Assembly: GCA_963827565.1 (NCBI GenBank)
Contig: CAWHBG010000001.1
Span: 448,682-512,681, forward strand
Length of the DNA: 64,000 nucleotides
Direction: 5' to 3'
From: Candidatus Aminicenantes bacterium
GTDB taxonomy: Bacteria; Acidobacteriota; Aminicenantia; UBA2199
Both the position numbers and the translations under genes were made by a program. The notes under the pieces were generated by a model, which did not search any database, had not been told where the DNA came from, and worked only from the letters and a program-made list of their open reading frames with translations. Numbering within the stretch: position 1 is the first letter of the stretch; every line of letters begins with the position of its first letter. This document shows, one piece after another, positions 1-64,000 of the stretch.

Positions 1-268
1 CCTGTTTCCTTTCCCAATGACATGCTTCACACCTGTCGGGTGTGTTTTTTATTACTCCGTTTATGTGGCATTCGGAGCAGGGTACGGTTCTATGCTTACC
101 GACTAAAGGGAAATTTGTATTATCATGTGATTTTACAGTGAACTTTTCTTTCTCAGCATTCAGGTCAATATCAGATAAGAATAATGATAATAATGTAATA
201 AGCAATAATAGCTGAATAAAAATCACGTATCTGACAATATTATATTTTTTTAACTTGGATTTGTTCAT
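1..268 (-). CDS. multiheme c-type cytochrome, N-terminal fragment (gene continues past the left edge)
   Basis: My own minus-strand translation from ATG 268-266 gives MNKSKLKKYNIVRYVIFIQLLLLITLLSLFLSD...FPLVGKHRTVPCSECHINGVIKNTPDRCEACHWERKQ, open to position 1. It has a hydrophobic N-terminal signal/anchor and two CXXCH motifs in 89 aa. Its ATG overlaps the TGA of the upstream barrel gene (ATGA at 265-268). It is absent from the ORF track because it has no stop inside the window. Confidence 0.7.
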   Translation of the reverse strand, partial: MNKSKLKKYNIVRYVIFIQLLLLITLLSLFLSDIDLNAEKEKFTVKSHDNTNFPLVGKHRTVPCSECHINGVIKNTPDRCEACHWERKQ

Positions 269-1575
269 TTTTTCACCTTATTTTGTCTCTTTCTGTAGAT
301 CATTCTGAGAAAGAACTGATGATCATTGAAGCCTTTGGAAAATGAGAACGAGTACTCCATTGAGAATGCCAGGGACCTGTTAAGATAGTAGAAAAGGTCT
401 GCGGTCAATGTTCTCCTGTCAGGATGGAAAATAATTTCTGGCGTGTTGATGTTTACAAACCTGATACTGTTGAAATAACTCGAAAAACTCAGACTGCCGG
501 AGATCCGGTTTAAATTACGGGATATGGAAAAACGATATGAATCTGATTCAGAGAGGTCTCCTCTGTTCAAAGTATAGTTACCGTATATTCCAAATCCCGA
601 ATTAAATAAATTCGCTGATGATATTCCGAATCTCATTGAATCATTCTTGATTTTTTCATCTTTCTGTTCGCTGAACCGTTTTGAGAGATGAATCCTTAGA
701 TTTTTTATAGGTGTGACTGTTAATCTTACTCCGTAGGTTTCGCTGTAATAGAACCTTTCTATATCAGATATTCTCAAGATTGGATTCATAGAGAGATCAA
801 GAATGAATTGATGATAGTCAATACCTTTCCCGGAACTGTAATTAAAATTTATCGATACCATTTTAAAAGGATCTATCCTTGTGTTTACAAACAGCCGGCT
901 TATTCTGTCTTCACTTCTCAGACCTTCCTTTAGCTCATATTCAATACTCCCGTATAAAATAATCTTTGAAGATACAGGGAATAGTGTGTTAGCGTAAACA
1001 TATTCCCTTTCAGTCTGTCCGTCATATTGAAGCTTGTTATAGCTAAGTGAGATTCTTCTTGCTTTTTTCCCTTTAAAGGTTGTAAAGAATCCGTATTTCC
1101 TGTAGTTCAGGTCCCATCTGGAATTATAGATTTCAGGATTGAGGCCGCCATATGCTCCAATCGATAGTTCATCTTTTAGTCTAAAGCCTGCGAGGATCCC
1201 TGTCAGCTCACCTATTCCTGCTGTATCATACAGGTTCATTTGCCCGAGTGTGAAAAATATCCGTCTACTGGTGTTGTTGAATGATATATTTGAATTATAA
1301 ATAATGAACTGATTGCTCCCGCCGTCTCCGAGAGTTGTTCTGTTCCGGATGTCAAAAGAGAGTGTCCATCCATCTCCCGGCCTTTTTAAAAGTTCCAGTT
1401 TAAGTCTGCTGCTGAGCCGGTTATAGAATTCTGTATCGGTTGATTTGAATCCCATCCAATCCTGATAAAGGGCAGAATTTATATATATGTTCCCAGCGAG
1501 GTTTGAATTCAGCAGGAGCAGTGTTGAAAAAATGAGGGTGAAAAAAAATGAAGCTGATATTTTTAAATTGATCAT
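265..1575 (-). CDS. predicted outer-membrane beta-barrel (porin-like) protein flanked by cytochromes
   Basis: Track ORF 265..1641. The likely true start is the internal ATG at 1575 (MINLKISASFFFTLIFSTLLLLNSNLAG, signal-peptide-like), 4 nt after the stop of the upstream cytochrome. The remaining ~410 aa are alternating-polarity Y/F/S/N/G-rich stretches typical of beta strands (YRFSISRNLNRISGSLSFSSYF, LTADLFYYLNRSLAFSMEYSFSFS). There is no cofactor motif. Confidence 0.5.
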   Translation of the reverse strand: MINLKISASFFFTLIFSTLLLLNSNLAGNIYINSALYQDWMGFKSTDTEFYNRLSSRLKLELLKRPGDGWTLSFDIRNRTTLGDGGSNQFIIYNSNISFNNTSRRIFFTLGQMNLYDTAGIGELTGILAGFRLKDELSIGAYGGLNPEIYNSRWDLNYRKYGFFTTFKGKKARRISLSYNKLQYDGQTEREYVYANTLFPVSSKIILYGSIEYELKEGLRSEDRISRLFVNTRIDPFKMVSINFNYSSGKGIDYHQFILDLSMNPILRISDIERFYYSETYGVRLTVTPIKNLRIHLSKRFSEQKDEKIKNDSMRFGISSANLFNSGFGIYGNYTLNRGDLSESDSYRFSISRNLNRISGSLSFSSYFNSIRFVNINTPEIIFHPDRRTLTADLFYYLNRSLAFSMEYSFSFSKGFNDHQFFLRMIYRKRQNKVKK

Positions 1576-1579
1576 TATT

Positions 1580-2134
1580 TCATCTTCTCCAATTATCAAC
1601 AGTCCATGAAATTTCGTCATGACATGAAGTGCAATTATCATTTATTCCGGGGTGTGGAGGCTCATGACAGGTAATACACCCACTCTTCAGATATAGATAA
1701 CCTGTAAAATTTTTTCTTCCAACTGTCAGTTCGGGGGAGTGGCATTTTCTGCATTTATCTATCCTGCTGTGACTTCCCTTAAGTTCGAAACCTGTCTCTG
1801 AATGGTCAAAATCTTTCTCATCCAATTCTATTATTTTTGCTTTACGCCCCTGATGTTCAGTGTGGCATGTTCCGCAATCTTCGGCTTTATCGCGGTGGTA
1901 TCCCCTTTTGCCCCGAATCCTCGAAGCTATCTCTTTGTGGCAGTCGAGACATTTTACGGGATCGGCCTCCCCGGGAACTGAATGGCATATTGAGCATTTC
2001 ATGCTCCCCGGTTTGTAATGGGACATGCTGAGATCTCCGGGGGAATTGCTCTTTCCTGTTTCAATCCCATATAAACTTAACAAAAAAATTATACAGAGCC
2101 ATGTAAAGGCTGATCTATTTAAATTTTTTCTCAT
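1580..2134 (-). CDS. secreted hexaheme c-type cytochrome
   Basis: Six CXXCH motifs (CSICH, CLDCH, CGTCH, CRKCH, CITCH, CTSCH). A signal peptide follows Met-11 (MRKNLNRSAFTWLCIIFLLSLYG). An AAGGGG ribosome-binding site lies just 5' of ATG 2134, so I prefer that start over the track start at 2164. Confidence 0.85.
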   Translation of the reverse strand: MRKNLNRSAFTWLCIIFLLSLYGIETGKSNSPGDLSMSHYKPGSMKCSICHSVPGEADPVKCLDCHKEIASRIRGKRGYHRDKAEDCGTCHTEHQGRKAKIIELDEKDFDHSETGFELKGSHSRIDKCRKCHSPELTVGRKNFTGYLYLKSGCITCHEPPHPGINDNCTSCHDEISWTVDNWRR

Positions 2135-2183
2135 CCCCTTGAAAAACTTTTTTAATATCACCAAAAAGGTAATGTTAATATTT

Positions 2184-2211
2184 ATTATAATATAAAAAAA
2201 AGAAAATTCAA
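2184..2211 (-). promoter_or_regulatory. candidate sigma-70 promoter of the cytochrome/barrel operon
   Basis: The minus strand reads TTGAAT (2211-2206), a 16-nt spacer, then TATAAT (2189-2184). This is about 50 nt upstream of ATG 2134. The call is by sequence pattern only. Confidence 0.35.
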
Positions 2212-2255
2212 CCTATATTGTGAAAAAATAACAAAAAAATTTGAGATGAGAGTTA

Positions 2256-2882
2256 TTATGAAAAAAGGTTTTTAACTGCTGATATTATCTGCTCACGATT
2301 CATCCATACTTGATATGAAAGATAGCAATATAAAACTGAACCGGCCAGATATAGAGCGTAGGGATTCTTGAGCATCCCTCTGAACAGTTTTAGGAAGATC
2401 ACATTTATCAGGAACAATAATAGTGCGGGGATAATGTACAGCCCCAATACCGTAAAATGGGGTTTCCACCCCGGATCGATTCTGTGTCCCGCATCGTTAA
2501 CACATGTCATCCGGGCCTGGGTGTATGTTTCCCCCGGCACCGGATTCACGGTCCGTACCCACACTTCCCCCCTGTATCCATCGGGGCATACAATCGGGCC
2601 GGTAATCTCCAGAATATCATGATTATAAATTACTCCGACACTCATCAGCATAAAAGCGAACCAGATCAATACCACTATGGGAAGGAATATCCATTTTTTT
2701 CTGTATGAGGGAAAGGAGAATGCAAGAGGGACAAATACAGCGAGGAATTTCCATGTTGAAAAGGAATCAAATGTATATATGGAGAATACTACAAAAGCTA
2801 CAGCAGTATATAAGAGGATCCTTGATTTAGCTTTTGATGCTTCCTGATAATTCTCTTTAATATTTTGATTATTATATTCCAT
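2256..2882 (-). CDS. hypothetical polytopic membrane protein with a Cys-containing loop
   Basis: Track ORF 2256..2909; the likely start is Met-10 (MEYNNQ, 2882). It has several hydrophobic helices and an apparently extracytoplasmic loop (GPIVCPDGYRGEVWVRTVNPVPGETYTQARMTCVNDAGHRIDPGW). I recognise no family. Confidence 0.4.
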   Translation of the reverse strand: MEYNNQNIKENYQEASKAKSRILLYTAVAFVVFSIYTFDSFSTWKFLAVFVPLAFSFPSYRKKWIFLPIVVLIWFAFMLMSVGVIYNHDILEITGPIVCPDGYRGEVWVRTVNPVPGETYTQARMTCVNDAGHRIDPGWKPHFTVLGLYIIPALLLFLINVIFLKLFRGMLKNPYALYLAGSVLYCYLSYQVWMNREQIISAVKNLFS

Positions 2883-3237
2883 CGATGATCTCCTTCTTCT
2901 TTGCTTCATATTCAGACATGGTTATAAGGTTCTTGTCATAAAGGTCTGCAAGTTCCCTGAGCCTTTTTTCTTCTGTTTTACCAGTTGAAGCATAGCTTCT
3001 CATCTTTCCGGATTTTCTGTATTTCCTGAAAAGTTCTCTTTTCTCTGCAAGGGTCACCGGTTTTAATAAAAGAGATTTCCGGGCTCTGTTCCCCATCAGA
3101 TTTATAACTATATTCAGGATTATTAAAACACCTCCGATGATATAGATTTTATGCTCAGAGCTGTTCATAAGGTTATAAAAAGGGGCGGCAAGAACAATAG
3201 AAAGAAGAAAGCGGTGGATTATAGATGATAAGTTCAT
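2872..3237 (-). CDS. small membrane protein with C-terminal SHOCT-like domain
   Basis: The start is chosen at MNLSSII (3237), preceded by GGGGGGAGG. It has two TM helices followed by LRELADLYDKNLITMSEYEAKKKEII, which matches the short C-terminal SHOCT pattern. It overlaps the next gene by 11 nt. Confidence 0.5.
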   Translation of the reverse strand: MNLSSIIHRFLLSIVLAAPFYNLMNSSEHKIYIIGGVLIILNIVINLMGNRARKSLLLKPVTLAEKRELFRKYRKSGKMRSYASTGKTEEKRLRELADLYDKNLITMSEYEAKKKEIIDGI

Positions 3238-3287
3238 AATTCCTCCCCCCGGATTATACATTTAATCAGAAAAAAAAAATATATTTA

Positions 3288-3337
3288 TTGAAAACAGGAG
3301 AAAACTGTATTATACTTAAAGCGAACAAAAAGCGAAC
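3288..3337 (+). promoter_or_regulatory. sigma-70 promoter plus direct-repeat LexA-type operator (GAAC-N7-GAAC)
   Basis: TTGAAA (3288-3293), a 17-nt spacer, TATACT (3311-3316), 4 nt, then GCGAACAAAAAGCGAAC (3321-3337), and ATG at 3343. The operator matches the one in front of lexA (23385-23401) at 16 of 17 positions, at the same distance from the -10 element. Confidence 0.65.
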
Positions 3338-3342
3338 AGTAT

Positions 3343-5778
3343 ATGAAATATATTCCATTAAGGGTTTATTCGGTTTTTTCAAGAGGGAAAGGGGCTGTTT
3401 TACCTTCCGGACTTGCATCACTGATGAAGAGGGGAGCGGGGGTAATGGCGGTTACCGACCCTTTCTCTTTTCTGGCCTGGGAAAAATTCTACAGGGAGGC
3501 AAGGGATAACGGGCTGAGATTTCTCCCGGGAATGGAAATATCTATCAGAGGTTCAGGATCCTTTCTCCTCTTCCCGCGTAGCCCTGAAGGGTATTTTTCG
3601 GTTGTTTCATCCTACAATAAAAAAAAACTTACCTCTATGAAGGAGGTCTCAGCTGTCTTAATACCCGGCATTATAAGGGGGGATATCTCCAAAGCGTTCA
3701 ACAATATCAGAGATAGGATGGCAGGAGGGGATATATATTTTGGACTCGAATGGAATAGTGACCGGAGGCATCTCGAGTATGCGGAGAAGGAACGGATACC
3801 GGTGGTCTGGGCAAATTCCCTCAGGTGGACCGGATCTCCGGATAGTTACAAAGTTGTATCCTCTGTGTTCCGGCATCTCCCGTCCGGCGAAGCAGACAGT
3901 GATCCGCAGATTCCCTTATACGGGCCTCTCAGTTACAGCGCAATAATAAAAAGGTGGGGAAGGTCCGGCCGGGAGGCCATGAAAAATACATTTGTTCTTG
4001 CGGATAGTGTCCACTTTGATTTTGCAGAAGACTTTGGGACAACTCTTGGAAGATCGCCCGTTAAGGGAAATGGAAGCAGCCATTCGGGCAGACTCCGCGC
4101 TATCGTAGAGAGGGAGCTTGAGAATATCCGAGCGGATGCCGGATCAAAGGCAAGGGCCGAACAGGAACTGGCAAAGATAGATGAACTGGGATTTTCCCCA
4201 TATTTTCTGATTGCCGAAGAAATAACCCGTTTCTGCAGAAATAATGGGATCTATTTTAATATACGGGGCTCCGGCGGTTCATCGTATGTGTTGTTCCTGC
4301 TGGGGTTGTCCAGGGTGAATCCGATGTACCATAATCTTCTGTTCGAACGATTTGTGAACACACACCGTGATGAACTTCCCGATATAGATATTGATATAGA
4401 TTCCTCCCGCAGAGGTGAGGTACTTAAATGGGTATTCAAAAGTTTCCCCGGGAAAGTGGCATTTATATCCACTCATAAATTCTTCAGGGGTAGATCTGCA
4501 TTATATGAGGTTGCCCGAAGTAATGGTTTTGATCCTGAAGAATCACACCGGATGAGCAAGGAGATTGATATATTCGCTTCTCCTTCTGAATTGAAGGGTA
4601 GGGGTACCGGAAAGATAAGGGAAATAAATGATAAAGCTTCAACGCTGAAAAATGTGTATAAAGAGTTATCCCTTCATCTTGGGGGAGTTATTTTTTCCGA
4701 AAAAAATATAAGGGAATCATTTCCCGTTGAAGTGTCGCCTCACGGATTTGATCAGATCGCATGGGATAAGGACACGGTGGAGAGATTGAAGATATTCAAA
4801 CTGGACCTTCTAGGAGTCAGAGGATTTGATGTTATATCTCCTTACGTGTTCGGAAACAGCATAGATTTTAAAGATGATCTTGTGTGGAGCGCCATAAAGC
4901 GGGCTGCGACAAAGGGGTGTTTTCAACTGGAGAGCCCTCTTGCCAGAGAAAATCTTCTTAAGGCGGCCCCCTCCAGCCTTGAGGAACTTGCCATATCCAT
5001 CGCGATAATAAGACCGGGACCGGCAAAATCGGGAATGAAAAAAGCCTATCTTGAAAAGAGTGAACCTTTCCACCCTCTGTTAGGGAAGATTTTTCCATAC
5101 ACCAGAGGGGCATTGATATATGAGGAGCAGATATCGATCCTCATTCATCATGTGACCGGATGGGATCTTGAAGTGTCTGAGAAAGTGAGGCGGAGCCTGA
5201 AAAAGAGGAAAGGAGAAGAATTCAGAGAGGGGTTCCTTGTCTCCGGGAGGGGAAAGGGATGGAGTGACCAGGAACTTGCAAAGTTCTGGAAAATGTCCTC
5301 AGACTTTTCACTCTACGCTTTTAATAATGCTCATAGTATTTCCTATGCATATTCAGCCTATGTTTCCGCATGGATGAGGACCAGGTTCCCGGTACGCTTT
5401 TTCTCCCGCCTTTTCAATTCCGGGGGAGGTTATTATCCTCTTCCTGTATATATCGAAGAGGCAAAGAACTGCGGGTTGAAAATTCTTCCTCCCGATATTA
5501 ACAGGAGCAGTATAGGATTTACCGAGGAGGAAGGGATGATAAGGACCGGCCTTATATTCATAAAAGGAATAGGAAGAAAATCATCTTCCCTGATCCTTAA
5601 GGAGAGGGGGAAGGGCTATATCGGCCTGGAAGATTTTATCAACAGAACCGGAACAGGTGAGAGGGATCTCTCCGCCCTTATGGCGGTCTCCGCCTTCAGT
5701 TCGATCGGTTATAACGGATTCTCAGAAGAGGAATTAAAGAAGAACTGGAACGACTACCTCGGATTCTTTCCTGAATGA
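3343..5778 (+). CDS. DNA polymerase III alpha-family protein, short DnaE2/ImuC-like form (putatively SOS-regulated)
   Basis: 811 aa. The Pol III alpha palm is present: FNIRGSGGSSYVLFLLGLSRVNPMYHNLLFERFVNTHRDELPDIDIDIDSSRR. A downstream NAHSISYAY and an HhH-like IKGIG follow. The N-terminal PHP region lacks the HxH ligands (LRVYSVFS where LHVHSxYS is usual). The protein ends soon after the HhH region, so it seems to lack the OB-fold/C-terminal part. Confidence 0.8.
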   Translation: MKYIPLRVYSVFSRGKGAVLPSGLASLMKRGAGVMAVTDPFSFLAWEKFYREARDNGLRFLPGMEISIRGSGSFLLFPRSPEGYFSVVSSYNKKKLTSMKEVSAVLIPGIIRGDISKAFNNIRDRMAGGDIYFGLEWNSDRRHLEYAEKERIPVVWANSLRWTGSPDSYKVVSSVFRHLPSGEADSDPQIPLYGPLSYSAIIKRWGRSGREAMKNTFVLADSVHFDFAEDFGTTLGRSPVKGNGSSHSGRLRAIVERELENIRADAGSKARAEQELAKIDELGFSPYFLIAEEITRFCRNNGIYFNIRGSGGSSYVLFLLGLSRVNPMYHNLLFERFVNTHRDELPDIDIDIDSSRRGEVLKWVFKSFPGKVAFISTHKFFRGRSALYEVARSNGFDPEESHRMSKEIDIFASPSELKGRGTGKIREINDKASTLKNVYKELSLHLGGVIFSEKNIRESFPVEVSPHGFDQIAWDKDTVERLKIFKLDLLGVRGFDVISPYVFGNSIDFKDDLVWSAIKRAATKGCFQLESPLARENLLKAAPSSLEELAISIAIIRPGPAKSGMKKAYLEKSEPFHPLLGKIFPYTRGALIYEEQISILIHHVTGWDLEVSEKVRRSLKKRKGEEFREGFLVSGRGKGWSDQELAKFWKMSSDFSLYAFNNAHSISYAYSAYVSAWMRTRFPVRFFSRLFNSGGGYYPLPVYIEEAKNCGLKILPPDINRSSIGFTEEEGMIRTGLIFIKGIGRKSSSLILKERGKGYIGLEDFINRTGTGERDLSALMAVSAFSSIGYNGFSEEELKKNWNDYLGFFPE

Positions 5779-5924
5779 ATTTATTTCGAATATTATTAAA
5801 TTGTGAACATAATTAATTTATAATATACTGTTTTCTGGTGAATAATAGAAGTATTGCAGAACAGCTCTGTAAATAAACCTTCAATGATCTGAAGGATAAA
5901 ATTTTTCGAATGATCAGCACTTAA

Positions 5925-8774
5925 ATGAAAGAAGAAATCAGAGAAACGAAGAAGATCAGATCCGATATTTATATAAAAAAAAATCATGCTCTTACTTTCT
6001 CTGAAGATCAAATAATTAATTCAAGGTACAGGATAATTGAAAAAATTGGTTCCGGTGGTTTTGGGAGTGTTTTCCGGGCAACTGATATTTTGTTGAAAAA
6101 AGATGTGGCTTTAAAATTTCTTGATCCGGGCATCAGGGAGAATCACAAAAAATTCATAAGGGTTCAGAGGGAGATCAATATATCCCAGAAAATATCTGAT
6201 GAAAGAATTGTGAAAATATTCGGTATTGATTTCATGGATAATACACCTTTCCTTATAATGGAATTTATTGAAGGGACTAACCTGAAAACATTTATAAAGA
6301 AAAATAGACTCTTAAAATGGATAGACTTTAAATCCTTTTATATTGAGATATTAAACGGGATAAAGTCACTTCATGATAATAATATTATTCACAGGGATAT
6401 TAAACCTTCCAATATCATTATTACATCCGCAGGAAAAATTAAAATAATTGATTTCGGATTATCAAAAGAGCTTGATGATACTGAAAAAACCTCATCTGTT
6501 GGTGAGATGATCGGATCACCCAAATATATGTCACCTGAACAGATCAAAGGAGTTAAACTTGATCAAACTTCTGATATTTATCAACTGGGTTTGATCCTTT
6601 ACTATATTCTAAATCCCGTAAATGAAGGCGAACATGACAGTTCAACAATTGAACAGTTGATGAAAAGAATTAATTCAGACCCGAGAAAAATGTATAAATT
6701 TATTTCCCCTGTATCCCGCTTCTTAAAATCGGGCATTTACAAAGCGATCGAAACTGAAAAAGATTTCAGATTCCAGTCGATAGATGAAATGATAAATTTT
6801 TTTAATTTTGAGAAAATAACTCTGCTTAATACAATATCAAATTTTATTAGAAGGAAGAAAAGTTTTGTTTCTGTTTTAATAAGCTTGATCCTTTTACTGT
6901 CATTGTCTGCAATATTTTATTTCAAAAATTCAGATATTATATCTGATATTAACTTTAATGGCTCAGAAATCATTGCTTCCAATAGTTTTGGCTCCGAATT
7001 ATATAAAAAAAACTTTGCTCCAATGTCAGTACTTAATGCATTGCCCATGGAGATTGACGGTGATTTCAGGAGATTGAGACTGAGAGTTGATAAAAAGAGT
7101 TATTTAAACAGCAAAGAAAAAATTGGTGTAGTCTTTCTTACAAAAAAGAATTTATATAAAGATATAGTAAAACTCTCAATTAAATCAGAAAATTTTTCAA
7201 GCAGTGTAGCTCTGGTTAATAATATGGGAAAAATTCTTCATCATCAGAATTTTCACCTGGAAAATAATCAAATGAAAAAATCATTATTTTCCGGATGGAT
7301 GGATTTTAATGATATCAAATGTCAGGATCTGAACGCGGATAAAAAAAATGAAATAATTTTTACAACTTTTCAGAATATGAGTATGTATCCATCCGAACTT
7401 TGCATTCTGAATAATAAAGATTTTCATATTCTACAGAGTCCGGGTCATATAGAGCATTATTATTTTTATAATGATATAAGTAATGACCCCAGGGTTCTTT
7501 TTACCGGTATGAATAATCCCTTTTGTCATTTAAAGTTTATTTGTGATACAAATGTAAATAATATCAACAGTATTCATTTACCTCCTTCCCTTCTTGAGAA
7601 TATAGTGCTTGGCATCCCAAAATTTTCATACATGCTCATTCCACACAAAACTGAGATTTTAGAAAACAGGTGGGTCGAACAAGGTATAATTTCTTTCAAA
7701 TCTCAAATTGATGGCAGGGTATTTAAATTAAATAAAGAATGGGAATTGAGTATAACTGATGCTACTGGTACCAGGACCTATAAAGACAAACCTCAGAAGA
7801 TATCTGATATGATCTATTTCCTGAATCGCGCTTATCAGAAAAAAATTGAAAAAAGAAGCAGCAATAATCCATTTTATGAAATCAGTAAAGCTTTAAAACT
7901 AAACATTTCTAATCCGATTTTTCTTGCCCTAACAAATTATCTGGCAGGCGATCTGTATTTAAGTTCAGGATATTATTCCAAGGCTGAAGAGTATTTTAAT
8001 ATATCCAACAGCTTTCTTTCCAATAATATAGACCTAAATCAGAAAATATCAGAATTATACTTTTTGTCAGGCCAGAAAAAAAAACTACAGAGAGAAATTG
8101 AGAAAAATTCATTTGATCGCTCAAAATTTTTCGGGCTTGGTAATTTCGGGATTAAATTATTTAAAGTATATGTTTATCTGAATTCAGGTGACTTCAGATC
8201 TGCTACGGATCTATCCGGTGATTATAGTAAAGCCACAGATTACATTAAAGGTATGATATCTATCTTCAAAGGAGACTATAAAAATTCACTAAATGAAACA
8301 TCACGTCTCATAGGTAGACGTTCTACTCCTTTTACACTTTCAGAAGCACGATTGTTGTTTTCAAGATCAGTTCTCCTGAACTATATATTCAATAATAATA
8401 GTAGTCTAATTAAACATGAAGATGTAAAACTTGCAGATTTTTACTTCTCAGATATTGCAGTTAATTCTATTCTGGATGGTCATCTCGCAGCTATGTCCAG
8501 AGCATATTTTATGGCCTTGAAGGGAGATCTTTTGAATTCAGAAAAATATGCTGATGAAACTTTAAAAAAACTTTTACAGGATAGCAAAGGGGATATGTTT
8601 ACAAAATTGTGGTTGTTTTATGATTCATTTATATACTCAAAAATTATGGAAATAACAGGTAATATTAGAAAGGAATTGAAAGGATATAAAATTTCATATG
8701 AATCAAATCCTTATTCTGATCTGGGAGTAAAATCTAAAGCAATGATAAGTAGATTAAAGAGAAAAAAACTATAA
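5925..8774 (+). CDS. membrane Ser/Thr protein kinase with large non-cytoplasmic C-terminal region (paralog 1)
   Basis: 949 aa. Hanks kinase motifs are present: GSGGFGSVFRA, VALKFL, HRDIKPSNII, DFGLSKE, SPKYMSPEQ. One TM helix (FVSVLISLILLLSLSAIFYF) is followed by ~600 aa of unknown fold ending in TPR-like helices. Confidence 0.85.
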   Translation: MKEEIRETKKIRSDIYIKKNHALTFSEDQIINSRYRIIEKIGSGGFGSVFRATDILLKKDVALKFLDPGIRENHKKFIRVQREINISQKISDERIVKIFGIDFMDNTPFLIMEFIEGTNLKTFIKKNRLLKWIDFKSFYIEILNGIKSLHDNNIIHRDIKPSNIIITSAGKIKIIDFGLSKELDDTEKTSSVGEMIGSPKYMSPEQIKGVKLDQTSDIYQLGLILYYILNPVNEGEHDSSTIEQLMKRINSDPRKMYKFISPVSRFLKSGIYKAIETEKDFRFQSIDEMINFFNFEKITLLNTISNFIRRKKSFVSVLISLILLLSLSAIFYFKNSDIISDINFNGSEIIASNSFGSELYKKNFAPMSVLNALPMEIDGDFRRLRLRVDKKSYLNSKEKIGVVFLTKKNLYKDIVKLSIKSENFSSSVALVNNMGKILHHQNFHLENNQMKKSLFSGWMDFNDIKCQDLNADKKNEIIFTTFQNMSMYPSELCILNNKDFHILQSPGHIEHYYFYNDISNDPRVLFTGMNNPFCHLKFICDTNVNNINSIHLPPSLLENIVLGIPKFSYMLIPHKTEILENRWVEQGIISFKSQIDGRVFKLNKEWELSITDATGTRTYKDKPQKISDMIYFLNRAYQKKIEKRSSNNPFYEISKALKLNISNPIFLALTNYLAGDLYLSSGYYSKAEEYFNISNSFLSNNIDLNQKISELYFLSGQKKKLQREIEKNSFDRSKFFGLGNFGIKLFKVYVYLNSGDFRSATDLSGDYSKATDYIKGMISIFKGDYKNSLNETSRLIGRRSTPFTLSEARLLFSRSVLLNYIFNNNSSLIKHEDVKLADFYFSDIAVNSILDGHLAAMSRAYFMALKGDLLNSEKYADETLKKLLQDSKGDMFTKLWLFYDSFIYSKIMEITGNIRKELKGYKISYESNPYSDLGVKSKAMISRLKRKKL

Positions 8775-8779
8775 ACCGT

Positions 8780-11596
8780 ATGAAACAGGAAAATGGATCA
8801 AGAGAGACTATCATTAATTCCCCAATAAAGAATTCATTTCTGAATAGGATTAAAACATTTAAAGACAAAAAAATTAATTCCCGTTATAGTTTAATTTCAG
8901 AACTCGGAAGTGGTGGTTTTGGAGTTGTCTACAAGGCATCAGATACAGTCCTGGAAAGGGAAGTTGCGATAAAATTTCTGAATCCCGACTACACCTGTAA
9001 TGAAAAAAAATTTCACAGGGTAAAACGGGAGATAAATATTTCCAGAAAGATAACCGATAAAAGAGTTGTGAAGATCTTTTCATTGGAGAGATATGAAGGG
9101 ATCTATTTCCTGGTGATGGAATATCTGGATGGAAAAAGTCTTAAGGACAAAATCAGAGAAGATGGCAGGATCGGGTGGAGTGAATTCAGTTTGGTATTTA
9201 TAAATATTCTTAAAGGTGTAAAAGCCCTTCATGATCAGGGGATAATTCACAGGGACCTGAAACCCTCTAATATAATGTTGGTTGGAGAGGGTGAGATCAA
9301 AATCCTTGATTTTGGATTATCTAAAGAGGTTGATGACCTGGAGCGGACATCATCTATTGGTGAATTGATCGGTTCTCCTCACTATATGTCTCCTGAACAG
9401 GCTGATATGGGTGAAATAGGTATGAGGTCGGATATATATCAAGTAGGCCTGATCTTATATAGGGTTTTATCGGATTCTATGCCTTTTGACGATTCTAAAA
9501 GCACATTTGAGCTTATTTATAAAAGAATTCTTGAAAAACCGAAAAAGATAGATCGGAAAAAGCTGAATATCCCCAAGTATGTAGAGTTCGGTATTTTTAA
9601 AGCCATCGAGAGAAAGGCTGAGAACAGGTTTAATTCAATAGTTGATATGATATCCTTTTTTGAAAAGGGAAACTTCTCATTAACAAGAAAGATCTTTCAC
9701 AATATAAAAAAATTCAAGTGGAGAATTGTATTCTTATCTCTATTGATTCTAACGGCAATATATGTTTTTTTGTCCCTGTTTGGTAATAGAGAAGTTTCAT
9801 TTGTAGAGTTCAATCAGAGTAATATTTCTGCTTATAATAATCTTGGAATCGGGTTGTGGGAGAAAGATTTTAAGCCATATACTATTAATACCTCGTTTAT
9901 CCTTGATAACAATATCAGGGTAGAGGCTGATACTAACAGAAACAATTTCAGTATTGATTCAAATAAAATACTTACTTTGCTTAATAACCATTCAGAGATA
10001 AAAAATATTTCAATTGGGTCCCGGGATCTGGATAACAAGGTCTCTATACTGACTAATGACGGACAGGAACTGGATAAGATCGGATTTTATACTTTTTTTG
10101 ATGTGGGAGTATATGATTTTTTCAAAAAATTCTATGCAAGTAAAATAATAAACACTGACATAGACCGTGACGGCCATAAAGAGAAAATTCTGTTTATAAG
10201 ACACTTCATGGATATGTTTCCAACTGCATTTGTTTTCATCAAGGACTCCAACATTTACAGTTATGCGAATCCGGGCACCATTTCAGATTATGTTTTTTTA
10301 AAACCTGAAAAGGGTAATATTAGAATCTTAATGTGCGGAGTCAATAATATCCTTTCCCACCTTTTTTTTGTAGCTGAAATAAATTTCCCTTTAAAAAGCA
10401 ATTTCCTGGTAAGACAGACAAGCATACCTAACCTGAGACAGCGTAATATATATCTGCCGGAATTCCTCAGTTTCATTCCGGATTTTTCAAGTTATGATAA
10501 TTCCGACTGGGAAAGATCCGGATTGGTGAAGTTCAAGGATTACAGATCAGGAAATGAAATCATGCTTACCAGAGATTATAAACTGACAATCAATGACGGA
10601 AAAAGTGTTGTTTCCTATTCAGATGACAAGGATAATCTCTTCAGGATTTACAATCAGATCAATCAGTATTATTCAGAAAAACTGTTGAGTAAAAACAATA
10701 AAAAAGCTTATGAACATATACTTCACTGCATTGATTTGGACCCACAGAACCCTTTCCTGAGGTCAGCGTTATTGTTCTTTAAAGGTGATCTCGAGATCGA
10801 AATGGGTCATCCGAAAATGGGCCGAAAAACACTTGAGAATTCCCTTGAATCCTATATGTACAATCGGGATGCAGCTCAGCGTTTATGTGAACTGGATTTT
10901 CTTGAGGGGAATCCTGACATTGCATACAGAAGGGCAAGTGAAGAATTGGGGCATATCAATACTTTCTGGGGGATAAGTTCGGGAAAGGAAATTTTTAAAA
11001 GTTATTGCAAACTTCAATTGGGTGATTTTTCCAAAGCACGGGAGATACTATCATTATCTGTTTTTAAATCTAATCTTTCCAATAGCAGAACTTTTCTGGG
11101 AATACTAAGTTTATTCTCCGGAGAATATATGGAGAGTCTTAAAAGATTTTCAACTCCTGATAAAAACCGGATTTTTACTATTGCTGAAAACAGGTTGTTA
11201 TTAAGCAGGGCGTTACTCCTCACCAATTCTGATATTAAAAAAGCTGAGTTTTATTTTAGTGATATTGCACTCCACTCTTTATCGTTATATCACCTGGCAA
11301 GGATATCTGATCACTATTTAAAACTAAAGAATGGTTCAGGTAAAGTTACAAGCAGAGATGTAAAAAGAGAGTTTAATGAACTGGTAAATCTTTCCAAAGG
11401 GAATTTCCACTCTAAGCTCTGGTTATTTTATGATGCTTATTTATATGGCAGAATAATGGAAATGCTGGACGATAGGACAGAGGCGGTAAAAGGGTATAAG
11501 TTGTCAATTGAGTCAAATCCATATACAGATCTTGCAGGAAGATCCAGATCGAGACTAAAAGTTCTAAATTATCAGTGTATAACTGATAAGGATTAA
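8780..11596 (+). CDS. membrane Ser/Thr protein kinase, tandem paralog 2
   Basis: 938 aa with the same architecture: GSGGFGVVYKA, VAIKFL, HRDLKPSNIM, DFGLSKE, SPHYMSPEQ, and TM helix WRIVFLSLLILTAIYVFLSLF. The C-terminal end is conserved with paralog 1 (KLWLFYDAYLYGRIMEM...GYKLSIESNPYTDL versus KLWLFYDSFIYSKIMEI...GYKISYESNPYSDL). The gap to paralog 1 is 5 nt. Confidence 0.85.
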   Translation: MKQENGSRETIINSPIKNSFLNRIKTFKDKKINSRYSLISELGSGGFGVVYKASDTVLEREVAIKFLNPDYTCNEKKFHRVKREINISRKITDKRVVKIFSLERYEGIYFLVMEYLDGKSLKDKIREDGRIGWSEFSLVFINILKGVKALHDQGIIHRDLKPSNIMLVGEGEIKILDFGLSKEVDDLERTSSIGELIGSPHYMSPEQADMGEIGMRSDIYQVGLILYRVLSDSMPFDDSKSTFELIYKRILEKPKKIDRKKLNIPKYVEFGIFKAIERKAENRFNSIVDMISFFEKGNFSLTRKIFHNIKKFKWRIVFLSLLILTAIYVFLSLFGNREVSFVEFNQSNISAYNNLGIGLWEKDFKPYTINTSFILDNNIRVEADTNRNNFSIDSNKILTLLNNHSEIKNISIGSRDLDNKVSILTNDGQELDKIGFYTFFDVGVYDFFKKFYASKIINTDIDRDGHKEKILFIRHFMDMFPTAFVFIKDSNIYSYANPGTISDYVFLKPEKGNIRILMCGVNNILSHLFFVAEINFPLKSNFLVRQTSIPNLRQRNIYLPEFLSFIPDFSSYDNSDWERSGLVKFKDYRSGNEIMLTRDYKLTINDGKSVVSYSDDKDNLFRIYNQINQYYSEKLLSKNNKKAYEHILHCIDLDPQNPFLRSALLFFKGDLEIEMGHPKMGRKTLENSLESYMYNRDAAQRLCELDFLEGNPDIAYRRASEELGHINTFWGISSGKEIFKSYCKLQLGDFSKAREILSLSVFKSNLSNSRTFLGILSLFSGEYMESLKRFSTPDKNRIFTIAENRLLLSRALLLTNSDIKKAEFYFSDIALHSLSLYHLARISDHYLKLKNGSGKVTSRDVKREFNELVNLSKGNFHSKLWLFYDAYLYGRIMEMLDDRTEAVKGYKLSIESNPYTDLAGRSRSRLKVLNYQCITDKD

Positions 11597-11668
11597 TCTT
11601 TTTGCTGTCAATTCCTGATTGAATTAAGTTCCCTTTACAAAATCATATCTTTTTAATAGTATTTGGTT

Positions 11669-12433
11669 ATGAAAATTGATCTTACCAATAAAATTGCAAT
11701 TATTACAGGGGGTTCCAGGGGGATAGGCGCGGCAATCGCAGAAAAGTTTGCGGATGCCGGAGCGACGGTTATCATTACCTTTAATACGGATATGAGATCA
11801 GCAGGAAATGTTCTCGATATTCTCCGGGGGGATGGCCATAATGCCGTGGGTTGTGATATTTCCGATCCGGACCAGATCCAGGAGATGGTGAAGAGGGTAA
11901 TTGATGAGTACGGCCGGATCGACATTCTTGTAAATAATGCAGGGATATATGAAGAGAAAGATTTCCGGGAGACCGATTTTAGTCAATGGAAAGAGATCTG
12001 GGGTAAAACTATAAGCTTGAACCTTACAGGTGCTGCAAATCTCTCTTTTCTTGCAGGGAAACAGATGATTTGTCAGGGTGGGGGCAAGATTATCAACGTG
12101 ACATCAAGGGGAGCATTCAGAGGAGAGCCGGAAGCTCCTGCGTACGGAGCAAGTAAAGCCGGTTTGAACTCATTCAGTCAGTCTCTGGCAAAAGCGCTTG
12201 CCCCATTTAATGTTCAGTCATATGCAGTTGCTCCAGGTTTTGTGGAGACGGATATGACTGAGAATATATTGTCAGGCCCTAAAGGGGATCAGATCAGGGC
12301 CCAGAGTCCTATGAACCGTGTAGCTAAACCAGAGGAGGTTGCAAATGCTGTCATCATGCTTGCTGCTCCGGGGAATGAATTTATGACAGGAACTATAATA
12401 GATGTTAATGGGGCGTCCTATCTCAGGAGTTGA
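11669..12433 (+). CDS. short-chain dehydrogenase/reductase (FabG-like)
   Basis: TGGSRGIGAAIA (TGxxxGIG), NNAG and YGASKAG (YxxxK). ATG 11669 is preferred over the TTG at 11663. Confidence 0.85.
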   Translation: MKIDLTNKIAIITGGSRGIGAAIAEKFADAGATVIITFNTDMRSAGNVLDILRGDGHNAVGCDISDPDQIQEMVKRVIDEYGRIDILVNNAGIYEEKDFRETDFSQWKEIWGKTISLNLTGAANLSFLAGKQMICQGGGKIINVTSRGAFRGEPEAPAYGASKAGLNSFSQSLAKALAPFNVQSYAVAPGFVETDMTENILSGPKGDQIRAQSPMNRVAKPEEVANAVIMLAAPGNEFMTGTIIDVNGASYLRS

Positions 12434-12454
12434 TCTATGTCTGAAGGTGACTTA

Positions 12455-13549
12455 TTATTCTTTTCTCAGAATAATAATTGAAAGGTCATCATAAAACCTG
12501 TTATTGCCTACAAAATGGTTAACAACCGAAATAAGATTATTCCCCATCTCCTTTGGAGAGAGGTTATTGTTCTTAATAATGGCATCTTTGAACCTGCCTG
12601 AACCATAGAATTCACCTTCAGGATTTGATGCTTCCGATACACCATCGGAATATATGATGAAATACTCACCTTTTTTCAAATTTACTTTCTCTTCTTTGTA
12701 TCTGGAAGTGTTCTTTATCCCCAGAGCTGGAGATCCTTTTGCAAGTTCCGATAAATTGCCGTTTCTCATTATCAAAGGAGGTATGTGTCCGGCATTAAGA
12801 ATATTAATATCTCCATGATTTTTCTTTAAAGAGACATAAACCATAGTTGCAAATCTATTGGATTCACTATCCCTGTGAAAAATAGAGTTGATCTTTGATC
12901 CGAGATCAGAAAGCGAACCGGAATCGGAAGCAAGGGCCCTGAGAGTGGACTGGAGTTTAACCATATACAGTGCTGCACCGAGTTCTTTCCCGGACACATC
13001 TCCTAGGACTATCCCGAAGTTTGTTTCATTAACAGGGATAAGATCCACCATATCCCCTCCAACACTATTAGCTGGTCTTGTATAGAGCCAGACGGACCAT
13101 CCGGGGACATCTGGATTTTCGTTAGGCATGAATGCCGTCTGAACAGCCCTTCCGGCACTCAGTTCGTCCACTGCTATGAGTTTATCCTTCAATTCAAGTA
13201 TTAGAATAAAGAGGAGTATAATTATAGAAAAAATAGAATTATTAAATGTAATGCCGCTATTGGTGTTGTTGATATTTACAAAAAGGAGAACAATAGCCAC
13301 AGCAAGAAGGAGTCTCCTTATCCTTGTCAGTTTGAAAAACATTATTCTTAAAAGCCATGCTGGAATGAAGAACAATTTTTTAAACCACCCCATCCTTTTC
13401 ATTTCCTCTTTCTGTTCTTCGGTCAGATAAAAATCAAGAGTTTCCGAAAGATCATATTTTACTTCACGTGTTATCTCACTTTCACGAAAATCTGTTTTTA
13501 CTGTTTCCCAGATACCTGACTTTTTTTTCCTGCGGTTTTTTGAATCCAT
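12455..13549 (-). CDS. membrane-anchored PP2C/SpoIIE-family Ser/Thr phosphatase
   Basis: 364 aa. N-terminal TM helices are followed by SpoIIE-type motifs: GGDMVD, GDVSGKELGAALYM, NAGHIPPL and YSDGVSEA. Confidence 0.8.
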   Translation of the reverse strand: MDSKNRRKKKSGIWETVKTDFRESEITREVKYDLSETLDFYLTEEQKEEMKRMGWFKKLFFIPAWLLRIMFFKLTRIRRLLLAVAIVLLFVNINNTNSGITFNNSIFSIIILLFILILELKDKLIAVDELSAGRAVQTAFMPNENPDVPGWSVWLYTRPANSVGGDMVDLIPVNETNFGIVLGDVSGKELGAALYMVKLQSTLRALASDSGSLSDLGSKINSIFHRDSESNRFATMVYVSLKKNHGDINILNAGHIPPLIMRNGNLSELAKGSPALGIKNTSRYKEEKVNLKKGEYFIIYSDGVSEASNPEGEFYGSGRFKDAIIKNNNLSPKEMGNNLISVVNHFVGNNRFYDDLSIIILRKE

Positions 13550-13964
13550 TTCTTCATTTTACCCTATATTTGTTACGCAAATCAAAGTTTTTTGTTTTTA
13601 ATTAGTTTTAGGCTATTCTTAATACGGGATTTATTATAAAATATGATATGGAGTTTTAATGGGTGTTTTTCGGAGAATTGCAGGTAAAATAAAGGGAGAA
13701 AAATTGGTCGTTTCCCGTTTCAGGGAAAATGGTGCACTCTCTGATTGAACTTGCAAAAGATTTGAGAGATATCGGTGAGATCAACAGGTCCGTTTTCAAT
13801 AAATTACGCAGAAAAGGGGTTATTGATGAAGGAGGCGGAGGTACATATTTCCTGAATGATCAAGGTCTTATGAAATACCGGATGGATAGAGTAAAATGGG
13901 CGATGATTATATTGTTTTTTATACTGATTCTCATTTTAATTATTTATAGGGGTTAATAAGATTT

Positions 13965-14846
13965 ATGAAAAAGTTATATAAAGAATTTAAAAATTCACTG
14001 AAAGATACTATTGCAGAAGAGGTGGTAGATCTTTTCCTTTTCAGGCCGGTAAGTTTTGTAATATTAAAATTTCTGGTCAAGATGCCTGTAACACCCAACC
14101 AGATATCAGCTCTATCCCTTATCGCAGGCATTACCAGTGGTATATATTTTTCATTCGGTGACAAAAGAAGTTTTCTTTATGGGGGATTATTTTTAATGCT
14201 ATGTCATATATTCGATCTTCTTGACGGAATGGTGGCCAGAGTTAAGAAGAATGGTACACCATACGGAAGGATTATTGACGGATGGGTGGATTATATTACA
14301 ACAATAGCAATTTATCTCGGTTTTCTGCTGGGGTTAATAAAAAGCGGAATTGAACTCCCGTTCGGACCCTGGCCTCTTATGCTTGCATCTGCTGTTGCAG
14401 TGGCACTCCATAGTGGAGTTGTTGATTATTACAGACAACAATACCTTTCAAGTGCAACTGGCAGGAATAATACGATCAGTAAAGACTTCAGAAAATTTCA
14501 TAGAAGGTATAATCATATAAAGAAAAAAAAGGAAATTATTTTGAAAAAATTCTCTTAATGGTATATTTCGGATATACAAAAATCCAGATTACCGGAACAC
14601 GTGATAAATCCAAAACCCTTGTGAAGAAGAATACAGGTTCCGGAAAAATATTACTTATATTCTGGAATATGATCGGAGTCTCAACGCATCGGTTTTTTCT
14701 TATTCTTGCAGCTGTTTTCTATATGCCCGATGATATTCTTCTACTATATTCTTGTATTTTCAAATATTCTTCTTATTATTATTTATCCTCTCCAGTGGAG
14801 ATTAGATAAAAGAGAAGATTCATCATCAGAGAACAATCCTGAATAG
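13965..14846 (+). pseudogene. CDP-alcohol phosphatidyltransferase, reading frame broken at least twice
   Basis: The complete signature DG-MV-AR-VKKNGTPY-G-RII-D-GWV-D (DGx2ARx8Gx3Dx3D) is present. The frame changes inside an A8 run near 14525-14532 (track ORFs 13965..14558 and 14558..14809). It changes again near 14735, after which a third frame reads PMIFFYYILVFSNILLIIIYPLQWRLDKREDSSSENNPE* ending at 14846. Confidence 0.6.
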
Positions 14847-14904
14847 TCTTTACCTATCTCAGTTTTTTTCGTATAATAATTCTAAATAAGAATCGGAGGA
14901 TCAT

Positions 14905-15928
14905 ATGAGGAAAGCAATTTTTTTTATTCTGATCACTTTAATTTTAATAACGGGGTGCAATGTGAAAAAATATAAGGATGACGGATTATATGCGGAAATA
15001 AGGACAAACGAAGGGGATGATAGTAGTAAAACTTGATTTTGATAAAGTCCCCATGACTGTGGCAAATTTTGCAGGTCTTGCGGAAGGGAAAATTCCCAAT
15101 TCGATTCAGAGATGATAGGAGAACCTTATTATGATGGGTTAAAATTTCCATAGAGTCATTAAGGATTTCATGATCCAGGGGGGAGACCCTCAGGGGAATG
15201 GTACAGGGAATCCCGGATACAGTTTCCCGGATGAATTCCATACTGATCTTAAGCATGACACCAGCGGGATACTTTCAATGGCAAATGCCGGGCCCGGGCA
15301 CAAACGGCAGTCAATTCTTTATTACACATCTGGCAACACCTCATCTGGATAACAAACATTCAGTTTTTGGGAAAGTTTATAAAGGAATTGATGTAGTAAA
15401 TCAGATTGCACAGGGAGATATAATAGAAAGCATAAGAATAGTAAAAGTTGGAAAAGAGGCGGAAGCATTTGATGCGCCGGCAGTTTTTAAAAAAATGACA
15501 GAAGAGAAGAAAATTATCATATGAATCAGAATTGAAAAGAAAGAATGGAAGAAGAGAGAAAAAATTATTGAAGATAAATGGCCGGGAAGAGTGACCACGG
15601 AATCAGGATTATGTATATAGTCCTCGAACGAAGGGAAAGGGAGATAAACCTAAAGTCAGGTGTAATGATCTCTGCACATTATACCGGAACATTCCTTGAC
15701 GGAAGAAAATTTGACAGCTCGGTTGACAAAGGGGACACCTCTGGAATTTCCTGTAGGTGTCGGGAAAGTTATTAAAGGTTGGGATGAGGCTCTGCTTGAT
15801 ATGAGAAAAGGGGAAAAAAGGGTCCTGATCATCCCATCCATCTGGCATATGGTGAACGTGGGGCAGGCGGAGTAATTCCTCCCCATGCGACTCTTGTTTT
15901 TCAGGTAGAACTGGTAGATATTAAATAG
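14905..15928 (+). pseudogene. lipoprotein peptidyl-prolyl isomerase with cyclophilin and FKBP domains in one frame (dual-family PPIase), multiply frameshifted
   Basis: GGAGGA RBS, then MRKAIFFILITLILITGC (lipobox). Cyclophilin pieces appear in three frames: [12 protein letters not shown] / [24 protein letters not shown] / YYDGLKF / [30 protein letters not shown] / [26 protein letters not shown]. After the TGA at 15522-15524 the same frame continues: IRIEKKEWKKREKIIEDKWPGRVTTESGL. FKBP pieces follow: [19 protein letters not shown] / [33 protein letters not shown] / [28 protein letters not shown]. Confidence 0.7.
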
Positions 15929-16976
15929 AATATATATTTAATAACCGGATACGTTCAAGATTGTGCGCTGACAGTTTGTTAAAAATTTCAGATCCTTTTT
16001 TTGACAGATGAGAGTTGGTAAAACCATAACCTCCATCCAGAAACAAGGTGTCATCACCGAGATCAAATTTTTTTTCATAGTTGTAGTTGAGAATGGTGAT
16101 GTTTTTGAATTTTCTTCTTCAGATTTATTAAGATGAATTTTGAACATTGTCCCTTTGAAACTTGTTTGTTCTGAAAGTTCCGATGAATTCGGGTATTACG
16201 AATAAGTACAACGTTTAACCTTTTCATTCCTCAACTGTTCAAGCAACTGAAGGAAATAATCCCCTTCGATTCCAGGAGGTTTTGTAAACGCCGATCCTTT
16301 AAATTTTTTTGTTACACAGTGAGAACTTTATTATTTTTTAATTCTGACCTTTTTTTGTCCCGGTATAAGATTGAAAAATATTTATATCTCTCTAAAAGGT
16401 GATTGTCAGAATGGAGTGAAAAGTCCTGAGGATATCTTTAATTATGATATCGATCTTTCCTTTATTCTTCATAATAGAATCTCAGGATGCAAGATAATCA
16501 ATATTCGGTGCTTATGTCATTCCCTAATTAAGTTCTGCGAGTGCTTCCGGTGAAGAGTAAAGATTGTAGATGAAATAGTCGATTCCGTATAATATCACCT
16601 TCGGCTATCCGCCATTTTTTTTGTACAATTTGTAAAAATAATAATTATATTTAGGTCCGAATCCGGCAAAACTCCATTTAAATGGATTAAGCTTATCATG
16701 GTTTTGATCAGATTTGGGATGAATTCCTTCATATGTTCTTGATGAACCCATTATAAGAGAATTATATTTATTCTCTTTCAAGTGATCCCTCAGTCTGTTC
16801 TCAAGATCGTTTGAAGAATAGAAATGGTGATTATACTCAAGGATAATGTATGTAAAAATTCTGTCAAACAGAAATAAAGAAAGGAGGAATAGAAATATTA
16901 ATGATATTTTTCTGGTTATTTTATTCATTTTACTATTTACAATATTAAAATTCCTGCCATCTGTATTATATTGCAA
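15921..16976 (-). pseudogene. DUF1574/SGNH-like membrane-anchored protein, multiply frameshifted
   Basis: The intact N-terminal ORF 16605..16976 (TM anchor, LIMGSSRTYEGIHP) stops at KKNGG*. The next frame continues PKVILYGIDYFIYNLYSSPEALAELN. Further fragments follow: KPPGIEGDYFLQLLEQLRNEKVK and NITILNYNYEKKFDLGDDTLFLDGGYGFTNSHLSKKGSEIFNKLSAHNLERIRLL*. The family assignment is tentative. Confidence 0.4.
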
Positions 16977-17050
16977 AACTATTGTTTAGAGAATAGTTTA
17001 ATTTCTGTTTAATTGACATTCTTTGAGCTTTTATATCTAATGTAGAATCA

Positions 17051-18019
17051 ATGTTGAAAAATGCCATGAGGATACTTGCTCTTTTTGGAGTAATACTATT
17101 TGTCTACTATTTTATCAGAGAGGGTCCGGGAAATATCTGGGGCAGAGTCAAAGAGCTGTCAATTCTCAATTTTCTTATCCTGCTTATTTTACGGTTAGTA
17201 ATCTGGTCGGTGAGGTCCTTTAACTGGTACATTATTTTAGGCAGGTTAGGAAGAAGGCCGGGTTTATTCAGAGTTTTCTCAGCCCGTCTGGGGAGTCATT
17301 CTTTGGGATATCTTACTCCGGCGGCCAAAATCGGTGGTGAATTTGCAAGGATATTTCTACTCGGAGATATGGATAAAAAAAAAATAATTGCTTCCGTGGT
17401 TATTGATAAAATGACCGAGTTTATTGCATCAATAATAATCGTATGCTGTGGTGTTTCGGTTTCGGTAATAGTATTGGATATTAATACCGGAATAAAATAT
17501 CTTCTTTTTTTAATAACTTTTTCTTTAGCAGGAGTTCTGATATTTTTTTTCAGAAAACAGAAAGAGGGAATATTAATGTGGTTTCGTAAGAGGATCAGGA
17601 TCGGGGAAAAATATCTCAGTAAAAAAGAGAGTGATATAGAGAAAACAGACAATTATATCTCCGGATTCTATAAAGGTAATAGAGGAGTCTTCAATTTCCT
17701 CCTTCTGAGTAATATGGTCAACTATCTAATATGGATTTTCGAGATATTTCTTACTCTCTCATTTATTGGGTCATTGAATATAACATTATTTAAAAGTTTC
17801 ATTATTGCCACTCTGGGCTCTTTTGCATTTATCTTTCCTTTATTACCAGGGTCGCTTGGTATATTTGAGGTCACCTACCTTGGTTTGTTTGAGTTATTGG
17901 GGATTAACAAGGTTATTGGCGTCGGATATATAATTGTCAGGAGGATACTGGGACTGACCTTTGCCGGGATAGGACTTTTTCCTGTTATCAGATCAGGATT
18001 CAATATGGAAAACAAATAA
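17051..18019 (+). CDS. flippase-like / lysyl-phosphatidylglycerol-synthase-TM-type (UPF0104) membrane protein
   Basis: 322 aa with ~8 TM helices. The N-terminal pattern (ILNFLILLILRLVIWSVRSFNWYIIL) is typical of UPF0104 proteins. It sits among lipid head-group genes. Confidence 0.55.
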   Translation: MLKNAMRILALFGVILFVYYFIREGPGNIWGRVKELSILNFLILLILRLVIWSVRSFNWYIILGRLGRRPGLFRVFSARLGSHSLGYLTPAAKIGGEFARIFLLGDMDKKKIIASVVIDKMTEFIASIIIVCCGVSVSVIVLDINTGIKYLLFLITFSLAGVLIFFFRKQKEGILMWFRKRIRIGEKYLSKKESDIEKTDNYISGFYKGNRGVFNFLLLSNMVNYLIWIFEIFLTLSFIGSLNITLFKSFIIATLGSFAFIFPLLPGSLGIFEVTYLGLFELLGINKVIGVGYIIVRRILGLTFAGIGLFPVIRSGFNMENK

Positions 18020-18027
18020 TTTTTTTA

Positions 18028-18720
18028 TCAGAACTCGGGTATGTTAGTGTCCTTTTCAGACCTGAGTCTATAGAAGATTATAGTCCTTACTGAAATGCTG
18101 AAAACGGCCTGCACAAGGACAATAAGGATCAAAATATCGAGTTTATTTAATACCGAAAACACTAAAATTGCAAATATCAATAAACCTCTTGCCTCGGCAC
18201 TGTCACCCATTGTGAGTTTATTTCTGAACATTTTGATCATATAAAAAAGTATAATCTGAAGAGCATAAAGCACTGTTGCCAGCAATGACAATAGTAAAAA
18301 AAATGAATTGCCAGAGTATATAAAATATCCGGCTGAAATGCCCGATAAAATAATGATATCGGCAATCCGGTCCAGGAAGAGGTCAAGGAATGCTCCATAC
18401 CTTGTGCACATGTTTTTTGATCTTGCCAACATACCGTCTGCACAATCAAATACAGATGAAAATTGTATGAAGATTCCTGCCGCTATAAAAAATTTATATT
18501 CTCCCAACGAAAACAAAATTGCTGAAATAATTCCGAGAATAAAAGCTAATACTGTTATATGATTGGGAGTTATTTTTGTTTTGAAGATCAATCGTACAAT
18601 TAGTGATGCTAACGGCCTTGTAAAATATCTTTCAATTCGCAGGTAGTGAATTATTGGGTATCTGGGTCCTTCTTTAAGTGAATTTTGAAAACTAAAATTA
18701 TCTGATTTTTTTTTTTTCAT
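18028..18720 (-). CDS. CDP-alcohol phosphatidyltransferase (intact copy)
   Basis: 230 aa, polytopic. It carries the full signature DG-ML-AR-SKNMCTRY-G-AFL-D-LFL-D. Confidence 0.8.
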   Translation of the reverse strand: MKKKKSDNFSFQNSLKEGPRYPIIHYLRIERYFTRPLASLIVRLIFKTKITPNHITVLAFILGIISAILFSLGEYKFFIAAGIFIQFSSVFDCADGMLARSKNMCTRYGAFLDLFLDRIADIIILSGISAGYFIYSGNSFFLLLSLLATVLYALQIILFYMIKMFRNKLTMGDSAEARGLLIFAILVFSVLNKLDILILIVLVQAVFSISVRTIIFYRLRSEKDTNIPEF

Positions 18721-18825
18721 GATATAAAAACAAATTTTACATAAGTAGAAACTTTTTCACAACGTGAATTTATTAAATAGTTCCGGATTTGAATTTTTTA
18801 TTTTTGTAATATATAAAATTAGTAA

Positions 18826-19275
18826 ATGATATCTAAAAATAAATGGGATGCTCAGATTATTGGATTTACAAGCGGAGTTTTTGATATGTTCCATATCGGG
18901 CATCTGAATATATTAAAAATGGCAAAATCAATGTGCGATAAACTGATTGTAGGAGTTACAGTTGACGAACTTGTTGCTTACAAAAAAAGGAGAGTAGTTA
19001 TACCGTTCGAAGAGAGGTTAGAAATAATTCAAAATATAAAGTATGTTGATCTGGCGATACCTCAGGATGATCTGGATAAATATGTGATGTGGGAAAAGCT
19101 GAAATTTGATGTGATGTTCATCGGTGATGACTGGTTCGATACTGAAAGGTTTCATGAATTTGAAAAAAAATTATCGGAAGTTGATGTTAAAATCGTATAT
19201 CTTCCATACACGGACAAAATATCAACAACAATTCTTAAAGAGAGGCTTTTGGCAGTATGCAGTGAGATAGAATAG
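18826..19275 (+). CDS. TagD-like cytidylyltransferase (glycerol-3-phosphate cytidylyltransferase family)
   Basis: 149 aa. It has GVFDMFHIGHLNILKMAK (HxGH), GDDW and ISTT motifs, colinear with B. subtilis TagD as I remember it. It is divergent from the CDP-alcohol transferase gene. Confidence 0.8.
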   Translation: MISKNKWDAQIIGFTSGVFDMFHIGHLNILKMAKSMCDKLIVGVTVDELVAYKKRRVVIPFEERLEIIQNIKYVDLAIPQDDLDKYVMWEKLKFDVMFIGDDWFDTERFHEFEKKLSEVDVKIVYLPYTDKISTTILKERLLAVCSEIE

Positions 19276-19419
19276 ATAAAAGTATTTTGCCTTTTATAAA
19301 AGTTAATCGTAGGATTAAGTAATTCTTCAGGAAAAAATCAGAGTTATACTGTATTTTTTTTAGTGTATATTGTTGACTATTTTTTTTTTATTTTTATCTT
19401 TAACAAAATAGGGGTGACC

Positions 19420-20631
19420 ATGAAAAGAATTATTCTGTGTATTATTTTATCAGTGTTTCTATTCAATGTGCCCGGCGCGGCTGAGGAAGTTCAGAAAATT
19501 GAAGTAACCGCGAAAGTGGCGAACATCAGAAGCGGGCCGACGCTCGACAGCCAGGTGATCGGTAAAGGACTCCTGGGTGATTTGTTCACTCTTCTCGGAA
19601 TCGAGGGGAGTTGGTATAAGATCGAACTTTCTGTTGACAAAGATGGAGTAAAAAAAACCGGGTATATTTATAAAAGCATTACTAAAATTGCCGAAGTGGT
19701 GAAAGAAAAGGAAGCACCACTACCTGAAAAGGATAAAGTTGAAAAGGAAAAAACGAAAGTTGAAAAAGAAAAGGAAAAAGAGATAGCTGAAATAGAAAAA
19801 GAGAAAGAGAAAGCGGAAAAAGAGAAACTGAAGGCAGAAAAGAAAGCAGAGAAGGAAAAACTGAAAGCGGAGAAAAAAGCGGAAAAGGAAAAGAAGAAAG
19901 CGGAAAAAGAGAAACTGAAGGCAGAAAAAAAAGCAGAGAAAGAGAAACTGAAATCATTGAGTAAAGAAGAGAAAGAGAAACTAAAAGCAGAGAAGAAAGT
20001 GGAGAGAGAAAAGAAAAAAGCTGAAAAAGAGAAACTGAAGGCAGAAAAGAAAGCTGAAAAAGAGAAGAAAAAAGCTGAAATGAAAAAGGCGGATGTAATG
20101 GTTGTCAAAAAGAAAAAAGAGAGCCAGGATTTTCTTTTTAAAGGTTTCTATTTGAAAGGCGGATATATGACAGACCCGAAGGTCGATAGTTTGGGAGATA
20201 AGTGGATTGCATCTCTTGGCTTTGATTCTCCGATCGGAAGATTTGCAGCGTGGGGGTTCGAATTCCAGCCATATTTCAGAACTCTCACGGCAGATCTTAT
20301 AGATTATTCTGAATATTACTTTGTTACAAATTTTTTTCTGAATGTTAAAGGTGGAATTAATCTTGGCAGATTATGGGACAAATTAAATTTTTTAACTGTC
20401 TATCTTGGAGGAGGCCCCGGGGTATCACTCGGTTACCTGTATACGGATTATAACGGTATAACCGGGACTCAATTTGATGTATTTTTTGCATGGCATATCG
20501 TTTACGGAGCTGAAATAAAACTCGGGAAAATGAACATCATTGTAGAGTTCCAAAGCAATAAAGTTATTAATACTGATATCGACCCATCGACCCAGTCAGC
20601 CAATTACTTTCTGATTGGCCTCAGGTTTTAA
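19420..20631 (+). CDS. SH3b domain - Lys/Glu-rich repeat - C-terminal beta-barrel outer-membrane protein
   Basis: The start is chosen at ATG 19420 (AGGGGTGA RBS; MKRIILCIILSVFLFNVPGAAEE signal). An SH3b-like segment follows (VTAKVANIRSGPTLDSQVIGKGLLGDLFTLLGIEGSWYKIEL). Then comes ~130 aa of AEKEKLKAEKK-type repeats. The last ~160 aa are beta-strand-like and end in ...NYFLIGLRF (terminal Phe). Confidence 0.6.
   Translation: MKRIILCIILSVFLFNVPGAAEEVQKIEVTAKVANIRSGPTLDSQVIGKGLLGDLFTLLGIEGSWYKIELSVDKDGVKKTGYIYKSITKIAEVVKEKEAPLPEKDKVEKEKTKVEKEKEKEIAEIEKEKEKAEKEKLKAEKKAEKEKLKAEKKAEKEKKKAEKEKLKAEKKAEKEKLKSLSKEEKEKLKAEKKVEREKKKAEKEKLKAEKKAEKEKKKAEMKKADVMVVKKKKESQDFLFKGFYLKGGYMTDPKVDSLGDKWIASLGFDSPIGRFAAWGFEFQPYFRTLTADLIDYSEYYFVTNFFLNVKGGINLGRLWDKLNFLTVYLGGGPGVSLGYLYTDYNGITGTQFDVFFAWHIVYGAEIKLGKMNIIVEFQSNKVINTDIDPSTQSANYFLIGLRF
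19735..20090 (+). repeat. imperfect in-frame tandem repeat (33/54-nt periodicity) encoding AEKEKLKAEKK / AEKEKKK units
   Basis: Repeated GAAAAAGAGAAACTGAAGGCAGAAAAGAAAGC-type units are visible in the DNA. This purine-rich strand also produces long spurious antisense ORFs. Confidence 0.8.
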
Positions 20632-20643
20632 AAGGAGATTAGA

Positions 20644-21021
20644 ATGAATTCCAAGAATATAAGACTGATGGCAGGTGTGATTATACTTCTTTCTTTTACA
20701 CTTTTTATGGGAACAACAGATGAGGAAACAAAGTGTTGGAATCTCTGTGCGGAAGAGTTTTTAGAAACAGGCTTAGGATTTATTGAAATATGGAATGACT
20801 CTTCATACAATATTGGAGTATTATTTATTTACGACAATGGTGCTGTAGATTCCTATATGGTTACAAAAGATCCTCCTAATATGATGAGAAAAGGATTCGA
20901 TAATGGGCGTATCAAGGCCTCTATATATTGGATCCTTCCCAGTGACGGAGCCTGGAAGTTTTATAAATCCTATTATTATAATATCAAGACAGGTGATACT
21001 AAGATAATTCGGGTTAAATAG
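20644..21021 (+). CDS. hypothetical secreted protein
   Basis: 125 aa with an N-terminal hydrophobic signal (MAGVIILLSFTLFMG) and a GGAG RBS. It follows the previous gene by 12 nt. I recognise no family. Confidence 0.4.
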   Translation: MNSKNIRLMAGVIILLSFTLFMGTTDEETKCWNLCAEEFLETGLGFIEIWNDSSYNIGVLFIYDNGAVDSYMVTKDPPNMMRKGFDNGRIKASIYWILPSDGAWKFYKSYYYNIKTGDTKIIRVK

Positions 21022-21114
21022 AGCACAATTTAACCAGGTTGGAAGTTTATAGAGTATTTTAATATCCTTCCAATCCAACTATTATTAAATTGATATTATT
21101 TATATAATACATTT

Positions 21115-21909
21115 ATGTATCCTGAAATGATCCGGATCGGTTCCTTCACTTTGTCGGGGTATCAGTTCTTTTATATCACCGGGGTTGTTTTTACAGTGCT
21201 TGTGGTACTGATATTATCGCGGAGAGAAAAATTTGATCTGATCGAAACAATAAACTATCTGATCTTCGGGATTATTGCCGGGGTGTCTGGTACCAAGATC
21301 TATGCTGTATCGGCAACATTCCTTTCCGATCCGGGACTAAGTGTCAAAGATCCTTCTATTCTTATTTATACATTAAAGAGCGGCGGGGTGTTCTACGGCG
21401 GGATCTTTGCAATAATCATATTTGCGATTTTCTATACCAGAAAATTTTTCCGGGGATCGGAATGGCGGGTGTTCGATATTACAGTGATCGGCGGGGCCCT
21501 GGGGCATGTTTTCGGGCGGCTGGGGTGCTTTTCTGCGGGATGCTGCTACGGCCTCCCCACTGAATTACCGTGGGGCATTAAATTTCCCTTTCAGGGAAAG
21601 AGTGTTCACAAGTTTCATGACACCTTTATCCACCCGACCCAGATATATGAAGCGGTTCTGAACCTGTTGAATTTTAGCATCCTGTTACTGATCTGGAGGA
21701 AGAGAAAATTCGAAGGCCAGATATTCTCACTATATCTGATCAATTACGGATTGATACGATTCTTTGTTGAATTTTTCCGAAATGACGGCGGCCGCGGTTA
21801 TATAATAAAAAATGATTTGAGATTATTAAGCCTTTCAATTCCGCAGCTGATCAGTATAATATTGATTGTATCGGGTTTTTTTCTGTACAGAAAACTAAAG
21901 GTAAGGTGA
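21115..21909 (+). CDS. lgt: prolipoprotein diacylglyceryl transferase
   Basis: 264 aa, polytopic. It has GRLGCFSAGCCYGLPT..PWG and HPTQIYE motifs characteristic of Lgt. Confidence 0.85.
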   Translation: MYPEMIRIGSFTLSGYQFFYITGVVFTVLVVLILSRREKFDLIETINYLIFGIIAGVSGTKIYAVSATFLSDPGLSVKDPSILIYTLKSGGVFYGGIFAIIIFAIFYTRKFFRGSEWRVFDITVIGGALGHVFGRLGCFSAGCCYGLPTELPWGIKFPFQGKSVHKFHDTFIHPTQIYEAVLNLLNFSILLLIWRKRKFEGQIFSLYLINYGLIRFFVEFFRNDGGRGYIIKNDLRLLSLSIPQLISIILIVSGFFLYRKLKVR

Positions 21910-21913
21910 TGAC

Positions 21914-22945
21914 ATGAATACACTAATTAATTTACTATTTTCAGACATTTCTGTGGCGGCAGACAACAACGGGGGAGGGATATCATTTACCCTTATACTT
22001 GTTCTAATCATACTAGTGCTTGTGGCATTTATACTTATAAGGGATAAAAAGATCAGGGATAAGGTGAAAGGCTTCTTCACTGTCATTGGAAGAAAAATAA
22101 AGAATGCAAGGATAAAATCAAAAATAGAGAAAGAGGAAAAAGAGGTTGCTGAGCTCCTTTCAAAGCTTGGCGAGAAGGGGTTCGGGGTTGGGATCTATCC
22201 TGATAATACCGAAGAATTGATCGAGGGGATAAAAAAAGAGAAAGGGATCATTGAGAAATTTGCAAAGGCATTATCTGATAATGAGAAAAAGATCGAAAAA
22301 CTGAAATCGGAGTATGAGATATTTGAGTCATTAAAAAAATCGGAGATAGAAAAAGAGGAGAAGGTGAAGGAACCGGTCGAGAAAAAATATAAAGATGTGA
22401 TCAGGCTGGTTTCGGATCTGAAAAAAGAATCCGAGGACAATGAAAAAAAGATCACGAAGATCGGTAAGGGGATAGAAAAAGCGGAAGCTGAACTAGACCG
22501 TCTATCAAAAGATGAGCTCCTTGATCCTGAAGAGAGGTCAGGGAGGAGAGAGAGGGAGGAGAATACTCTTAAAGATCTTAGGAAAGAATTATCCGGGCGG
22601 ACAATGAGGGAAACAGCAATACCGGGAGAGCTCTCTTCTCTCGAGAAAGAAGAAACTGACCTGAAACTGAAACTTGAAATTTTTAATAAGAATCTGGAAA
22701 AACTGGAAAGCGAGCTGAAAAATACTGAAAAAAAACATGATGAAAAAATAAGTGAACTCGTTAAAGAGAAAGGGCATTTTGCCGGTGAGAAAACAAAGAG
22801 CAGCAATACGCTCAAAGATTTATTTGAAAAGCTTGGAATTATCTTTGATAAAGAGAGGCCAGAAAATAATGACCTTTCGGTCATCTATATCGATATAGAC
22901 CGCGCCCGTGAACGGATAAAAAACCTACAGTCTCAAATTACCTGA
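21914..22945 (+). CDS. N-terminally membrane-anchored coiled-coil protein
   Basis: 343 aa. One TM helix (ISFTLILVLIILVLVAFILI) is followed by ~290 aa of E/K/L-rich heptad-like sequence. It starts 5 nt after lgt. Confidence 0.5.
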   Translation: MNTLINLLFSDISVAADNNGGGISFTLILVLIILVLVAFILIRDKKIRDKVKGFFTVIGRKIKNARIKSKIEKEEKEVAELLSKLGEKGFGVGIYPDNTEELIEGIKKEKGIIEKFAKALSDNEKKIEKLKSEYEIFESLKKSEIEKEEKVKEPVEKKYKDVIRLVSDLKKESEDNEKKITKIGKGIEKAEAELDRLSKDELLDPEERSGRREREENTLKDLRKELSGRTMRETAIPGELSSLEKEETDLKLKLEIFNKNLEKLESELKNTEKKHDEKISELVKEKGHFAGEKTKSSNTLKDLFEKLGIIFDKERPENNDLSVIYIDIDRARERIKNLQSQIT

Positions 22946-22959
22946 TTCTTTTACCATTT

Positions 22960-23330
22960 CAGGTATGGTTCCTACAAGATATACAGTCTTACTCTCGCCA
23001 TCATCCACTTCGCTTCCCGCTACGGATGTTCTCATCCGCTTAACGCTGCAGTCCTCGGGGGGATCGATCTTCGGCGAGTCCCCCCCTCCGGTGCCCGCGA
23101 GAGCAGATGGATGGCTGCGCAATGTAACTCCTTTCAGAACAAATATCATTCATATTGTTCAATACTCTTTGGGGCGCTTCCGTGTTTTGCTTTTGCGGGA
23201 CTGGAAGCCCGAGTCTCGTCAAAATCGAACGGAGGGCGGACCTCCAGAAAAATACCAGCAGGATTTTTCGGTAGCAAAGAGCAATCACGGATAAAGCCTG
23301 TGCAAACAGAATAAATGAATGATATTTTTT
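22960..23330. ncRNA. candidate structured RNA / GC-rich non-coding element of unknown class
   Basis: No protein-like ORF appears in any frame. There is a local GC spike: I count 42/60 G+C in 23041-23100, against ~19-22/60 in the kinase genes. Hairpins include CGGATG-TTCT-CATCCG (23023-23038), GGGGGGATCG..CGAGTCCCCCC (23057-23087), GCAG..CTGC (23103-23118), GCTTCC..GGAAGC (23176-23207) and GGAGG-GCGGA-CCTCC (23231-23245). CTCTCGC (22992-22998) is complementary to GCGAGAG (23097-23103). The strand is undetermined. Confidence 0.3.
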
Positions 23331-23351
23331 TATGCTTCTTCATTATTTTTT

Positions 23352-23401
23352 TTGACATGGGGAGGATTTTATACTATATTATAAGCGAACAAAAGGCGAA
23401 C
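23352..23401 (+). promoter_or_regulatory. lexA promoter with direct-repeat LexA-type operator (GAAC-N7-GAAC)
   Basis: TTGACA (23352-23357), a 17-nt spacer, TATATT (23375-23380), 4 nt, then GCGAACAAAAGGCGAAC (23385-23401), and ATG at 23404. The layout matches 3288-3337. Confidence 0.7.
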
Positions 23402-23403
23402 TG

Positions 23404-23976
23404 ATGATCACAAAAAAACAAAAAATTTTTCTGGAAAAACTGAGATCCAAGGTTACCAGCGACGGATATTTCCCTTCGGTCAGGGAGATATGTGAGATCA
23501 CCGGACTCTCCTCCCCCGCAACCGTCCACTCCTACCTTACCCGCCTGGTGGAAAACGGTTATCTCCGCAGGGACGGCAGGTCGTGGATCATGATACCTGA
23601 GAAAGGTCTGATTCCACTCGTCGGAATAGTTCCTGCCGGATCCCCGTTGGAGGTATTTGAATCTCTCGGGGAAGAAGTTGAGCTTCCGGAATGGATGGTC
23701 GATAAGGGGGGAGATAAGGTTGCTCTGAGGGTTCAGGGTGAAAGTATGAGGGATGCTTATATAAGGGAAGGGGATATAGTGATAATAAAGAAGACACCCG
23801 ATGCAGAATCGGGTGATATGGTCGTTGCCCTTATGGAGGATTCCACAATTACCCTTAAAAGGCTGAAAAAGAACAACGGGTCTGTATGGCTGATCCCAGA
23901 GAATCCGGAATTTGAACCTATCCATGACCCCTTCAAACTTGTAGGGAAAGTGATCGGTGTCCTGAGGAGATATTAA
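23404..23976 (+). CDS. lexA: LexA repressor
   Basis: 190 aa. It has an N-terminal winged HTH (SVREICEITGLSSPATVHSYLTRLVENGYL), an Ala-Gly cleavage site (VPAGSP), and the S24 Ser (GESMRDA) and Lys (VIIKK). Confidence 0.9.
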   Translation: MITKKQKIFLEKLRSKVTSDGYFPSVREICEITGLSSPATVHSYLTRLVENGYLRRDGRSWIMIPEKGLIPLVGIVPAGSPLEVFESLGEEVELPEWMVDKGGDKVALRVQGESMRDAYIREGDIVIIKKTPDAESGDMVVALMEDSTITLKRLKKNNGSVWLIPENPEFEPIHDPFKLVGKVIGVLRRY

Positions 23977-23978
23977 GT

Positions 23979-25169
23979 GTGAGCGCCCCTTTTGTTCTCC
24001 ATATAGATATTGATGCATTCTTTGCCGCTGCGGAAGTGATGATGCGTCCGGGGCTTAAAGGGAAACCGGTTATAATCGGGGGAATGCCCGATGAGCGGGG
24101 TGTTGTCAGCACAGCTTCCTATGAAGCGAGGAAGTTCGGTGTACATTCCGGAATGGCGCTCAGGAATGCAGGCCGTAAATGTCCTGAAGGGATATTTCTA
24201 AGAGGCAGATTTCATATATATGAGAGGATATCCCGTGAGTTCTTCAAGTGTCTTTCCCGATTTTCTCCCGTAGTGGAACCGGTTTCTGTGGATGAAGCAT
24301 ACATTGACCTCAGCGGTATAAAATATTCCGGGTCTTCTGTTTACGACCTTGCAGCCGCGATAAAAGAATCTGCCGAAAAACATATAGGATTGAAAGTATC
24401 TGCGGGGCTGGGATATACAAAACTGGGGGCAAAACTTGCAACAGAGGCAGCAAAGCCCGGGGGAATATTTTTCATGGATGATGAGAAAGAATTTATATCA
24501 GGACTTTCACTTGAAAAGATACCCGGTATCGGGCCTCACACCCTGGTCATTCTTCACGGAATGGGAATTAAGAGGGTCAGCGAGTTAAAGGAGAAGAATT
24601 TCTCTTTATGGAAAAGGGTTATAGGGCATTATTTCTATTCACCCTCCGGTGAGTACAGGAGGAGAAAAGAACCGAAAACAAGGAGTTTCAGCAGAGAAAC
24701 AACTTTTTTGAATGATATAAGGGACAGGAATATGATACTGTCACACCTTGCATACCTCCTGGACAGGCTTTCGGTATATCTGGTAGAAAAAGGCCTCTAC
24801 GCCGGGAGAGTGGAGGTAAAGGTGAGATTCAGTGACTTTTCCACATTTACAGCCAGAAATGCCCTCGAATTCCCGACATTTTCCTACCGGGATATGTGGA
24901 AGAGTTCCGTTCCTCTTCTGGATAAGTTATTGAAGAAAAAAAAACTGCCTCTCAGACTGATAGGTATTAAAGTGGAGGATATTGCAAAGACCAGGTCTCT
25001 GCTTCCGTTCGTTTCAGTGGATGGCGAAAAGTTGAGCAGAACCATTGCCGGGATCAAGAAGAAGCACGGGTTCTCTTCAATTTTCACAGCGAGAGAATTT
25101 CTTCTGGAAAGGGTATATCCCGTGGAGAAAGAGGGAGTTGTTCTCAAGACCGCTTCTCTCACAAAATAA
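23979..25169 (+). CDS. dinB: DNA polymerase IV (Y-family)
   Basis: 396 aa with a GTG start 2 nt after the lexA stop. Motifs: HIDIDAFFAAAE, SVDEAYIDL and KIPGIGP (HhH). It is co-oriented with lexA in an operon-like arrangement. Confidence 0.9.
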   Translation: MSAPFVLHIDIDAFFAAAEVMMRPGLKGKPVIIGGMPDERGVVSTASYEARKFGVHSGMALRNAGRKCPEGIFLRGRFHIYERISREFFKCLSRFSPVVEPVSVDEAYIDLSGIKYSGSSVYDLAAAIKESAEKHIGLKVSAGLGYTKLGAKLATEAAKPGGIFFMDDEKEFISGLSLEKIPGIGPHTLVILHGMGIKRVSELKEKNFSLWKRVIGHYFYSPSGEYRRRKEPKTRSFSRETTFLNDIRDRNMILSHLAYLLDRLSVYLVEKGLYAGRVEVKVRFSDFSTFTARNALEFPTFSYRDMWKSSVPLLDKLLKKKKLPLRLIGIKVEDIAKTRSLLPFVSVDGEKLSRTIAGIKKKHGFSSIFTAREFLLERVYPVEKEGVVLKTASLTK

Positions 25170-25222
25170 TTGTACTGAATAACAGGGTTGATTTAGGGAG
25201 AGGTTTTATTTATTATCACCTT

Positions 25223-28105
25223 ATGACAAAGTTGGATCATGATATCGGGAAAGGGCTTGAAGTTGATTATGAACCGCAATTTGGTATTTTCCATGACCTT
25301 ATAAAATTCAGAGTTAGGGAAATACTTCTCGTATCCAGTTTTTATGATGCGTTTGTACTGGAAGAGGATGGGAGGTTGTCTGAGAGGATATTCAGTGAAT
25401 ATATTGATCTGAACCTGAGATTTATTCCCCGTATCATACGTGTTTCAAGTGGCGAAGAAGCAATAGCAGCTCTTGAAAAAAGCTCTTTTGATCTTGTGAT
25501 CACCATGACAAGACTTACCGGGATGGATTCGCTTGAGTTTGGCCAGAAAGTGAAATCCATGTATCCCGATATGCCCGTTGTGCTTCTTACCTATGACTGG
25601 ATACCGCCTGACAGGCTTATTAAATTCAGAGAGACCGGTTTTATCGATAAGGTATTCTATTGGGGAGGGGATACGAAGATCCTGCTTGCGATCATTAAGT
25701 ATGTCGAAGATAAAAAGAATATTGATAATGATATAAAACTGGGAGTTCGAGTGATTGTAGTAATCGAAGACTCTCCAAGGTATTATTCTCTTTTTCTCCC
25801 CATCATTTATACGGAAATAATGACCCAGACACGGTTGCTGATATCGGAAGGGGTGAACGATCTTCACAGGCTTCTGAGAATGAGGGCCCGTCCGAAGATC
25901 ATCATGGCCGAAACCTATGAGCAGGGGATAAAATTATACAATAAATATAAAAAAAACCTGCTGGGGATCATTTCAGACATCAGGTTCCCGAGGAAAGGAA
26001 AGATCGATCCTGAATCCGGTTTTAGATTTGCCGGGAAGGTCAAAGATGAGATACCTGACCTGCCGATACTTCTCCAGTCATCCAATTCAGGGAACAGAGA
26101 AAAGGCATATTCCATGGGGCTGGATTTCCTTAATAAATATTCGAATAATATGCTTCAGGAACTGCAGAACTTCATACTTAATAATTTTGGATTTGGCGAC
26201 TTCATTTTCAGAAATAAATCAGGTTCTGGAAATAGGCCGTGCCAGGAATATTCATGAGTTCCGGAAAATGATAGATATCATTCCCGATGAGAGTTTGCAG
26301 TATCATGCCGGAAAGAACCATATCTCGATATGGTTGAGGGCCAGAACTGAATTTGACACAGCTGAGAAGCTGAGGCCGAAAAAGATCAGTGATTTCAACG
26401 ATATTGACGGGCTGAGGAATTTTATCCGGAAAGAGATTCATAATTTACTGACAAAAAACCAATATGGGGTTATCACTGATTTCGGTCAGGTAACGTTTGA
26501 CTCGGAAAACTCTTTTGTAAGGCTGGGTAGCGGATCACTTGGAGGTAAGGCAAGAGGGCTTGCATTTCTTAACGCCTGATGGCAAAAACCGAGCTGAATG
26601 AACAGTTTGCGAAGGTGGAGATCAAAACTCCTCATACATTTGTGATCTGCAGTGAAGTTTATGAAGAGTTCATGAAAACCAATGATCTGTTGAAGTTTGC
26701 AATTTCCGAACAGGATAATACAAAAATTGCCAGGCGTTTTGTGAAAGGGAAACTACCGAAAAAAATAATGAATGACCTGAAAATATTGTTGAAAAATGTT
26801 AATTACCCGATCGCGGTCAGATCCTCAAGTCTTCTTGAAGATTCACAATTACTCCCTTTTGCCGGATTGTACTCAACCTATATGCTGCCCAACAACAAGG
26901 CTGAAAGTTCAAAAAATTACAGACAGCTTGAGAATGCCGTAAAACTGGTATATGCATCGGTTTTTTACAAATCACCTAAAGAGTATGTAAAGAATACGAA
27001 CTTCAGGATAGAAGAAGAGAAGATGGCAGTGATCATTCAGCAGATCGTCGGTAGTGAATACAATGATAAATTTTATCCTGTGATATCCGGCGTTGCTCAA
27101 TCATACAATTATTATCCCATTTCTCATATGGAACCGGAGGACGGTATTGTCCAGCTTGCACTGGGATTGGGTCCGATCATTGTCGAAGGGGGCCAGGTTT
27201 ACAGGTTTTCATCAAAATATCCGGAAATGAATCCCCCGTATTCGGATGCGGCCGAGTTCCTGAAAAAATCTCAGAACACATTTTATGCACTTGATATCAG
27301 AAATTCACCGCAGAGTATAGGCACGGATGAAAAATTCAGTTTGAAGAGTTATGGTCTGAAGGATGCTGAAAATGACGGGACACTATTTTATGTGGCCAGC
27401 ACCTTTTCCAGCCAGGATAATGCAGTGAAGGATACGATATCTATCGACGGCCCCAGAATTATAACCTTTGCAAATATTCTGAAACATAATCTTTTTCCAC
27501 TCGCTGATATTCTGAATGAGATCCTCGAGATCGGGAGTAAATCGTTCGGTTCGCACATAGAGATCGAATTTGCAGTCGATCTTTCAAAAAACAGGAATAA
27601 AGTTCCGGAATTTTATATGCTTCAAATAAGGCCGATGGTTGCAGGTGGAGAGTCTGCAGATATCCAGTTTGATAAAAAAAACACTCATCATATGATCTGT
27701 TCGACACGTCATCCGATGGGAAATGGAAAGATAAGTAATATCAGAGATATTGTATATATAAATCCTGACAAATTTGACATCTCGAAAAGCAGGATCATTG
27801 CTCAGGAGATCGGCTCAATTAATAAAAACCTGGTCGAGGAAAAGAGAAAATATCTGCTGATTGGTTTCGGAAGATGGGGAACTTCAGATCCATGGCTCGG
27901 GATACCGGTGGAGTGGCATCAGATCAGCGGGGCTCAGGTTGTTGTGGAGTCTTTTATAAATGATTTCAGAATAGAGCCGTCATTAGGGAGCCATTTTTTC
28001 CATAATATGATCTCGTTACATATGGGTTATTTTCATATCAGCGACAGGGTTGAGGACGAGTATATCAACTGGGACTGGCTTAAAAAGCAGAAAATTTGTT
28101 TCTGA
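25223..28105 (+). pseudogene. receiver-like domains fused to a PEP/pyruvate-binding (PPDK_N, ATP-grasp) domain; one gene split into three ORFs
   Basis: Track ORFs 25223..26257, 26028..26579 and 26579..28105 read as one protein. The first join is ...GDFIFRN / NQVLEIGRARNIHEF (frame change near 26215). The second is ...GSGSLGGKARGLAFLNA / MAKTELNEQF...TPHTFVICSEVYEEF (frame change at 26577), which breaks inside the GGKA-containing PPDK_N domain. The N-terminus has two REC-like modules (DLVITMTRLTGMDSLEF; GIISDIRFPRKG). Confidence 0.65.
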
Positions 28106-28270
28106 AACCAAATATGTAAAACACATCAGACCTGATAAAGATTTTCAGTGATCATTGATGCAAAAAATTCGAGAGGAATTATTTACATTCCCTGATAATT
28201 AATACTAAATCGTTATTTTACTTTGCAGACCCAGTTGTGTTTGTTTTCAAGTTCGCCATACCGGATTTTG

Positions 28271-28516
28271 TTATTTTTTTGTAACCTGACGGTAAATGAA
28301 TAATACCAGGACCGCACCGAGAACAGCTCCGATAAACCCTGCCGGATGTCCCTCCCTGTACCACCCGAGATGCTGTCCGATGTAGGTTGCGACAATTGAT
28401 CCGACAATACCGAGAATTATTGTAACAATGAATCCCCCCGGATCTTTTCCCGGCATGAGCAATCTGGCAATGAACCCGATCACGAAACCAACCGCAATTA
28501 TCCATAAAATATTCAA
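28271..28516 (-). CDS. GlsB/YeaQ/YmgE-family (transglycosylase-associated) stress membrane protein
   Basis: 81 aa. The sequence MNILWIIAVGFVIGFIARLLMPGKDPGGFIVTIILGIVGSIVATYIGQHLGWY... is the typical family pattern. Confidence 0.8.
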   Translation of the reverse strand: MNILWIIAVGFVIGFIARLLMPGKDPGGFIVTIILGIVGSIVATYIGQHLGWYREGHPAGFIGAVLGAVLVLFIYRQVTKK

Positions 28517-28543
28517 ACTTCCACCTTTATTTGGTCACATGAC

Positions 28544-29212
28544 TCAATTTTCAACGTTTTTCTGTGCAGCCTTTTTTAATTTATCATTGGCCATAACCGC
28601 AATATCCACGCGACGGTTTCCCTGTCGGCCCTCTGGCGTATCGTTTGACATGATGGGCTGAACTTCACCATGGCCGGCGATGGTGAATCTCCCGGATTTC
28701 ACATTAAGTGACGCAAGGTATAAAGCAACAGATTGAGCACGGTCCCTGGAGAGGGCCATATTATGATCATCAGGTCCGGTGTTGTCAGTATGGCCTTCAA
28801 TAAGAATGTTGGTGTCGGAATATTTGCTCAGGATCTTGGCAAGCTCGGTAAGGCTTGTCTGGCTGACAGGGCGGAGGTTCGATTTGTCAATGTCAAAAAG
28901 GATCCCGCTGTCAAAGGTGATCTTAATGCCTTCACCAATACGTTCAATTTTTGCATTCTTGATATCCCGCTGCATTTCTGCTGCTTGTTTATCCATATAA
29001 CTTCCGATAAAGGCACCTGCCACTCCGCCGACTGCCCCGCCGATAATTGCGCCCAGCAGAGTCTTCCCGGCAGTACGGCCGATAATACCTCCAAGTATAG
29101 CGCCACCGGTTCCACCGATCACGGCACCCTTTGTTTTTTTATTCCATGATGAACAATTGACAATCGCCAGTATAAAAACCGTAAGTACAATTATTGTGAT
29201 AATTCTTTTCAT
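28544..29212 (-). CDS. OmpA-family lipoprotein with glycine-zipper region
   Basis: The start is chosen at MKRIITIIVLTVFILAIVNCSS (lipobox), behind an AAGGAGGAG RBS. It has a Gly-zipper (GAVIGGTGGAILGGIIG...GGAVGGVAGAFIG) and an OmpA C-terminal domain (IEGHTDNTGPDDHNMALSRDRAQSV). Confidence 0.85.
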   Translation of the reverse strand: MKRIITIIVLTVFILAIVNCSSWNKKTKGAVIGGTGGAILGGIIGRTAGKTLLGAIIGGAVGGVAGAFIGSYMDKQAAEMQRDIKNAKIERIGEGIKITFDSGILFDIDKSNLRPVSQTSLTELAKILSKYSDTNILIEGHTDNTGPDDHNMALSRDRAQSVALYLASLNVKSGRFTIAGHGEVQPIMSNDTPEGRQGNRRVDIAVMANDKLKKAAQKNVEN

Positions 29213-29326
29213 ATTCTCCTCCTTTATTTCTCCCTCTTCCCCTAATCCCGCAACAGCCATTAAGAAACTGTATGACAGGCGATTCAGGAACTATTATGCT
29301 ATTTCTTTCTCCGGTCTATCGGTTCT

Positions 29327-29374
29327 AAAAAATGTTTTAAGAAGAAGGCGTCCTCTCATAGAGGAGAGAACGCC
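29327..29374 (-). terminator. intrinsic terminator after the 81-aa gene
   Basis: The hairpin GGCGTCCTCTC-atagag-GAGAGAACGCC (29347-29374) has 10 bp with one mismatch. On the minus strand it is followed by TTCTTCTTAAAACATTTTTT. Confidence 0.5.
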
Positions 29375-29457
29375 TCTTCCGTTCGATCATAGTTTATGGT
29401 ATGATCTCTCCCACTTAAAATTCCTTCAGAAAATCAGGCGCCTGACTCATCATCAGG

Positions 29458-29703
29458 TTAGAGCGCAACCAGTACGAGTATTACAACTCCTATTGCGATG
29501 ATGAGCATCAGATCTCTTGAAGAGAGATAGCCCCCACCCGCATCGGAAGCTGTGATCACATCATCTGCACCGATTACGATCTGATCAGTCGTATCCACCT
29601 GCTGAACCTGGTTCCCTGCTGTTTGAACTGCTGTGCCATAGGAGGACAGAAGCACGATCATCAACAGAAAACTCCAGATCTTGACCTGGTTTTGTTTTCT
29701 CAT
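29458..29703 (-). CDS. small secreted protein with C-terminal hydrophobic anchor
   Basis: 81 aa with an N-terminal signal (IWSFLLMIVLLSSYGTAVQ) and a C-terminal TM segment (LMLIIAIGVVILVLVAL*) preceded by AGGG. Confidence 0.4.
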   Translation of the reverse strand: MRKQNQVKIWSFLLMIVLLSSYGTAVQTAGNQVQQVDTTDQIVIGADDVITASDAGGGYLSSRDLMLIIAIGVVILVLVAL

Positions 29704-29721
29704 TTTAATTCTCCTTTTTAT

Positions 29722-30740
29722 TTAATCTTTTATATTTTTCTTTTGGCTTCTTTCGATCTGGAGAGCCCTGACCTGAAGATAATGATTCCTGATAAACTTC
29801 TTATCCGGAGCGAGCCGGACCGCATTTTTAAGGGATTCAAGAGCCGGAACAATTTTATGCTGATTGATGTAAGCCAGACCCAGAACGTCGTAGGCATAAG
29901 CACAATTTGCGTCCAAACGGATGGCCTCAAGCGCATATGTTTCAGCCTCCCCGGGATTTCCTTCTCTGAGGCAGACCATTGCCAGGCTGTAAAGAGGATA
30001 AGGATCTTTTTTAAGAGATCCCCTTACCTTTTCCCATTGCTCTTTCGATCTTGTGAAATCAGTCCTACGGTAGTAGGCAGTGGCCAGATTGATGGAAGTG
30101 AGGGGGTCGTTTTTCAGGACGGGGAAAGGGAACGGCCTTTGAGCAGGAACAACTGCCATCATCCAGCGGGATCGATTCCGGCCCTTTCCCAGCTCCCAGA
30201 CCTTCATGAAATTTTTATATTTCATGGCACGACGACCACCAAAATACGGGTCGTGGAAAATGATCTGCTTTTTGTCATCATCAAACCCTATAACTACCCG
30301 GTAGTGGCCTTTTGCGATCTGTTTTATTGGTTTCGTAAGGACGATCACCGGGATGTCTTTCACCGATGACATCCTTTAATATCTGCATATTTCCCTGGAA
30401 AGAGTAGCTTTCGAAGCCATTTGGTCCGCGGATATAAAACCAGTTCGGAGTTATATGTTACCTGATTTCCGGAATCATAGATTTCATCTGTGATTTTCTG
30501 TTGGCTGAAGGATTGTGTTTTATCCCAGTAATTGAGGACCATTGCCAGACAGGCCGGGCCGCAATAATTTCTTTTCAGCCATTTTTCGGAGGGAACTGAA
30601 GGGATCAAATGTCCGGTTTCAGGGCTGACTTTTTTATATTTGAAAACCTGTGCGGAAAAAAGACACGATACCATCAGTGACAGGCCAGCGAGGAACACCC
30701 ATGCCTGTCTTATGTTTATAACATTACTCCGATCAAGCAA
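29722..30740 (-). pseudogene. C39-like (papain-fold) cysteine peptidase fused to TPR repeats, frameshifted
   Basis: ORF 30360..30740 carries a signal/TM segment and NYCGPACLAMVLNYWDK (Cys site). ORF 29722..30372 carries KGHYRVVIGFDDDKKQIIFHDPYFG (His site) followed by TPR repeats. Between them a third frame reads NGFESYSFQGNMQILKDVI, implying two frame changes within ~100 nt (30360-30450). Confidence 0.6.
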
Positions 30741-31089
30741 GATGACCTCCCATCGTTATCATACTTTGGTTATTTCACGGTTATCAAAAAATATAACATA
30801 CCGGGAAAGAGCCAATAAATTAAAGCATTTTTACTGCCACGATTATTTTAAGTTCCCTGAACTTGGGCAATCTGATCTATTTTGTTAAAAAAGAAGAAAA
30901 TTGTGCTTCCGGGGAGAATAAATCCTTAAATCAGACGAATTAATCCGGTCTCCCCAATAAGAAATTGGTTCATAATACAGGACTATTCCTGTTTTTCAGG
31001 ACAGTGTTTACAAAAATATCCGGATAGAATATCAGGAATTTCTTTCTGTAAAATAGAAATAAGTGGGTAGTTTACCTGCCGGGAACAGA

Positions 31090-31398
31090 TTATCCGATCT
31101 TAAAAACTATCATGAGAATTCTTATTAATAACAGGATCCAGGCTATAGATAATATGACCCAGGCAGTTCTTCTGGAGACGGTGACAATGAAAACAAATAT
31201 AGTTAATATGATCAAATATCCCAGGGCATTAATTATACTGACCGGAAAATCCCTCTGTGGAAATATCACCTGAAAGACTTTAATGATCCCTGCACCGATC
31301 TGATGGGCAATAAAATAAATAAATGTTAGTATATTGTGAAGGATCTCATTCAGCGGCTTCAAATTTGCAGTGTCTTGAGCAAAAAATAAAATATTCAT
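31090..31398 (-). CDS. hypothetical membrane protein
   Basis: 102 aa with three hydrophobic helices. I recognise no family. Confidence 0.35.
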   Translation of the reverse strand: MNILFFAQDTANLKPLNEILHNILTFIYFIAHQIGAGIIKVFQVIFPQRDFPVSIINALGYLIILTIFVFIVTVSRRTAWVILSIAWILLLIRILMIVFKIG

Positions 31399-31488
31399 TT
31401 TGTTTTGGCCTCCCTTGCCAATAGTATTTCCTGATTTTAATTAATGTTCAGAAATTCGATAAATTGCTTTTTCGATACATACCATACT

Positions 31489-31695
31489 TCAGTTTTGCTG
31501 AGAGCAGGATTCGCTTACAATTCCATCCTTCTTTTTTTTCAGTCCAACCAATCCGATGGTACCGACAATAATAGACATAATTCCGATCACAAAAGCTGTG
31601 CTTTTTCCGGTGAAACCGGAAGCATCAATAGGGGTGCCGCATAAAATGTAGAATATTGCAACAGGAGTAATCAGAAGACTTCCGACTATGATCAT
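31489..31695 (-). CDS. hypothetical small membrane protein
   Basis: 68 aa with two hydrophobic helices. The coding call is weak. Confidence 0.3.
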   Translation of the reverse strand: MIIVGSLLITPVAIFYILCGTPIDASGFTGKSTAFVIGIMSIIVGTIGLVGLKKKKDGIVSESCSQQN

Positions 31696-31847
31696 CCATA
31701 CCCAGGCTAAAAAATAGAAAAAACGATCCCCACATGAAGTCCTCCGGATTAATTTATAGCAATCTTTGTGCCAAAATAATTGTATTTAACCGCAGGTAAA
31801 ATAGTGTTCAGCAGACACAGATGGCCGGACAAAGCGCTTTACCCGGC

Positions 31848-32219
31848 TTAATGATTAGATGAAACCATCTTTTTAAGGACATTTGTCAGATATTTGAAAT
31901 CATCTGTTTTCCGGCTTAAGAACCGCGGCAATAAAAGACGGGCGAGTTTGACAGTACTTTCCCTCCAATTCGGGATCACAAGAATGATATATATCTCCGG
32001 GAGCAGTTCACGGAACAGCTGCATTTCCAGGAGTTCTTCACGGTTAGCGGCTAACAGGACAGCTATGGAATTGGGTTTGATAATGGAACGGAACCTTTCC
32101 CGCAATGCATCCAGTGTTGAGAAGAATTCTATTATTCGTTCCGGGACCGCGGCATGTATAGCGGCCTCCAGTCTTTTTTTATTCTCATCATTATTACTGG
32201 CAAAAAATAAAAGTTGCAT
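31848..32219 (-). CDS. hypothetical protein (possibly a degenerate receiver-like fold)
   Basis: 123 aa with an alternating beta/alpha-like pattern (MQLLFFAS..., IAVLLAANREE..., IYIILVIPN...) but no phospho-acceptor signature. It lies downstream of the NtrC-type gene. Confidence 0.3.
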   Translation of the reverse strand: MQLLFFASNNDENKKRLEAAIHAAVPERIIEFFSTLDALRERFRSIIKPNSIAVLLAANREELLEMQLFRELLPEIYIILVIPNWRESTVKLARLLLPRFLSRKTDDFKYLTNVLKKMVSSNH

Positions 32220-32364
32220 TGCTTTTAACCCCCCTTCATAACAGGTATGGGACTAATGTTTTTTCAAACCCAAAAATCTAAAGCAAGAATTATGCCAGAT
32301 AGAAATGTTCAATATTAAGAATTTATTCGCTGTTTTCCAAAACAGGGTGTGGAAATTATCAGGA

Positions 32365-33830
32365 TTAAAGGGAAGATTTAATGTTGTATTTTTTAAGAAG
32401 CGTGTATAATCTTGATCGGGAAAGGCCGGAAACCCGGCAGGCCTCATTGATGTTTCCACGCACGGATGAGATCAGTACCTTAAAATATTGCTCCTCCGAT
32501 TCGGATATTACAGATCGGTGAAGTTCTTTTAATTTTGGAAGGGGGACATTTTGAATGGTGGTGGATAACCCGTTTTTATTCCCGTTCAATAACTTCTTGT
32601 GAACCCCGTTTCGTGCCACTTGTATACGAATATGCGTTGGAAGGTGTTTCGGGTAGAGTATCGGCTCTTCTTTTGCGGCAATCAGGCATTTTTCAATCGC
32701 CTGGATCAGTTCACGGACATTCCCCGGCCATTTATAATTCTTCATTACCTCCCAGAATTCAGGAGAAAAACCTTTCTGCGACTATTCCGAATCGGTCACA
32801 CAGTGTCTTCATATAGTGAACTGTTAAGTTCTTTAATATCGTCACGGCATTCCCTTAATGGAGGCAATTCGATAACCAGCGACCGGAGCCGGAAAAACAG
32901 ATCTTCGCGAAATAGTCCCTGCTGGACCATGTCCTCCAGATTCCGGTTGGTAGCCACCACCAATCTGAAATCACTGGTGACTTCTTTTTTTCCGCCCACG
33001 GGGCGGAAGCGGTGTTCCTGGATAACCCGGAGAAAGTTTTTTTGCAATGCCAACGGCAGTTCGCCGATTTCATCAAGAAAAAGAGTCCCTCCATCTGCCT
33101 GTTTTATCAACCCGTCCTGGCTGATGTAGGCATTGGTGAAAGCGCCCTTCACATGTCCGAAAAGGATGTTTTCAATCAGTGTTTCTGGTAGTGCAGTACA
33201 ATCTACAATAACAAAATTCCCGGAGCCCCTTGAGCTGTTAAGATGAATTGCTCTGGCAAACAGTTCTTTTCCTGTACCGGTTTCACCGGTAATAATAACA
33301 TTGAATGTGCTCTGTGCTGCCTGGCTGAGCATCTCAAAACTTAGAGTTGAGACGGTCCGAACTACCGATAATATCCTTTCTCTGCAAAGTCGTGTCCAGG
33401 GTTACCTGAGGCCTTTTCGGTCCTGATATTCAAGAACACGGGTCAGGTGAAGCTTTATACTTTCAAGCGAGGCAGGCTTTTCGATGTAATCCCATGCGCC
33501 GTTTTGGATGGCGAGTTCAGCCTCATCAGGATCACCAAACCCTGTGAATATAATTATTTCAGGGGAATATCCGGTTGCTTTTATTTTCGGCATGATGTCC
33601 AACCCACTTCCATCGGGCATATTAGCATCAAGAAATATAACACTATATGATTCCGACCGGGCTTTACTCAGGCCATCTGCCAGTGTATGTGCGCAGGAAG
33701 ATTTTTGTCCCATTTTGGTAACGGCATTTGCGACCCAATCGCACATTGATTGATCATCATCAATAATCAGAACATTGATCATTACTAATTTTCCTGATTT
33801 AATTTTATCAAATTTAATTTTATTGCTCAA
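32365..33830 (-). pseudogene. sigma-54-dependent response regulator (NtrC family), split into three ORFs
   Basis: REC domain in 33402..33830 (VLIIDDD..., FLDANMPDGSG, IEKP). AAA+ sigma-54 interaction domain in 32796..33332 (GETGTGKELFARAIH, GGTLFLDEIGELP, FREDLFFRL). C-terminal part in 32365..32745 (WPGNVRELIQAIE, and the HTH ACRVSGLSRSRLYTLLKKYNI). The frame breaks lie near 33335-33400 and 32745-32830. Confidence 0.8.
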
Positions 33831-33971
33831 ACCAGGACTGAGCAGCAGGAAATTTACACTTTCGCAGGAAAATGTACTGTTTTTCAGGAAATTTTATGAT
33901 GAAAAATGAATAATGCTCAAAAATAAGTCTGTTCCGGCAGGTTTTTCAGGTGTTCCGGATAATATGATACT

Positions 33972-33987
33972 TGGCATAAATAATGCA
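33972..33987 (+). promoter_or_regulatory. sigma-54 (-24/-12) promoter
   Basis: TGGCATAAATAATGCA has GG and GC separated exactly as in the TGGCAC-N5-TTGCA consensus. It lies 53 nt upstream of ATG 34040 and is divergent from the NtrC-type gene. Confidence 0.6.
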
Positions 33988-34039
33988 ATAGAGTTTAGAT
34001 ACCCACGGTATCTTTGAAGAATTTAATAGGAGGTATTAA

Positions 34040-34648
34040 ATGTTCAAAAAACTTATTTTCATTATAGTAGTGATTATGTTTATCTTTACTGCTACACAGG
34101 TTTCTGCCCAGGAAGTGATGATGAATTCGGCTGAAACCATTAAACCTGGAAATTTCAAACTGGGGATTTTCCCGACAGTCCTCTTTGGTAAAAACGGAGG
34201 AAAATCTGTATTTGGTGTGGCCGGGCGGTTCGGATTCGCGCTCACCCCCCGCGTCGACATCGAGGCGAAAGCAGCGATTTTCAAAAACCTTACTTATTTC
34301 GGAGCTGATATTGAGTATTGGCTTGTTAAAGGGCAGAATTTCAACACTTCAATAGCAGTGGGGGGGCATATGACGAAGCAGGATGGCGGTCCCGACAGTT
34401 CCGGAATTGATGCTGCATTAATGGTAAGTACTTCACCTTTGAACAATCTGGAGGTATACGGCGGCCTCAAGATCGCCTTCGATTCATTTAAAAACTCCGA
34501 TCAGAACTTTACTCTGGCATATTTTGTCCCGGGGATCGAGTACCGGATCAGTGATGACATTGATTTTCTGGCAGAGGTGGGTATTGCTCTCAAAGATAAC
34601 TCCCGAAGCTATGCCAGTGTGGGATTTGCGTACTATTTTCAGCTCTGA
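34040..34648 (+). CDS. small outer-membrane beta-barrel protein
   Basis: 202 aa with a TAGGAGGT RBS and a signal peptide ending ...ATQVSAQE. It has alternating beta-strand patterns and the C-terminus ...ASVGFAYYFQL. Confidence 0.6.
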   Translation: MFKKLIFIIVVIMFIFTATQVSAQEVMMNSAETIKPGNFKLGIFPTVLFGKNGGKSVFGVAGRFGFALTPRVDIEAKAAIFKNLTYFGADIEYWLVKGQNFNTSIAVGGHMTKQDGGPDSSGIDAALMVSTSPLNNLEVYGGLKIAFDSFKNSDQNFTLAYFVPGIEYRISDDIDFLAEVGIALKDNSRSYASVGFAYYFQL

Positions 34649-34694
34649 AGCTTCACATAGTGTAGTTTAATAATAAAAATAAGGAGAAAATAAA

Positions 34695-34859
34695 ATGAGT
34701 AGATACAAAATGACAAACAATATGGGGTTGATGCTGCTGGGTATCTGGCTGATTATGACCGGGCTGATCCCTTTACTCCATTTGAGCTTTGAGGGTCTGC
34801 CTTTAATTATGGCGATCCTGGCCATTGTCTCCGGTATCTTAGTCCTGTTCGGCAGGTAG
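34695..34859 (+). CDS. hypothetical 54-aa two-helix membrane protein (not in ORF track)
   Basis: My own translation gives MSRYKMTNNMGLMLLGIWLIMTGLIPLLHLSFEGLPLIMAILAIVSGILVLFGR*. An AAGGAG RBS sits 8 nt upstream. It is co-oriented with the barrel gene. Confidence 0.4.
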   Translation: MSRYKMTNNMGLMLLGIWLIMTGLIPLLHLSFEGLPLIMAILAIVSGILVLFGR

Positions 34860-34907
34860 GTAAGATAGGGGGAAAATTAATCCAAAAGAATTTACAAGAT
34901 TCTTCAT

Positions 34908-34941
34908 CCCGGCCTGATCATCAGTCGATCATCAGGCCGGG
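34908..34941. terminator. strong GC hairpin between convergent genes (bidirectional terminator candidate)
   Basis: CCCGGCCTGAT-(12 nt)-ATCAGGCCGGG forms a perfect 11-bp stem. It lies between the small ORF (ends 34859) and ilvE (ends 34958). There is no clear U-tract on either side. Confidence 0.45.
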
Positions 34942-34957
34942 TATCCCAAAATGGTGG

Positions 34958-36031
34958 TTATTTTACTTTATAGACCCAGCCGTGTTTATCCTCAATTTCG
35001 CCGTACTGGATTCCGGTTAAGGTGTCGTAAAATTTCTGTGACCAGGGTCCGGTCTTGTTGTCATTGACAACATATTCTTTACCTTTGTAGTTCAGTTTCC
35101 CCACCGGGCTGATGACCGCAGCTGTTCCGGCGCCAAATATTTCTGTTACTTTTCCTGATTCGATCCCATCAATTACTTCATCAATGGAGATCCTTCTCTC
35201 AACCGGCTCTATACCGAGATCTTTTGCCAGCTCTAAAACAGATTTTCTGGTAATACCGGGAAGGATCGTCCCTCCAAGTGGAGCTGTAACAAGTTTATTA
35301 TCAATAACGAAGAGGATGTTCATGGCTCCGACTTCCTCTATATATTTATGCTCTTTGGCATCAAGCCATAATACCTGGCTGTAACCATTCTCATTTGCGA
35401 TATTTGAGGCAAACAGACTGCCGGCATAGTTCCCGCCTGCCTTTGCCTCACCGGTTCCACCTTCGGCTGCCCTTGAAAATTCATCACTTACCCATAATCC
35501 GATGGGGTTAAATCCTTCTTTGAAATAGGCTCCGACCGGAGACAAAATTATGAAAAACAGATACTTTGTCGATGCTTTAACTCCGAGTCCCGCTTCAGTT
35601 GCTATAGCGGTCGGCCTGATGTACAGTGAGGTTCCTTTTACGGTAGGGATCCATCTCTCTTCCACTTTCAGTAATTCATTCTCGTAATAGAGGAAGTCGT
35701 CAACATCCAGTTCGGCCATGCACATTCTCTTCAGAGAGTTCAGGAATCTTTTTGCATTTTCCCGGGGACGGAATGTAAAGACTTCGCCGGAGGGAGATTT
35801 GTATGCTTTTTGACCTTCAAAAATTTCCTGTCCGTAATGAAGGACCTTTGCAGCCGGATCAAGCATCAAAGGCTGATACGGTTTTATTTCGGGATTATGC
35901 CATCCTTTTTCAGAATCATATTCGAGGGTGAACATATGGTCTGTATAGGTCTGGCCGAATCCAAGCTTCAACGGATCGTCAAATAAAGGTTTTAATTCAT
36001 TTTCGGGCAATAAAGTTTTTTTTATGGTCAT
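34958..36031 (-). CDS. ilvE: branched-chain amino acid aminotransferase
   Basis: 357 aa of the class IV aminotransferase family. Motifs include EEVGAMNILFVIDNKLVTAPLGGTILPGITRKS and a C-terminal YGEIEDKHGWVYKVK. Confidence 0.9.
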   Translation of the reverse strand: MTIKKTLLPENELKPLFDDPLKLGFGQTYTDHMFTLEYDSEKGWHNPEIKPYQPLMLDPAAKVLHYGQEIFEGQKAYKSPSGEVFTFRPRENAKRFLNSLKRMCMAELDVDDFLYYENELLKVEERWIPTVKGTSLYIRPTAIATEAGLGVKASTKYLFFIILSPVGAYFKEGFNPIGLWVSDEFSRAAEGGTGEAKAGGNYAGSLFASNIANENGYSQVLWLDAKEHKYIEEVGAMNILFVIDNKLVTAPLGGTILPGITRKSVLELAKDLGIEPVERRISIDEVIDGIESGKVTEIFGAGTAAVISPVGKLNYKGKEYVVNDNKTGPWSQKFYDTLTGIQYGEIEDKHGWVYKVK

Positions 36032-36161
36032 TTCGCCTCCTTAAATTAAATGTTAAACAAATTTGCAGTATGTGTCAATGAGTTTTTTTTAAGAATATTG
36101 AACCATTAAGAGTTTTGACCGTCGACTGCAGAAATGATAAAATCGGCTTTCAGGTGAAAAA

Positions 36162-36554
36162 ATGGAAATGAAAATTTACTTCCCCGGCGGGAAAAAGGTA
36201 TATGCTGATTATCACAATTTTACTCATGAGACCGATCAGCCTGTAATGGCGGGGGGAGAGGGAACCGCTCCGGCCCCATTCGACCTTTTTCTTGCATCTT
36301 TAGGTACATGTGCGGGTATTTATGTTCTCGGATTCTGCCAGCAGAGAGGAATAGACTCTGAGGGTATCGAAATAATCCAGAGAATGAATTTTGATCCATT
36401 AACAAGGCTTATCAGTAAAATAGACCTTGAGATAAAATTACCCGAATCGTTCCCTGAAAAATATAAAAATGCAGTAATTCAATCTGCCAATCTATGTGCA
36501 GTGAAAAAACATCTGGAGAATCCGCCGGAATTTAATGTTTTTACAACTTCTTAG
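36162..36554 (+). CDS. OsmC/Ohr-family protein
   Basis: 130 aa. It has GTAPAPFDLFLASLGTCAGIYV and LCAVKKHL (the two conserved Cys regions). Confidence 0.75.
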   Translation: MEMKIYFPGGKKVYADYHNFTHETDQPVMAGGEGTAPAPFDLFLASLGTCAGIYVLGFCQQRGIDSEGIEIIQRMNFDPLTRLISKIDLEIKLPESFPEKYKNAVIQSANLCAVKKHLENPPEFNVFTTS

Positions 36555-37551
36555 TATGAAGTTCCCAGGTCTCTTCATCCTCGTTCTCAATTAGTATATA
36601 GAACGTGGATTTGTAAATATCATATTCAGGCATATAATCCATTCCATGCAGTTCAGGATAGGGGACATATACCCTTTTTAGTTCCTTACCTTTCAGGTCA
36701 AGAATAATACATTCTGTCTCTGATCCTTTTTTCTTAAATGTAATGACATGAATCCGGTCATTGGTAACTCTCAAGTCCTGAATGGCAGGATAGTGCTGTT
36801 TAAATTTGATCCGCTGTTTGAAGAATTCAAAAAATTGTTTAAAGTTGGGATCGGTTTTGAAACTTTTTATCGTTTTATCTTTATAGTCCTGGGTAACCTT
36901 GATCTTTTCAAAATCCTTCTTGATCGTGTACAATTTTTCACCGCTGATTGAGAGTACATCAATAACAAATCCGTCCTTTCCCCGGACAAGAAATAATTTA
37001 TCTCCATAAGGCTCATAAGAGAATTGGTTGATCGGGTAGCTGAATGAAGCATTGGGACCGATGCTCATATCTGATTTATATAATTCTTTGAGCTTTTCCA
37101 TTTTTGAATTGTGCAGGTTGATGGTCAGAACGGTCTGCTTATCGTCATTAACAGCTGACCCGGTGGCAACAAATACTTCCTTAAATGGTCTGAATACGGA
37201 GAACGGTGGAACCCTGATCTCTTTTATAAATTCCCCTCTGGGGGTGAAATAGGAAACCTTCGAATCGCTGCTGACAAAGATATTCCCTTCGTAAAAGTAT
37301 GCGATCATCGGCGGGCCGAAGGGAGATATCTTGAATTCCCTGGGCCCTTCTCCAGGCTTGCCGAACTTTTTAATGAAAGAAAAATCCTTTGTGGAATAAA
37401 TAAATATAGTAGACCCTTCTGTTATCAGTAAATAATCTCCACTGACTGCCATCATCTGGGGTTTTGACACTTCCTCGAAAGCGGCAGCCACTTTTCCGTA
37501 AGAATAAAGTGAAATTAAGATTATTAAGATTAATAATATTATTTTTTTCAT
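36541..37551 (-). CDS. secreted 6-bladed beta-propeller-type protein (paralog A)
   Basis: 336 aa with a signal peptide. It shows repeated beta-rich blocks and a GKPGEGPREF motif. It resembles 60808..61827 end to end (C-termini ENEDEETWELH versus ENDDDEDWDLV). The family call is tentative. Confidence 0.5.
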   Translation of the reverse strand: MKKIILLILIILISLYSYGKVAAAFEEVSKPQMMAVSGDYLLITEGSTIFIYSTKDFSFIKKFGKPGEGPREFKISPFGPPMIAYFYEGNIFVSSDSKVSYFTPRGEFIKEIRVPPFSVFRPFKEVFVATGSAVNDDKQTVLTINLHNSKMEKLKELYKSDMSIGPNASFSYPINQFSYEPYGDKLFLVRGKDGFVIDVLSISGEKLYTIKKDFEKIKVTQDYKDKTIKSFKTDPNFKQFFEFFKQRIKFKQHYPAIQDLRVTNDRIHVITFKKKGSETECIILDLKGKELKRVYVPYPELHGMDYMPEYDIYKSTFYILIENEDEETWELHTKKL

Positions 37552-37686
37552 GATTTTGCTCCTTTTCGTTTATTATCTATTATATCAGCAGGAATTATTA
37601 AATCCTCTATTTTTCGGTGAACGGCCCATTTCCCTCGGTAAATGGATTATGTTTACCTTATTTACAGGGATTCATGCTCATATTCA

Positions 37687-38913
37687 TCAAGAATGGCTTT
37701 TTACATTAATATTTTTTATATTCAGATCCTTGAATATTATCTCCACTGCAATCTTCGACATGAAAGTGAATAGGAGAAATCCAAGTGAAAATATCATTAC
37801 CGCTGTTCTTATCTCTATCATTGACGGCCTGTAGATGAAAAGTTGACCCAGTGTATCAGGAGAGTATCCCGGAGTAATAAGTGCAATACCCTTCTCAATG
37901 TAAACACCGATATAGATCAGGACAGCTCCCAGATTCAATGTGATAATATTTTTTCTGGTTTTCGGGATCAGGAATAATAAAAATGCAATAATACTGAAAA
38001 TTATTGACATCCACGCATATAAAACAAGATCGTTATGCCCTTTAACTCCCAGGAATAGATACTTCAGATGAACAACGTGATGTGTATTGGAGTAGACTTC
38101 CTTGAATATTTCACTGAAGAAGAGAAAAAGGTAGAGGAACATCGAGTATGCCATTAATTCAGCGATCTTCTCAATTGCTTCCTGCTTGATATCAAATTTA
38201 GTTGTTTTTTTAAGGATCTGGAAAAGGATAAGGAGAACTGCAGGTCCGGAGCAGAAAGCCGATGCAATAAATTTCGGGGCAAGCAGTGCACTGTTCCAAT
38301 AGGGCCTTGCAGCCATTCCGTTGAAAAGAAAAGCGGTGACGGTGTGGATAGAGATCGCCATCGGGATCGAGAGGAGTATCAGTTTATTGAATATCTTTTT
38401 ATTGTACTCTTTCTTAATAAAATGCATGTAAAGGAGATAGGTTACAATGAAAAGGTTCAGGAAAAAATAGAGGTTCAATACGATCGAATCCCATGCGAGG
38501 AGTGAGTCCGGAAAATTTAAAATCCCGATAAACGGGATCATATGCCAGAGCCGGAAGGGGCCTCCCATATCCACGATCACAAAGCCCAGGGCCATTATAA
38601 CTGCACTGACCGCCAATATTTCTCCGAAAATTGTTATCTCCTTGATCGGTTTCCAATGGTAAACATAGGCCGGAATTACCAGTAAGATGGCGGCTGCTGC
38701 AACACCTACAAGAAAAGTGAAGTTCCCGATATAAAATCCCCATGAAATAGAGTCGTTCATATTTGTAACAGCCAGGCCGCTTTTTAATTGCTCAAAATAG
38801 CCCAGGGCTCCCCATATTATGAGAAGAAGCAGGGAGGATATCCATATATAATAATATTTATTCCCTTTCAGGATCACTTTAAAAGACTCTTTTACAAAAT
38901 TAATAAATTTCAC
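37687..38913 (-). CDS. NrfD/PsrC-like polytopic quinol-interacting membrane subunit
   Basis: 408 aa with ~10 TM helices. It lies immediately downstream (13 nt) of the Tat-exported 4Fe-4S protein, the standard NrfCD/PsrBC/ActBC context. Confidence 0.75.
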   Translation of the reverse strand: MKFINFVKESFKVILKGNKYYYIWISSLLLLIIWGALGYFEQLKSGLAVTNMNDSISWGFYIGNFTFLVGVAAAAILLVIPAYVYHWKPIKEITIFGEILAVSAVIMALGFVIVDMGGPFRLWHMIPFIGILNFPDSLLAWDSIVLNLYFFLNLFIVTYLLYMHFIKKEYNKKIFNKLILLSIPMAISIHTVTAFLFNGMAARPYWNSALLAPKFIASAFCSGPAVLLILFQILKKTTKFDIKQEAIEKIAELMAYSMFLYLFLFFSEIFKEVYSNTHHVVHLKYLFLGVKGHNDLVLYAWMSIIFSIIAFLLFLIPKTRKNIITLNLGAVLIYIGVYIEKGIALITPGYSPDTLGQLFIYRPSMIEIRTAVMIFSLGFLLFTFMSKIAVEIIFKDLNIKNINVKSHS

Positions 38914-38925
38914 GTTTCACCTCGA

Positions 38926-39828
38926 CTAATAAAAATAATAGAACTTGGGCTGAGTGTTGAGCTCTTCTTTAAGGATCAGTACCCTCTTATGTTTCAGGAT
39001 ATATCTGATCTCACTTTCGGGGTCGAGAAGGTTTCCGAATTTTCGAGCCCCCACCGGACATATCTCGACACAGGAAGGGTAGAGACCCTCCCTCACTCTC
39101 TGAACACAAAAAGTACATTTTTCAACAACCCCTTTCATTCGTGGCCTGTTACCGTAATAATGGGTAACAGGATTGATCCCATCTTTATCAATATCCGGCT
39201 CTGCCCAATTAAAATGCCTTGCTCCATAAGGACATGCAGCCATACAGATCCTGCAGCCTATACACCAATTATAATCAACAACTACTATACCGTCCTTTTC
39301 CTTCCAGGTGGCGCCGACAGGGCATACCTTTGTACAGGGAGGGTTCTCACATTGCTGGCATGCTACAGGGAAATAGAAATGATCATCATCAGGAACAAGC
39401 TCACGTTCATAATCTGCGCGTGAATGAAAAAGGTCCACACCTTTGTCCTTTGCCATTTCCAGGACTGTTATCCAGTGGATCTGCGGATCTTTAGACTGAT
39501 TATTCTCTTCAACGCATGCATATACGCACCTCCTGCACCCGATGCATCTGGATATATCAAGCCCGTATCCAAATAATGTTTCATCGATCGGATCCTTCCC
39601 GGATACACTGAATTTCTTACCGTATTTTTCTGTATATTTTTTTTCAAGTCTTTCAATTATTTTATTTTTATCATTTTCATCCAGAGTTCTGAAGTTTTTC
39701 TGAAAAAATTCTTCCCACGAGGTTTCAGATCCGCATGCAGCAAGAGTAGCAAAGGTGGAGGCCAATGCGGTCTTTTTCAAGAATGTTCTTCTCGACTCTT
39801 TTTTTTCAACAGATTTTTTCTTGCTCAT
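38926..39828 (-). CDS. Tat-exported 4x[4Fe-4S] ferredoxin-type subunit (NrfC/HybA/PsrB-like)
   Basis: It has a twin-arginine signal (SRRTFLKKTALASTFATLAA) and four Cys clusters: CIGCRRCVYAC, CQQCENPPC..VCP, CIGCRICMAACP and CTFCVQRV...CVEICP. Confidence 0.85.
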   Translation of the reverse strand: MSKKKSVEKKESRRTFLKKTALASTFATLAACGSETSWEEFFQKNFRTLDENDKNKIIERLEKKYTEKYGKKFSVSGKDPIDETLFGYGLDISRCIGCRRCVYACVEENNQSKDPQIHWITVLEMAKDKGVDLFHSRADYERELVPDDDHFYFPVACQQCENPPCTKVCPVGATWKEKDGIVVVDYNWCIGCRICMAACPYGARHFNWAEPDIDKDGINPVTHYYGNRPRMKGVVEKCTFCVQRVREGLYPSCVEICPVGARKFGNLLDPESEIRYILKHKRVLILKEELNTQPKFYYFY

Positions 39829-39830
39829 AC

Positions 39831-40358
39831 TTATCTCCTACCTTTCATCGGGTCTGCGGGTGCAGGTTCCGGTTTCATTTTTTTATACTTTGGTGAATGG
39901 GGATTATGACAATGAGCACACAGGAGGTACTTTTTCTTACCGTTCCAGAATCCGGTTCTCTTTCCGTGTGCACCATTTTTCCATTCTCTTAATTTTGGCC
40001 CGTGGCACTGGCCGCATAATTTATATGATTCTGTGAAATCTATCAATTTTCCATTTGCAAGATGGAGTTTATCCCGGTTCTTCATATCGTGACAGTCGAG
40101 GCACCATCTGTTCTTCTCATCATGCTTCAGGATTATGTCATCATGCATTTCCTCAAGTACCCTTCTCTCAGGATTCGGTTCCATATCACCATGACATTCT
40201 GTGCATGGGAATATATCCTCACTGAACGGGGGAGGAGGGACCTGAATCAGTTCGCTCTTCTCGGTACTCTCCTGGCCGTATACTCCTTGGGGAACGGTGA
40301 TCAGGATTAAAACTAAAATAATTAAAATTAAAAAATCATACTTTATGATTGTTCTCAT
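39831..40358 (-). CDS. periplasmic tetraheme c-type cytochrome (NrfB/Cbc-type partner)
   Basis: 175 aa with a signal peptide and four CXXCH motifs (CTECH, CLDCH, CGQCH, CAHCH). Its stop lies 2 nt before the FeS gene start. Confidence 0.85.
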   Translation of the reverse strand: MRTIIKYDFLILIILVLILITVPQGVYGQESTEKSELIQVPPPPFSEDIFPCTECHGDMEPNPERRVLEEMHDDIILKHDEKNRWCLDCHDMKNRDKLHLANGKLIDFTESYKLCGQCHGPKLREWKNGAHGKRTGFWNGKKKYLLCAHCHNPHSPKYKKMKPEPAPADPMKGRR

Positions 40359-40531
40359 TTTTGATCCTCTTATTAAATATATTAATAGTTCAATGATATA
40401 ATCATCTGAATATAATTTAAAGATATGAAATGAATTTTTTTATCATTCAGTTATTAATGTCAAGAATGGCCGAATAAAATTATAGTGAAGTATTACTGTA
40501 TATAAATGCTGAATAAATTTAATTTATACTA

Positions 40532-42346
40532 TCAGATCTTTTTCTGATTCAGGTAAAAATATGATCCTGTTATGATCATTAATTCGATAATTATATATAT
40601 TACAAGTGCAGTTGCAACATTGGCTGAGAATCCGTAATTATGGAGTCCTACTCCAAGCAGATTCACGCCGAACCATGCCAGAACGACTGTGATTATGCCA
40701 ACGATCGATCCTAGTGAAAAGCCCAGTTCTTTTATCATTTTACCCAGTTTTGCATGGAAAAGTATTGCAGACCACAATATTATCAGAAGTGCTCCATTCT
40801 CTTTTGGATCCCAGCCCCAGAACCTTCCCCATGACTGATCTGCCCAGATCCCACCGAGTACTGTACCAATGAAGGTAAATATCAGCCCGAATGCCTGAGT
40901 AGCATAGATTGATTGATATGTATCCCTGAGAATTTCTTTTTTCTTCCCTTTTTTAAATATAGATTGAATAAGATATAAGTGTCCCAGAACTCCGGAAATA
41001 ACTATACCTCCGTAACCGATCGTTATTGTAATAACATGTGTGGCAAGCCAGAAATTTGAATCCAGAACTGCAACAAGCATGCCCATTGTGTCTCCCTCAA
41101 GAGCATACCTTCCGGATATTATAAGCAGGACCAGTCCGGAGAGACTCCCCGTAAGGATGCCGATATTTTTCTTTTTGAACAACTCAAGAGCGAGTCCGAG
41201 AATTACTGTTATCCAGGCGGCAAATACGAATGTTTCGAAAAGATTTGTTACCGGTGGCCTGTTCCTTATTATCATTCTTGCGATCATTCCGTATGTATGC
41301 GGGAGCAGTCCGAGGATCAGGAGGAAATAGCTTGAGTAATAAAAAAGCCTTTTAAATTTTATATAGGAAAAAAGGAGCAGAAGCAGGGAAAATCCGTAGA
41401 AGAACTGAGATTTATAAAATGGATCGATCCTGTTGTACATGATCTCTATTTTTATCTTTTCAGGATCAGTCAGGTTTTTAGAAATGCCGTTTATAAATTT
41501 ATTAAATTCTATAACACTGGAATCAAATTCTGATTGATTACCATTCCTGAATGAAGAGACCATTTTATTTATAAGGGATATATGCGGTGCAGAGGATTCA
41601 TCAAACTTAAATGATCTGTTAACCGAGTCCCATGGGCTCTCCCAATTTTCTTCCCCTGAGCTCATGTCGGGGATGATATCAAGCTGCTGATCCTGATAAT
41701 AACCTGACCATTGATCCATTTTATGAGAAATATTCAGGAGTTTCTGTTCAGGTTCTGTCAATGATTCGACGTCTTTTTCCTTGATTGATTTAATCTCTTT
41801 GATCTTATGAAGAAGATCAAGGAAGGTTTTCCCTTCAAAATCCTGACTTGGAAAACAGAATTGAAAGGAGCCTGCAAGCTTATGATAAACATAGATTTTA
41901 TTGTATAGAACGATAAGCTCACTCTCAACAATACTTCTTTTGGATCCCTCGATCCTTGATGCTTTAATTGCCAATTCCCTCAGTTTTTGAACGTGGTCTG
42001 ATAATTGTCTGTAGCTGTATCTGCCTCTGCCCTTTCCTGCATCGGAACCAATGGCACTCAGGGCTTCAGGATTATTGATCAGAAAAACCTTGTCATCATA
42101 ACTTTTCTCAGGTGTAAATATCAGCCTTGATAACCATATTATTGCAGCTTGTTTTTCCAGTTTACTTTTTCCGGATAATTGTTTGAGTATATTCCGGGAA
42201 AATGTGTCGATCGGTTTTTTCCTGCCGTCTTCAAGGATAACAATTTTTTTGAACTCATCTAGATTTAAAGAGGAACCCTGAATCACTGCGGATGATATAA
42301 AGAATAAAGTAATCGTTAATATTAAAATTTTCAATTTGAATTTCAT
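40532..42346 (-). CDS. ccsA: System II cytochrome c biogenesis protein CcsA/ResC with long N-terminal periplasmic extension
   Basis: 604 aa. It has the Trp-rich heme-handling motif WGRFWGWDPKENGALLIILW with flanking His residues, about 8 C-terminal TM helices, and a ~300-aa secreted N-terminal region. Confidence 0.85.
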   Translation of the reverse strand: MKFKLKILILTITLFFISSAVIQGSSLNLDEFKKIVILEDGRKKPIDTFSRNILKQLSGKSKLEKQAAIIWLSRLIFTPEKSYDDKVFLINNPEALSAIGSDAGKGRGRYSYRQLSDHVQKLRELAIKASRIEGSKRSIVESELIVLYNKIYVYHKLAGSFQFCFPSQDFEGKTFLDLLHKIKEIKSIKEKDVESLTEPEQKLLNISHKMDQWSGYYQDQQLDIIPDMSSGEENWESPWDSVNRSFKFDESSAPHISLINKMVSSFRNGNQSEFDSSVIEFNKFINGISKNLTDPEKIKIEIMYNRIDPFYKSQFFYGFSLLLLLFSYIKFKRLFYYSSYFLLILGLLPHTYGMIARMIIRNRPPVTNLFETFVFAAWITVILGLALELFKKKNIGILTGSLSGLVLLIISGRYALEGDTMGMLVAVLDSNFWLATHVITITIGYGGIVISGVLGHLYLIQSIFKKGKKKEILRDTYQSIYATQAFGLIFTFIGTVLGGIWADQSWGRFWGWDPKENGALLIILWSAILFHAKLGKMIKELGFSLGSIVGIITVVLAWFGVNLLGVGLHNYGFSANVATALVIYIIIELMIITGSYFYLNQKKI

Positions 42347-42347
42347 A

Positions 42348-43484
42348 TTAGTTCCCTTTTTTTATCTCTGAGTTTTCTTTTCTCTTTCTGAACAACATTA
42401 ATATGAAATGGATCAATAAACCAAGAAAAACAACAATACTTGAAATATAAGGCAATAGCCTTCCCGAATTTTTCACAACTGCAAAAACAGAATATTCAAC
42501 TCCGGCAGGAGTGATATGATATCGGGATTGAAAGAATGTGTATTCTTTATATCTGAGAGGTTTGTTCATTGAAATTACAAGTTCTCTTTTAAGGTCTTCA
42601 TGCTTTATTTCGACTGTACTTTCATAACTTTTTACGATCTGTGAACCCGGATATTTTTTGATCCTAAAGTCTAAAAGCCCAACCTCGACCGGGAGTTTTT
42701 TTCTTAACTTCCTCAAAGAGAAATGATAATCACTTCCCAAAATCATAACATGAGTGGGTAATGTCTCTCCACCGTAAAGAATAATGTCCTTATTAATATC
42801 TTCAGAATATAGCATGATCCCGGGAACATTTTCTTCCGGTTCCGCCTCAGGCTGTCTCTCATCAATTGAGACGATCCCTGATGCATTCAGAACATTCTGT
42901 TTTGATGAACCCTCTTTATTTCTGAAAGCTGAAGCGTTCCGGAAAGATTTTTTAACATTAATCTTAATCGGAAAATCCGGAAATGAGATTGATTTATCCG
43001 GTTCTATATCTTTCAGATCAATGACAGAATAGTGCCTTACACCATCCTTGTCATTCCACACTGAGAGTTCCCATGCATGATAAGAATTTGACCACGAACT
43101 TTTTTCTCCCTCTTTCAGCATGAGGACGCTCTCTTCTGAAAAGAGGAAAGTAAAAAATCCCCCTATAAGAAGTATCAATATACCGATATGGGTAAGAATA
43201 TTACCTATGTTCTTAAATCTGAATCCGATCCTGAAGATCATGGAACTGATCAGGTTTAAAAACAGAACGGACATTGTAAGAGCCCCTCCAGGGATGGGAA
43301 TGAATCCCAAAGCAAGAAAAAACCATGAAGTGAAGAATTTTGCTTTTGCAGCATACAGGCCGTTATCGGTCTGATAAATCGTTCCCCATATAGTAAGAAC
43401 AGTTAGAACTATCAAACATATTACTGTCAATTTCAGCGAATAGCTGAATTTAATAAAGTTGTTTTTTTTTAGTTTGTTTAGCAT
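42348..43484 (-). CDS. ccsB: System II cytochrome c biogenesis protein ResB/CcsB
   Basis: 378 aa with the ResB-like topology and N-terminal pattern (SLKLTVICLIVLTVLTIWGTIYQ, NILTHIGILILLIGG, a large loop, then a C-terminal TM helix). It abuts ccsA. Confidence 0.7.
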   Translation of the reverse strand: MLNKLKKNNFIKFSYSLKLTVICLIVLTVLTIWGTIYQTDNGLYAAKAKFFTSWFFLALGFIPIPGGALTMSVLFLNLISSMIFRIGFRFKNIGNILTHIGILILLIGGFFTFLFSEESVLMLKEGEKSSWSNSYHAWELSVWNDKDGVRHYSVIDLKDIEPDKSISFPDFPIKINVKKSFRNASAFRNKEGSSKQNVLNASGIVSIDERQPEAEPEENVPGIMLYSEDINKDIILYGGETLPTHVMILGSDYHFSLRKLRKKLPVEVGLLDFRIKKYPGSQIVKSYESTVEIKHEDLKRELVISMNKPLRYKEYTFFQSRYHITPAGVEYSVFAVVKNSGRLLPYISSIVVFLGLLIHFILMLFRKRKENSEIKKGN

Positions 43485-44098
43485 TATTCTCCAGATTCGA
43501 TTGACTCTGATAATTTTAGTATCTTATCCCTATTATTCCTCAGAATTTCAGGATCTCCGGACATCTTAATGAAAAGTGTTTTTCCGGGGAAAGTGATCAT
43601 AGAAACAATTATAGAGAGATCAGACTCTTTACCGGTTATTTGTGTAAAATCAATAAAAATGCCTTCGTTATTACTTCTTGTTTTGAATTTTTTCTGTTTT
43701 GAGATAAATTCATCAATTTCAGATTCTGAAGGTTCCTTGTCTGCTATACTGGCAGACCACATCTGAACATTTGCCTTCAATCCTCCGGCATCCCCAGATA
43801 GGGGGATGATTGTGCACACGGCTTCTTTTTCGCCTGATTTGATAGAATAGGTCGCCAATCTTAGCTTGGATTCGGTTTTGATGCTTATCCAGCCGTCCGG
43901 AGTATCCCATTTAAGGTTTGTTTTAGTTGCCCCGGGGACATTCATACCGTGAGCATGTGTTGTTATTTCTGGTATATCCTTCTCAGCTATCTCCTCTTTA
44001 AATGAACGTACCTCATTCTTTTTCCCGCAGGAGATTGAAAAAATCACAAATGTTAATACTAATATAAAAATAACCGGTAAAGAGTACTTTGATCTCAT
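43484..44098 (-). CDS. hypothetical lipoprotein inside the cytochrome maturation operon
   Basis: 204 aa with a lipobox (FSISCGKK). Its TAA overlaps the ccsB ATG (TAATG). I recognise no family and there is no CXXC thioredoxin motif. Confidence 0.45.
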   Translation of the reverse strand: MRSKYSLPVIFILVLTFVIFSISCGKKNEVRSFKEEIAEKDIPEITTHAHGMNVPGATKTNLKWDTPDGWISIKTESKLRLATYSIKSGEKEAVCTIIPLSGDAGGLKANVQMWSASIADKEPSESEIDEFISKQKKFKTRSNNEGIFIDFTQITGKESDLSIIVSMITFPGKTLFIKMSGDPEILRNNRDKILKLSESIESGE

Positions 44099-44111
44099 TT
44101 AATTGCCTTTT

Positions 44112-44597
44112 TTACTTTCTGTAATTATGGTCTATCTTTTTGAAATACTCATCCTTTTTAAAAGGTTTTGCGGTATCACTTTTTTTCGGATCATGACAAG
44201 TAACACAAACCGCTTCAGTCGGCTCAATAAGTCCGGCTGCCATGGCTTTGGCTTTATCTTTCATGATGCTCATTTTTTTGTAGTCTGAACCCGGACCATG
44301 ACATGATTCACAGCCAACGCCCTCAAAGTTTACATTGTTAGGATCATCCAGCTTGTAACCGCCCTTGTTAAATGCTGTGGTATGACACTCAAGACACGCA
44401 GGATCTTTTTCCTTGCCGTCCTTCTTAAGACTTTCAAAAGCTTTTGAATGCTTTCTCTCCATCCATTTTTCAAACACATTACCTTTCTTTTCACCCTTGT
44501 GGCACATCTTACATTTCTTCGTACCGACATAATCAGCCGAAGTGACAAGAGAGAAAAGGAACAGAATCGCGATAAAAATCATTAACGTTTTTTTCAT
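44112..44597 (-). CDS. tetraheme cytochrome c (c554-like family)
   Basis: 161 aa with a signal peptide and four motifs (CKMCH, CLECH, CESCH, CVTCH). The layout YVGTKKCKMCH...W..KHSKAF...CLECH...GCESCHGPGS resembles the cytochrome c554 / c-prime family. Confidence 0.8.
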   Translation of the reverse strand: MKKTLMIFIAILFLFSLVTSADYVGTKKCKMCHKGEKKGNVFEKWMERKHSKAFESLKKDGKEKDPACLECHTTAFNKGGYKLDDPNNVNFEGVGCESCHGPGSDYKKMSIMKDKAKAMAAGLIEPTEAVCVTCHDPKKSDTAKPFKKDEYFKKIDHNYRK

Positions 44598-44630
44598 CTT
44601 ATCTCCTTTAAATTATTTAAACTTGATGAT

Positions 44631-44659
44631 TTTATAATTTATATCCTGAAAATTGTCAA
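44631..44659 (-). promoter_or_regulatory. candidate sigma-70 promoter of the c554-like/lipoprotein/ccsBA operon
   Basis: The minus strand reads TTGACA (44659-44654), a 17-nt spacer, then TATAAA (44636-44631). This is about 35 nt upstream of ATG 44597. Confidence 0.45.
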
Positions 44660-44737
44660 TAGCATATTTTTAACTTATTTTAATATCTGAACTTTTTTCC
44701 AATTCAGAAACCTTTCTCATATCTGCAAAAAGTGTTT

Positions 44738-46774
44738 TTAATGGAGCAGTTCAGATATCAGTTTTTCATACAATTCAGGATTATGTATTCCCTTGCTGCC
44801 GTCTTTTAAAAGTAGTTTATATAAATCATATACCCGGTTTCCGCTTTTGAGTTTCTCTTCTTCAATTTTTTTCTTCAGTTTATTCATCAACTCTGATGTT
44901 GAGTTAATCCACTCAACATGCATTTCTTCATAGTTCTCTTCATGACAATTGGAACATATTTCCTTTGTGGGCCTTACTATTTCATTACTCTCATTAACAT
45001 GACAATCGTTACATTCCACATCGTTTACCATAACATTCGGAATATTGAGAGTCAGGTGTTCCAGTTTCCCCTCATATATATTTTTCTGGATCTGATGACA
45101 ATCTGCGCATTCCTGTTTGCTCTCTTTTTTATGATGACAATCCATGCAATCATTTTTTCTGATTATCAATTGTCCATGGACAGCTTTATTCGAGTGACAA
45201 TTTCTGCAAGTTAATTTTTTTCCGTCAAGGTGTTTGTAATGAGGGAAATCCCATCCGAATATCTTCGCCGTTCTCAATTCGATCCCGGAATGGCAGTTAG
45301 AACATTCACCGGGAACAATATTTGTTTCCCGGTCAAATCTTGGAATGGATATCTGGTCAACTTTGTCCCCCAGACTTTTTCGAAGCATTTTAAATGACTG
45401 GTCAAGCAGCCTGTTTGCAAATGAAATATTGTGTATAGAATTTCCGAATTTAACCATTTTAAAATTAAACTCAGCATCTTCATATAACTTTTCAGAGCTT
45501 TTCCCTTTTTTTGTGTCTCTTATCGTTTTGATCTGCTTTTTAATAATTGGAAATATCTTTTCAAGCTGTGATATCTTTTTGTCAGTCTGGTTCTTCCAAT
45601 TCATTAGAATTTTATTGTATCCCTTCCCATGACATGGCTCACATGACTGGGAATTAGCTATCAGGGTGTCTCCCTTCTCCTCGAATGAAACAGAAAAATT
45701 ATGATGCTGATGACAGGCTTTACAATTGAGTCCCGATTCGAACATTGAACTGGGGTGATCCGGGACATTTTTCCCCCCTTTACCGGTAAACATCATCAAT
45801 TGAAGTTTATGCGGATCTGTGTGACATGAACTGCATTCGGGAATGATCTCTTCTGTCCTCGCTATCGATTTGTGCTGAATCTCAGTATGACATTGAATAC
45901 ATTCGATCTTATGATCAGTTATATGGTTCTTGTGCATGAGAACAGTATCATCGTACTGGTCTATTTTCTCCTGTTCTGCATGGCAATTATTACATCTGTT
46001 CCTCGGAACGGCTCCGTCACCGACGATCATTTCCCCATGACATTTATAACAACTTACTTTTCTTGCGAGAATGTCAGTATGATCATATTTTATCTCTTCA
46101 CTGTTATTCTCTCCTTTAACCGGAGGCGTATGGCATTTTGTACATTTTGAAATAACCTCCATTTCACTTTTAATACCTTTAAAATGGCAAAGGAAACATG
46201 ATGTTTCGGTTACTGACAGATGTGAACCCTGTACGATCTGTGAATGGCAGCTTGTACATCTTAATTGTTTTTCACGTCTCAGTCCCTCAAGATGAGGAGC
46301 ATGATCGAATATGATATTTTTTTTGAACTTTACTTTACCCTGGAGATTTCTTGTTTCATGACAGCCGCTTCTGAGGCAGCTTGCATCCGATATCTCTGCC
46401 CAGGGTTTGCTCTTTTTATAAACTCCGGTGAAATAGTTCACTACCATCGATGCTGCAGTTAATTTGCCTTTTAATTTATTTTTCAATCCGGGGGGAAAAT
46501 GGCAGTCTGTGCAAGTAACATCTTTATGAGAAGAATTAGCCCAGCTTTCATAATAGGGCTGCATGAAATGGCATGTAGAACAGAAACCCGGCCGGGATGT
46601 AATTTCCAGTGAAATTGATCCGAGAATGAGAAAGATTGCAGTGGTAACTGTTATGGCAACTATCAGCCGCTTCCAACCCGGTCCCCAGACGAGTTTATGA
46701 AGTGAAACAATGTTTCTCCTGATCAGCCGGAATATTTTAGCAATGCCTTTAAATGGTTTCAATAAGTTTTTCAT
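44738..46774 (-). CDS. NapC/NirT-type membrane-anchored multiheme cytochrome c (17 CXXCH + 1 CX4CH)
   Basis: ATG 46774 (AGAGGG RBS) is preferred over the TTG at 46795. An N-terminal TM helix is followed by the NapC/NirT signature FCSTCHFMQPYYESWANSSHKDVTCTDCHFPPG. I counted 17 CXXCH motifs plus CLRSGCH. Two NrfA/ONR-like helical segments are present (NSIHNISFANRLL, SKGIHNPELYEKLI). Confidence 0.85.
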   Translation of the reverse strand: MKNLLKPFKGIAKIFRLIRRNIVSLHKLVWGPGWKRLIVAITVTTAIFLILGSISLEITSRPGFCSTCHFMQPYYESWANSSHKDVTCTDCHFPPGLKNKLKGKLTAASMVVNYFTGVYKKSKPWAEISDASCLRSGCHETRNLQGKVKFKKNIIFDHAPHLEGLRREKQLRCTSCHSQIVQGSHLSVTETSCFLCHFKGIKSEMEVISKCTKCHTPPVKGENNSEEIKYDHTDILARKVSCYKCHGEMIVGDGAVPRNRCNNCHAEQEKIDQYDDTVLMHKNHITDHKIECIQCHTEIQHKSIARTEEIIPECSSCHTDPHKLQLMMFTGKGGKNVPDHPSSMFESGLNCKACHQHHNFSVSFEEKGDTLIANSQSCEPCHGKGYNKILMNWKNQTDKKISQLEKIFPIIKKQIKTIRDTKKGKSSEKLYEDAEFNFKMVKFGNSIHNISFANRLLDQSFKMLRKSLGDKVDQISIPRFDRETNIVPGECSNCHSGIELRTAKIFGWDFPHYKHLDGKKLTCRNCHSNKAVHGQLIIRKNDCMDCHHKKESKQECADCHQIQKNIYEGKLEHLTLNIPNVMVNDVECNDCHVNESNEIVRPTKEICSNCHEENYEEMHVEWINSTSELMNKLKKKIEEEKLKSGNRVYDLYKLLLKDGSKGIHNPELYEKLISELLH

Positions 46775-47063
46775 GTTGCCCTCTTTTTTGATCAAAAATG
46801 TTTATTTCTTTTGATTATAGGAATAGAAAAAAAAAAGTAAAATTAAATAAGACCGAAAGGGTTAAATAAAAACATTTATTTTTTATTGAAATGTGACTTT
46901 TAATATGTTAAATTTTTTTTAAACAATTTAAATCATTGCAATTTGAAAATGATTATATAAATTGTTTGTGTCAATTCCTTGAGCGAAGGGATGTTTAATG
47001 ATTAATTCAGGTTAGTTTAAATTAAAGATTTAAATATAATTCAGGTTAAAACCTGAAAGATTA

Positions 47064-49265
47064 TTGAAGGAGTTGGCATTGATTAAAAAAGCAAACTTAA
47101 TTTTATTATCATTTTTTCTTCTATTAATCCCACTTTGTTTGATCTCTGCGGATAACAATGAATGCATGGAATGCCATTCGGATGAAAGCCTCACTACAAT
47201 GAGGGGTGGAAGAGTTATTAAATTGTTTGTTGATATAAAAGTTCATAATAAATCAATTCATAAAGATCAGGAATGTGTCAATTGCCATGAAGAAGCGGAT
47301 GTTGAAGAATTCCCTCACGAAGAGAGGCTTACACCTGTTAACTGCGGAAATTGTCATGACAAACCCCAGGAAGAGTTTGATCGGGGTATTCACGGGAAAT
47401 TTCTGAAGACAAATCATTTGTATGCGCCAACATGTACTGAATGTCACGGAAAACATAATGTTGCGAGTGTCACTGATCCTGAATCGCCATCGTTTAGAAT
47501 GAATGTCCCTTATCTCTGTGGCAAATGTCACAGGGAGGGAGCTCCTGTTGCCAGGATCTATAAAATAAATGAAAGGAACATTATAGAAAATTACAGCCAG
47601 AGTATTCATGGGGAAGGATTATTCAAGAAGGGATTGTCAGTGTCAGCGACATGTGTTGATTGCCATAGCAGCCATAAAGTTCTTCCCCATACCGATCGCG
47701 AATCATCAATTCATCCGAATAACATTGCTTCAACTTGTATGCAGTGTCATACCAGGATAGAAGATGTTCATAAACAGGTTATCGAGAACAAAAAATGGGA
47801 GAAGAGCAAGGGGGCTATTCCTGCCTGTACTGACTGTCATCTTCCTCACAAAGTAAGAAAAGAATCAATTGTACTCCGGGTTTCTGATAAGGCATGTCTG
47901 AAATGTCATGAAGATGAAAATCTAAGTATGATGAAGGATGGCGAAAAGGTGTCACTCCATATAAATAAAGAAGACATTAAATCTTCGGTTCACATGGAAG
48001 TGACATGTGTAAAATGCCATTCTGATGTAAATCCGATGCTGAATAGGCCCTGTCAGACCGCTAATGAAGTTGACTGTACCAGCTGTCATATCAGTACAGG
48101 CGAAGAGTATAACAATTCCGGCCATGGAATGGCAAAAAAAAACATGGCGGAAGATGCACCGGATTGCGTAACCTGTCATGGCACCCACACGATCCAATCC
48201 CATCGTGATGATTCATCTCCTATCTATAAAACAAATATCCCTTCACTCTGTGGTGATTGTCATAAAAAGGACTCTAAAGTTAAACGGGTACATGAGTTAT
48301 CTCAAAAGGAAGTTATAAATAATTATTCACATAGTATACATGGGCAGAAGCTGACCGGGAAGGGATTTCTGGTCAGTGCATCCTGCACGGATTGTCACAA
48401 TAAACATTATATCCTCAGCAGCAAAGATGAGAAATCTTCTACTAACATCAAAAATGTTCAGGCTACATGTTCAACCTGCCATAGAGGCATATACAACGAT
48501 TACATAAAAAGTATCCATTTTACTTCCGAGCAATACAGGAAAGAGGACAGGCCAACCTGTATCACTTGTCATTCCGCACATACGATAAAGGATATTACCA
48601 AGGATCAGTTCATGACGGAGGTGACCGACCATTGCGGAGAATGTCACAAAAAATTGTCTGAAACATATCTCGATACGGTTCACGGAAAAACCTATCAGCT
48701 TGGTTATTTAAAATCAGCAAAGTGTTCAGACTGTCACAATGCCCACCTGATCCTCCCTACCAATGATCCCGATTCAAGTGTCGGTATGAACAATATTGTG
48801 AATACCTGCCAGAAGTGTCATGAAGATGCAAATGAGAGGTTTACTGGATATCTGACACATGCAACCCATCATGACAGGAAAAAATTTCCGATCCTCTATT
48901 ACACATACTGGGCGATGACATTACTTCTTATAAGTGTTTTTACATTTTTCGGAATTCATACTTTATTGTGGTTCCCTAGATCATACAAGAATATGAAGTT
49001 CAGAAAGAAACAGGCTCACGGACATGATGAGGTTTATGTTCAGCGGTTTGAATTATCTCAACGGCTGACCCATTTGTTCGTCATCCTCAGTTTTCTTGCC
49101 CTTGCATTTACCGGCCTGATCCTGAAATTTTCCTTCATGCCATGGGCGGCATTTTTTGCGAGTATAATAGGGGGGGTCCATAACGCAGGTTTATACACAG
49201 GTTTGCGGCCACTTGTAACCTTCGGTTATTTTTTCTTCCACGTATTTCAATTTGATAAGCCTTAA
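47064..49265 (+). CDS. 19-heme cytochrome c fused to the first helices of a b-type cytochrome membrane domain
   Basis: 733 aa with a signal peptide. I counted 19 CXXCH motifs, then TM helices (YWAMTLLLISVFTFFGIHTLLWF; LTHLFVILSFLALAFTGLILKF). The start codon is uncertain: TTG 47064, or the TTG ~15 nt later placed after GAAGGAG. The ORF ends prematurely and continues in other frames; see 49377..49859. Confidence 0.85.
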   Translation: MKELALIKKANLILLSFFLLLIPLCLISADNNECMECHSDESLTTMRGGRVIKLFVDIKVHNKSIHKDQECVNCHEEADVEEFPHEERLTPVNCGNCHDKPQEEFDRGIHGKFLKTNHLYAPTCTECHGKHNVASVTDPESPSFRMNVPYLCGKCHREGAPVARIYKINERNIIENYSQSIHGEGLFKKGLSVSATCVDCHSSHKVLPHTDRESSIHPNNIASTCMQCHTRIEDVHKQVIENKKWEKSKGAIPACTDCHLPHKVRKESIVLRVSDKACLKCHEDENLSMMKDGEKVSLHINKEDIKSSVHMEVTCVKCHSDVNPMLNRPCQTANEVDCTSCHISTGEEYNNSGHGMAKKNMAEDAPDCVTCHGTHTIQSHRDDSSPIYKTNIPSLCGDCHKKDSKVKRVHELSQKEVINNYSHSIHGQKLTGKGFLVSASCTDCHNKHYILSSKDEKSSTNIKNVQATCSTCHRGIYNDYIKSIHFTSEQYRKEDRPTCITCHSAHTIKDITKDQFMTEVTDHCGECHKKLSETYLDTVHGKTYQLGYLKSAKCSDCHNAHLILPTNDPDSSVGMNNIVNTCQKCHEDANERFTGYLTHATHHDRKKFPILYYTYWAMTLLLISVFTFFGIHTLLWFPRSYKNMKFRKKQAHGHDEVYVQRFELSQRLTHLFVILSFLALAFTGLILKFSFMPWAAFFASIIGGVHNAGLYTGLRPLVTFGYFFFHVFQFDKP

Positions 49266-49376
49266 AATAAAAACGAAAACACCGGTCTTCAAATTCATTT
49301 TCAGTAAGAATGGAATGATGTTCAACATAAAAGGACCTGAAGGATTTCTGGGGATCACTGAAGTGGTTTCTAGGAC

Positions 49377-49859
49377 TTGGGAAAAGGTCCGGAGTACGGT
49401 AAATGGACATATTGGGAAAAATTTGATTACTTTGCAGTGTTCTGGGGTGTTGCTGTTATCGGTATATCAGGGCTTATCTTGTGGTTCCCGGAATTTTTCA
49501 CAAAGATCATTCCCGGATGGGCAATAAATGTTGCAATGATAATCCATTCTGATGAAGCACTTCTTGCGATAGGATTTATATTTACAATACATTTTTTCAA
49601 TACCCATCTGAGGCCGGAGTCCTTCCCGATGGATAAAGTCATATTTACCGGACTTGTTCCTCTTCAAGAATACAAGAATGACAGACCGGAAGAGTATAAG
49701 AGGCTGGTGGAATCAGGTGAACTTGAGAGTAAACTGGTGAAACATAATGCATTTAAGAAATATAATAGATTCGTTACCTTTATGGGAATGACTTTTCTTA
49801 TTATCGGACTGGCTTTAACAGCACTTATCATATATTCAATGCTTTTCGGATATAAATAG
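49377..49859 (+). CDS. C-terminal part of the b-type cytochrome domain (FdnI/HydC-like), detached from 47064..49265 by frameshifts
   Basis: It reads GKWTYWEKFDYFAVFWGVAVIGISGLILWFPEFF...IIHSDEALLAIGFIFTIHFFNTHLRPESFPMD. Between 49190 and 49385 the reading frame hops: FFFHV / ISLKIKTKT..FIFSKNGMMFNIK / DFWGSLKWFLGLGK / GPEYGKWTYWEKF. Confidence 0.65.
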   Translation: MGKGPEYGKWTYWEKFDYFAVFWGVAVIGISGLILWFPEFFTKIIPGWAINVAMIIHSDEALLAIGFIFTIHFFNTHLRPESFPMDKVIFTGLVPLQEYKNDRPEEYKRLVESGELESKLVKHNAFKKYNRFVTFMGMTFLIIGLALTALIIYSMLFGYK

Positions 49860-49947
49860 TCCGGTTAAAATTATGAAGTATTTTTAGGTTAAAATTGAAT
49901 AGAATTTTAAATTTTCCTGTGGGAATTAAATATGGATAAAAACGGAT

Positions 49948-50271
49948 TTATTCGTCTCTTAAAAATTCTGTTTTATTTTCAGAAAGTTTAAGGACAAATT
50001 TTGACATATTTTCAATAATCTTCAATAAACTGATATCTGCAAGTGAATAGAATGCAAAAACTCCGTCCTTTGTTTTATTAAGAACGCCCATTTTAAAAAG
50101 GGCATTTAGATGATTAGAGAGACTGCTTGTGGATAATTGTGTTTTTTCCTGAAGTTCTGATACATTCATCTTGCTTTTGCCGATGAGGTCAATTATCAGA
50201 AGTCTTGAAGGTTTTGTGATGACCTGACATACCATTGAATATTGTTCGTAGAATTTAATATTGCGTGCCAT
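49948..50271 (-). CDS. ArsR/SmtB-family transcriptional regulator
   Basis: 107 aa. The wHTH pattern is PSRLLIIDLIGKSKMNVSELQEKTQLSTSSLSNHLNALFKMGVL. Confidence 0.8.
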   Translation of the reverse strand: MARNIKFYEQYSMVCQVITKPSRLLIIDLIGKSKMNVSELQEKTQLSTSSLSNHLNALFKMGVLNKTKDGVFAFYSLADISLLKIIENMSKFVLKLSENKTEFLRDE

Positions 50272-50419
50272 TTAACGATATTTTAATAAAAAACATTTAA
50301 AAAGTCAAAACTATTGAACTCTAAAATTAAGAAATTATACGTATTAACAAATAATTGTTATTAAAGTTGAAATATTAATAGGTAATAAGTTAGATTATTG
50401 AGGAGTATTGGAGTGGGAC

Positions 50420-50890
50420 ATGAAAAAATTAATTGAGATTTATACTGATGGCGCATGTTCCGGGAATCAGTTCCGGAATAATACCGGCGGATGGGGAGCG
50501 ATATTGATATCGCCGGGGAAAAGAAAAAAGAGATATTCGGTGGAGAGAAAAGGATACGACAAACAACAGAATGGAATTGACCGCATGCATCATGGGCTCT
50601 GCGTGAATTGAAAAGAGATGATTCTGTTATCAAAATGTATTCCGATAGTGCTTATATTGTAAATTGCATCAATAATAAATGGTATGTCAAATGGGAAAAG
50701 AACGGTTGGAAAACAACTAAAAAAGAACCGGTGGAGAATAGAGATCTATGGGAAGAATTGCTGGCCTTTGGTAAAAAAGTACAATATTGAGTTTATCAAA
50801 GTTAAAGGACACTCCGGAATTGAATTAAACGAAAGGGCGGATGAACTTGCAAATAAGGGAATGGAGTTCAATTTAATAAATCGAAATTGA
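50420..50890 (+). pseudogene. rnhA: ribonuclease HI, multiply frameshifted
   Basis: Pieces appear in three frames: MKKLIEIYTDGACSGN..GGWGAIL / DTTNNRMELTACIMG / ALRELKRDDSVIKMYSDSAYIVNCINNKWYVKWEKNGWKTTKKEPVENRDLWEELL / YNIEFIKVKGHSGIELNERADELANKG. All RNase HI catalytic motifs (DGA, TNNRMEL, SDS, NERAD) are recognisable. Confidence 0.75.
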
Positions 50891-50939
50891 AAAATATTTC
50901 ACCTTGTAGTGTTATAAATCATGCTATAATATGAAATAC

Positions 50940-51013
<74 letters not shown>

Positions 51014-51034
51014 TTTCCTTTCCAGTGAAAATAA

Positions 51035-51891
51035 ATGTTCAGATCAATACTTTCATAAAAGAATTGATAGAATAATTAAAAAATCCGAAACGATAAATAT
51101 TGATGAAAATTCCCGTATTATTATATTAAGTGATATGTCATCGCGGGCATGGGGACAGATCTGATGATTTCTTTCATAATCAGAATGTATACATCAATGC
51201 TCTAAAGCATTATATAAAAAAAGGATATACTTATATTGAGCTTGGAGATGGGGATGAGTTGTGGGAGAATGCAAATTTCAGGCTTATAAGTGAACGGTAC
51301 AGGATCATCTATCAGATGTTCGATGAACTTCACAGCAAAAACAGGTTCCGGTTCATTTGGGGAAATCACAACAGAAGATGGAAAAATAAATTTCTCTTTA
51401 ACAAACAATTTGGAGGAGTAATAGATGAACAAAGCGGGCTTGAAGTTAAACTACTTGAAGGCCTGAAAGCTGAGGAAGCGATAGTTTTACGGTTCAATAA
51501 AGATAAATAAGAAAGAAATTCTCCTTAATTCATGGACATCAGGGGGAGATACTTAATGATACTCTGTGGTGGTTCGGCAGGTTTTTTGTAAGAGTGTTCT
51601 GGAAGTTTTATCCAGATGAGGTTTGGTGTAGCAGACCCGACAAGTCCTGCAAGAAATTTCAGAATCAGAAAAAAAATAGACCTGAGGTTCATAGATGTTG
51701 CTGAGAAACAGAAAAAGGGAGTTATTATCGGACATACTCATTTTCCGGTTTTCCCTGATCCCGGGGATGTCCCGTATTTTAATGACGGAAGCTGTGTACA
51801 TCCGAGATGTATTACAGGAATAGAGATAAAAAGCGGGAGTATTGAACTTGTTAAATGGTTTTATTACTCAGAATGGTTCAGGATATCTTAA
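51035..51891 (+). pseudogene. calcineurin-like metallophosphoesterase, multiply frameshifted
   Basis: Fragments: SRIIILSD / HRGHGDRSDDFFHNQ...YIELGDGDELWEN...FIWGNHN / LIHGHQG-like piece / VIIGHTHFPVF...PYFNDGSCVHPRCITGIEIKSGSIELVKW. The canonical D..H, GD, GNH, H and GHTH motifs are all present but spread across frames. The start is approximate. Confidence 0.55.
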
Positions 51892-52004
51892 ACTTAAGAC
51901 GGGAAATAATATCGGGCCCTTCAAAAATAGAGGAATTGTTAAAATTTTCAGATTGATTTTTTATAATTGTAGTTTAGCCTAATATTTTATGTTATAATTT
52001 TACC

Positions 52005-53333
52005 ATGGACAGAAGAAACTTCATAAAAAATTCAATATTACTTTCGTCAGGACTTGGATTATCATATTGTGGAGCGGGTTCCAATGATGATAAAATCAAG
52101 GTTGTTATTCTCGGGTTTGACGGTGCAGGGATGGGCGACCATTGATCCTTTAATAGAAAAGGGAAAACTTCCTTATCTCAAAAAGTTCAGAGACAATAGT
52201 GCCTGGGGTGATTTTAAAACAATCAAACCTACAAAATCCAATGTGGTATGGACAAGTATTGCAACGGGAAAACAATGCTGAAACATGGAATTATGGATTT
52301 CTCATATCTAAAAAAGAATGGTATCAAAGTCCCTTTTACAAAATCACAAAGGAGGGAACCGGCTATCTGGCAGATCCTTACATCCTACAATAAAAGCAAT
52401 GCGGTAATTAACTGGTGGGTGTCTCATCCTCCGGATAAGGTTAAAGGTGTGATGCTTTCTGATCATTTCAGAAGATTTGCTCAGAATAGAGTAAATAAAG
52501 ATGCACTTGATTCCTACTGTTCATCCGCCCTCATATTTTAAGAAGCTTGGAGCATTTGGCGACAGAGAATAAAAATTATAGAAAAGTTCTTAAAAGAATG
52601 GGCCTCCCGGATTTTTTCAACAATACAATAAAACACATCCGGGTAAAAATGCGGCAAAGGTACCGGTTCTTGGAATTTATAAAAGGCTTGATCAAACATG
52701 ATGAATGGTTGAAACAGCATCGAGATATATCAGGGATAATTTGGAAACAGATTTTTTTGCGACATATTTCAGACTGCCGGATATAACACAGCATTTCATC
52801 ACCCATTTCATGGATAAGGAATTTAAGACCAAATTAAAAGCTGCATATAAAGATGGAGTATTAAATCCGGAAATTTCAGAAGAAGCAACGAAAGGGTTTC
52901 AGATCTTATGTTTCCGATATACAGATTTATGGAGAAGGTAATAAAGGAATATGTTGAATCTGAAAAAGGGAAGAATACATATTTTATGGTAATGTCAGAT
53001 CACGGATTTTCTTTTTACGATGGTGGTTATAATCATTATAATCTACCTGGATACAATGCCGGCTCCCGAGGGGATATTCTTAATGCATGGCCCGAAAGTA
53101 AGGTCCGGGAAACTTGAAGATGTGGGTGTTTATGACGTAGCTCCCACTGTACTTAATCTTTTTGATCTTCCCATAGGAAAAAACATGGATGGGAAAGTTC
53201 TGAAGAGTGCACTAAAATAAACAACAGGATCAGATATAAAGAGTATAAAATGAAGAAATACAATGATGGGAAAATCGATGAGAACTTCCAGAGAGAAGAA
53301 CTTGAAGAACTGAAATCGATTGGGTACATTTAG
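52005..53333 (+). pseudogene. alkaline-phosphatase-superfamily enzyme (type I phosphodiesterase / nucleotide pyrophosphatase-like), multiply frameshifted
   Basis: It begins with a Tat-like signal and lipobox (MDRRNFIKNSILLSSGLGLSYCGAG). Fragments spread over at least six ORFs in three frames: VVILGFDGA, TIDPLIEKGKLPYLKKF, KPTKSNVVWTSIATGK, YFMVMSDHGFSF, GIFLMHGPKV, YDVAPTVLNLFDLPIGKNMDGKVL, and a terminal ELKSIGYI*. Confidence 0.6.
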
Positions 53334-53387
53334 GAATTTGTCTGTTTCCCAAATTGAATTCCCGTTTGTATCTGATATAATTTTTTC

Positions 53388-54953
53388 ATGAGAAATATAA
53401 TATTATCAATTTTTCTGATTGCTTTTTTTACTTCCATGTATCTCTGCCGGAGATAAGGTTTATTCAAAAAATTATGAAATTAAAGGGAAAGCTGGCAAAA
53501 CTTGAGGTTGAATCCGAACCCTCTGGGTACAGATGTAATTCTTGATACCGGTATCAAAAAGAACCTCAGTTATTTTACTCCCGGTGAAAATCTCTTTCCG
53601 AAAATGTTTGTAAATGAAAATGACTATTCTGTCACATGGATAAATTATAAAAAGGGTGATGTAAAACTGAGTTTTTATGATTCTTTCAGTGAATATGGAA
53701 GAGTTGTTGTTTCAGAAAGATTTGATTTTGTTTCAAGTGATACATCTGTCATATTTGATAGAGAGAAACCGAGGTTTATTGTGTTCCGGGCAATAAAAGG
53801 CAATGATAATGAAGATGTTTTTATACATGATCTAAAAAAGGGGAGAACGATCCGCATTGCTGAAACTGATGGAAATGAAAAAGAAATAATTATTGATGAT
53901 AACAAATTGAGTGGGAGAAGTTCATTTGTTCTGAAAACCTATACACTTGATCATGAATATACTTATGTTGTAAAAAAAGCTAACATCAAAATTATCCTCA
54001 AAGATGATCACCAGATCACCAGAGGGGCAATGCCGGAAAAACCAAATTTCTCTTCCGAAGAGCTCAATACAATCGTAGGCTTTGGAGACAGTATAACCTG
54101 GGGAAAGATGCGGATGTATAACCTGTTCGATTTATATCATCCCGAGCTGACTTATTGGGCAAAAACATCCGAGTATTTTAATGAAAATTACGGCCAGACC
54201 TATACCATTAACCTTGGAGTGAACAGGGATAGCTCATTGCAGGGTTTACAGAGAATGGATGAAGAACTCCGTTATCAGAAAGGGTATTTTCTCCTTGTAT
54301 TGTTTGGAACAAATGATGTTACCAGCGGATCGTCTTCTTCTACGAGTACATCTCAAAACATTCTGCAGATCCTGAAAAAGGGAAGAGATGATTATGGGAT
54401 GTTCCCTGTTGTATCTACTGTTCCTCCTCAGAAACTATACCTTTCGGGAATTCAATTTTACAAGGATGAGACAGAAAAACTGAACGAAAAAATAATTGCT
54501 TTGGCAAATGCCAATGATTTCCAATATATAGATACTTATAATGCTTTTTTTAACCAAACGGAAGGATGGGAAGCTATGCTTGAGGATATAAAAGGAAACC
54601 ATCCAAGCCCTTCCGGCCATCAGGTTATGGCAGATATGGTTATACCCATAATCCTGGAACACGCTCCTGGGATACCATCAGATGTAAGTTCTTTATCAGG
54701 AACAAGAGGAAGCTCTTTTAATATCAGTTGTACTGAGAACAAAGAGTTTGACTTCGATTATTACAATGTTAAATTTGGATTTTCTCCTTCTTTACTTAAC
54801 AGAGAAATGAAAAGTTCATCGAATGTTTTTTCAGTATATTTTTATCCGTTTAACCTGAGTCAGAGAAAGAAAGTATATTTTAAGATGCAGGCAATTGACA
54901 AGGATGGAAATGCAAGCAGTTTCACACAGACATATTCAGTATCATTAAATTAA
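53388..54953 (+). CDS. SGNH/GDSL-family hydrolase lipoprotein with N-terminal beta-rich domain (5' end frameshifted)
   Basis: The main ORF is 53502..54953. It has IVGFGDSITWG (GDS block), FGTNDV and GNHPSPSGH. Upstream, ATG 53388 encodes MRNIILSIFLIAFFTSMYLC (lipobox). That piece is joined to the main ORF only through 2-3 frame changes (53440-53530). Confidence 0.7.
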
Positions 54954-54963
54954 GAATATTTGA

Positions 54964-56436
54964 ATGATCCTTCCTGTCGGACATGAGGGCTCTGGAGTAA
55001 GGCGGCTCCCATGGGTTACTTTCGCAATTATCTTTATTAATATAATTGTTTTTCTTTTCACCAACAGCGCAGATAAGGCTATCCAGAAAAATCTTAAAGA
55101 TGCATCCATAAAAGTGATAACTTATTATGTAAATCATCCTTACCTGAAATTTAATTTTTTCGGTCCTGAAAATATCGGTCTTGAAGATAAAGATGAGGAG
55201 ATCGAAAAATGGGCAAATCTAAATTCCAATGTTGAAGTCCCGGATATGGATACACTTGATGAAGAACAGGTTTATCTTGATCTTCTCATATCAAAACTGA
55301 AAAATCTGAAGAGCAGTCATCCGTTCTGGAAGTATGGATTGATATCAACGGACCGGACACTCCCTTCTCTGCTGTTCCATTTTTTCCTCCATTCCGGCTG
55401 GCTTCATCTTCTTAGTAACCTTTTTTTTCTATATATTATGGGTCCCTTTCTTGAAGATGTGTGGGGGAGGCCTTTATATGCGGCATTCTACATCTTGTCG
55501 GGGGTCATTTCAGGTTTCATGTATACTATTCATTATCCTGAGTTTACCGGTCCGCTTGTAGGTGCATCCGGAGCCATATCAGGAGTAATATCGGCTTTTC
55601 TTGTCAGATACTGGAAGGTCAGGATTAAATTTGTCTATTGGGTATATTTTTTTATAGGAACATTTACAGCTCCTGCATGGATGATGCTTATATTTGAGAT
55701 TACCCGTGAATTGTTTTATGCGTATATGAATGATTCAATGGCCAGTTCAGGATCAGGTGTTGCATATTGGGCCCATTTCTGGGGATTGGCATTTGGAATT
55801 TCGGCTGCCCTTATTATTAAAAAACTTAATATTGAAGAGAAGTTTATAGCTCCGGTCATTGACGATGAATTAAAATTTGTAGATAGGGATTTTGAGATTT
55901 TTGAGCATGCGAGGGATCTTAAGGAGAACGGTCAGATTGAGGCTGCTTTTGATGAACTTAAAAGTATTTCCGGGGCTTCAGGGAAACTTCCTGAAATAGG
56001 TGAGGAGATGTGGACTATCGGGATGATGATAGGAAGAGAGGCGGAAGCCGCTCCTGTTTTGTTGAGGTCGATAGAGAGCGAGATAATGAGAGATCGTACA
56101 GAAAGAGCCCTTGTTAATTATTTGCAATTGAAAACCCATTTCCCCGATACTGAACTAAAAGATCTTTCAATGAAACTGAGATTGTTGAAAAGGATGATTG
56201 TTGAAGAAGATGGGCATAGAGCGGAAGATTTTCTCATGGAGATCCTGAACGAAATAAACTCAGATTCCCCTTCCGGATTAATGATCGATGCTTGTAATGT
56301 ATTCTGGGAGTTTGATAAAATGTTCAAAACAAAAGTATCTGTCCCGGTCCTGAGGAGAGCATTAAATCATCCTGACATTCCAGAAGATAGAAAGGCAAAG
56401 ATACGAAAAGCCCTGACATCTTTTTCTGCAGTATAG
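54964..56436 (+). CDS. rhomboid-family intramembrane serine protease with C-terminal helical-repeat domain
   Basis: 490 aa. It has HSGWLHLLSNLFFL (H..H..N), GASGAISGV (catalytic Ser) and a downstream His region (AYWAHFWG). A ~200-aa soluble helical tail follows. Confidence 0.8.
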   Translation: MILPVGHEGSGVRRLPWVTFAIIFINIIVFLFTNSADKAIQKNLKDASIKVITYYVNHPYLKFNFFGPENIGLEDKDEEIEKWANLNSNVEVPDMDTLDEEQVYLDLLISKLKNLKSSHPFWKYGLISTDRTLPSLLFHFFLHSGWLHLLSNLFFLYIMGPFLEDVWGRPLYAAFYILSGVISGFMYTIHYPEFTGPLVGASGAISGVISAFLVRYWKVRIKFVYWVYFFIGTFTAPAWMMLIFEITRELFYAYMNDSMASSGSGVAYWAHFWGLAFGISAALIIKKLNIEEKFIAPVIDDELKFVDRDFEIFEHARDLKENGQIEAAFDELKSISGASGKLPEIGEEMWTIGMMIGREAEAAPVLLRSIESEIMRDRTERALVNYLQLKTHFPDTELKDLSMKLRLLKRMIVEEDGHRAEDFLMEILNEINSDSPSGLMIDACNVFWEFDKMFKTKVSVPVLRRALNHPDIPEDRKAKIRKALTSFSAV

Positions 56437-56557
56437 AAAACCGTTTTTTTCTCCTGAATTAAATCTGACCTGTATCATAAATTAAATCCCTGCAGTAAAA
56501 AGTAGAAATATTTCTATTCTGTACTATATTTATTTGGGAGGAGAATTGAACAGATTC

Positions 56558-57277
56558 ATGGCTGGAAGAAAAAGGATAATACTTTTGACAATAATATTAT
56601 TAATTCTCACCGGATCACTATCCAGCGGCAAATTAACCAGCAGGTATGATACTTCTGAAATAAAAAAAGCGCAAGCGGCAATGATTACCTTGTTAAGTGA
56701 GTTTGGGATAAAGGATAAAAGAATACTGGCAGCGATGGGAAAAATAAAACGTCACATGTTCATCCCTGAAAAGTTCAGGAATATCTGTGATCCGTACGGG
56801 AACCATCCATGCCCCATAGGGTACGGACAAACGATCTCTCAACCCTATATTGTTGCATATATGACAGAGAAGCTTGGTATAAAAAAGGGCGAAAGGGTAC
56901 TTGAGATAGGGACAGGATCGGGATATCAGGCAGCTGTAATTTCAGAACTTGGTGCTGATATTACTTCACTTGAAATTATTAAGGAACTCGCTGAAAATGC
57001 AAAAAAGGTGCTTAATGAACAGGGATACGGAGAAATTGAAGTTGTGAACAGCAGCGGATATATGGGTTATCAAAAAAACGCCCCTTACGACGCAATAATT
57101 GTTACCTGCGCTCCCCCGGAAATTCCCTCAAATCTGATAAAAGAACTTAAAGATGGGGGAAGACTGATACTTCCTGTCGGGAGATTTTACCAGAATCTTC
57201 TATATATTGTTAAAGTAAAAGGAAAGATCAAGGTCAGCAAAGAGATGAATGTCAGGTTCGTCCCTATGGTAAAATGA
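56558..57277 (+). CDS. pcm: protein-L-isoaspartate O-methyltransferase
   Basis: GYGQTISQPYIVAYMTE, VLEIGTGSGYQAAV and GGRLILPVG are present. The start is chosen at ATG 56558 after GGGAGGAG. It has an N-terminal signal/anchor. Confidence 0.9.
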   Translation: MAGRKRIILLTIILLILTGSLSSGKLTSRYDTSEIKKAQAAMITLLSEFGIKDKRILAAMGKIKRHMFIPEKFRNICDPYGNHPCPIGYGQTISQPYIVAYMTEKLGIKKGERVLEIGTGSGYQAAVISELGADITSLEIIKELAENAKKVLNEQGYGEIEVVNSSGYMGYQKNAPYDAIIVTCAPPEIPSNLIKELKDGGRLILPVGRFYQNLLYIVKVKGKIKVSKEMNVRFVPMVK

Positions 57278-57305
57278 TCAATTATGATCCTTCACATACT
57301 TTCTG

Positions 57306-57620
57306 TCAGCTCAGTTTAACTGCTGTTCCGTAGGCGAGAAGTTCTGCTGCTCCTCCCATTATCACCGATGTTGTGAACCGCACGTTAATGACTGCATCTG
57401 CATTCAGTTTTTCCGCCTCTGTCACCATTCTGTCAATTGCCTGTTCTCTGGCCTCGGCGATGAGTTTTGTGTACTCGATAATTTCACCACCCACAAGTCC
57501 TCTCAAACCCGCAACAATGTCTTTGCCGATATGACGTGCCCTTATTGTATTTCCTCTGACCAGTCCGAGTGAAGATTTAATGTTTTTCCCCGGGATTGTA
57601 TCCGTGTTTACGATTATCAT
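57306..57620 (-). CDS. YbjQ/UPF0145-family protein
   Basis: 104 aa. The typical family pattern is present: GLVRGNTIRARHIGKDIVAGLRGLVGGEIIEYTKLIAEAREQAIDRM...NADAVINVRF. Its ATG overlaps the anti-sigma stop (ATGA). Confidence 0.85.
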   Translation of the reverse strand: MIIVNTDTIPGKNIKSSLGLVRGNTIRARHIGKDIVAGLRGLVGGEIIEYTKLIAEAREQAIDRMVTEAEKLNADAVINVRFTTSVIMGGAAELLAYGTAVKLS

Positions 57621-58060
57621 TTGTCCACCTCCTTATATAGATCGTTCCTGTAAGATCTAATTCTGTCTCTTAATACTGTAATAAAGAGAATTGCAATTCC
57701 AACAAGAATTATAACAAAAGCATATTTTGGAATCGATTCAGCCTCTTTGGTCACAATAAATTCATATGCACCGTATATCATCATGATAAGCCATCCGGCA
57801 ATAACCAGGAGTATTCCGAAATTCTTTGTAAGTTTTGAATATGGAGACCGCCAGGTTTTTTCGACAACTTCTTCATCGGGGGCTTTCATATCCATTCCCT
57901 CAAGTTTTGAAGAGGTCCGCTTCAATTGCTCATATTCATTCCTGCAGGATGAGCACCTGATCATATGATTATTCAGTCTGACAGATTCTTCTTCTGTTAG
58001 TTCCTTATCCATCTGACCCATCATCAGTGTTTTGTATTCTTCGCATTGGTTATTTCCCAT
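57617..58060 (-). CDS. zf-HC2 anti-sigma factor, single-pass membrane
   Basis: The start is at MGNNQCEEYK (58060), behind AAGGAGG. It has the zinc-finger pattern C..(x)..H...C..C (CEEY...NNHMIRCSSC) and one TM region. It overlaps the sigma gene by 11 nt. Confidence 0.65.
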   Translation of the reverse strand: MGNNQCEEYKTLMMGQMDKELTEEESVRLNNHMIRCSSCRNEYEQLKRTSSKLEGMDMKAPDEEVVEKTWRSPYSKLTKNFGILLVIAGWLIMMIYGAYEFIVTKEAESIPKYAFVIILVGIAILFITVLRDRIRSYRNDLYKEVDK

Positions 58061-58637
58061 TTTTTCCTCCTTTTTTATTTCCGGAAGTACCATTTAATCC
58101 TGCTTCCAGATATTTTTCTTTAAATGATCTCCTGGCATAATAGAGCCGGCTCATCACGGTACCTCTTGGGATTCCCAGGGTGATTGAGATATCATTATAA
58201 TTTTTACGCATTGCATATTTCATCATCAGTATTTCCCTGTGTTCCGTTTTTAAATTGCGGACAATCTCCCATATCGATTCAGTTTCTTCTCTTTTTTCAA
58301 GAAATAATTCAGGTCCGGAATCGGCAGTTGTCAATTCAGAATTATAAATCTCCTCCTGCCTTTTTTCGATCTGATCCCGTTTCCTGATGAGGTTGAGACA
58401 ATTATTCCTGAGTATCACATAGAACCATGGGTAAAATCTGTCCAGTTTGCATAATGATGTAATGGAAATGAATGCTTTGTAAAAAGACTCCTGGCAGGCG
58501 TCAGCTGCATCTTCATAATTTCCGGTAAATGAAACTGCATGATATAGCGCTTCCAGCCTGAATTTTTTTACCAGAAATTCAAATCCGGCCGGATCTCTGT
58601 GGGCAATGCACAATTTTATAGCTTTTCTCTCATCCAT
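58050..58637 (-). CDS. ECF-type RNA polymerase sigma factor
   Basis: 195 aa. Region 2 reads FYPWFYVILRNNCLNLIRKR. Region 4 has the HTH YNDISITLGIPRGTVMSRLYYARRSFK. Confidence 0.85.
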   Translation of the reverse strand: MDERKAIKLCIAHRDPAGFEFLVKKFRLEALYHAVSFTGNYEDAADACQESFYKAFISITSLCKLDRFYPWFYVILRNNCLNLIRKRDQIEKRQEEIYNSELTTADSGPELFLEKREETESIWEIVRNLKTEHREILMMKYAMRKNYNDISITLGIPRGTVMSRLYYARRSFKEKYLEAGLNGTSGNKKGGKNGK

Positions 58638-58747
58638 TTTCTTCTCTGTATATTAAACAAATTAAAGAGAAAAATATTCATTTAATCAGCGTAAAATAAA
58701 TTTTTATCTGAATATCGTATAATTTTAATAATTTGAAGGAGCGGGAT

Positions 58748-60133
58748 ATGAAAACCAGAATTGAAAAGGATTCATTGGGAGCTGTAAAGGTACCTGAGGA
58801 AATGTTATGGGGTGCCCAAACACAGCGGGCGGTGGAAAATTTTAAAATAAGCGGAATAAAATTCCAGAGAGAATTTATCAGAACGCTGGCTGTTGTTAAA
58901 AAGTCAGCAGCAGAGGCCAACAGACAGACAGGTCTACTGGATCCGGATCTCGCTGAAGAGATAAAAGGTGCAGCAGATGAAATTTTTCGGGGAGAAAAGG
59001 ATGATCAATTCCCTCTCGATATTTATCAAACGGGTTCCGGTACCTCTCTGAATATGAATATAAATGAGGTTATATCAAATATGGCAAACATGAAATTCGG
59101 TAAAGGACCGGGAACAAAATCACCGGTTCATCCGAATGATCATGTTAATCTGGGTCAATCGAGCAATGACGTTATTCCAACAGCAATTCATGTTGCGGTT
59201 TCAGAAACCGTCTCTAAAAAACTGCTCCCTGCACTTGGATTATTGTATGAGTCGTTCTTAAAAAAAGCGGATGAGTTTAATGAAATAGTAAAACTCGGCC
59301 GTACACATCTTCAGGATGCCACACCTGTAAGGCTCGGGCAGGAATTCAGTGGTTTCGCGGAAATGATAAATAAAAGTATTTCAAGAATTAAAACTGCGTT
59401 TATCGGCCTGTTGGAGCTACCTCTGGGAGGGACTGCTGTTGGAACCGGCCTGAACACTCACAGAGATTTCGCAGGAATTGCTATAAAGGAGATCTCTGAA
59501 ATAACAGGGCTCGATTTCTATGAGGCAAAAAATCATTTTGAAGCTCAATCAACAAAAGATGCCCTGGTTTTTATGAGTTCCGCATTAAAAACATTTGCTG
59601 TTTCACTATCAAAGATCGCAAATGATATCAGATGGGCCGGGTCCGGGCCGTTCGGGGGAATCGGTGAATTAATATTACCCGAAGTTCAGCCGGGATCTTC
59701 AATCATGCCCGGCAAGATTAATCCCGTTATTCCGGAAGCTGTACTTCAGGTTTGTGCAAAAGTGATCGGGAATGATACAACAATTTCAATATGCGGACAG
59801 TCAGGAAATTTCCAACTGAATACAATGATGCCGCTGATCGGACATACATCCTTGCAATCGGTCAAAATCCTGACCAATGCTATCCATGTATTCCGTGAAA
59901 AATGTATTGACGGGTTAAAGGCGGACAAAAAAAGGTGTGAGGAACTGGTGGAAAAAAGCCTTTCAATGGTTACTTCTCTGACCCCTGAATTAGGTTATGA
60001 TATGGCTGCGGATATTGCCAAAGAGGCATATGGTTCGGGACGTTCTATCAGAGAAATATTAAATGAGAGAGGACTTTTAGATCAAAAAAAGATCGATGAG
60101 CTTCTTGATCCCATGAAAATGACCGGGAAATAG
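58748..60133 (+). CDS. class II fumarate hydratase / aspartate ammonia-lyase family enzyme
   Basis: The start is at ATG 58748 after AAGGAG. The signature GSSIMPGKINP is present. WGAQTQRA is fumarase-like, but PVIPEA after the signature is aspartase-like. I cannot decide between FumC and AspA. Confidence 0.85.
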   Translation: MKTRIEKDSLGAVKVPEEMLWGAQTQRAVENFKISGIKFQREFIRTLAVVKKSAAEANRQTGLLDPDLAEEIKGAADEIFRGEKDDQFPLDIYQTGSGTSLNMNINEVISNMANMKFGKGPGTKSPVHPNDHVNLGQSSNDVIPTAIHVAVSETVSKKLLPALGLLYESFLKKADEFNEIVKLGRTHLQDATPVRLGQEFSGFAEMINKSISRIKTAFIGLLELPLGGTAVGTGLNTHRDFAGIAIKEISEITGLDFYEAKNHFEAQSTKDALVFMSSALKTFAVSLSKIANDIRWAGSGPFGGIGELILPEVQPGSSIMPGKINPVIPEAVLQVCAKVIGNDTTISICGQSGNFQLNTMMPLIGHTSLQSVKILTNAIHVFREKCIDGLKADKKRCEELVEKSLSMVTSLTPELGYDMAADIAKEAYGSGRSIREILNERGLLDQKKIDELLDPMKMTGK

Positions 60134-60141
60134 AAATAAAT

Positions 60142-60690
60142 TTAATATTCCTCTTTCACCGATAAGGTTATCATAGCAATACCTGACAGTATGGCTGTGA
60201 TAAATCCGATAGAAACCATCTTGATAATAGTTGTTGGTTGTGTGATTACAAGGAGAAATATGATTACGGGCAGTATGCCGGTGATAATCCCTGACATTTT
60301 AACAGATCTTCCTGCCAATGACCTGAAAATATAAATCGCACATCCCACCGGTATCATATATATAAGTATTTTAATTGCACCCATCGATAGTGTACTTCTG
60401 CCTGCCATTCTTGCGGACAGGTTGAAAAAGCGTGCAATATCAAATGCATTCAACTTGACAACGAACCATGCCAGCCATGGGAGGAACAATGATATAAGAA
60501 GTGTAATCGCAGGGATCAGTTTCAGGTGCTCAACATTCAGGGCAGGATCCGGCCTCCCTGGTTTCCGTGGTTCAGGTCCCGGCAGGTTCCCGCTGTCTTT
60601 GGGAAAATATCTTCCACAATGCAGGCACTTGGAATTATCGATAAAGTTTTCACGATTACAGAATTTGCACAATTTTGTCTGCAGTTCCAT
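60142..60690 (-). CDS. zinc-ribbon membrane protein, hypothetical
   Basis: 182 aa. An N-terminal CKFC...CLHC ribbon and a Pro-rich linker are followed by four TM helices. Confidence 0.45.
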   Translation of the reverse strand: MELQTKLCKFCNRENFIDNSKCLHCGRYFPKDSGNLPGPEPRKPGRPDPALNVEHLKLIPAITLLISLFLPWLAWFVVKLNAFDIARFFNLSARMAGRSTLSMGAIKILIYMIPVGCAIYIFRSLAGRSVKMSGIITGILPVIIFLLVITQPTTIIKMVSIGFITAILSGIAMITLSVKEEY

Positions 60691-60807
60691 TTATTCATTA
60701 TATAAAGAAGAACTTTTTTTTAAAACATAGTCTTCTGGAAAAGGGTTGTCCGGAACTTGTATTCTGTTATTTTATTTTCTAAAATTTTGATTACATAAGA
60801 GGTGTTT

Positions 60808-61827
60808 ATGAAAAATGTTCTAAATTTGATGATAATTTTACTTATTCTTGCAATCTCTATTTATAGTGAAACCATACGGTTGCAAGAGATAACTAATCCT
60901 GAATTTGATATCCATATTCACGGGGACAGGTTGTATATCCCCGAAGCATCCAATACATATATATACAATATGAAGAATTTTTCGATGACAGGCATGTTTG
61001 GAAAGAAAGGGGAGGGGCCCGGAGAGTTCAGGGGGGAAGTATATATTAACTATCAGAAAGAGAGGCTTCTCGTTGAGAGTGCCGGGAAGATTTCTTATTT
61101 CAGCCTTGATGGTGAATTTTTTGAAGAAAAAATTTTCCCTCAGAAAACCTTTGTTAAAAGGATCAGCCCTGTCGGTGAACGTTATGCGGGGTACGGCGGT
61201 ACAAAGGTTGAGAATGGGATAAATTATATTGTTTTATCCTTTTATAATGAAAAAATGGAGAAAAAATCTGATTTTACCCGGACAAAGAGCAACTTTCAGA
61301 AAGACGGGACTATAAAATTCATGAGCGGCACTTTTAATTTCAAAGTATATAAAGAGAGAATTTATGTCCAGTATCTGGGAGACGAGATGATGCTTGGTGT
61401 TTTTGATCAGGCCGGGCAATTTTTATTTAAAATCGGAGACCCGGATTTTAAGAATCGGAACGTATCAGGCAAAGATAAAAAGGAAGCAATGGATTATTTC
61501 AGAAAATTTATGCCGAATCTTTATACCAGGAGGCAGCGAATCAGATTCTCTGATAAATGGGGGGGGGTCGGCACGTTTTTCTTTGATGAATCTGAAGATT
61601 CACTCTACATTATTACCTATGTAAAGGATATAACAGGAAAGTACCTTTTTTATAAATATACAACAGATGGGAAATTTATAAATAAATTCTATATGGATGT
61701 TGGATATCGGGATATCTGGGCGCCCTATCCGCTCGATATTGAGAACGGGAAACTTTATCAACTGGTTGAGAATGATGATGATGAAGATTGGGACCTGGTA
61801 ATAACTGATATTAACAAAAAAAATTGA
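60808..61827 (+). CDS. secreted 6-bladed beta-propeller-type protein (paralog B)
   Basis: ATG 60808 follows AAGAGG. It has a signal peptide and a GKKGEGPGEF motif, and is colinear with 36541..37551. Confidence 0.5.
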   Translation: MKNVLNLMIILLILAISIYSETIRLQEITNPEFDIHIHGDRLYIPEASNTYIYNMKNFSMTGMFGKKGEGPGEFRGEVYINYQKERLLVESAGKISYFSLDGEFFEEKIFPQKTFVKRISPVGERYAGYGGTKVENGINYIVLSFYNEKMEKKSDFTRTKSNFQKDGTIKFMSGTFNFKVYKERIYVQYLGDEMMLGVFDQAGQFLFKIGDPDFKNRNVSGKDKKEAMDYFRKFMPNLYTRRQRIRFSDKWGGVGTFFFDESEDSLYIITYVKDITGKYLFYKYTTDGKFINKFYMDVGYRDIWAPYPLDIENGKLYQLVENDDDEDWDLVITDINKKN

Positions 61828-61845
61828 TCTGACTTTTCTAACTAA

Positions 61846-64000
61846 CTATGATTTTTGTTCTGATTGCAGTTTGTTAAATACTGTTTGCAGAATCCCGCCG
61901 TTCAGGAAATATTCGTATTCAACCACAGTATCGATTCTTGATCTGACATAAAAGCTGAGATTGATACCTCCTCCCGGATCTACTACATCGATTGTAATTT
62001 TAGCTCCGGGATCTTTAATATTTGAAAGAGATATATTAAAGGTTTCGGTTCCGCTAATATTTAAAGAATTCCTGTCCTGCCCCGGAAGGAACTCAAGGGG
62101 TAGTACTCCCATACCGATCAGGTTACTTCTGTGGATCCTTTCAAAGCTTTCCGCAATAACTGCCTTGATCCCGAGCATGAATGTACCCTTAGCAGCCCAA
62201 TCTCTACTTGATCCCATCCCATAACCTTTTCCGGCAATTACTAACAGGGGGATATTATCCTTGGAATACCTGCATGATGCATCCCATATATACATTTCTT
62301 CATTTTCCGGCAGGTAAGTGGTCCATCCGCCGCTGGTCCCCGGAGCCATTTCATTTCTCAGTCTTATGTTTGCAAACGTTCCCCGAACCATCACTTCCGG
62401 GTTCCCTCGCCTTGCTCCAAAAGAGTTAAAATCATTCCGAATTACACTTTTTCCGGAAAGATATTCAGCTGCAGGGCCTTCAGGGATGAAACCGGCAGGT
62501 GAAATATGATCGGTTGTTATAAAATCACCTGCTTTAACCAGAACTCTTGCTCCGATGATATCACTGATTTTTTCCGGTGGTGTTTTAATATTTTCAAGAA
62601 AATACGGGATTCGGATATATGTTGATTCTGCATCCCACTTGTAAACCTTTTCTCCTCCGGAATCAATTTTATTCCATTCCTCATTAACAGAATTAAGGTG
62701 ACTATATGCTATGTTGAATTGTTCCGGATCGACAGTGTTTCCCGATGTCATACTCACATCTTCTCTTGAAGGCCAGATATCTTTCAGAAAGATTTTTTTA
62801 TTGTCTTTTCCTGTCCCGATCGGTTCATTTAAAAGGTCGATATCTATTCTGCCGGTAATTGCAAATACAATAACCAGAGGTGGTGATGCCAGAAAATTCG
62901 CTTTTGTTTCGGGATTGATCCGCCCTTCAAAATTTCTGTTTCCTGAAAGAACTGAAGCCACAACAAGATCATTCGATTTGATCATTTTAGAAGTCTTTTC
63001 AGGGATCGGGCCTGAATTTCCGATACAGGTGGTGCAGCCATACCCGACAATGTGGAAACCCAGCTGTTCAAAATAAGATAAAAGGCCACAGCTCTTTAAA
63101 TATATTTCAACAGCCCTGCTTCCGGGAGCAAATGAAGTTTTTACCCATGGTTTTATGTTCAGTCCCATTTCTACTGCATTCTTTGCCAATAACCCTGCTG
63201 TAATTAAAAGTTCAGGGTTTGAAGTGTTGGTGCAACTGGTTATGGCTGCAATGACGACCGATCCGTCTGACAGTATATCTTCCAGGATTGTATCTTTACC
63301 GGATCTATTAAAAGTTGAGGAAAGTTCCTGTTCCCAAATTGATTTCAAATCTGACAAGGGGATTCTATCCTGAGGTCTGAGCGGGCCCGCAACACTAGGT
63401 TCAACCGTACTGAGATCAAGATGAATTATATCAGAGAATTCAGGATGATTTTGTTCTGATCTCCACAATTCCTGCTCGATGGAATAAGATCTTACGATAT
63501 CTATCTGATGTGAATCCCTTCCGGTTACTTCTAAATAAGAGATCAACTGATCATCAACCGGGAAAAATCCGATAGTTGCTCCGTATTCAGGTGCCATGTT
63601 TGATATTACTGCCCGATCAGGAAGGGTGAGGTTGTCGAGCCCATCTCCGAAAAACTCAACAAATTTACCGACAACACCTTTTTTTCTCAGAATCTGGGTA
63701 ATTGTAAGGACAATATCGGTTGCCGTCACTCCTCCTGGAGATTCCCCGGTCAATTTGAAGCCAACAACCGGAGGAGGGAGTATATATACAGGCTGATTCA
63801 ACATGACTGCTTCCGCTTCAATCCCCCCGACACCCCATCCGACAATTCCCATTGCATTGATCATAGTTGTGTGGCTGTCTGTTCCGACCAGTGTGTCAGG
63901 GAATAGCAGACCATCTCTGGATGTAATACACTTTGCAATATATTCCAGGTTGATTTGGTGAACGATCCCGGATCCCGGTGGAAATATCCTGAGGTTTGAA
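61846..64000 (-). CDS. acnA: aconitate hydratase (C-terminal ~715 aa; gene continues past the right edge)
   Basis: The frame stays open upstream of the track start (…DTLVGTDSHTTMINAMGIVGWGVGGIEAEA). Motifs: ITSCTNTSNP, GCTTCIGNSGP, GNRNFEGR, and GMGSSRDWAAKGT...AESFERIHRSNL. Confidence 0.9.
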   Translation of the reverse strand, partial: SNLRIFPPGSGIVHQINLEYIAKCITSRDGLLFPDTLVGTDSHTTMINAMGIVGWGVGGIEAEAVMLNQPVYILPPPVVGFKLTGESPGGVTATDIVLTITQILRKKGVVGKFVEFFGDGLDNLTLPDRAVISNMAPEYGATIGFFPVDDQLISYLEVTGRDSHQIDIVRSYSIEQELWRSEQNHPEFSDIIHLDLSTVEPSVAGPLRPQDRIPLSDLKSIWEQELSSTFNRSGKDTILEDILSDGSVVIAAITSCTNTSNPELLITAGLLAKNAVEMGLNIKPWVKTSFAPGSRAVEIYLKSCGLLSYFEQLGFHIVGYGCTTCIGNSGPIPEKTSKMIKSNDLVVASVLSGNRNFEGRINPETKANFLASPPLVIVFAITGRIDIDLLNEPIGTGKDNKKIFLKDIWPSREDVSMTSGNTVDPEQFNIAYSHLNSVNEEWNKIDSGGEKVYKWDAESTYIRIPYFLENIKTPPEKISDIIGARVLVKAGDFITTDHISPAGFIPEGPAAEYLSGKSVIRNDFNSFGARRGNPEVMVRGTFANIRLRNEMAPGTSGGWTTYLPENEEMYIWDASCRYSKDNIPLLVIAGKGYGMGSSRDWAAKGTFMLGIKAVIAESFERIHRSNLIGMGVLPLEFLPGQDRNSLNISGTETFNISLSNIKDPGAKITIDVVDPGGGINLSFYVRSRIDTVVEYEYFLNGGILQTVFNKLQSEQKS

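Follow-up and report, generated by a model that had tools for sequence, protein, structure and literature searches.

Direct repeats of GTTC with a seven-nucleotide gap (GTTC-N7-GTTC, or GAAC-N7-GAAC on the other strand) are the established LexA motif of Alphaproteobacteria (PMC3323433; PMC8565304), in agreement with what an earlier reading of the present DNA from its letters only (the sequence-only reading) had stated. LexA motifs of the direct-repeat kind have emerged on several occasions, and the Patescibacteria regulon of Sanchez-Osuna, Barbe and Erill (2017) is cited among them (PMC7739468). In Gram-positive bacteria, LexA of Bacillus subtilis and Actinobacteria recognizes the Cheo box, CGAAC-N4-GTTCG (PMC3323433).

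The locus described here adds a predicted SOS operator for Aminicenantes, a widespread, uncultured sediment lineage that NCBI keeps as a candidate phylum. GTDB places this lineage within Acidobacteriota. Mazon et al. in 2006 (Microbiology 152:1109) reportedly found the same GAAC motif for the LexA of Acidobacterium capsulatum; this work, to which the sequence-only reading had pointed, is real and is cited in the literature by its title. The motif once served as an argument that Acidobacterium had taken up an alphaproteobacterial lexA. A further point of reference is the LexA-controlled SOS mutagenesis cassette imuA-imuB-dnaE2, described by Abella in 2004 and Erill in 2006, which often lies beside lexA. 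Against this background, the box reported below is a known operator type in a lineage where it was previously undescribed.

Box-bearing promoters in the window

The window, by which we mean the whole 64-kb stretch of DNA analysed, belongs to an Aminicenantes/Acidobacteriota MAG and holds two promoters of closely similar build, both on the forward strand. Before the gene of a short C-family DNA polymerase (3343..5778), the order is a -35 hexamer TTGAAA (3288..3293), a 17-nt spacer, a -10 hexamer TATACT (3311..3316), taaa, the predicted LexA operator GCGAACAAAAAGCGAAC (3321..3337), agtat and the ATG at 3343. Before lexA (23404..23976), it is TTGACA (23352..23357), again a 17-nt spacer, TATATT (23375..23380), ataa, the predicted autoregulatory operator GCGAACAAAAGGCGAAC (23385..23401), tg and the ATG at 23404. 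The -10 hexamer and the box are 4 nt apart at both genes, and the two 17-mers differ at position 11 only (A/G), so that 16 of 17 positions are identical. These two observations can be read directly in the sequence, and the anatomy of promoter and 17-mer that had been proposed for 3288-3345 and 23352-23406 is exact to the base.

Both promoters were also recovered by a promoter scan, with 10 of 12 hexamer matches at the polymerase gene and 11 of 12 at lexA, each with the 17-nt spacer. The GAAC-N7-GAAC direct repeats occupy 3323-3337 and 23387-23401, and within GCGAACAAAAAGCGAAC the longer GCGAAC half-sites start 11 bp apart. The exact pattern GCGAAC-N5-GCGAAC occurs twice in the window on both strands together, against 0.00 expected from 100 shuffles, and six times with up to two mismatches, against 1.11 expected. 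A 20-nt weight matrix trained on the orthologous lexA sites of other genomes only gave 30.9 bits for the lexA site and 29.8 bits for the polymerase site, and no other position in the window exceeded 19.2 bits. We rejected as an operator a 19.2-bit match at 23224-23243, which recurs in locus L003, because its position is internal to the upstream ORF and its sequence makes a GGAGG-N5-CCTCC hairpin. A search for sequencing runs containing this sequence turned up metagenomic DNA runs with at most 16% of its words and no RNA runs.

Conservation in Aminicenantes and occurrence elsewhere

In 30 of 31 distinct orthologous lexA promoters, drawn from genomes that differ at the species level and from metagenome contigs, with LexA proteins 48-92% identical, CGAAC-N6-CGAAC stands at the same place, directly before the lexA ATG. 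The -35 and -10 hexamers are kept as well, the sequence between them drifts, and the conserved blocks in the information profile of these promoters are confined to the -35, the -10 and both CGAAC pentamers. The one promoter without the box (L022) belongs to a LexA whose recognition helix is also altered, and L028 has TGAAC in both half-sites together with NSVWKY in the helix where others have ATVHSY, which hints that half-site and recognition helix may co-vary.

Of eight further loci, four (L048, L173, L050 and L052) carry a separate box before the polymerase gene; the orthologues there are 75, 70, 59 and 54% identical and TTGACA stands at the -35 position; L052 carries two boxes, the second upstream of the -35. 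In L174 the second half-site is degenerate, and the box before the polymerase gene is absent in the remaining three (L175-L177), where the gene directly follows lexA and dinB. Relative to the gene, the orientation of the box is always the same in Aminicenantes. Within approximately 370 kb of Aminicenantes DNA, window included, CGAAC-N6-CGAAC occurs before lexA or the polymerase gene only, a figure that describes loci picked for carrying one of these two genes. The genes behind the boxes are the only recognizable DNA-damage genes in the window, and recA, uvrA, ruvAB and recN were found neither there nor in the compared Aminicenantes loci. Likewise, tblastn with E. coli RecA found no true recA in the compared Aminicenantes DNA and one in L056, a GC-rich locus presumably of Terriglobia. 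The LexA regulon of Aminicenantes genomes should be predictable by a simple scan with the box.

A metagenome scan for the 17-mer yielded at least 120 loci. As these are mostly GC-rich soil and peat contigs, the scan supports a role of the motif in Acidobacteriota at large and does not bear on the size of the Aminicenantes regulon. Among the matches listed, the 17-mer of the soil and peat contigs follows promoter-like elements and precedes recurrent gene families, namely ImuA-like genes (at least 10 loci), radical-SAM ‘DNA repair photolyase’ genes (at least nine) and MrfA-type helicase genes (at least six); one match listed lies upstream of a recA. LexA genes follow the box in at least four further loci, two of Patescibacteria type and two of Aminicenantes type, and the only Aminicenantes lexA promoters among the matches listed are L125 and L134. 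One LexA behind the box is that of Terracidiphilus, in the Acidobacteriaceae, which is also the family of A. capsulatum. About 12 of the matches listed are unrelated sequences from human-gut contigs, consisting of tandem AAAAAGCGAAC repeats or of sites before a D-tyrosyl-tRNA-deacylase-like gene, and several others lie within coding sequence.

The Aminicenantes box shares with the alphaproteobacterial one its tetranucleotide, the direct repeat, the 7-nt gap and the placement in SOS promoters that include an autoregulated lexA; our control locus, an alphaproteobacterial lexA (L038), has GAAC-N7-GAAC-N7-GAAC upstream. It differs in having a longer half-site, (G)CGAAC, a form shared with the Gram-positive box, an almost purely purine spacer, and a fixed position just after the -10 in a single orientation. 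The half-site CGAAC is common to the Cheo box, the B. subtilis LexA is 42% identical, and the recognition helices are similar (SSPATVHSYL in Aminicenantes, against SSSSTVHGHL in B. subtilis). However, the Aminicenantes half-sites, with starts 11 bp apart, form a direct repeat and not a palindrome. We considered a hidden Cheo-type palindrome and rejected it, as no orthologous site has a GTTCG partner at the right distance; the sequence-only reading was correct in setting the box apart from the palindromic Gram-positive type.

In contigs with a Terracidiphilus-named LexA, the identical 17-mer GTTCGCTTTTTGTTCGC abuts the lexA -10, but the LexA proteins of Terriglobia and Aminicenantes are only 41% identical, and in Terriglobia the box occurs in either orientation and also inside promoter spacers. 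The genes under it differ too, being imuA-like, radical-SAM and MrfA-type helicase genes in Terriglobia and dinB and the short dnaE in Aminicenantes. Patescibacteria lexA promoters (L109, L110 and L130) carry the same GCGAAC-N5-GCGAAC repeat, but as two oppositely oriented boxes of which one fills the gap between -35 and -10, and the LexA there has 201 aa and is 32% identical. The occurrence of one motif with distantly related LexA proteins in Aminicenantes, Terriglobia and Patescibacteria means that the history of the motif deserves phylogenetic re-examination.

LexA as predicted repressor, and the alternatives

The LexA of the window (190 aa) has winged-helix DNA-binding and S24 autopeptidase domains (Pfam LexA_DNA_bind and Peptidase_S24), scores 154.2 bits against the NCBIfam model TIGR00498 (cut-off 110.95) and aligns over its full length with the solved LexA structures 3k2z and 1jhh. 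The cleavage site A78-G79 (VPAG) and the catalytic residues S114 (GESM) and K152 (TLKRL) are invariant in an alignment of 20 LexA sequences; the protein is a canonical LexA and is expected to undergo cleavage. Its identity is 41-42% to the LexA proteins of Terriglobia and B. subtilis and 33% to an alphaproteobacterial LexA, whose long linker insertion it lacks. These comparisons lend no support to a lateral acquisition of lexA from Alphaproteobacteria, which the sequence-only reading had raised; its other suggestion, that the motif hints at the affiliation of the DNA, fits the nearest LexA and polymerase homologues, which are named Acidobacteriota or Candidatus Aminicenantes. In a neighbour-joining tree of 20 LexAs, too small for a decision between vertical and lateral descent, Aminicenantes form a clade of their own and Terriglobia group weakly with the alphaproteobacterial sequence.

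The central proposal of the sequence-only reading, a sigma-70-type promoter followed by a GAAC-N7-GAAC LexA operator at both genes, gains strong support from the phylogenetic footprint. We put at roughly 0.85 the probability that both 17-mers are operators of the LexA encoded at 23404-23976, placed over the predicted transcription start so as to block transcription. With the -10 hexamer of a strong sigma-70-type promoter 4 nt ahead of it, the box would cover the predicted start and nearly the whole leader of approximately 17-22 nt; GCGAACAAAAAGCGAAC would span roughly +1 to +17 of the predicted transcript. From sequence comparison we infer the transcription start, the binding, its head-to-tail mode, the repression and the induction by damage. 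Each GCGAAC half-site would receive one winged-helix domain of a LexA dimer, and because the half-sites start 11 bp apart, about one helical turn, both domains would bind from one side of the DNA helix. We know of no species for which the structure of a twofold-symmetric LexA dimer on a direct repeat has been solved. Bound LexA would then block open-complex formation or promoter escape, until DNA damage leads to RecA-stimulated self-cleavage at Ala78-Gly79 by the Ser114/Lys152 dyad and the repressor is released. Three genes would be induced, namely lexA, the co-transcribed gene of a DinB-like Y-family polymerase and that of the short C-family polymerase, and together they may form a small damage-tolerance and mutagenesis module.

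The direct repeat might instead be the operator of another transcription factor, for example a damage-independent regulator, that controls the polymerase gene as well as lexA. Response regulators use direct repeats more typically than LexA does, only three genes stand under the motif in Aminicenantes, and a gene for a response regulator follows closely behind dinB (25223-26257). This response regulator, however, has no recognized DNA-binding domain match in Pfam, and the motif goes with lexA itself, in 30 of the 31 promoters. Half-site and spacing agree with the LexA motif defined by experiment in Alphaproteobacteria and, reportedly, in A. capsulatum; in contigs of Terriglobia and Patescibacteria the 17-mer precedes lexA, imuA-like and other repair genes, and the recognition helix SSPATVHSYL resembles those of other GAAC-binding LexAs. 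We consider a different regulator improbable.

Control at the level of RNA, in which GCGAAC repeats in a conserved 5′ leader would govern translation or stability of both mRNAs, could account for a box that lies almost wholly inside the predicted leader, overlaps a Shine-Dalgarno-like purine tract at lexA and keeps a constant orientation to the gene in Aminicenantes. Yet the 17-mer lacks self-complementarity and no Rfam family matches there, the second copy in L052 lies upstream of the -35 and thus outside any transcript, and the same repeat is found in opposite orientation inside promoter spacers of Terriglobia and Patescibacteria, as would suit a site in double-stranded DNA rather than an RNA motif; we regard an RNA element as very improbable. 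That the boxes arose by chance or by duplication of a promoter segment, with no regulatory meaning, is scarcely credible even though the window holds two copies only and AT-rich intergenic DNA often gives promoter-like hexamers (about one per 400 nt in shuffles), since zero exact matches to the 17-mer pattern are expected, the two regions are unlike outside -35, -10 and box, and dozens of species retain the box between diverging flanks.

The polymerases behind the boxes and their translation starts

Under the LexA-operator reading, the predicted regulon consists of lexA and two polymerases. The DinB/Pol IV-like Y-family polymerase (396 aa; 23979..25169, forward strand; Pfam IMS, IMS_C and IMS_HHH) begins 2 nt behind the stop codon of lexA; it is probably co-transcribed with lexA and would share its predicted operator. 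The protein carries the catalytic motifs HIDIDAFF and SVDEAY and scores 249-259 bits against the NCBIfam Pol IV models, its 249.1 bits against NF002677 being just under the cut-off of 256. The pair of lexA and the IMS gene is adjacent in L050, L175, L176 and L177.

The short C-family polymerase (811 aa; Pfam DNA_pol3_alpha, finger and HHH_6) is a homologue of Pol III alpha that belongs in Aminicenantes to a family of 800-890 aa proteins. It reaches 322.6 bits against the DnaE2/ImuC model NF004225 (cut-off 939) and 324.5 bits against the DnaE model NF004226 (cut-off 1002), and so falls short of both; it aligns to residues 302-892 only of the 1160 of E. coli alpha and ends after HHH_6 (residue 791 of 811), without the OB-fold and the C-terminal part. 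The palm motifs PDIDIDID and KLDLLG are legible in the translation, the palm aspartates are intact and the tau-binding part is absent. The protein ends in a conserved tail, NWxxYLGF(I/V)P. We considered its C-terminal YLGFF as a beta-clamp motif and make no such claim, because the tail bears a closer resemblance to the LGFY-type motif found ahead of the OB fold in DnaE.

The neighbours of the polymerase gene are Ser/Thr kinase genes or, in other genomes, lexA and dinB, which it adjoins in L050 and L175-L177. The conserved cluster of lexA, dinB and short dnaE flagged here recalls the imuA-imuB-dnaE2 cassette in joining a C-family polymerase to a protein of Y-family fold, with lexA, IMS and dnaE-like genes adjacent in these four loci. 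In contrast to that cassette, no imuA or imuB was found near the polymerase gene and no ImuA-like gene in any Aminicenantes locus examined; the C-family member, of approximately 810 aa, lacks the OB-fold and stays below the DnaE2 threshold, and the Y-family member is DinB-like and not an inactive ImuB, since its acidic catalytic residues are retained and it matches the Pol IV models. The earlier label ‘DnaE2-like’ is apt as regards function only, given the model cut-offs, the truncated architecture and the missing imuA and imuB. Fitting neither DnaE nor DnaE2, the protein is a candidate for a new damage-induced polymerase.

It is possible, although we hold it only tentatively, that Aminicenantes have a minimal, polymerase-centred SOS module in which LexA controls itself, the DinB-like polymerase and the uncharacterized short C-family polymerase. 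If so, the short polymerase would be a damage-induced translesion or mutator enzyme working without ImuA or ImuB, and the CGAAC direct repeat, either ancestral in Acidobacteriota or repeatedly arisen from the Gram-positive half-site, would be no mark of lateral lexA transfer from Alphaproteobacteria.

The leaders of the two genes bear on a further claim, that neither SOS gene has a Shine-Dalgarno sequence while most other genes in the window have strong AGGAGG-type sites. The second half does not hold, as strong Shine-Dalgarno sequences precede only about one-third of the ORF starts in the window. The first half is right for the polymerase gene, where the sequence is absent (-2.0 kcal/mol), and only partly true for lexA, whose leader has, 7 nt ahead of the start codon, an AAAGG (-4.4 kcal/mol; median of the window, -2.9), because the purine-rich box spacer, AAAAGG, doubles there as a weak Shine-Dalgarno. 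In the boxes of the orthologous lexA genes the spacer reads GGAGG or GAGG.

Two probable promoter-operator cassettes

Two 17-mers in the window, each a GCGAAC-N5-GCGAAC direct repeat set between a promoter and a start codon on the forward strand, are very probably LexA operators (we put the probability at about 85%). The first, upstream of a gene for a Pol III alpha homologue, follows the order TTGAAA (at 3288), a 17-nt spacer, TATACT (3311–3316), taaa, the box GCGAACAAAAAGCGAAC (3321–3337), agtat and the ATG at 3343, while the second, upstream of lexA, reads TTGACA (at 23352), a 17-nt spacer, TATATT (23375–23380), ataa, the box GCGAACAAAAGGCGAAC (23385–23401), tg and the ATG at 23404. Both were found exactly as a sequence-only reading had described them: the 17-mers agree at 16 of 17 positions, the box lies 4 nt after the −10 element at each site, and a consensus promoter scan picks precisely these hexamer pairs (10/12 and 11/12 matches, respectively). 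The exact repeat occurs twice in the window, counting both strands, against 0.00 expected from shuffles, and the looser GAAC-N7-GAAC four times against 1.3. A matrix built only from foreign lexA sites scores 30.9 bits at the lexA site and 29.8 at the polymerase site, the third-best score in the window being 19.2 bits. Near-identity of the boxes might suggest a duplicated segment, but the two regions are unlike beyond the −35, −10 and box, which rules out that origin and places the similarity at the level of motifs. The 19.2-bit sequence, ATCGAACGGAGGGCGGACCT (23224–23243), is 160 nt 5′ of the box at lexA and recurs in one comparison locus (L003); an operator role is improbable for it, since it falls inside an ORF (22965–23294) and makes a GGAGG-N5-CCTCC hairpin.

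We infer binding geometry, repression and induction as follows. With transcription starting 6–8 nt past the −10 element and the box beginning 4 nt after it, the operator would cover about +1 to +17 and so span nearly the whole leader, and LexA bound there would shut out RNA polymerase or block its escape from the promoter. Damage would then lead, through LexA self-cleavage, to induction of lexA-dinB and the short polymerase gene. As the half-sites start 11 bp apart, roughly one helical turn, two winged-helix domains could sit head-to-tail on one DNA face, a placement that would need a flexible linker such as is known from the E. coli LexA–DNA structure (3jso). The box spacer is purine-only and overlaps the lexA Shine–Dalgarno region, which is AAAGG in the window (a weak site, −4.4 kcal/mol) and becomes GGAGG or GAGG in a number of orthologues. 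The suggestion that both SOS genes lack a Shine–Dalgarno sequence holds for the polymerase leader (−2.0 kcal/mol) but only in part for lexA; strong sites, which the sequence-only reading gave to most other genes, occur at only about one third of window ORFs.

Genes behind the probable operators

The product of 23404–23976 is a canonical LexA, with Pfam LexA_DNA_bind and Peptidase_S24 domains, a TIGR00498 score of 154 bits (cut-off 111), and an Ala78-Gly79 cleavage site and Ser114/Lys152 dyad that are invariant in the family alignment; solved LexA structures (3k2z, 1jhh) match it over its full length, and 3jso is also among the hits. Two bases past the lexA stop, on the same strand, begins a 396-aa Y-family polymerase whose acidic active-site motifs are retained and whose scores come close to the Pol IV model thresholds, the two genes probably forming a lexA-dinB operon. 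The gene behind the first box (3343–5778, forward strand) specifies an 811-aa homologue of Pol III alpha, one of a large family of 800–890-aa proteins; it has palm, finger and HhH domains, and its catalytic aspartates can be read in the sequence. Its description as DnaE2-like holds only for its proposed function: the protein reaches 322–324 bits, where the cut-offs are 939 (DnaE2) and 1002 (DnaE), and ends before the OB fold, E. coli alpha aligning only to residue 892. It and its relatives (P0121–P0240) share a strongly conserved tail, NWxxYLGF(I/V/L)P, at or a few residues from the C-terminus, and carry (Y/V)(I/V)PLRVYSVFS at the N-terminus, the position usual for PHP metal-binding histidines.

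Pfam annotation of roughly 40 further window ORFs (multihaem cytochromes, lipid-synthesis genes, TCA-cycle enzymes, kinases) found no other DNA-repair gene, so the two boxes precede the window's only three damage-related genes. Directly 3′ of the polymerase gene lie two tandem Ser/Thr protein kinases of ∼940 aa (5925–11596), and a kinase also follows the orthologous gene in two comparison loci (L048, L173). Further along, a cluster at 37687–49265 combines multihaem c-type cytochromes (685 and 733 aa) with an NrfD-type membrane subunit, a 4Fe-4S protein and ResB/CcsA-like genes for cytochrome c assembly. It has the look of a module for extracellular or periplasmic electron transfer.

Conservation within Aminicenantes

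Among 47 lexA loci from species-representative genomes, 29 have an Aminicenantes-type LexA (48–92% identical to the window's), and 28 of these carry CGAAC-N6-CGAAC just 5′ of the start codon, after a TTGACA-17-TAnnnT promoter. Counted over distinct orthologous promoters (one duplicate locus dropped, four promoters added later), the repeat is kept in 30 of 31, usually 2 nt from the ATG, and in a box-anchored information profile conservation is confined to the −35, the −10 and both CGAAC pentamers. This pattern, as far as comparative sequence can speak, is a classical autoregulatory footprint of LexA, and it supports the promoter and direct-repeat operator proposed at lexA. The sole exception, L022 (LexA 58% identical to the window's), lacks the CGAAC repeat in its promoter (2900–3000), has a TTAC-N6-GTAA palindrome, TTACgtttatGTAA, between −35 and −10, and has an altered recognition helix (SSTATIHMYLKKL); within the class Aminicenantia, LexA may here have switched to another motif. 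Similarly, L028 has TGAAC in place of CGAAC in both half-sites (1973–1992) and a changed recognition helix (STNSVWKYLKIL). Together these two loci hint, if only anecdotally, at co-variation of protein and site.

The short polymerase gene has its own promoter and box in L048 (TTGACA-17-TAnnnT; protein 75% identical to the window's), L173 (70%) and L050 (59%), while in L174 (55%) the second half-site is degenerate. In L052 (54%; 9.1-Mb genome CP070627.1) the promoter is flanked by two boxes, upstream of the −35 and after the −10 (3891–3976), with a separate Shine–Dalgarno sequence. Three GC-rich loci (50–52%) lack an own box and have the gene directly after lexA-dinB (L175:9857–10000, L176:9806–10000, L177:9797–10000); the spacer before it contains short tandem GTCAC(G/T)-type repeats (cgtcacgcgtcacgtgtcacgcgtcactt), with a hairpin as well in L175. 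These orders, and dnaE-like, lexA, dinB in L050, point to a recurrent lexA, dinB, short dnaE cluster, a side result of this work, which in the window is split by 20 kb. In ∼370 kb of Aminicenantes DNA, the window included, from loci picked for carrying lexA or the short polymerase gene, CGAAC-N6-CGAAC was found nowhere else than before these two genes.

Direct repeats beyond Aminicenantes

The motif is of a known LexA type: GTTC-N7-GTTC, given in the sequence-only reading as alphaproteobacterial, is indeed established there (PMC3323433; PMC8565304). What is new is the lineage, as no paper in the searchable literature mentions Aminicenantes together with LexA. The affiliation that the box type had hinted at was borne out, the closest LexA and polymerase homologues being named Acidobacteriota bacterium or Candidatus Aminicenantes bacterium; Aminicenantota has candidate-phylum status at NCBI, and GTDB ranks Aminicenantes as a class within Acidobacteriota. 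Lateral acquisition of lexA from Alphaproteobacteria is not upheld. All GAAC-binding LexAs compared share a (T/G)(V/I)H recognition-helix core. The window LexA is only 33% identical to its alphaproteobacterial counterpart and lacks the linker insertion of the latter, against 41% identity to Terriglobia, 42% to B. subtilis and 32% to Patescibacteria LexA. The Aminicenantes LexAs make up a clade of their own in a small neighbour-joining tree, where the Terriglobia and alphaproteobacterial LexAs pair weakly. The direct repeat may have been inherited within Acidobacteriota or may have arisen anew from a Gram-positive CGAAC half-site. According to Kilic et al. (2020; PMC7739468), who cite papers on Verrucomicrobia, Patescibacteria and A. 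capsulatum, direct-repeat recognition by LexA evolved independently several times.

A second side result is how widely the CGAAC direct repeat occurs in Acidobacteriota and Patescibacteria. Scanning metagenomes for GCGAACAAAARGCGAAC gave at least 120 loci, mostly soil or peat contigs of 54–62% GC. In one GC-rich locus the box (L056:6612–6628) stands in GTTC orientation beside a TATACT element, and a true recA (product 68% identical to E. coli RecA) follows ∼150 nt downstream. At the lexA of L163 it abuts the −10, and this LexA falls in a cluster named Terracidiphilus, placed in Acidobacteriaceae, the family of A. capsulatum. Mazon and colleagues reportedly described the same box in A. capsulatum in 2006 and, to judge by the title, read it as a lateral acquisition. 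Three low-GC Patescibacteria lexA promoters (L109:10336–10385, L110:992–1041, L130:2191–2238) have the same repeat in two copies of opposite orientation: TTGAC-GTTCG-N6-GTTCG-G-TATAAT, and GCGAAC-N5-GCGAAC ∼10 nt downstream. An alphaproteobacterial control showed GAAC-N7-GAAC-N7-GAAC, as expected, and Ignavibacteria and Prochlorococcus loci showed other motifs. In six of the matches listed, from human-gut metagenome contigs (40–43% GC; L054, L063, L066, L078, L100, L152), a gene for a small secreted protein is preceded by GCGAACAAAAAGCGAACAAAAAGCGAAC, an 11-nt tandem repeat; given this unrelated context we regard them as false positives.

In the soil and peat contigs among the matches listed, the 17-mer stands after promoter-like elements and in front of genes from a few families that recur: ImuA-like RecA-fold proteins (at least 10 loci), radical-SAM 'DNA repair photolyase' proteins (at least nine), MrfA-type DEAD helicases (at least six), LexA (at least four) and two families of uncharacterised small proteins (at least six and four). 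A DnaB cluster is named Acidobacteria or Candidatus Acidoferrum, and the GC-rich contigs with the small-protein families are attributed to Terriglobia. These families, directly downstream of the 17-mer in L065, L088, L106 and L146 and in L064, L067, L068, L073, L091 and L122, have no Pfam match and are candidate new SOS genes; one has 70–90-aa members starting MDEGRKRVLxIMAAIL, the other ∼100-aa members with RCRVSFxDSEGxxHxVEVxAxSLYEAV.

Follow-up and report, generated by a model that had tools for sequence, protein, structure and literature searches.

Repeat families of the REP/REPIN-RAYT and GTAG/CGTC/TIR kinds have been described in bacteria by Di Nocera et al. (2013; PMC3733652). Another described repeat, bcr1, belongs to the group A interspersed repeats of the Bacillus cereus group; it is about 150-155 bp long and has paired ends and two independent stem-loops in a shape called 'cruciform-like' (PMC3184786). 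Compensatory changes keep the structure of bcr1, the repeat is transcribed, and 5-bp direct repeats are found at its flanks (Delihas 2011, PMC3184786). In this study, we analyzed a 64,000-nucleotide stretch of Candidatus Aminicenantes DNA (the window) and found that a GC-rich segment upstream of lexA consists of two diverged units, placed head to head, that belong to a single dispersed, lineage-specific, gene-less repeat family. The segment is probably a doublet of selfish, non-autonomous structured mobile repeats that are moved in trans, and not an SOS-linked RNA gene. The kind of repeat is best read as the REPIN, bcr1 or MITE type.

The segment at 22960-23330 lies in a 458-bp intergenic region (22946-23403). 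On one side is a plus-strand gene for a coiled-coil/membrane protein of 343 aa (21914-22945; an ORF with no Pfam match), and on the other is lexA (23404-23976, plus strand; Pfam Peptidase_S24 and LexA_DNA_bind), which forms an operon (23404-25169) with a Pfam-confirmed dinB gene located 3' of it. A promoter scan placed the lexA promoter at TTGACA (23352-23357) and TATATT (23375-23380) on the plus strand, separated by 17 nt. The operator at 23387-23401 (plus strand) is a GAAC-N7-GAAC direct repeat that ends 2 nt before the lexA ATG. Promoter and operator are intact, and they lie outside the element, as does the coiled-coil gene. The preliminary description, made from the letters of the window, had presented the segment as a GC-rich, hairpin-dense and ORF-less element in an AT-rich context. 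Its count of 42/60 G+C at 23041-23100 was exact, and every motif it named was present where it had been placed. The GC content of 22960-23330 was 49.3%, whereas the window averaged 38.5%; no more than 1.2% of 371-bp stretches were equally GC-rich. The term ORF-less did not hold literally, since ORFs of 67-109 aa overlap the segment. The non-coding character did hold, as these ORFs had no match in a Pfam search, and when the repeat copies were compared, the open frame differed between copies and the indels were not multiples of three. On both strands, the 458-bp region folded better than shuffled sequences did (z -2.8), and none of 100 shuffles equalled it.

The 458-bp spacer was then used as a BLAST query against its own genome and 40 relatives. 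The matches fell in two blocks, 22992-23120 (module A, 64% GC) and 23173-23300 (module B, 52% GC), with a spacer of 29% GC between them. A covariance model built from B-type copies only (model R1, from alignment A1 below) was run on the window, and it detected unit B at 23166-23306 on the plus strand (140 bits, E 4e-38) and unit A at 22982-23128 on the minus strand (30 bits, E 4.5e-6). Unit A reached 79.6 bits with a broader model, R2, and an E value of 1.7e-14 with nhmmer. Because a model built from B copies thus recovered unit A in the opposite orientation, the two units belong to one family and are arranged head to head. The core of unit A is at 22992-23120 and that of unit B (GGCG...AAGCC) at 23173-23298. 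An AT-rich spacer of about 37 nt (23129-23165) separates the units, whose 5' ends point towards each other. Such minus-plus pairs were found at about 10 independent loci in the own genome, G001, G002, G003 and metagenome contigs. The spacer measured 28-37 nt in most of these pairs, and one G001 doublet had 80 nt. The spacer in the window also holds the left copy, AAATATCATTCATATTGTTC at 23141-23160, of a second inverted repeat, the right copy of which is GAATAAATGAATGATATTT at 23309-23327. This inverted pair brackets unit B as a sub-element of about 187 bp. The same bracket was found around B at C1:44145-44330, C3:150k, G004:C8 and G003:C64, and its terminus occurred 16-18 times in the own genome.

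Units of the family are about 130-140 nt long with a core of about 125 nt. Their ends are the closing stem of the fold, which makes them imperfect terminal inverted repeats (5'-GGCG...AAGCC-3'; GGCTCTCGCCATCATC / GATGGATGGCTGCGCC) of 16-22 bp, the 22-bp form being that of the G043 version. The terminal bases of unit A in the window are degenerate, with TAC.. for GGC.. and ..GCA for ..GCC. About 24 A-type copies were aligned; they were typically 128 bp long (128-132) and had sharp boundaries. Insertions of 41-80 nt were observed at the P1/P2 junction or inside hairpin P3 of units that still scored as members (L033, G003:C64, at about 110-150; L019, G001:C13, at 66-287), and extra sequence is apparently tolerated at both places.

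Next, the structure of the units was examined in alignments. The RNAalifold consensus of a MAFFT alignment of 21 B-type copies (A1), which was unbiased by structure, contained three helices. P1 is a long stem that closes the unit by pairing its 5' end (GGCG..) with its 3' end (..AAGCC), P2 is a hairpin with the apex CUCGCCAAUAUCGA, and P3 is a second hairpin. In A1, 16/38 pairs were compensated and 96.7% of the cells were paired. The covariation score was 0.285 compared to 0.03-0.08 when the partners were slid by 1-3 columns, and it was reached by 0/500 shuffles. In an alignment of 59 distinct family members (A2), 92% of the cells were paired, 34/38 pairs were compensated and the score was 0.52 against 0.06-0.09, although A2 leans towards the structure because it was fitted to the model. 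Conservation and covariation in relatives were therefore clearly present. G-U and U-G pairs (106) far outnumbered A-C and C-A pairs (27), so the modelled strand folds as a single strand and in a strand-specific manner. This indicates that the folding strand in the window is the plus strand for unit B and the minus strand for unit A. Single-sequence folding gave the same three-way junction for each unit, with -52.1 kcal/mol for B on the plus strand (z -3.1) and -58.7 kcal/mol for A on the minus strand (z -3.0); on the plus strand, unit A folded more weakly (-48.9 kcal/mol, z -1.5). These results show that the stems are maintained by compensatory changes and that wobble pairs are tolerated on one strand only.

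The unpaired bases of the junction and loops were also conserved (GCGG, CUCGCCAAUAUCGA, CAGC and GCGGUAG), as were GGCG and AAGCC. The P3 loop had the form AUGAGAACAU in most subfamilies, and the junction GCGGUAG varied to GGGAG or GUAAAG in some of them. Across subfamilies, the internal core was conserved and the termini differed. The GC excess was located in the paired stems. Among the five stem-loops of the preliminary description, four were supported by covariation among copies. The CGGATG/CATCCG hairpin is P3 of unit A, the G6/C6 hairpin is P2 of the same unit (G6/C7 in our model), GCAG/CTGC belongs to the unit A closing stem, and GGAGG/CCTCC forms part of P2 of unit B. The GCTTCC/GGAAGC stem found no support because GCTTCC pairs with the 3' end of unit B instead. 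The long-range complementarities proposed there, CTCTCGC with GCGAGAG and CGCTTCCCGC with GCGGGA..GAAGC, are specific to the present copy or join the two units, and were not retained. A structured RNA had been suggested from these helices. What stands of this suggestion is a conserved, covarying, one-strand fold; the single RNA of 370 nt is replaced by two units of about 130-140 nt on opposite strands, and the single-copy gene by a dispersed repeat with insertion polymorphism. The impression that the segment matches no known RNA family was borne out by Rfam 15. The whole window gave only a tRNA at 50940 at the gathering threshold, positions 22800-23500 gave only chance-level matches at E<=10, and among 16 diverse copies searched at E<=10 no family recurred on the element.

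Because loop and junction bases are conserved, a functional RNA is a serious rival to the mobile-repeat reading. The family would then be a multiplied set of functional small RNAs or cis-acting RNA elements, of which the lexA copy is one gene, and a host protein would bind the three-way junction, or the junction would serve as a stabiliser or terminator. The very strong covariation in all three helices agrees with this proposal, the conserved loop bases and the tolerance of G-U over A-C pairs fit a functional RNA equally well, and bcr1 is a transcribed repeat of similar shape (PMC3184786). However, no promoter or terminator of their own was found within or beside the units, and the unit ends coincide exactly with the closing stem. 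The orientation of the units relative to neighbouring genes was random, without bias, and one partner of each doublet is antisense. Given this random orientation, co-transcription does not readily explain why the fold of one fixed strand would be selected. The distribution of the copies, described below, also bears on this rival, and on balance we consider it unlikely, though deserving of attention.

The copies in the own genome and in relatives were therefore surveyed. A profile search with nhmmer found 12 family members in the own genome, all of them intergenic with ordinary genes as neighbours. Among these, both modules, A and B, are present in full at C3:149998-150354 (79% identical); further B copies lie at C1:44145-44330 (89% identical) and C2:1092695, and further A copies at C2:1060527 and C2:1098399. 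Sister species carried up to 25 or more members. Within the taxonomic family, 11/72 genomes in 4 genera carried the repeat; G006, a member of the own genus, had no copy, and among the 401 phylum genomes sampled no carrier was found outside the own genus. In G043, which belongs to another genus, at least 42 copies of a 203-bp version were found, about 97% identical, with sharp ends and a 22-bp imperfect terminal inverted repeat. Copies identical to those of G043 were present in G057, from yet another genus, and the three sister species of G043 had none, a pattern that looks like a burst with horizontal spread. These patchy bursts, with near-identical copies in one genome and none in sister species, and the copy-free genome of the own genus speak against a family of RNA genes. 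In a metagenome scan, the pattern was matched 105 times; of the 80 matches examined and 2 viral ones, only contigs from three samples were true members by the covariance model, and neither viral match was. At the G043 locus L116 (G043:C70:7214-8154), one 203-bp copy had its terminal repeats swapped relative to the core, which is consistent with recombination of the inverted ends having flipped the core in situ.

The preliminary description had found the position directly upstream of the SOS promoter intriguing. Comparison with sister species indicates that it is incidental. The spacer upstream of lexA is empty in G005 and G001, which keep the promoter and operator with an element-free spacer of about 50 bp. 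It holds a remnant with the unit B 3' end in G003, an unrelated GGGGACGGTTCC palindrome in G004, and a B unit of another subtype within a different composite in G002. The promoter/operator block was kept in all sister species, with or without the element, and the adjacency of the coiled-coil gene to lexA was kept in G001-G005. Since the orthologous spacer is empty in two sister species, the element has no obligatory tie to the SOS promoter, and the doublet probably has no required role in SOS control; at most, it might insulate lexA from read-through. At another site, C3:664k, the spacer measured 41-44 bp in G005 and G006 and 370 bp in the own genome. Such orthologous sites, empty in sister species, also count against the functional RNA.

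Three sites of the own genome (lexA, C3:150k and C2:1092k) were also filled in G002, by other subtypes and in one case in the other orientation, a point that weighs against the mobile-repeat reading. The shared-site copies of G000 and G002 were more conserved than the flanking genes (86% vs 77% at lexA), which favors the RNA rival. Sites filled in both genomes may reflect several landings in one and the same spacer or, alternatively, turnover at the site. They could also be old retained copies that hint at a benefit to the host and not at repeated insertion.

We next considered how the units might be moved. No consistent target-site duplication was found in 10 G043-type and 24 A-type copies, scanned for duplication lengths of 2-9 at boundary offsets of ±8 (G043-type) and ±6 (A-type). 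Junctions of seven own-genome and three G043 sites were taken into filled-versus-empty comparisons. The flanks were replaced as well in 3/3 cases, and the spacers elsewhere were too diverged or replaced. No clean filled/empty junction was thus obtained, so the absence of a duplication refers to inspection of the flanks. At two recent G043 insertion sites, L115 and L120, comparison with G023/G044 showed the element in place of about 58 and 200 bp of sister sequence, which hints at insertion coupled to deletion and not at simple addition. No transposase was found within 2.5 kb of the own-genome copies. Neither the own-genome neighbours nor the G043-type ends revealed, in these incomplete assemblies, a parent insertion sequence that shares the unit ends. 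All 47 matches to the G043-type end (47/47) appear to belong to short copies, and the 2.2-kb interval between two convergent G002 copies contained ordinary genes.

These results also bear on the proposal that the units are ordinary MITEs, that is, internally deleted insertion sequences moved by a DDE transposase through their terminal inverted repeats, with the fold as a by-product of the inverted repeats. The imperfect terminal inverted repeats support this proposal, and the units are small, non-coding, multi-copy and insertion-polymorphic, as it predicts. Yet none of the 34 copies had a target-site duplication at any offset or length scanned, and a longer element sharing their ends was not found. 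A conserved core with variable termini is the reverse of the MITE pattern. In addition, covariation in P2 and P3 and the strand-specific wobble asymmetry are not predicted by recognition of double-stranded ends. We therefore regard an ordinary MITE as improbable. A fragment of a higher-GC foreign gene, which the preliminary description had named as an alternative, or a chance GC-rich stretch has virtually no chance of being correct, although the GC content above the genome mean and the overlapping ORFs of 67-109 aa might point to it: there is no Pfam match, the open frame is not kept among copies, the GC excess lies in paired stems, many intergenic copies exist, and copy number and covariation refute it.

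Candidate enzymes were searched for in the carrier genomes. The reverse transcriptase domain PF00078 was absent from every bearer of the repeat, the genomes covered being all 8 of the genus and G043, G057, G023 and G013. The IS110-type recombinase PF01548 was absent from most bearers, with no match in G000, G001, G003, G004, G005, G007 and G043. A retro-mobile (SINE-like) RNA element was rejected on the first result and an IS110 bridge/seek RNA on the second. Y1_Tnp was found in 68/72 family genomes, with 1-17 matches per genome. Every bearer of the repeat has it; it also occurs in element-free genomes, and the co-occurrence is therefore uninformative. For most Y1_Tnp matches, the open frame measured about 290-340 aa, roughly double the length of an IS200 transposase. 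The own genome has seven matches, of which 5 were located by BLAST and coordinates; none of these 5 lay within about 10 kb of a unit, and no match was obtained when 12 Y1 loci from the family as a whole were scanned with the covariance model. A different repeat, GGGGTCAGG.., lies on both sides of one Y1_Tnp gene (C3:350197-350520). No replication-strand bias was observed in the own genome by local GC skew, with 5 units leading and 7 lagging in this small sample. A DUF559 nuclease was rejected as a partner: its brackets in G000, G001, G002, G004 and G005 are CCCCCTTAAGAAGGGGG-type repeats of a different family, and the covariance model did not match them. A BoxC/triplex-motif repeat linked to DUF559 was likewise rejected, as the covariance model gave no match at DUF559 loci.

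The mobile-repeat reading can be put as follows. A trans-encoded enzyme would spread the units, singly or as a doublet, and the fold would be kept because this enzyme needs it. The folding strand is fixed whatever the direction of transcription, no reverse transcriptase was found and there is no target duplication; together, these favor selection on propagation as folded single-stranded DNA. What the enzyme recognizes would most probably be a single DNA strand in its folded form, by analogy with the REP/REPIN-RAYT and IS200/IS605 systems, and an HUH-type (tyrosine) nuclease is the most plausible candidate partner. The doublet would have landed between the coiled-coil gene and the lexA promoter, in a spacer that appears to have been colonized repeatedly by different repeats in the genus. 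Against this reading, the examined Y1_Tnp loci are not adjacent to the element, the co-occurrence with Y1_Tnp says nothing either way, and the units lack the replication-strand bias of IS200/IS605-type elements.

The comparison with described systems gave a mixed picture. Like REP/REPIN repeats, the Aminicenantes units are extragenic, gene-less, multi-copy and palindromic, have no target duplication, and often form inverted doublets with a fixed short spacer. Several repeat families stand in one genome alongside many Y1-type nuclease genes, with BIME-like mosaics. However, the units are about 4 times longer (128-140 nt vs 20-40 bp), and they form a three-way junction where REP units form a single hairpin. 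They lack a GTAG or CGTC head; GCGGUAG at the junction is the only GTAG-like string, and it varies among subfamilies. The two units of a doublet are of diverged subfamilies, unlike the near-identical arms of a REPIN, and no Y1 gene flanked by Aminicenantes units was found. By its published description, bcr1 shares the closing stem with two stem-loops and the compensatory changes, and it is likewise lineage-specific, with a genomic distribution that differs between close relatives. It differs in its 5-bp flanking direct repeats, for which the Aminicenantes copies have no counterpart, and it comes from an unrelated phylum. The classical MITEs (Correia/nemis, ERIC, RUP, BOX) are similar in being small and intergenic, with terminal inverted repeats and long predicted hairpins, and in being nested with other repeats; the Aminicenantes units differ from them in that no target duplication or parent insertion sequence is recognizable and in that the structured core is kept while the termini vary.

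Terminal inverted repeats are missing from palindrome-associated elements derived from IS200/IS605, which insert on the 3' side of a fixed tetranucleotide and are biased with respect to the replication strand. They resemble the Aminicenantes units in that neither has a target duplication, and a strand-specific fold of single-stranded DNA would explain the wobble asymmetry. They differ in that the Aminicenantes units have terminal inverted repeats and show no replication-strand bias.

We would place the element, as a new family, in the established class of small, structured repeats that are interspersed in bacterial genomes. The combination of a branched core shared across genera, variable termini, diverged head-to-head units and no duplication is notable, and a literature search found no paper that links Aminicenantes with MITEs, such elements or the motif. 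A more far-reaching idea, which we hold to be doubtful, is that the three-way-junction core is an active nucleic acid of a new class and not a passive transposon end. It might be a 'giant REP' read as branched single-stranded DNA by one of the many Y1/HUH nucleases of about 300 aa in this lineage, or a structured RNA that aids its own spread or a host function. If true, this would explain why the core and loop bases are kept across genera while the termini vary.

The mobile-repeat reading removes a false lead, since it leaves no SOS-associated structured RNA at lexA. The family is absent from Rfam 15 and its covariation is unusually clean; unrecognized, it would resurface as a 'novel ncRNA' in scans of Aminicenantes. 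Its branched core, variable termini and lack of a duplication make it a test case for the spread of REP- or MITE-like repeats without an obvious transposase. The genome contains at least 4 coexisting repeat systems, namely the lexA-upstream family, GGGGAC-type repeats (Y1-linked), a AAATATCATT-ended module and DUF559-linked G/C foldbacks, which allows them to be compared.

The second of these families consists of GGGGAC(A/G)G.. palindromes, a pattern that the own genome matches 148 times. A Y1 tyrosine-nuclease gene of about 294 aa is bracketed by a 52-bp inverted pair with GGGGTCAGGTC at C3:349662-349712 and 350559-350609. Three-way-junction units were often found beside or inside GGGGAC-type palindromes (L019, L021, L023, L035 and L053), and a palindrome of this type also occurs in the lexA spacer of G004 (L009:1480-1580). 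A third module of about 250-280 bp has the ends AAATATCATTTATTTAGT.. / ..ACGAACTAATAAATGATATTT, the same ends that bracket unit B in the window. It was located at C2:1060.1-1060.5k, C2:1098.5-1098.8k and C2:1092.4-1092.7k and at L026 and L028-L030 of G002, and it often adjoins A or B units, giving BIME-like mosaics. Two DUF559 genes are bracketed by direct CCCCCTTAAGAAGGGGG-type G/C foldbacks that are unrelated to the lexA-upstream element. These foldbacks lie at 967-1314 and 1858-1936 in L278 (the own-genome locus C5:38194-38505) and at 1425-1500 and 1970-2045 in L280, and one DUF559 locus carries a tandem foldback array with a 64-bp period.

Follow-up and report, generated by a model that had tools for sequence, protein, structure and literature searches.

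What do three kinds of membrane module, encoded within ~12 kb of an uncultured Aminicenantes genome together with genes for heme attachment, do for the cell? The island lies in the 64-kb stretch of DNA that was analyzed (the window), and we lean, with moderate confidence, toward the reading that it encodes the cytoplasmic-membrane end of a multiheme electron-transfer chain, a hub of the Geobacter type that would connect the quinone pool with the periplasm. The minus strand carries an NrfD/4x[4Fe-4S]/tetraheme trio, ResB/CcsA genes, a c554-like tetraheme cytochrome and a NapC/NrfH-anchored cytochrome (c685), from which the plus-strand gene for a 19-heme cytochrome c fused to a cytochrome b (the c-b fusion) diverges:

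37687–38913, minus strand: NrfD-family integral membrane subunit, 408 aa (PF03916, 121 bits; ~9–10 hydrophobic helices)
38926–39828, minus strand: Tat-exported ferredoxin-like subunit, 300 aa (SRRTFLK twin-arginine motif; four [4Fe-4S] binding motifs)
39831–40358, minus strand: tetraheme cytochrome c, 175 aa, membrane-anchored or secreted (4 CxxCH; first gene of the trio)
40532–42346, minus strand: CcsA-type heme lyase subunit, 604 aa (PF01578, 89.8 bits; long N-terminal extension)
42348–43484, minus strand: ResB/CcsB-type subunit, 378 aa (PF05140, 57 bits)
43484–44098, minus strand: 204-aa protein, predicted secreted or lipoprotein, between the c554-like gene and resB
44112–44597, minus strand: c554-like tetraheme cytochrome, 161 aa, periplasmic (4 CxxCH; PF13435, 55.3 bits)
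44738–46795, minus strand: NrfH/NapC-anchored cytochrome c with 18 heme sites, c685 (PF03264 NapC/NirT, 46.2 bits)
47064–49859, plus strand: 19-heme cytochrome c fused to an FdnI-like diheme cytochrome b of the CbcL/MtrH/MtoC type (19 CxxCH; split into two ORFs here)
49193–49388, plus strand: five single-base indels breaking the c-b frame (three-way DNA alignment with L001 and L002)
49948–50271, minus strand: ArsR-family regulator (PF01022), convergent with the c-b gene

All four components named in the preliminary description were found where it had placed them, and so were its three architectures: a CbcL-type c+b fusion, a NapC/NirT-anchored many-heme cytochrome and a Cbc-type cytochrome/FeS/NrfD complex. 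Its total of 45 heme motifs was confirmed (44 canonical CxxCH plus one CX4CH), but these are carried by four proteins rather than six, and the gene at 36541–37551 (bp336), which lies inside the range first assigned to the system, has no detectable link to it. In a six-frame scan, open frames with multiple CxxCH motifs were confined to the ORFs of the island and to the left edge of the window, so a chance origin of such frames can be set aside. The left-edge porin-cytochrome-like trio, earlier invoked as support, lies 35 kb from the island and adds nothing to the case, since it had no homologs in any of 160 related loci. The ArsR-family regulator keeps its position in L001, L002 and L003, and is a conserved neighbor in the closest relatives only.

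Linkage of the island parts was compared across the same 160 loci. The parts recur together, differently ordered, in loci from several phyla; their clustering is therefore no accident of this genome. All of c685, the 161-aa cytochrome, ccsA, resB, the 204-aa gene and the c-b fusion are present in L086; c685 is followed directly by the tetraheme-FeS-NrfD trio in L088; and a single operon in L106 comprises a c554-like gene, a c-b gene, c685, a multiheme cytochrome, FeS and NrfD genes and a further c-b gene. Homologs of the c554-like gene adjoin c-b genes in 22 of 80 loci and c685 orthologs in 34 of 80, and a ccsA-like gene adjoins c685 in 37 of 80. Bacteroidota have CbcL-, ImcH- and CbcBA-like genes adjoining one another: the c-b gene is flanked on one side by a CbcBA-like pair (a 7-heme cytochrome and a 'thiosulfate-reductase-like' cytochrome b) and on the other by a protein with three TM helices, one CX3CH and six CxxCH motifs (the ImcH pattern), with a beta-barrel (DUF5777) and T9SS-tailed proteins nearby. 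Genetic work on Geobacter has tied CbcL, ImcH and CbcBA, all three of them inner-membrane components, to extracellular respiration (bioRxiv 10.1101/2021.04.15.440034). The Prolixibacteraceae cluster (L012 and ~20 other loci) resembles the island in placing a 19-heme c-b gene beside a NapC/NirT-type cytochrome, a c554-like tetraheme and System II genes; it differs in its additional CbcBA-like, DUF5777 and T9SS-tailed proteins, in its NapC-type partner (a 500-aa ImcH-like protein), in having CcsBA as one fused gene and, L041 excepted, in lacking the NrfD trio.

The ORF of c685 is 685 aa as listed and 678 aa in the source record, which starts at the ATG at 46774. The 18 heme sites first ascribed to it were borne out as 17 CxxCH plus CLRSGCH (CX4CH) at residue 140, and all 18, together with C72xxCHxM78, are invariant in an alignment of 26 homologs (A2). 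The protein has one TM helix (residues 44–62) and matches the NrfH structure 2j7a_C (E = 3.6e-8), while scoring below the NrfH equivalog cut-off. A search with the A2 profile relates its C-terminal module to OcwA (6i5b_A, E = 6.8e-17) and to the 11-heme 6qvm_A (E = 6.5e-13), both matches spanning the last hemes and a helical 'DGSxGxHN' region; there is a second, weaker match midway along the protein, and an internal repeat is present. By these similarities, c685 joins an NrfH-like head to OcwA/NrfA-family-like modules, and a literature search found no description of this 18-heme protein. It is like ImcH of Geobacter and NrfH/CymA in its membrane-anchored NapC/NirT-type head, which has a CxxCHxM first heme as in NrfH and an atypical heme motif, and its gene lies beside a CbcL-like one, a position that in Bacteroidota is taken by the true ImcH-like gene. 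Where ImcH has three TM helices, CX3CH at its first site and 7 sites in ~490 aa, c685 has a single helix, CX4CH at its third site and 18 sites in 685 aa; at E < 1e-8, phmmer found no link between c685 and the ImcH-like proteins of Bacteroidota. From OcwA it differs in its NrfH-like head, which anchors it in the cytoplasmic membrane, and in having twice the hemes, and the match to OcwA covers only ~150–290 of its 685 residues.

The OcwA-like modules also raise an alternative that we regard as unlikely, yet as the strongest of those considered: c685 would be an enzyme rather than a wire, in which catalytic modules of the NrfA/OcwA family, fused to a quinol dehydrogenase resembling NrfH, reduce or oxidize a soluble periplasmic substrate (nitrite, hydroxylamine or a sulfur oxyanion) and are fed by the c554-like protein and the remaining modules, much as in the hydroxylamine oxidoreductase-c554-cM552 route of ammonia oxidizers but via one membrane protein. 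The c554-like cytochrome beside a NapC/NirT head mirrors the c554/cM552 pairing of Nitrosomonas. The matches of the last hemes, and more weakly of the middle of the protein, to OcwA and 6qvm_A point the same way, and the non-motif histidines of A2, of which 15 are invariant and two nearly so, are set against 17 distal positions, so that one or two hemes may have open coordination. By structure, OcwA of Thermincola potens (PDB 6I5B) falls within the NrfA/c554/MccA group; both nitrite and hydroxylamine are substrates for it, and enzymes acting on nitrite, hydroxylamine and sulfite are among its relatives (PMC6703420). The soluble-substrate reading retains some weight because the family includes such enzymes. 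However, OcwA is itself a terminal iron reductase at the cell surface or outside the cell, with very slow nitrite turnover (PMC6703420). Further, c685 has no CxxCK motif and reaches no NCBIfam enzyme model at its cut-off, its partners in other genomes are more quinone modules and heme wires rather than known catalytic subunits, and a check for close homologs that are characterized soluble-substrate enzymes found none.

The b domain of the c-b fusion matches FdnI (TIGR01583, 35.6 bits) and, by Foldseek, 1kqf_C (E = 1.3e-4, TM 0.76). As in CbcL of Geobacter sulfurreducens and its homologs, a periplasmic multiheme c domain is fused to a HydC/FdnI-like diheme b with six helices (Zhong and Shi, 2018, PMC6295460); the island protein has 19 hemes and CbcL 9, the extra ones arising from tandem duplication of an 8-heme unit (35% identity, E = 6e-47). 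A model of the heme domain was too poor for use (pLDDT 52.6). Across phyla, all 19 heme sites of the fusion (alignment A1) and all 18 of c685 (A2) are invariant, as are 21 non-motif histidines in A1; A1 and A2 each offer roughly one distal ligand per heme, as wires would need. The fusion is already on record: the spacing of its 19 motifs and its six helices are those of Caldithrix abyssi Cabys_319, listed in 2018 as a CbcL/MtrH/MtoC homolog (PMC6295460, Suppl. Table S2), and at least 598 species genomes carry the family, among them those of taxa not known for metal respiration (Gemmatimonas, Solibacter, Woeseiaceae). A literature search found no experimental test of any member of the 18-heme or 19-heme family.

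In another difference from CbcL, the gene is frameshifted in the window: the 19-heme c plus b make-up holds, but the single intact frame first described is split into a 733-aa ORF (47064–49265) and a 160-aa ORF encoding the b-domain C-terminus (49377–49859). Relative to two intact relatives of 925 aa, there is a 1-nt deletion at 49193 and 1-nt insertions at 49209, 49244, 49328 and 49388. These open a 4.3-kb stretch (49193–53529) in which 28 frameshifting indels specific to the window cross five consecutive genes, and it is improbable, though conceivable, that the c-b gene and its four neighbors are true pseudogenes and that the decaying island no longer works as a unit. The deposited source contig has the same split (728 aa plus 160 aa), and no independent intact copy from the same strain is found among the cluster members. 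Against decay, the indels are nearly all single-base (21 of 29 are insertions); the edges are sharp, the flanks at 40836–49192 and 53530–55000 being free of indels; amino-acid conservation in each shifted frame is as high as in intact neighbors; and unrelated genes are broken likewise, a sigma-54 response regulator into three pieces (32365–33830) and a C39-like peptidase into two (29722–30740). This pattern is better fitted by patchy consensus errors of long-contig assembly, and the stretch is probably an assembly error.

The NrfD-family protein is the putative quinone-interacting subunit of the third module and has very many homologs at ~70% identity; in the ferredoxin-like protein (Fer4_11 and related domains), 16 of 17 cysteines fall in four groups, and the tetraheme cytochrome has an N-terminal hydrophobic segment (residues 4–22). 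By make-up (an integral membrane subunit with a 4x[4Fe-4S] protein and an anchored tetraheme), the trio is like Cbc4 of Geobacter (CbcS/CbcT/CbcU; bioRxiv 10.1101/2025.04.14.648717), itself without an assigned role, but its nearest named family by HMM is DsrO/DsrP. Automatic annotation would label the trio, which shares the layout of the DsrJOP half of the Dsr complex, as that part of the DsrMKJOP complex of dissimilatory sulfur metabolism, an already weak reading that we consider very improbable: the NrfD protein exceeds the NCBIfam DsrP equivalog cut-off (387.5 bits; cut-off 350) and an 81% identical homolog (P0270) is named 'DsrP' at NCBI, but the FeS protein falls below that of DsrO (189.5 bits; cut-off 200) and aligns with no more than the C-terminal portion of that profile, the cytochrome carries four CxxCH where DsrJ has three and gives no NCBIfam DsrJ match, a Pfam scan of ORFs across the 64-kb window shows no DsrM- or DsrK-like gene, and the trio, where found elsewhere, stands alone among unrelated genes (L084) or is accompanied by multiheme cytochromes (L041, L088).

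Among the modules lie the System II genes, spaced at 13, −1 and 1 nt from the c554-like gene through the 204-aa ORF and ResB to CcsA. CcsA scores 136.5 bits against TIGR03144 (cut-off 187.6) and contains the WWD motif (WGRFWGWDPKE); the 204-aa protein has no Pfam or NCBIfam match, and its homologs adjoin resB in L001 (387 bits) and L086 (126 bits). These genes had been called the system's own machinery, but they are indistinguishable from the genome's only copy.

The electron-hub reading starts from the domain make-up, heme-site invariance and recurrent linkage described above. Electrons would pass between the (mena)quinone pool and the periplasm by way of three parallel modules. In the CbcL-type module, an FdnI-like diheme cytochrome b with a quinone site would pass electrons to the 19 c-type hemes of the same polypeptide; in the NrfH-type module, the single helix and the CxxCHxM first heme would form a quinol site continuous with 17 further hemes; and in the NrfD module, a heme-free membrane subunit would be partnered by an anchored tetraheme cytochrome and, in the periplasm, a four-cluster ferredoxin. 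The c554-like tetraheme is probably a soluble carrier, and ResB/CcsA would attach the 45 hemes. From the analogy with known systems, we infer that all three modules contact the quinone pool, as well as the direction of flow.

The island contains no outer-membrane porin or conduit and no extracellular cytochrome, and for that reason an extracellular end point stays an inference; the extracellular or insoluble-substrate system first proposed is plausible rather than demonstrated. The parts are of known kinds that recur together in many bacteria, and by analogy with the CbcL, ImcH and Cbc complexes of Geobacter and with OcwA, the far end of the chain in this Aminicenantes bacterium may be an extracellular or insoluble electron acceptor or donor.

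The heme island of this Candidatus Aminicenantes genome, as resolved by ORF listing, motif counts and HMM scans, comprises nine minus-strand genes between 37687 and 46795 and a divergent plus-strand cytochrome gene. Eight of the nine, together with the divergent ORF, are as follows:

37687-38913 (-), NrfD-family membrane protein, assigned by HMM
38926-39828 (-), ferredoxin with a Tat signal and four Cys groups
39831-40358 (-), tetraheme cytochrome with 4 CxxCH and a hydrophobic N-terminal anchor; with the two preceding genes, the NrfD trio
40532-42346 (-), CcsA, 604 aa, with the WWD motif
42348-43484 (-), ResB
43484-44098 (-), secreted or lipoprotein-like ORF of 204 aa without a family match, between ResB and the c554-like gene
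44112-44597 (-), c554-like tetraheme, first gene of a tight four-gene group
44738-46795 (-), 685-aa cytochrome (c685) with one TM helix, a NapC/NirT domain and 17 CxxCH plus one CX4CH (CLRSGCH, residue 140)
47064-49265 (+), ORF with 19 CxxCH, divergent from the minus-strand genes

The trio is operon-like (intergenic gaps of 2 and 12 nt), and the c554-like, 204-aa, ResB and CcsA genes are spaced by 13, -1 and 1 nt. The components named in the preliminary description are thus all present, and its total of 45 heme sites holds as 44 canonical motifs plus one variant; however, the sites belong to four proteins rather than six, and the gene for the 19-heme cytochrome is not intact. Outside the island, multi-CxxCH frames occur only at the left edge (six-frame scan of the window). 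A promoter/terminator scan returned 73 sites vs. 48 expected, from which operon boundaries are not clear, and a motif scan found no σ54 -24/-12 element within the island. Two exact matches to the σ54 consensus (TGGCAY-N5-TTGCW) lie at 31773 and 32297 (-), near a broken gene for a σ54 response regulator. Rfam and tRNA scans of the window found a tRNA-Ala alone. The junction of the window is independently confirmed by a Logan contig (run ERR11523668, in which c685 and the c554-like gene are identical to those of the window), and the nearest cluster members of the window's proteins bear the NCBI name Candidatus Aminicenantes.

The divergent gene encodes a 19-heme cytochrome c fused to a cytochrome b (the c-b protein; 47064-49859). 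Its family is large and well conserved (5131 matches at E <= 1e-10, 55-60% identity across phyla), and at least 598 GTDB species genomes encode a relative. Among the groups represented are Calditrichota, Latescibacterota, Zixibacteria RBG-1, Acidobacteriota, Eisenbacteria, Gemmatimonadota and Bacteroidota, and the matches listed include the cultured Maribellus and Draconibacterium. All 19 CxxCH are invariant in 26 homologs. In an intact 925-aa relative (P0001), His 627, 665, 707, 721, 822, 837 and 842 are invariant and the C-terminal domain matches FdnI, the gamma subunit of formate dehydrogenase (TIGR01583, 35.6 bits by HMM). The AlphaFold2 model of this relative, built with 26 sequences, has a pLDDT of 52.6, and its b domain alone is usable. 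That domain has six long helices and matches 1kqf_C in Foldseek (E = 1.3e-4, TM 0.76). The heme domain contains a tandem duplication of an eight-heme unit (residues 64-283 vs. 308-529, 35% identity, E = 6e-47), which BLASTP self-comparison misses and direct comparison of the two halves reveals; the duplication accounts for the growth of a CbcL-like protein from about 9-11 to 19 hemes. The protein shows a periplasmic multiheme c domain and, on the intact relative, an FdnI/HydC-like diheme b domain, as in the CbcL/MtrH/MtoC family, but lacks the single open frame in the window. Caldithrix abyssi Cabys_319 (920 aa) is a listed CbcL/MtrH/MtoC homolog (Zhong and Shi, 2018; PMC6295460, Supplementary Table S2); its heme positions (23, 60, 83 ... 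570) are all offset by 11-12 residues from the 19 of the window protein (34, 71, 94 ... 582), and it has six TM segments, in line with the six helices of the modeled b domain. Judged by sequence, the c-b protein is an already catalogued member of this known family.

Relatives of the c-b protein are single proteins of ~925 aa. In the window, the coding sequence passes through three frames between the last heme and the C-terminal part of the b domain (tblastn with P0001, the closest relative), and DNA alignment with the intact genes of two related loci (L001 and L002) places a 1-nt deletion at 49193 and 1-nt insertions at 49209, 49244, 49328 and 49388. The c+b fusion of the preliminary description therefore stands as an architecture, but not as a continuous ORF, since these five indels (49193-49388) leave products of 733 and 160 aa; the source contig as deposited (751,559 bp) is split likewise (728 and 160 aa). 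With these five begins a sharp-edged stretch (49193-53529) in which 28 indels specific to the window, 1-nt insertions for the most part, shift the frames of five genes in a row: those for the c-b protein, RNase H, a 304-aa protein and a phosphodiesterase, and the beginning of that for a GDSL lipase. Alignment with relatives shows no such indels in 47064-49192 and 53530-55000, and in 40836-44674 none can be ascribed to the window. Inside the stretch, residues stay conserved in every shifted frame, and arsR and the tRNA-Ala (50940-51013) are intact. Elsewhere in the window, the σ54 response regulator gene lies in three ORFs (33402-33830, 32796-33332 and 32365-32745, all -) and that for a C39-like peptidase in two (29722-30740, -; one ORF spans 29722-30372 and the other starts from 30360), and ORF density is low in the 14-18 kb and 30-32 kb bins; the broken genes at 29722-33830 and the low-density bins suggest further noisy assembly stretches. 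Decay of the c-b gene and its neighbors is the alternative, and among members of the 90% clusters no independent intact copy of the c-b gene exceeds 86% identity besides the split products themselves. Because the indels are sharply confined, the shifted frames are conserved and unrelated genes of the window are split likewise, consensus errors in patches of a long-contig assembly are nevertheless the probable cause. The split c-b gene, put down to such local indel noise, is an annotation trap.

The family of c685 has 2627 matches, in Aminicenantes, Marinimicrobia, Fidelibacterota and Gemmatimonadota. In 26 homologs, the 17 CxxCH, the CX4CH and an NrfH-type C72xxCHxM78 are invariant; the last is the first heme motif, C72STCHFM78, in which C72, C75, H76 and M78 do not vary. 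The TM helix (residues 44-62) opens a match to PF03264 (residues 44-188; 46.2 bits vs. a cut-off of 24.1), and residues 38-117 match the NrfH structure 2j7a_C (E = 3.6e-8). The protein is not an NrfH or NapC equivalog (TIGR03153, 55.6 vs. 134.2; TIGR02161, 28.3 vs. 310.6), and its 685 aa and 18 sites set it apart from the small tetra- and pentaheme NrfH/NapC proteins. The ImcH pattern (~490 aa, three TM helices at the N-terminus, CX3CH as the first motif and 6-7 CxxCH; PMC6295460, Table S3) does not fit c685, with its single TM helix, its CX4CH at the third site and its length; the true pattern is found in 500-aa neighbors of the c-b gene in Bacteroidota. In profile searches, the last hemes and helical C-terminus of c685 ("DGSxGxHN") match OcwA of Thermincola potens (6I5B, E = 6.8e-17); the same region also matches the 11-heme 6QVM, and a weaker second match in mid-protein fits the modest internal repeat of c685. 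PDB searches with single proteins give only short NrfH/NrfB matches, and OcwA is visible with profiles alone. OcwA, an iron reductase of the cell surface, belongs to the NrfA/c554/MccA structural group and is slow to turn over nitrite and hydroxylamine (PMC6703420). By these matches, c685 is an NrfH-plus-OcwA-like hybrid, of which we found no description in the literature.

The third membrane module, the NrfD trio, combines an anchored tetraheme cytochrome, a Tat-exported 4x[4Fe-4S] protein and an NrfD subunit in one operon, the layout of Cbc4 in Geobacter (tetraheme CbcS, four-cluster CbcT and membrane subunit CbcU), to which it is likened by that layout (bioRxiv 10.1101/2025.04.14.648717). 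It is kept as a unit in three related loci (L041, L084 and L088). The NrfD subunit scores above the NCBIfam DsrP equivalog cut-off (387.5 vs. 350), and a close homolog (P0270) is named "DsrMKJOP subunit DsrP" by NCBI; the ferredoxin falls below that for DsrO (189.5 vs. 200), with the C-terminal part of the profile alone matched. The trio cytochrome, however, has four CxxCH as opposed to the trihemic DsrJ and no DsrJ match by HMM, and DsrM- or DsrK-like domains are found neither among the window ORFs scanned nor next to the trio in L084. Multiheme cytochromes accompany the trio in L041 and L088; in L084 it is isolated. Since the cytochrome is not DsrJ-like, DsrM/K-like genes were not found among the window ORFs scanned and the trio has these other contexts, the Dsr name is likely an annotation trap, a systematic mis-annotation. 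In L041 (4072-13253, a Lentimicrobiaceae MAG), the trio orthologs lie beside a multiheme cytochrome and an EB_dh (heme-binding) protein, both with T9SS C-terminal sorting domains, which point to secreted redox proteins.

Heme attachment is represented by System II genes. ResB (PF05140, 57 bits) and CcsA (PF01578, 89.8 bits) are recognized by their domains, and the CcsA translation contains WGRFWGWDPKE (the WWD motif), although its score against the TIGR03144 equivalog (136.5) is below the cut-off of 187.6. The 204-aa ORF adjoins resB in three lineages (window 43484-44098, L001 2650-3261 and L086 9629-10261), and its product may assist in the maturation of cytochromes. The c554-like protein has 4 CxxCH and matches PF13435 (55.3 bits vs. 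20.8); it is not an ortholog of Nitrosomonas c554 (NF043010, 63 bits vs. 400).

The preliminary description had presented the clustering of these modules as a feature of this genome. The clustering is real but not unique to it: co-occurrence in public genomes, which had been proposed as a check, is found across 160 related loci, with the order of the parts shuffled. Locus L001 (GCA_942492175.1), from the closest relative, has the gene order of the window, plus an inserted two-component system (3887-7541), a dCache histidine kinase and a σ54 response regulator, between the 18-heme and c554-like genes, where the window has 140 nt. This regulator, reminiscent of the σ54 regulator BccR that adjoins Geobacter cbcBA, is no ortholog of the broken one at 32-34 kb of the window (27-32% identity). 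L086 has six of the window genes in changed order, the trio directly follows the 18-heme gene in L088, and all three architectures form one operon in L106. Among 80 loci centered on c-b genes are found the c554-like tetraheme (22), a 500-aa protein of ImcH pattern (21), a DUF5777 beta-barrel (20), a small cytochrome b (18), a 7-heme cytochrome (18) and a fused CcsBA (10). The 80 metagenome loci centered on c685 include c554-like genes (34), c-b fusions (~28; 19-heme or shorter 657-831-aa types) and FeS/NrfD pairs (12-18); a ccsA-like gene adjoins the c685 ortholog in 37 (checked in L121 as ResB plus CcsA), which hints, suggestively only, at a dedicated System II copy. L121 (6138-13125), from another lineage, encodes in this order ResB, CcsA, the 18-heme protein, a 141-aa ORF, a bc1/b6-type cytochrome b (PF00033) and further multiheme cytochromes; this cytochrome b would add a fourth type of quinone module to those associated with the c685 family.

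A conserved cluster is shared by Maribellus sp. YY47 (L012, 5597-19965) and ~20 other Bacteroidota loci. In L012, the order is a 6-heme cytochrome, a DUF5777 beta-barrel, a 7-heme cytochrome, a "thiosulfate-reductase-like" cytochrome b (CbcBA-like), the 19-heme c-b protein, the 500-aa protein of ImcH pattern, the c554-like tetraheme, a fused CcsBA and a T9SS-tailed protein. The 7-heme cytochrome and the "thiosulfate-reductase-like" cytochrome b have the layout of Geobacter CbcBA, homologs of which in Caldithrix and Prolixibacter relatives were reported earlier (Joshi et al.). Counterparts of all three genetically proven Geobacter inner-membrane entry points thus adjoin one another in a cultured genus. 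We found no description in the literature of the island's gene association as a unit, nor of these clusters in work on DUF5777, Aminicenantes cytochromes or extracellular electron transfer in Bacteroidota.

Three genes at the left edge, ~35 kb from the island, have a porin-cytochrome-like layout:

2-277 (-), start of a signal-peptide cytochrome, with 2 CxxCH so far, running beyond the window
265-1641 (-), 458-aa protein of beta-barrel-like sequence without a Pfam match, after the hexaheme cytochrome
1580-2164 (-), hexaheme cytochrome at the left edge

Their layout had been taken as support for the system, yet they have no counterpart in the 160 related loci; neither do bp336 (a gene at 36541-37551) and a 217-aa membrane protein, and all are left out of the system. 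Nearby lie two tandem Ser/Thr protein kinase genes (~940 aa each, 5925-11596) and an 811-aa DnaE-like ORF (3343-5778) with Pfam NTPase, finger and HhH domains and no PHP or OB-fold, which may be a short paralog or a product of sequence errors.

The best-supported reading of the island is a set of parallel couplers between quinone pool and periplasm, with a soluble tetraheme carrier and heme-attachment machinery. Invariant His residues outside the motifs number about one per heme (21 for 19 hemes in the c-b protein; 15-17 for the 17 distal positions in c685), which is what electron wires need; by the same count, the 18-heme protein could have one or two open heme sites. The FdnI-type quinone site faces the cytoplasmic side in the solved E. 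coli Fdn-N, so that electron flow through such a site would be energy-conserving inward and dissipative outward; the NrfH-type site would be periplasmic. An extracellular end point of the chain is inferred by analogy with Geobacter, from the OcwA homology and from the barrel and T9SS-tailed cytochromes of the Bacteroidota clusters. A bolder and rather improbable extension is that c685 and the c-b protein represent a widespread class of hard-wired, duplication-lengthened conduits spanning the periplasm, with the linked CcsBA as the specialized lyase that the invariant CX4CH site would require. MtrA extends ~8 nm for 10 hemes; on that scale, these membrane-rooted heme chains would reach ~15 nm if roughly linear and, with no need of soluble shuttles, would bring electrons from the quinone pool across most of the gap to the outer membrane.

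The earlier interpretation of the island is thus partly supported. Of the steps of extracellular respiration beyond Geobacter and Shewanella, the exit of electrons from the quinone pool is understood least. A recurring set of CbcL-like, NapC/NrfH-like and NrfD-type modules, accompanied by System II genes and a c554-like carrier, is found in Aminicenantes, Calditrichota, Latescibacterota, Eisenbacteria and Bacteroidota. Cultured carriers suited to tests of its role are Caldithrix abyssi, Maribellus and Draconibacterium, and the 18-heme protein could serve as a marker for this type of metabolism in metagenomes of sediments. The island is mainly of value for directing attention to widespread inner-membrane modules that can be tested, and to an undescribed 18-heme hybrid of NrfH/OcwA type.

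Follow-up and report, generated by a model that had tools for sequence, protein, structure and literature searches.

An 18-heme cytochrome of Aminicenantes and related lineages as a probable menaquinol dehydrogenase with a fused heme wire

Three families of inner-membrane quinol oxidase for extracellular electron transfer, CymA, ImcH and CbcL, were recognized in a 2018 survey (PMC6295460), and they are the usual genome markers from which this form of electron transfer is predicted. CymA occurs only in Proteobacteria and carries 4-5 hemes in about 190 amino acids; ImcH, with three transmembrane helices, 6-10 hemes and CX3CH as its first motif, adds hemes to a NapC/NirT-like region and coexists with CbcL (PMC6295460). 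Both are c-type quinol oxidases anchored in the membrane, and they pass electrons to cytochromes of the periplasm. The CbcL/MtrH/MtoC family, with 3-23 heme motifs (PMC6295460), joins a multiheme c domain to a HydC/FdnI-type dihaem cytochrome b. In NrfH of Desulfovibrio vulgaris (2j7a/2vr0), a protein of about 160 amino acids, a single N-terminal transmembrane helix is followed by four hemes, and a separate NrfA is docked whose lysine ligates heme 4. Roles have been described for the methionine of the NrfH-type CXXCHXM motif (PMC8840924) and, in menaquinol binding, for a conserved lysine of the second helix (NrfH Lys82, CymA Lys91; PMC2762525). The pentaheme NapC/NirT proteins TorC/DorC, which add one heme and are dedicated to TMAO/DMSO reductases, provide a precedent for a tetraheme head with a fused C-terminal heme domain. 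Finally, OcwA of Thermincola potens (6i5b) and OmhA of Carboxydothermus ferrireducens (6qvm) are NrfA-family surface cytochromes of Gram-positive bacteria, soluble or attached to the cell wall and lacking a quinol head.

The window analyzed here, a stretch of 64,000 nucleotides from a Candidatus Aminicenantes bacterium, encodes a cytochrome in which a NapC/NirT/NrfH-type head continues into a long heme-bearing extension (Table 1). The original prediction gave no strand; read on the plus strand, the interval contains stops throughout, and the gene lies on the minus strand. A Shine-Dalgarno sequence (AAGAGGG) lies 5' of the ATG at 46774; an in-frame TTG at 46795 is an unlikely start, given that the nearest homologs share the length of 678 amino acids. 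A promoter and terminator scan around the gene returned a promoter-like site at 46841-46814 and nothing decisive beyond it. The motif scan found 17 CXXCH motifs (residues 65, 88, 173, 193, 211, 242, 261, 292, 314, 351, 378, 491, 523, 543, 556, 588 and 607) and a single CX4CH (CLRSGCH, residue 133), the same counts as in the original prediction. All 36 cysteines fall within these motifs, and shuffled versions of the protein contained 0.11 CXXCH on average and two at most. The transmembrane helix, CSTCH, SSH and CTDCH that had been noticed at the N-terminus were likewise all present, and residues 37-181 matched the Pfam NapC/NirT family (PF03264). The earlier count of 16 added sites, the CX4CH included, was too high: the CX4CH is the third heme of the head, and the extension therefore holds 14.

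Table 1. Coordinates of the 18-heme cytochrome gene, its parts and its neighbors in the window.
Feature	Position	Strand	Evidence
18-heme membrane-anchored cytochrome, whole CDS	44738..46774	-	678 aa + stop; nearest homologs of the same length
Basic cytoplasmic N-terminus, transmembrane helix and four-heme NapC/NirT/NrfH-type head (residues 1-185)	46220..46774	-	PF03264, TIGR03153, 2j7a_C alignment, hydropathy/charge, invariance
Three-heme cytochrome c7/c3-type linker (C193, C211, C242; residues 186-258)	46001..46219	-	Pfam Cytochrome_C7, secondary hhalign matches
Repeat unit 1, five hemes (C261, C292, C314, C351, C378) and helical tail with H448-N449 (residues 259-484)	45323..46000	-	hhalign, OcwA profile alignment
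Repeat unit 2, six hemes (C491, C523, C543, C556, C588, C607) and helical tail with H664-N665 (residues 485-678)	44741..45322	-	hhalign, OcwA/OmhA/MccA profile matches, Foldseek
19-heme cytochrome c fused to FdnI/HydC-type cytochrome b (CbcL-like), divergent neighbor	47064..49859	+	Pfam, NCBIfam, ortholog in locus L001
Small four-heme c554-like periplasmic cytochrome, directly downstream of the 18-heme gene	44112..44597	-	Pfam Cytochrome_C554
Predicted lipoprotein of 204 aa, unknown family	43484..44098	-	conserved only in the closest relatives (L001, L008, L009, L011)
System II cytochrome c maturation (ResB/CcsB, 42348-43484; CcsA, 40532-42346)	40532..43484	-	Pfam ResB, Cytochrom_C_asm
Third quinone-interacting module (four-heme cytochrome c, 39831-40358; 4Fe-4S protein, 38926-39828; NrfD-type membrane subunit, 37687-38913)	37687..40358	-	Pfam
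ArsR-family regulator adjoining the cytochrome b fusion gene	49948..50271	-	conserved in L001

The head carries its hemes at C65 (CXXCHXM), C88, C133 (CX4CH) and C173, and the CX4CH form of the third is invariant across the family. The PF03264 match scored 46.4 bits (cut-off 24.1) and spanned profile positions 11-168 of 174. The best NCBIfam model was that of NrfH (TIGR03153), which was covered whole by residues 39-180 at 55.6 bits, short of its equivalog cut-off of 134.2; the TorC/DorC model reached 37.5 bits over residues 38-115 (cut-off 455). Because every NCBIfam score was below its curated cut-off, the prediction of quinol oxidation was drawn from conserved residues only. In an ungapped alignment with the NrfH structure (2j7a_C), M71 corresponded to Met49, H83 to His61 and K104 to Lys82. 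The heme 1 motif, CSTCHFM, fits CXXCHXM, with M71 invariant in 40 of 40 sequences, and K104, the counterpart of the quinol lysine, was invariant among the relatives. Hydropathy revealed a single hydrophobic segment, at about residues 36-58, and the first 35 residues contain nine Lys/Arg and no Asp/Glu; by the positive-inside rule, the protein is predicted to be N-in/C-out, with its heme domain outside. The NapC/NirT character first proposed for the N-terminus was thus upheld by a PF03264 score above threshold, by NrfH as the best NCBIfam model and by the alignment with Met49 and Lys82, the head being placed by profile-model scores.

The protein shares with NrfH the single N-terminal helix, the four head hemes, the CXXCHXM motif and the quinol lysine, but differs in its 14 fused hemes, in the CX4CH of heme 3, in a longer spacing between hemes 3 and 4 and in that Asp89 is not conserved. 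It was rejected as NrfH proper on its length of 678 amino acids, its 18 hemes, the score of 55.6 against 134.2 and the absence of nrfA nearby (the scanned neighbors of the gene gave no Pfam NrfA match). ImcH was rejected on the single transmembrane helix, the CXXCH first motif, the lack of any CX3CH and the 18 hemes, and CymA on 678 amino acids and 18 hemes against 4-5. Unlike ImcH and CymA, the protein has the NrfH methionine at its first motif and NrfA-family-type tails.

Behind the head, Pfam Cytochrome_C7 matched residues 155-216, and H185, H232 and M249 of the linker are invariant. The two repeat units that follow arose by internal duplication, aligning with each other at an hhalign E of 1.7e-28; the extra heme of unit 2 (C556) lies at the position where unit 1 has only H322. 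The family profile matched OcwA (E 1.6e-16) and OmhA (6e-14) best, followed by ActA (4e-8) and MccA (5.5e-4). The likeness to OcwA and OmhA consists of a five-heme block and a helical tail with G-x-HN, aligning to both repeat units, together with a methionine before the fourth motif (M344 and M582). The five motifs of unit 1 aligned with the last five hemes of OcwA, and unit 2 had profile matches to OcwA (412-496), OmhA (585-678) and MccA (609-694). Both His-Asn pairs of the tails were invariant in 40 relatives.

A full-length AlphaFold2 model had a pLDDT of 68 and a pTM of 0.39, with residues 121-208 below 50; a sub-model of residues 255-678, built from 96 sequences, reached a pLDDT of 82.5. 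Helices occupied residues 386-474 in the predicted models, and the long tail helices were modeled at pLDDT 85-97. The NrfA/ONR-like trait of a long-helix bundle after a five-heme core is present twice. Foldseek searches of the PDB with the full-length model retrieved the right families, none of them at an E below 0.1, and with the sub-model OcwA was the best match (E 9.5e-3; TM 0.26, a weak structural resemblance); as neither model gave a match at E <= 0.001, the structural argument rests on sequence profiles and not on fold matches. The two helical segments that the original prediction had likened to NrfA could be recognized as duplicated NrfA-family-type tails by the self-alignment and by the OcwA, OmhA and MccA matches. 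Its description of the units as ONR-like was not supported, as the modules have five and six hemes and are not octaheme.

Relatives that match the protein over its full length and in motif count were found in at least 567 species-level genomes, from Aminicenantes, Marinimicrobia, Gemmatimonadota, Zixibacteria, Calditrichota, Ignavibacteria, Rhodothermales and others, and the family comprises 2288 clusters at 50% identity. All 18 motifs were invariant in 40 relatives, down to 42% identity, and in the family they are unchanged down to 37%. Some relatives have N-terminal extensions of 320 or 870 amino acids. These extensions are polytopic membrane domains that match no Pfam family and are not cytochrome b, and no fusion of the 18-heme protein to cytochrome b was present among the long relatives. 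A possibility that the original prediction had itself raised is that the open reading frame is an assembly chimera, or a mis-called frame, joining a NapC/NirT gene to cytochrome genes. Clustered indels in the neighboring gene indicate that the assembly is not error-free, but the breadth of the family, the presence of the full-length 17 + 1 motif set in 84 of the 84 non-duplicate loci fetched and the recurrence of a 650-700-amino-acid architecture with the same motif count and order on independent NCBI, JGI, ENA and Logan contigs make a chimera extremely improbable, and it was rejected because the architecture is conserved.

The gene is surrounded by cytochromes and the genes for their maturation. 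Five single-base indels, clustered, appear to split the divergent cytochrome b fusion gene of the window into 47064-49265 and 49377-49859; locus L001 carries an intact ortholog of 925 amino acids, and the 19 heme motifs of this neighbor fall within the range of the CbcL/MtrH/MtoC family, whose membrane anchor and quinone site differ from those of the 18-heme protein. Among the 84 loci, an FdnI-type cytochrome b was found within the flanks of 56; in 42 it was fused to at least three hemes, and in 32 this fusion was no more than 600 bp from the 18-heme gene, often with a gap of 1-10 bp. A cassette consisting of a cytochrome b with 17 hemes, the 18-heme gene and a cytochrome b with 11 hemes recurs in Marinimicrobia. 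A homolog of the downstream c554-like cytochrome was present within the flanks of 44 of the 84 loci, and this tetraheme protein is a candidate electron acceptor or shuttle of the 18-heme protein. The trio of cytochrome c, 4Fe-4S protein and NrfD-type subunit follows in L001 too. Genes from an extracellular electron transfer context were also seen: a porin-cytochrome-like trio at 2-2164 of the window and, at another locus (L003), a T9SS-tailed cytochrome and a NiFe hydrogenase.

Whether the extension is a wire or an enzyme was considered from its motifs and ligands. The motif scan found no CXXCK, there are no cysteines outside the heme motifs, and Pfam NrfA/Cytochrom_C552 (PF02335) gave no match at E <= 0.01. 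An MccA-type CX15CH heme and Cu-binding cysteine were also absent, the CXnCH spans merely bridging adjacent canonical motifs. For the 18 hemes, 17 conserved non-motif histidines and four invariant or nearly invariant methionines are available, enough, as far as the sequence allows, to six-coordinate all but the quinol heme. Given the lack of a catalytic signature and this supply of ligands, a wire appears more likely than an enzyme. OcwA, however, has histidines enough for all of its hemes and yet two of them are open, so ligand counting does not exclude an active site. The original proposal of a membrane quinol oxidase bearing one or two ONR-like modules therefore kept its NapC/NirT/NrfH-type head, while the catalytic side of it found no CXXCK, PF02335 match or extra cysteine.

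These observations can be accounted for, with moderate confidence, by a NapC/NirT/NrfH-type inner-membrane menaquinol dehydrogenase whose periplasmic partner has been fused to it as a fixed heme wire. Quinol would be oxidized on the periplasmic side, at heme 1, with release of protons into the periplasm. Electrons would then pass along the 18-heme chain, itself expected to lack a site for substrate conversion, towards an acceptor in the periplasm or the outer membrane; this could be the neighboring c554-like tetraheme protein, or else a porin-cytochrome or a secreted cytochrome whose gene lies elsewhere. The protein may work alongside the CbcL-like fusions, either in one assembly or as parallel gates to the quinone pool, which could be tuned to different potentials or directions in the manner of ImcH and CbcL in Geobacter. 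Its likely role in Aminicenantes and FCB-group phyla would be to respire acceptors in the periplasm or outside the cell, or to take up electrons.

An alternative is that the protein is a fused quinol-dependent reductase, a one-polypeptide analogue of NrfH-NrfA in which an NrfA-family-type module keeps an open five-coordinate heme, as hemes 2 and 5 of OcwA do, and acts in the periplasm on nitrite, hydroxylamine, NO, a sulfur oxyanion or a soluble metal. Unit 1 would be the most plausible site, with H322 above the heme of C261: its motifs align with OcwA hemes 5-9, equivalent to NrfA hemes 1-5, so that C261 occupies the position of the active-site heme. Although it has no heme of its own, H322 is invariant, and it aligns with the first histidine of the OcwA stretch EVHHPH, which is probably the distal HH motif of OcwA (HH 380/381). 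Furthermore, a CXXCH heme of OcwA can stay open and reduce nitrite with ample histidine nearby, and TvNiR, ONR, MccA and NrfA were present in the Foldseek lists. Set against this are the missing CXXCK, MccA-type extra cysteine and Pfam NrfA match. OcwA, with its two open hemes, lacks histidines at the positions of the invariant c7-type HxxH motifs (H281/H284 and H512/H515); H281/H284 follows C261 and so offers its heme an obvious sixth ligand. In addition, the position of H322 is taken in unit 2 by the proximal histidine of the extra heme, which argues for a role in packing rather than in catalysis, and the neighboring genes encode cytochromes, maturation proteins and quinone modules, with no substrate-specific nitrogen or sulfur genes. 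A reductase was therefore considered unlikely.

It was also considered whether the fused wire operates independently of the cytochrome b proteins encoded beside it. FdnI/HydC-type cytochromes b are electrogenic, whereas NrfH-type quinol oxidation is not. The 18-heme arm and the adjacent arm or arms of 11 to 19 hemes anchored by cytochrome b could thus be parts of one inner-membrane machine that reaches across the periplasm and forms a quinone redox loop: the cytochrome b arm would carry electrons through the membrane, with a quinone site on its cytoplasmic face as their source or destination, the NrfH arm would exchange quinol periplasmically, and electrons entering by one wire and leaving by the other would generate a proton gradient. 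The operon-like spacing of 1-10 bp, the three-gene Marinimicrobia cassette, a cytochrome b linkage that spans several phyla and the similar heme counts (18 versus 17-19) are consistent with such a supercomplex. However, in the lineage of the window the two genes are transcribed divergently, no cytochrome b lies within 10 kb in about a quarter of the loci whose flanks extend 5 kb or more in each direction, the two proteins have not been seen fused, and in the window the cytochrome b partner is interrupted and the 18-heme gene intact. A single machine of this kind is accordingly a quite doubtful proposition. If it does exist, the exchange of electrons with partners in the periplasm or outside the cell would directly conserve energy, and the machine would be a previously undescribed respiratory module in Marinimicrobia, Aminicenantes, Gemmatimonadota and other FCB-group phyla.

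Judged by its sequence, the 18-heme protein defines another, uncharacterized family beside CymA, ImcH and CbcL. No paper naming or testing it was found in the literature on NapC/NrfH multiheme cytochromes, Marinimicrobia, Aminicenantes, Caldithrix and Melioribacter. It illustrates clearly how a multiheme cytochrome can grow by fusion and internal duplication: an NrfA-family-type module appears to have been reused as a wire, one copy having gained a heme where OcwA probably has a distal-pocket histidine. Its hosts come from lineages that are abundant and for the most part uncultured, in anoxic sediments, aquifers and oxygen-minimum zones, habitats in which respiratory acceptors are poorly known. 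Should the protein prove to be a wire fed by quinol, acceptors in the periplasm or outside the cell would be within reach of many Marinimicrobia, Aminicenantes, Zixibacteria and relatives by a route that was not found described, for example, in the genome paper of Caldithrix abyssi, an organism said there to lack NapC.

The target gene is preceded by an AAGAGGG ribosome-binding site ahead of its ATG at 46774, and its closest relatives are likewise 678 aa long. All 36 cysteines of its product lie within heme motifs: 17 CXXCH (residues 65, 88, 173, 193, 211, 242, 261, 292, 314, 351, 378, 491, 523, 543, 556, 588 and 607) and one CX4CH (CLRSGCH, residue 133). Shuffled sequences contained a mean of 0.11 CXXCH; the original prediction of 17 CXXCH plus one CX4CH was therefore correct and far beyond chance.

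A word-indexed search returned 2827 relatives. Most of the best 120 have lengths of 650-700 aa, and the annotations in this set go no further than 'NapC/NirT family cytochrome c', 'cytochrome c3 family protein' or 'hypothetical'. An exhaustive search gave 2288 clusters (50% identity), 404 of them at E <= 1e-30, and a one-genome-per-species scan confirmed 567 matching stretches, in hosts that include Aminicenantes, Neomarinimicrobiota, Gemmatimonadales, Zixiibacteriota, Glassbacteria, Kryptoniota, Ignavibacteria, Rhodothermales, Latescibacterota, Calditrichota and a metagenome-assembled genome (MAG) assigned to Caldithrix abyssi; those nearest to the window are Acidobacteriota/Aminicenantes MAGs (83%). 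All 18 motifs, CX4CH included, were invariant in a 40-sequence alignment with identity down to 42%, and exactly 17 CXXCH were found in each of the 84 non-duplicate fetched loci. This conservation rules out an assembly chimera of two genes.

Features of the target protein (residues), the window (nucleotides) and two related loci
Feature	Location	Strand	Description
Target ORF	44738-46774	-	678 codons; opposite (plus) strand full of stops
Head	residues 1-185		4 hemes
c7-like linker	residues 186-258		3 hemes: C193, C211, C242
Unit 1	residues 259-484		5 hemes, helical tail
Unit 2	residues 485-678		6 hemes, helical tail
Matched positions, unit 1	C261, H281/H284, C292, H301, C314, M344, C351, C378, Y386, W393, H448-N449		same order as next row
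Matched positions, unit 2	C491, H512/H515, C523, H533, C543, M582, C588, C607, Y615, W622, H664-N665
Porin-cytochrome-like trio	2-2164	-
Second cytochrome of trio	2-277	-	runs off window start
459-aa protein of trio	265-1641	-	no Pfam match; sequence resembles outer-membrane beta-barrel
Six-heme cytochrome of trio	1580-2164	-
Tandem kinase-domain genes	5925-11596	+	two, ~940 aa each
Sigma-54 activator fragment	32796-33332	-	178-aa ORF
CbcL-like gene	47064-49859	+	split into 733-aa and 160-aa ORFs
Indel cluster in CbcL-like gene	49190-49375		stop at 49263-49265
Marinimicrobia cassette	L003, 7489-16288
Caldithrix-assigned locus	L033, 10001-15308

The proposed NapC/NirT-type N-terminus was borne out. 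The Pfam NapC/NirT model matched residues 37-181 above threshold, with nearly the whole profile covered, and the best NCBIfam model was NrfH (55.6 bits, model positions 4-136 of 138), followed by TorC (37.5) and NapC/NirT (28.2), all three under their curated cut-offs. In an ungapped alignment with the sequence of the NrfH crystal structure (2j7a_C), C65/C68/H69 matched the heme 1 motif, M71 matched Met49, H83 matched His61 and K104 matched Lys82; M71, H83 and K104 are invariant in the relatives' alignment. The quinol-interacting heme of NrfH is five-coordinate and ligated by the CXXCHXM methionine (PMC8840924), and Lys82, which corresponds to CymA Lys91, binds the quinol analogue and is required for function (PMC2762525). 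Hydropathy gave a single transmembrane helix (~36-58), and the 35 residues before it include nine Lys/Arg and no acidic residue, which together indicate a predicted topology with the N-terminus inside and the heme domain outside. From the profile matches, the residue mapping and the single helix, the head is a complete four-heme NapC/NirT/NrfH superfamily module, nearest to NrfH. The CX4CH motif belongs to it as heme 3, and so 14 sites lie beyond the head and not the 16 originally counted. Identity with ImcH or CymA was rejected: ImcH has 6-10 hemes, the first in a CX3CH motif, and three transmembrane helices, and CymA has 4-5 hemes and occurs only in Proteobacteria (PMC6295460).

Profile-profile comparison of sub-alignments identified residues 259-461 and 489-677 as duplicates (probability 99.8%, E 1.7e-28). 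Unit 2 has an extra heme (C556-H560), the unit 1 equivalent of which is a histidine alone (H322, invariant). The family profile matched the NrfA-family surface cytochromes OcwA of Thermincola potens (6i5b; E 1.6e-16) and OmhA of Carboxydothermus ferrireducens (6qvm; E 6e-14), then NrfH (E 3e-10), ActA of alternative complex III (E 4e-8) and MccA (E 5.5e-4). The matched region of OcwA comprises its last five heme motifs and the three-helix tail that its authors consider an NrfA-family hallmark (PMC6703420). A reasonably confident sub-model of residues 255-678 (pLDDT 82.5) had long helices where they had been predicted, and Foldseek searches with it returned weak matches (best E 9.5e-3), with OcwA best, then MccA, an octaheme nitrite reductase and NrfA. 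The duplication, the OcwA match and the modelled helices uphold two NrfA-like tails, but the five- and six-heme units are not copies of an octaheme reductase (ONR), as the originally suggested ONR-like modules would imply.

Relatives of ~450 aa (among them P0203, P0217, P0220, P0233, P0235, P0245 and P0251) end after unit 1, which marks unit 2 as a separable module; complete P0203-type proteins are expected by alignment to carry 12 hemes. The 18-heme form would thus differ from the short form by one added, duplicated module. Other relatives have a polytopic membrane domain, without a Pfam match, before the NrfH-type head (~870 aa in P0173, P0232 and P0243; ~320 aa in P0236 and P0263). P0167 (604 aa) has a response-regulator receiver domain on the cytoplasmic N-terminus of a membrane-anchored cytochrome, and could represent a variant for redox signalling or result from a gene-call fusion.

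The extension could be either a wire or an enzyme. Two observations leave room for catalysis. OcwA has enough histidines for every heme, yet two of its hemes are five-coordinate and it slowly reduces nitrite (PMC6703420). H322 aligns with the first histidine of the OcwA EVHHPH stretch, and this stretch probably corresponds to the distal His-His motif (HH 380/381) reported for OcwA (PMC6703420). Against a catalytic site in the target, it contains no CXXCK and has no Pfam NrfA match, and as no cysteine lies outside its heme motifs, an MccA-type copper site is absent. Seventeen non-motif histidines are conserved (83, 158, 161, 185, 232, 281, 284, 288, 301, 322, 358, 448, 512, 515, 533, 548 and 664) and four methionines are invariant or nearly so (71, 249, 344 and 582), all candidate ligands available to the 18 hemes.

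The ligand tally closes unit by unit: H83, H158, H161, H185, H232 and M249 for the six hemes of the head and linker after heme 1; H281, H284, H301, H448 and M344 for the five of unit 1; and H512, H515, H533, H548, H664 and M582 for the six of unit 2. H281/H284 and H512/H515 are c7-type HxxH motifs, whereas OcwA has no histidine at the aligned positions, which fits an open heme 5 in OcwA and a closed equivalent in the target. A catalytic site is unlikely, and the target is probably a pure wire.

In the window, the target is transcribed divergently from a CbcL-like gene, in which a 19-heme cytochrome is joined to an FdnI/HydC-type cytochrome b. Downstream of the target, on its own strand, are a c554-like tetraheme cytochrome, a lipoprotein, ResB/CcsA maturation genes and a cytochrome c/4Fe-4S/NrfD module. 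The layout is kept in L001, the locus of an 81%-identical relative, with an inserted sensor kinase and sigma-54 regulator. In Marinimicrobia (L003, L007, L022, L025, L029, L031, L067 and L076), the target is flanked on one side by a 17-heme and on the other by an 11-heme cytochrome b fusion, the three forming a tight cassette with gaps mostly <30 bases; a cytochrome b fusion is directly upstream of the target in Gemmatimonadota and other lineages. Among the 84 loci, the flanks held an FdnI-type cytochrome b homolog in 56, a cytochrome b fused to at least three hemes in 42 (within 600 bp of the target in 32) and a c554-like cytochrome in 44, all lower bounds because they derive from a single-sequence search. 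The linkage to cytochrome b is strong, not universal: in L033, from the Caldithrix-assigned MAG, no FdnI-type fusion lies beside the target, which is convergent with a Rieske-type (bc-type) cytochrome b and a neighbouring 429-aa multiheme cytochrome. According to the published analysis of the Caldithrix genome, NapC is missing from this organism; the target-type gene is not mentioned there.

Several further features of these loci were observed. The CbcL-like gene of the window has five single-base indels within ~190 bp when compared with an ortholog of 86% identity, and is split by the resulting stop; in L001, L008 and L011 the ortholog is unbroken (925-927 aa), and the split either is due to a local sequencing error or marks a recent pseudogene. 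A dCache sensor kinase and a sigma-54 response regulator, both intact, are encoded in the L001 cluster and absent from the window, where an ORF apparently truncated at both ends contains no more of a sigma-54 activator than its AAA+ core (GETGTGKE...). After the L003 cassette come a 666-aa cytochrome, which bears a T9SS sorting tail, and a NiFe uptake hydrogenase. Each tandem kinase-domain gene of the window has an N-terminal Ser/Thr protein kinase domain.

The component parts of the target are all of known kinds. TorC and ImcH are precedents for extended NapC/NirT heads, modular growth of multiheme cytochromes is already well described, and databases already label such proteins as NapC/NirT family. 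No prior description was found in the literature of the 18-heme architecture, or of the family's strict conservation, its breadth (FCB-group phyla and Aminicenantes) or its coupling to cytochrome b fusions.

In the proposed mechanism, menaquinol would give up its electrons to the NrfH-type heme 1, at the periplasmic side of the membrane, and these would pass through the 18 hemes to an acceptor in the periplasm or outer membrane; the porin-cytochrome-like trio is a possible outer-membrane conduit for this path. The linked CbcL-like proteins would be physical partners of the target or parallel gates to the quinone pool; for such gates, ImcH and CbcL in Geobacter provide a precedent (PMC6295460). 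Of this picture, the identities of the domains, the topology signals, the conservation and the gene linkage are demonstrated; which way electrons flow, what accepts them and the lack of catalysis are inferred. It is rather improbable that the NrfH and cytochrome b arms jointly form a redox loop.
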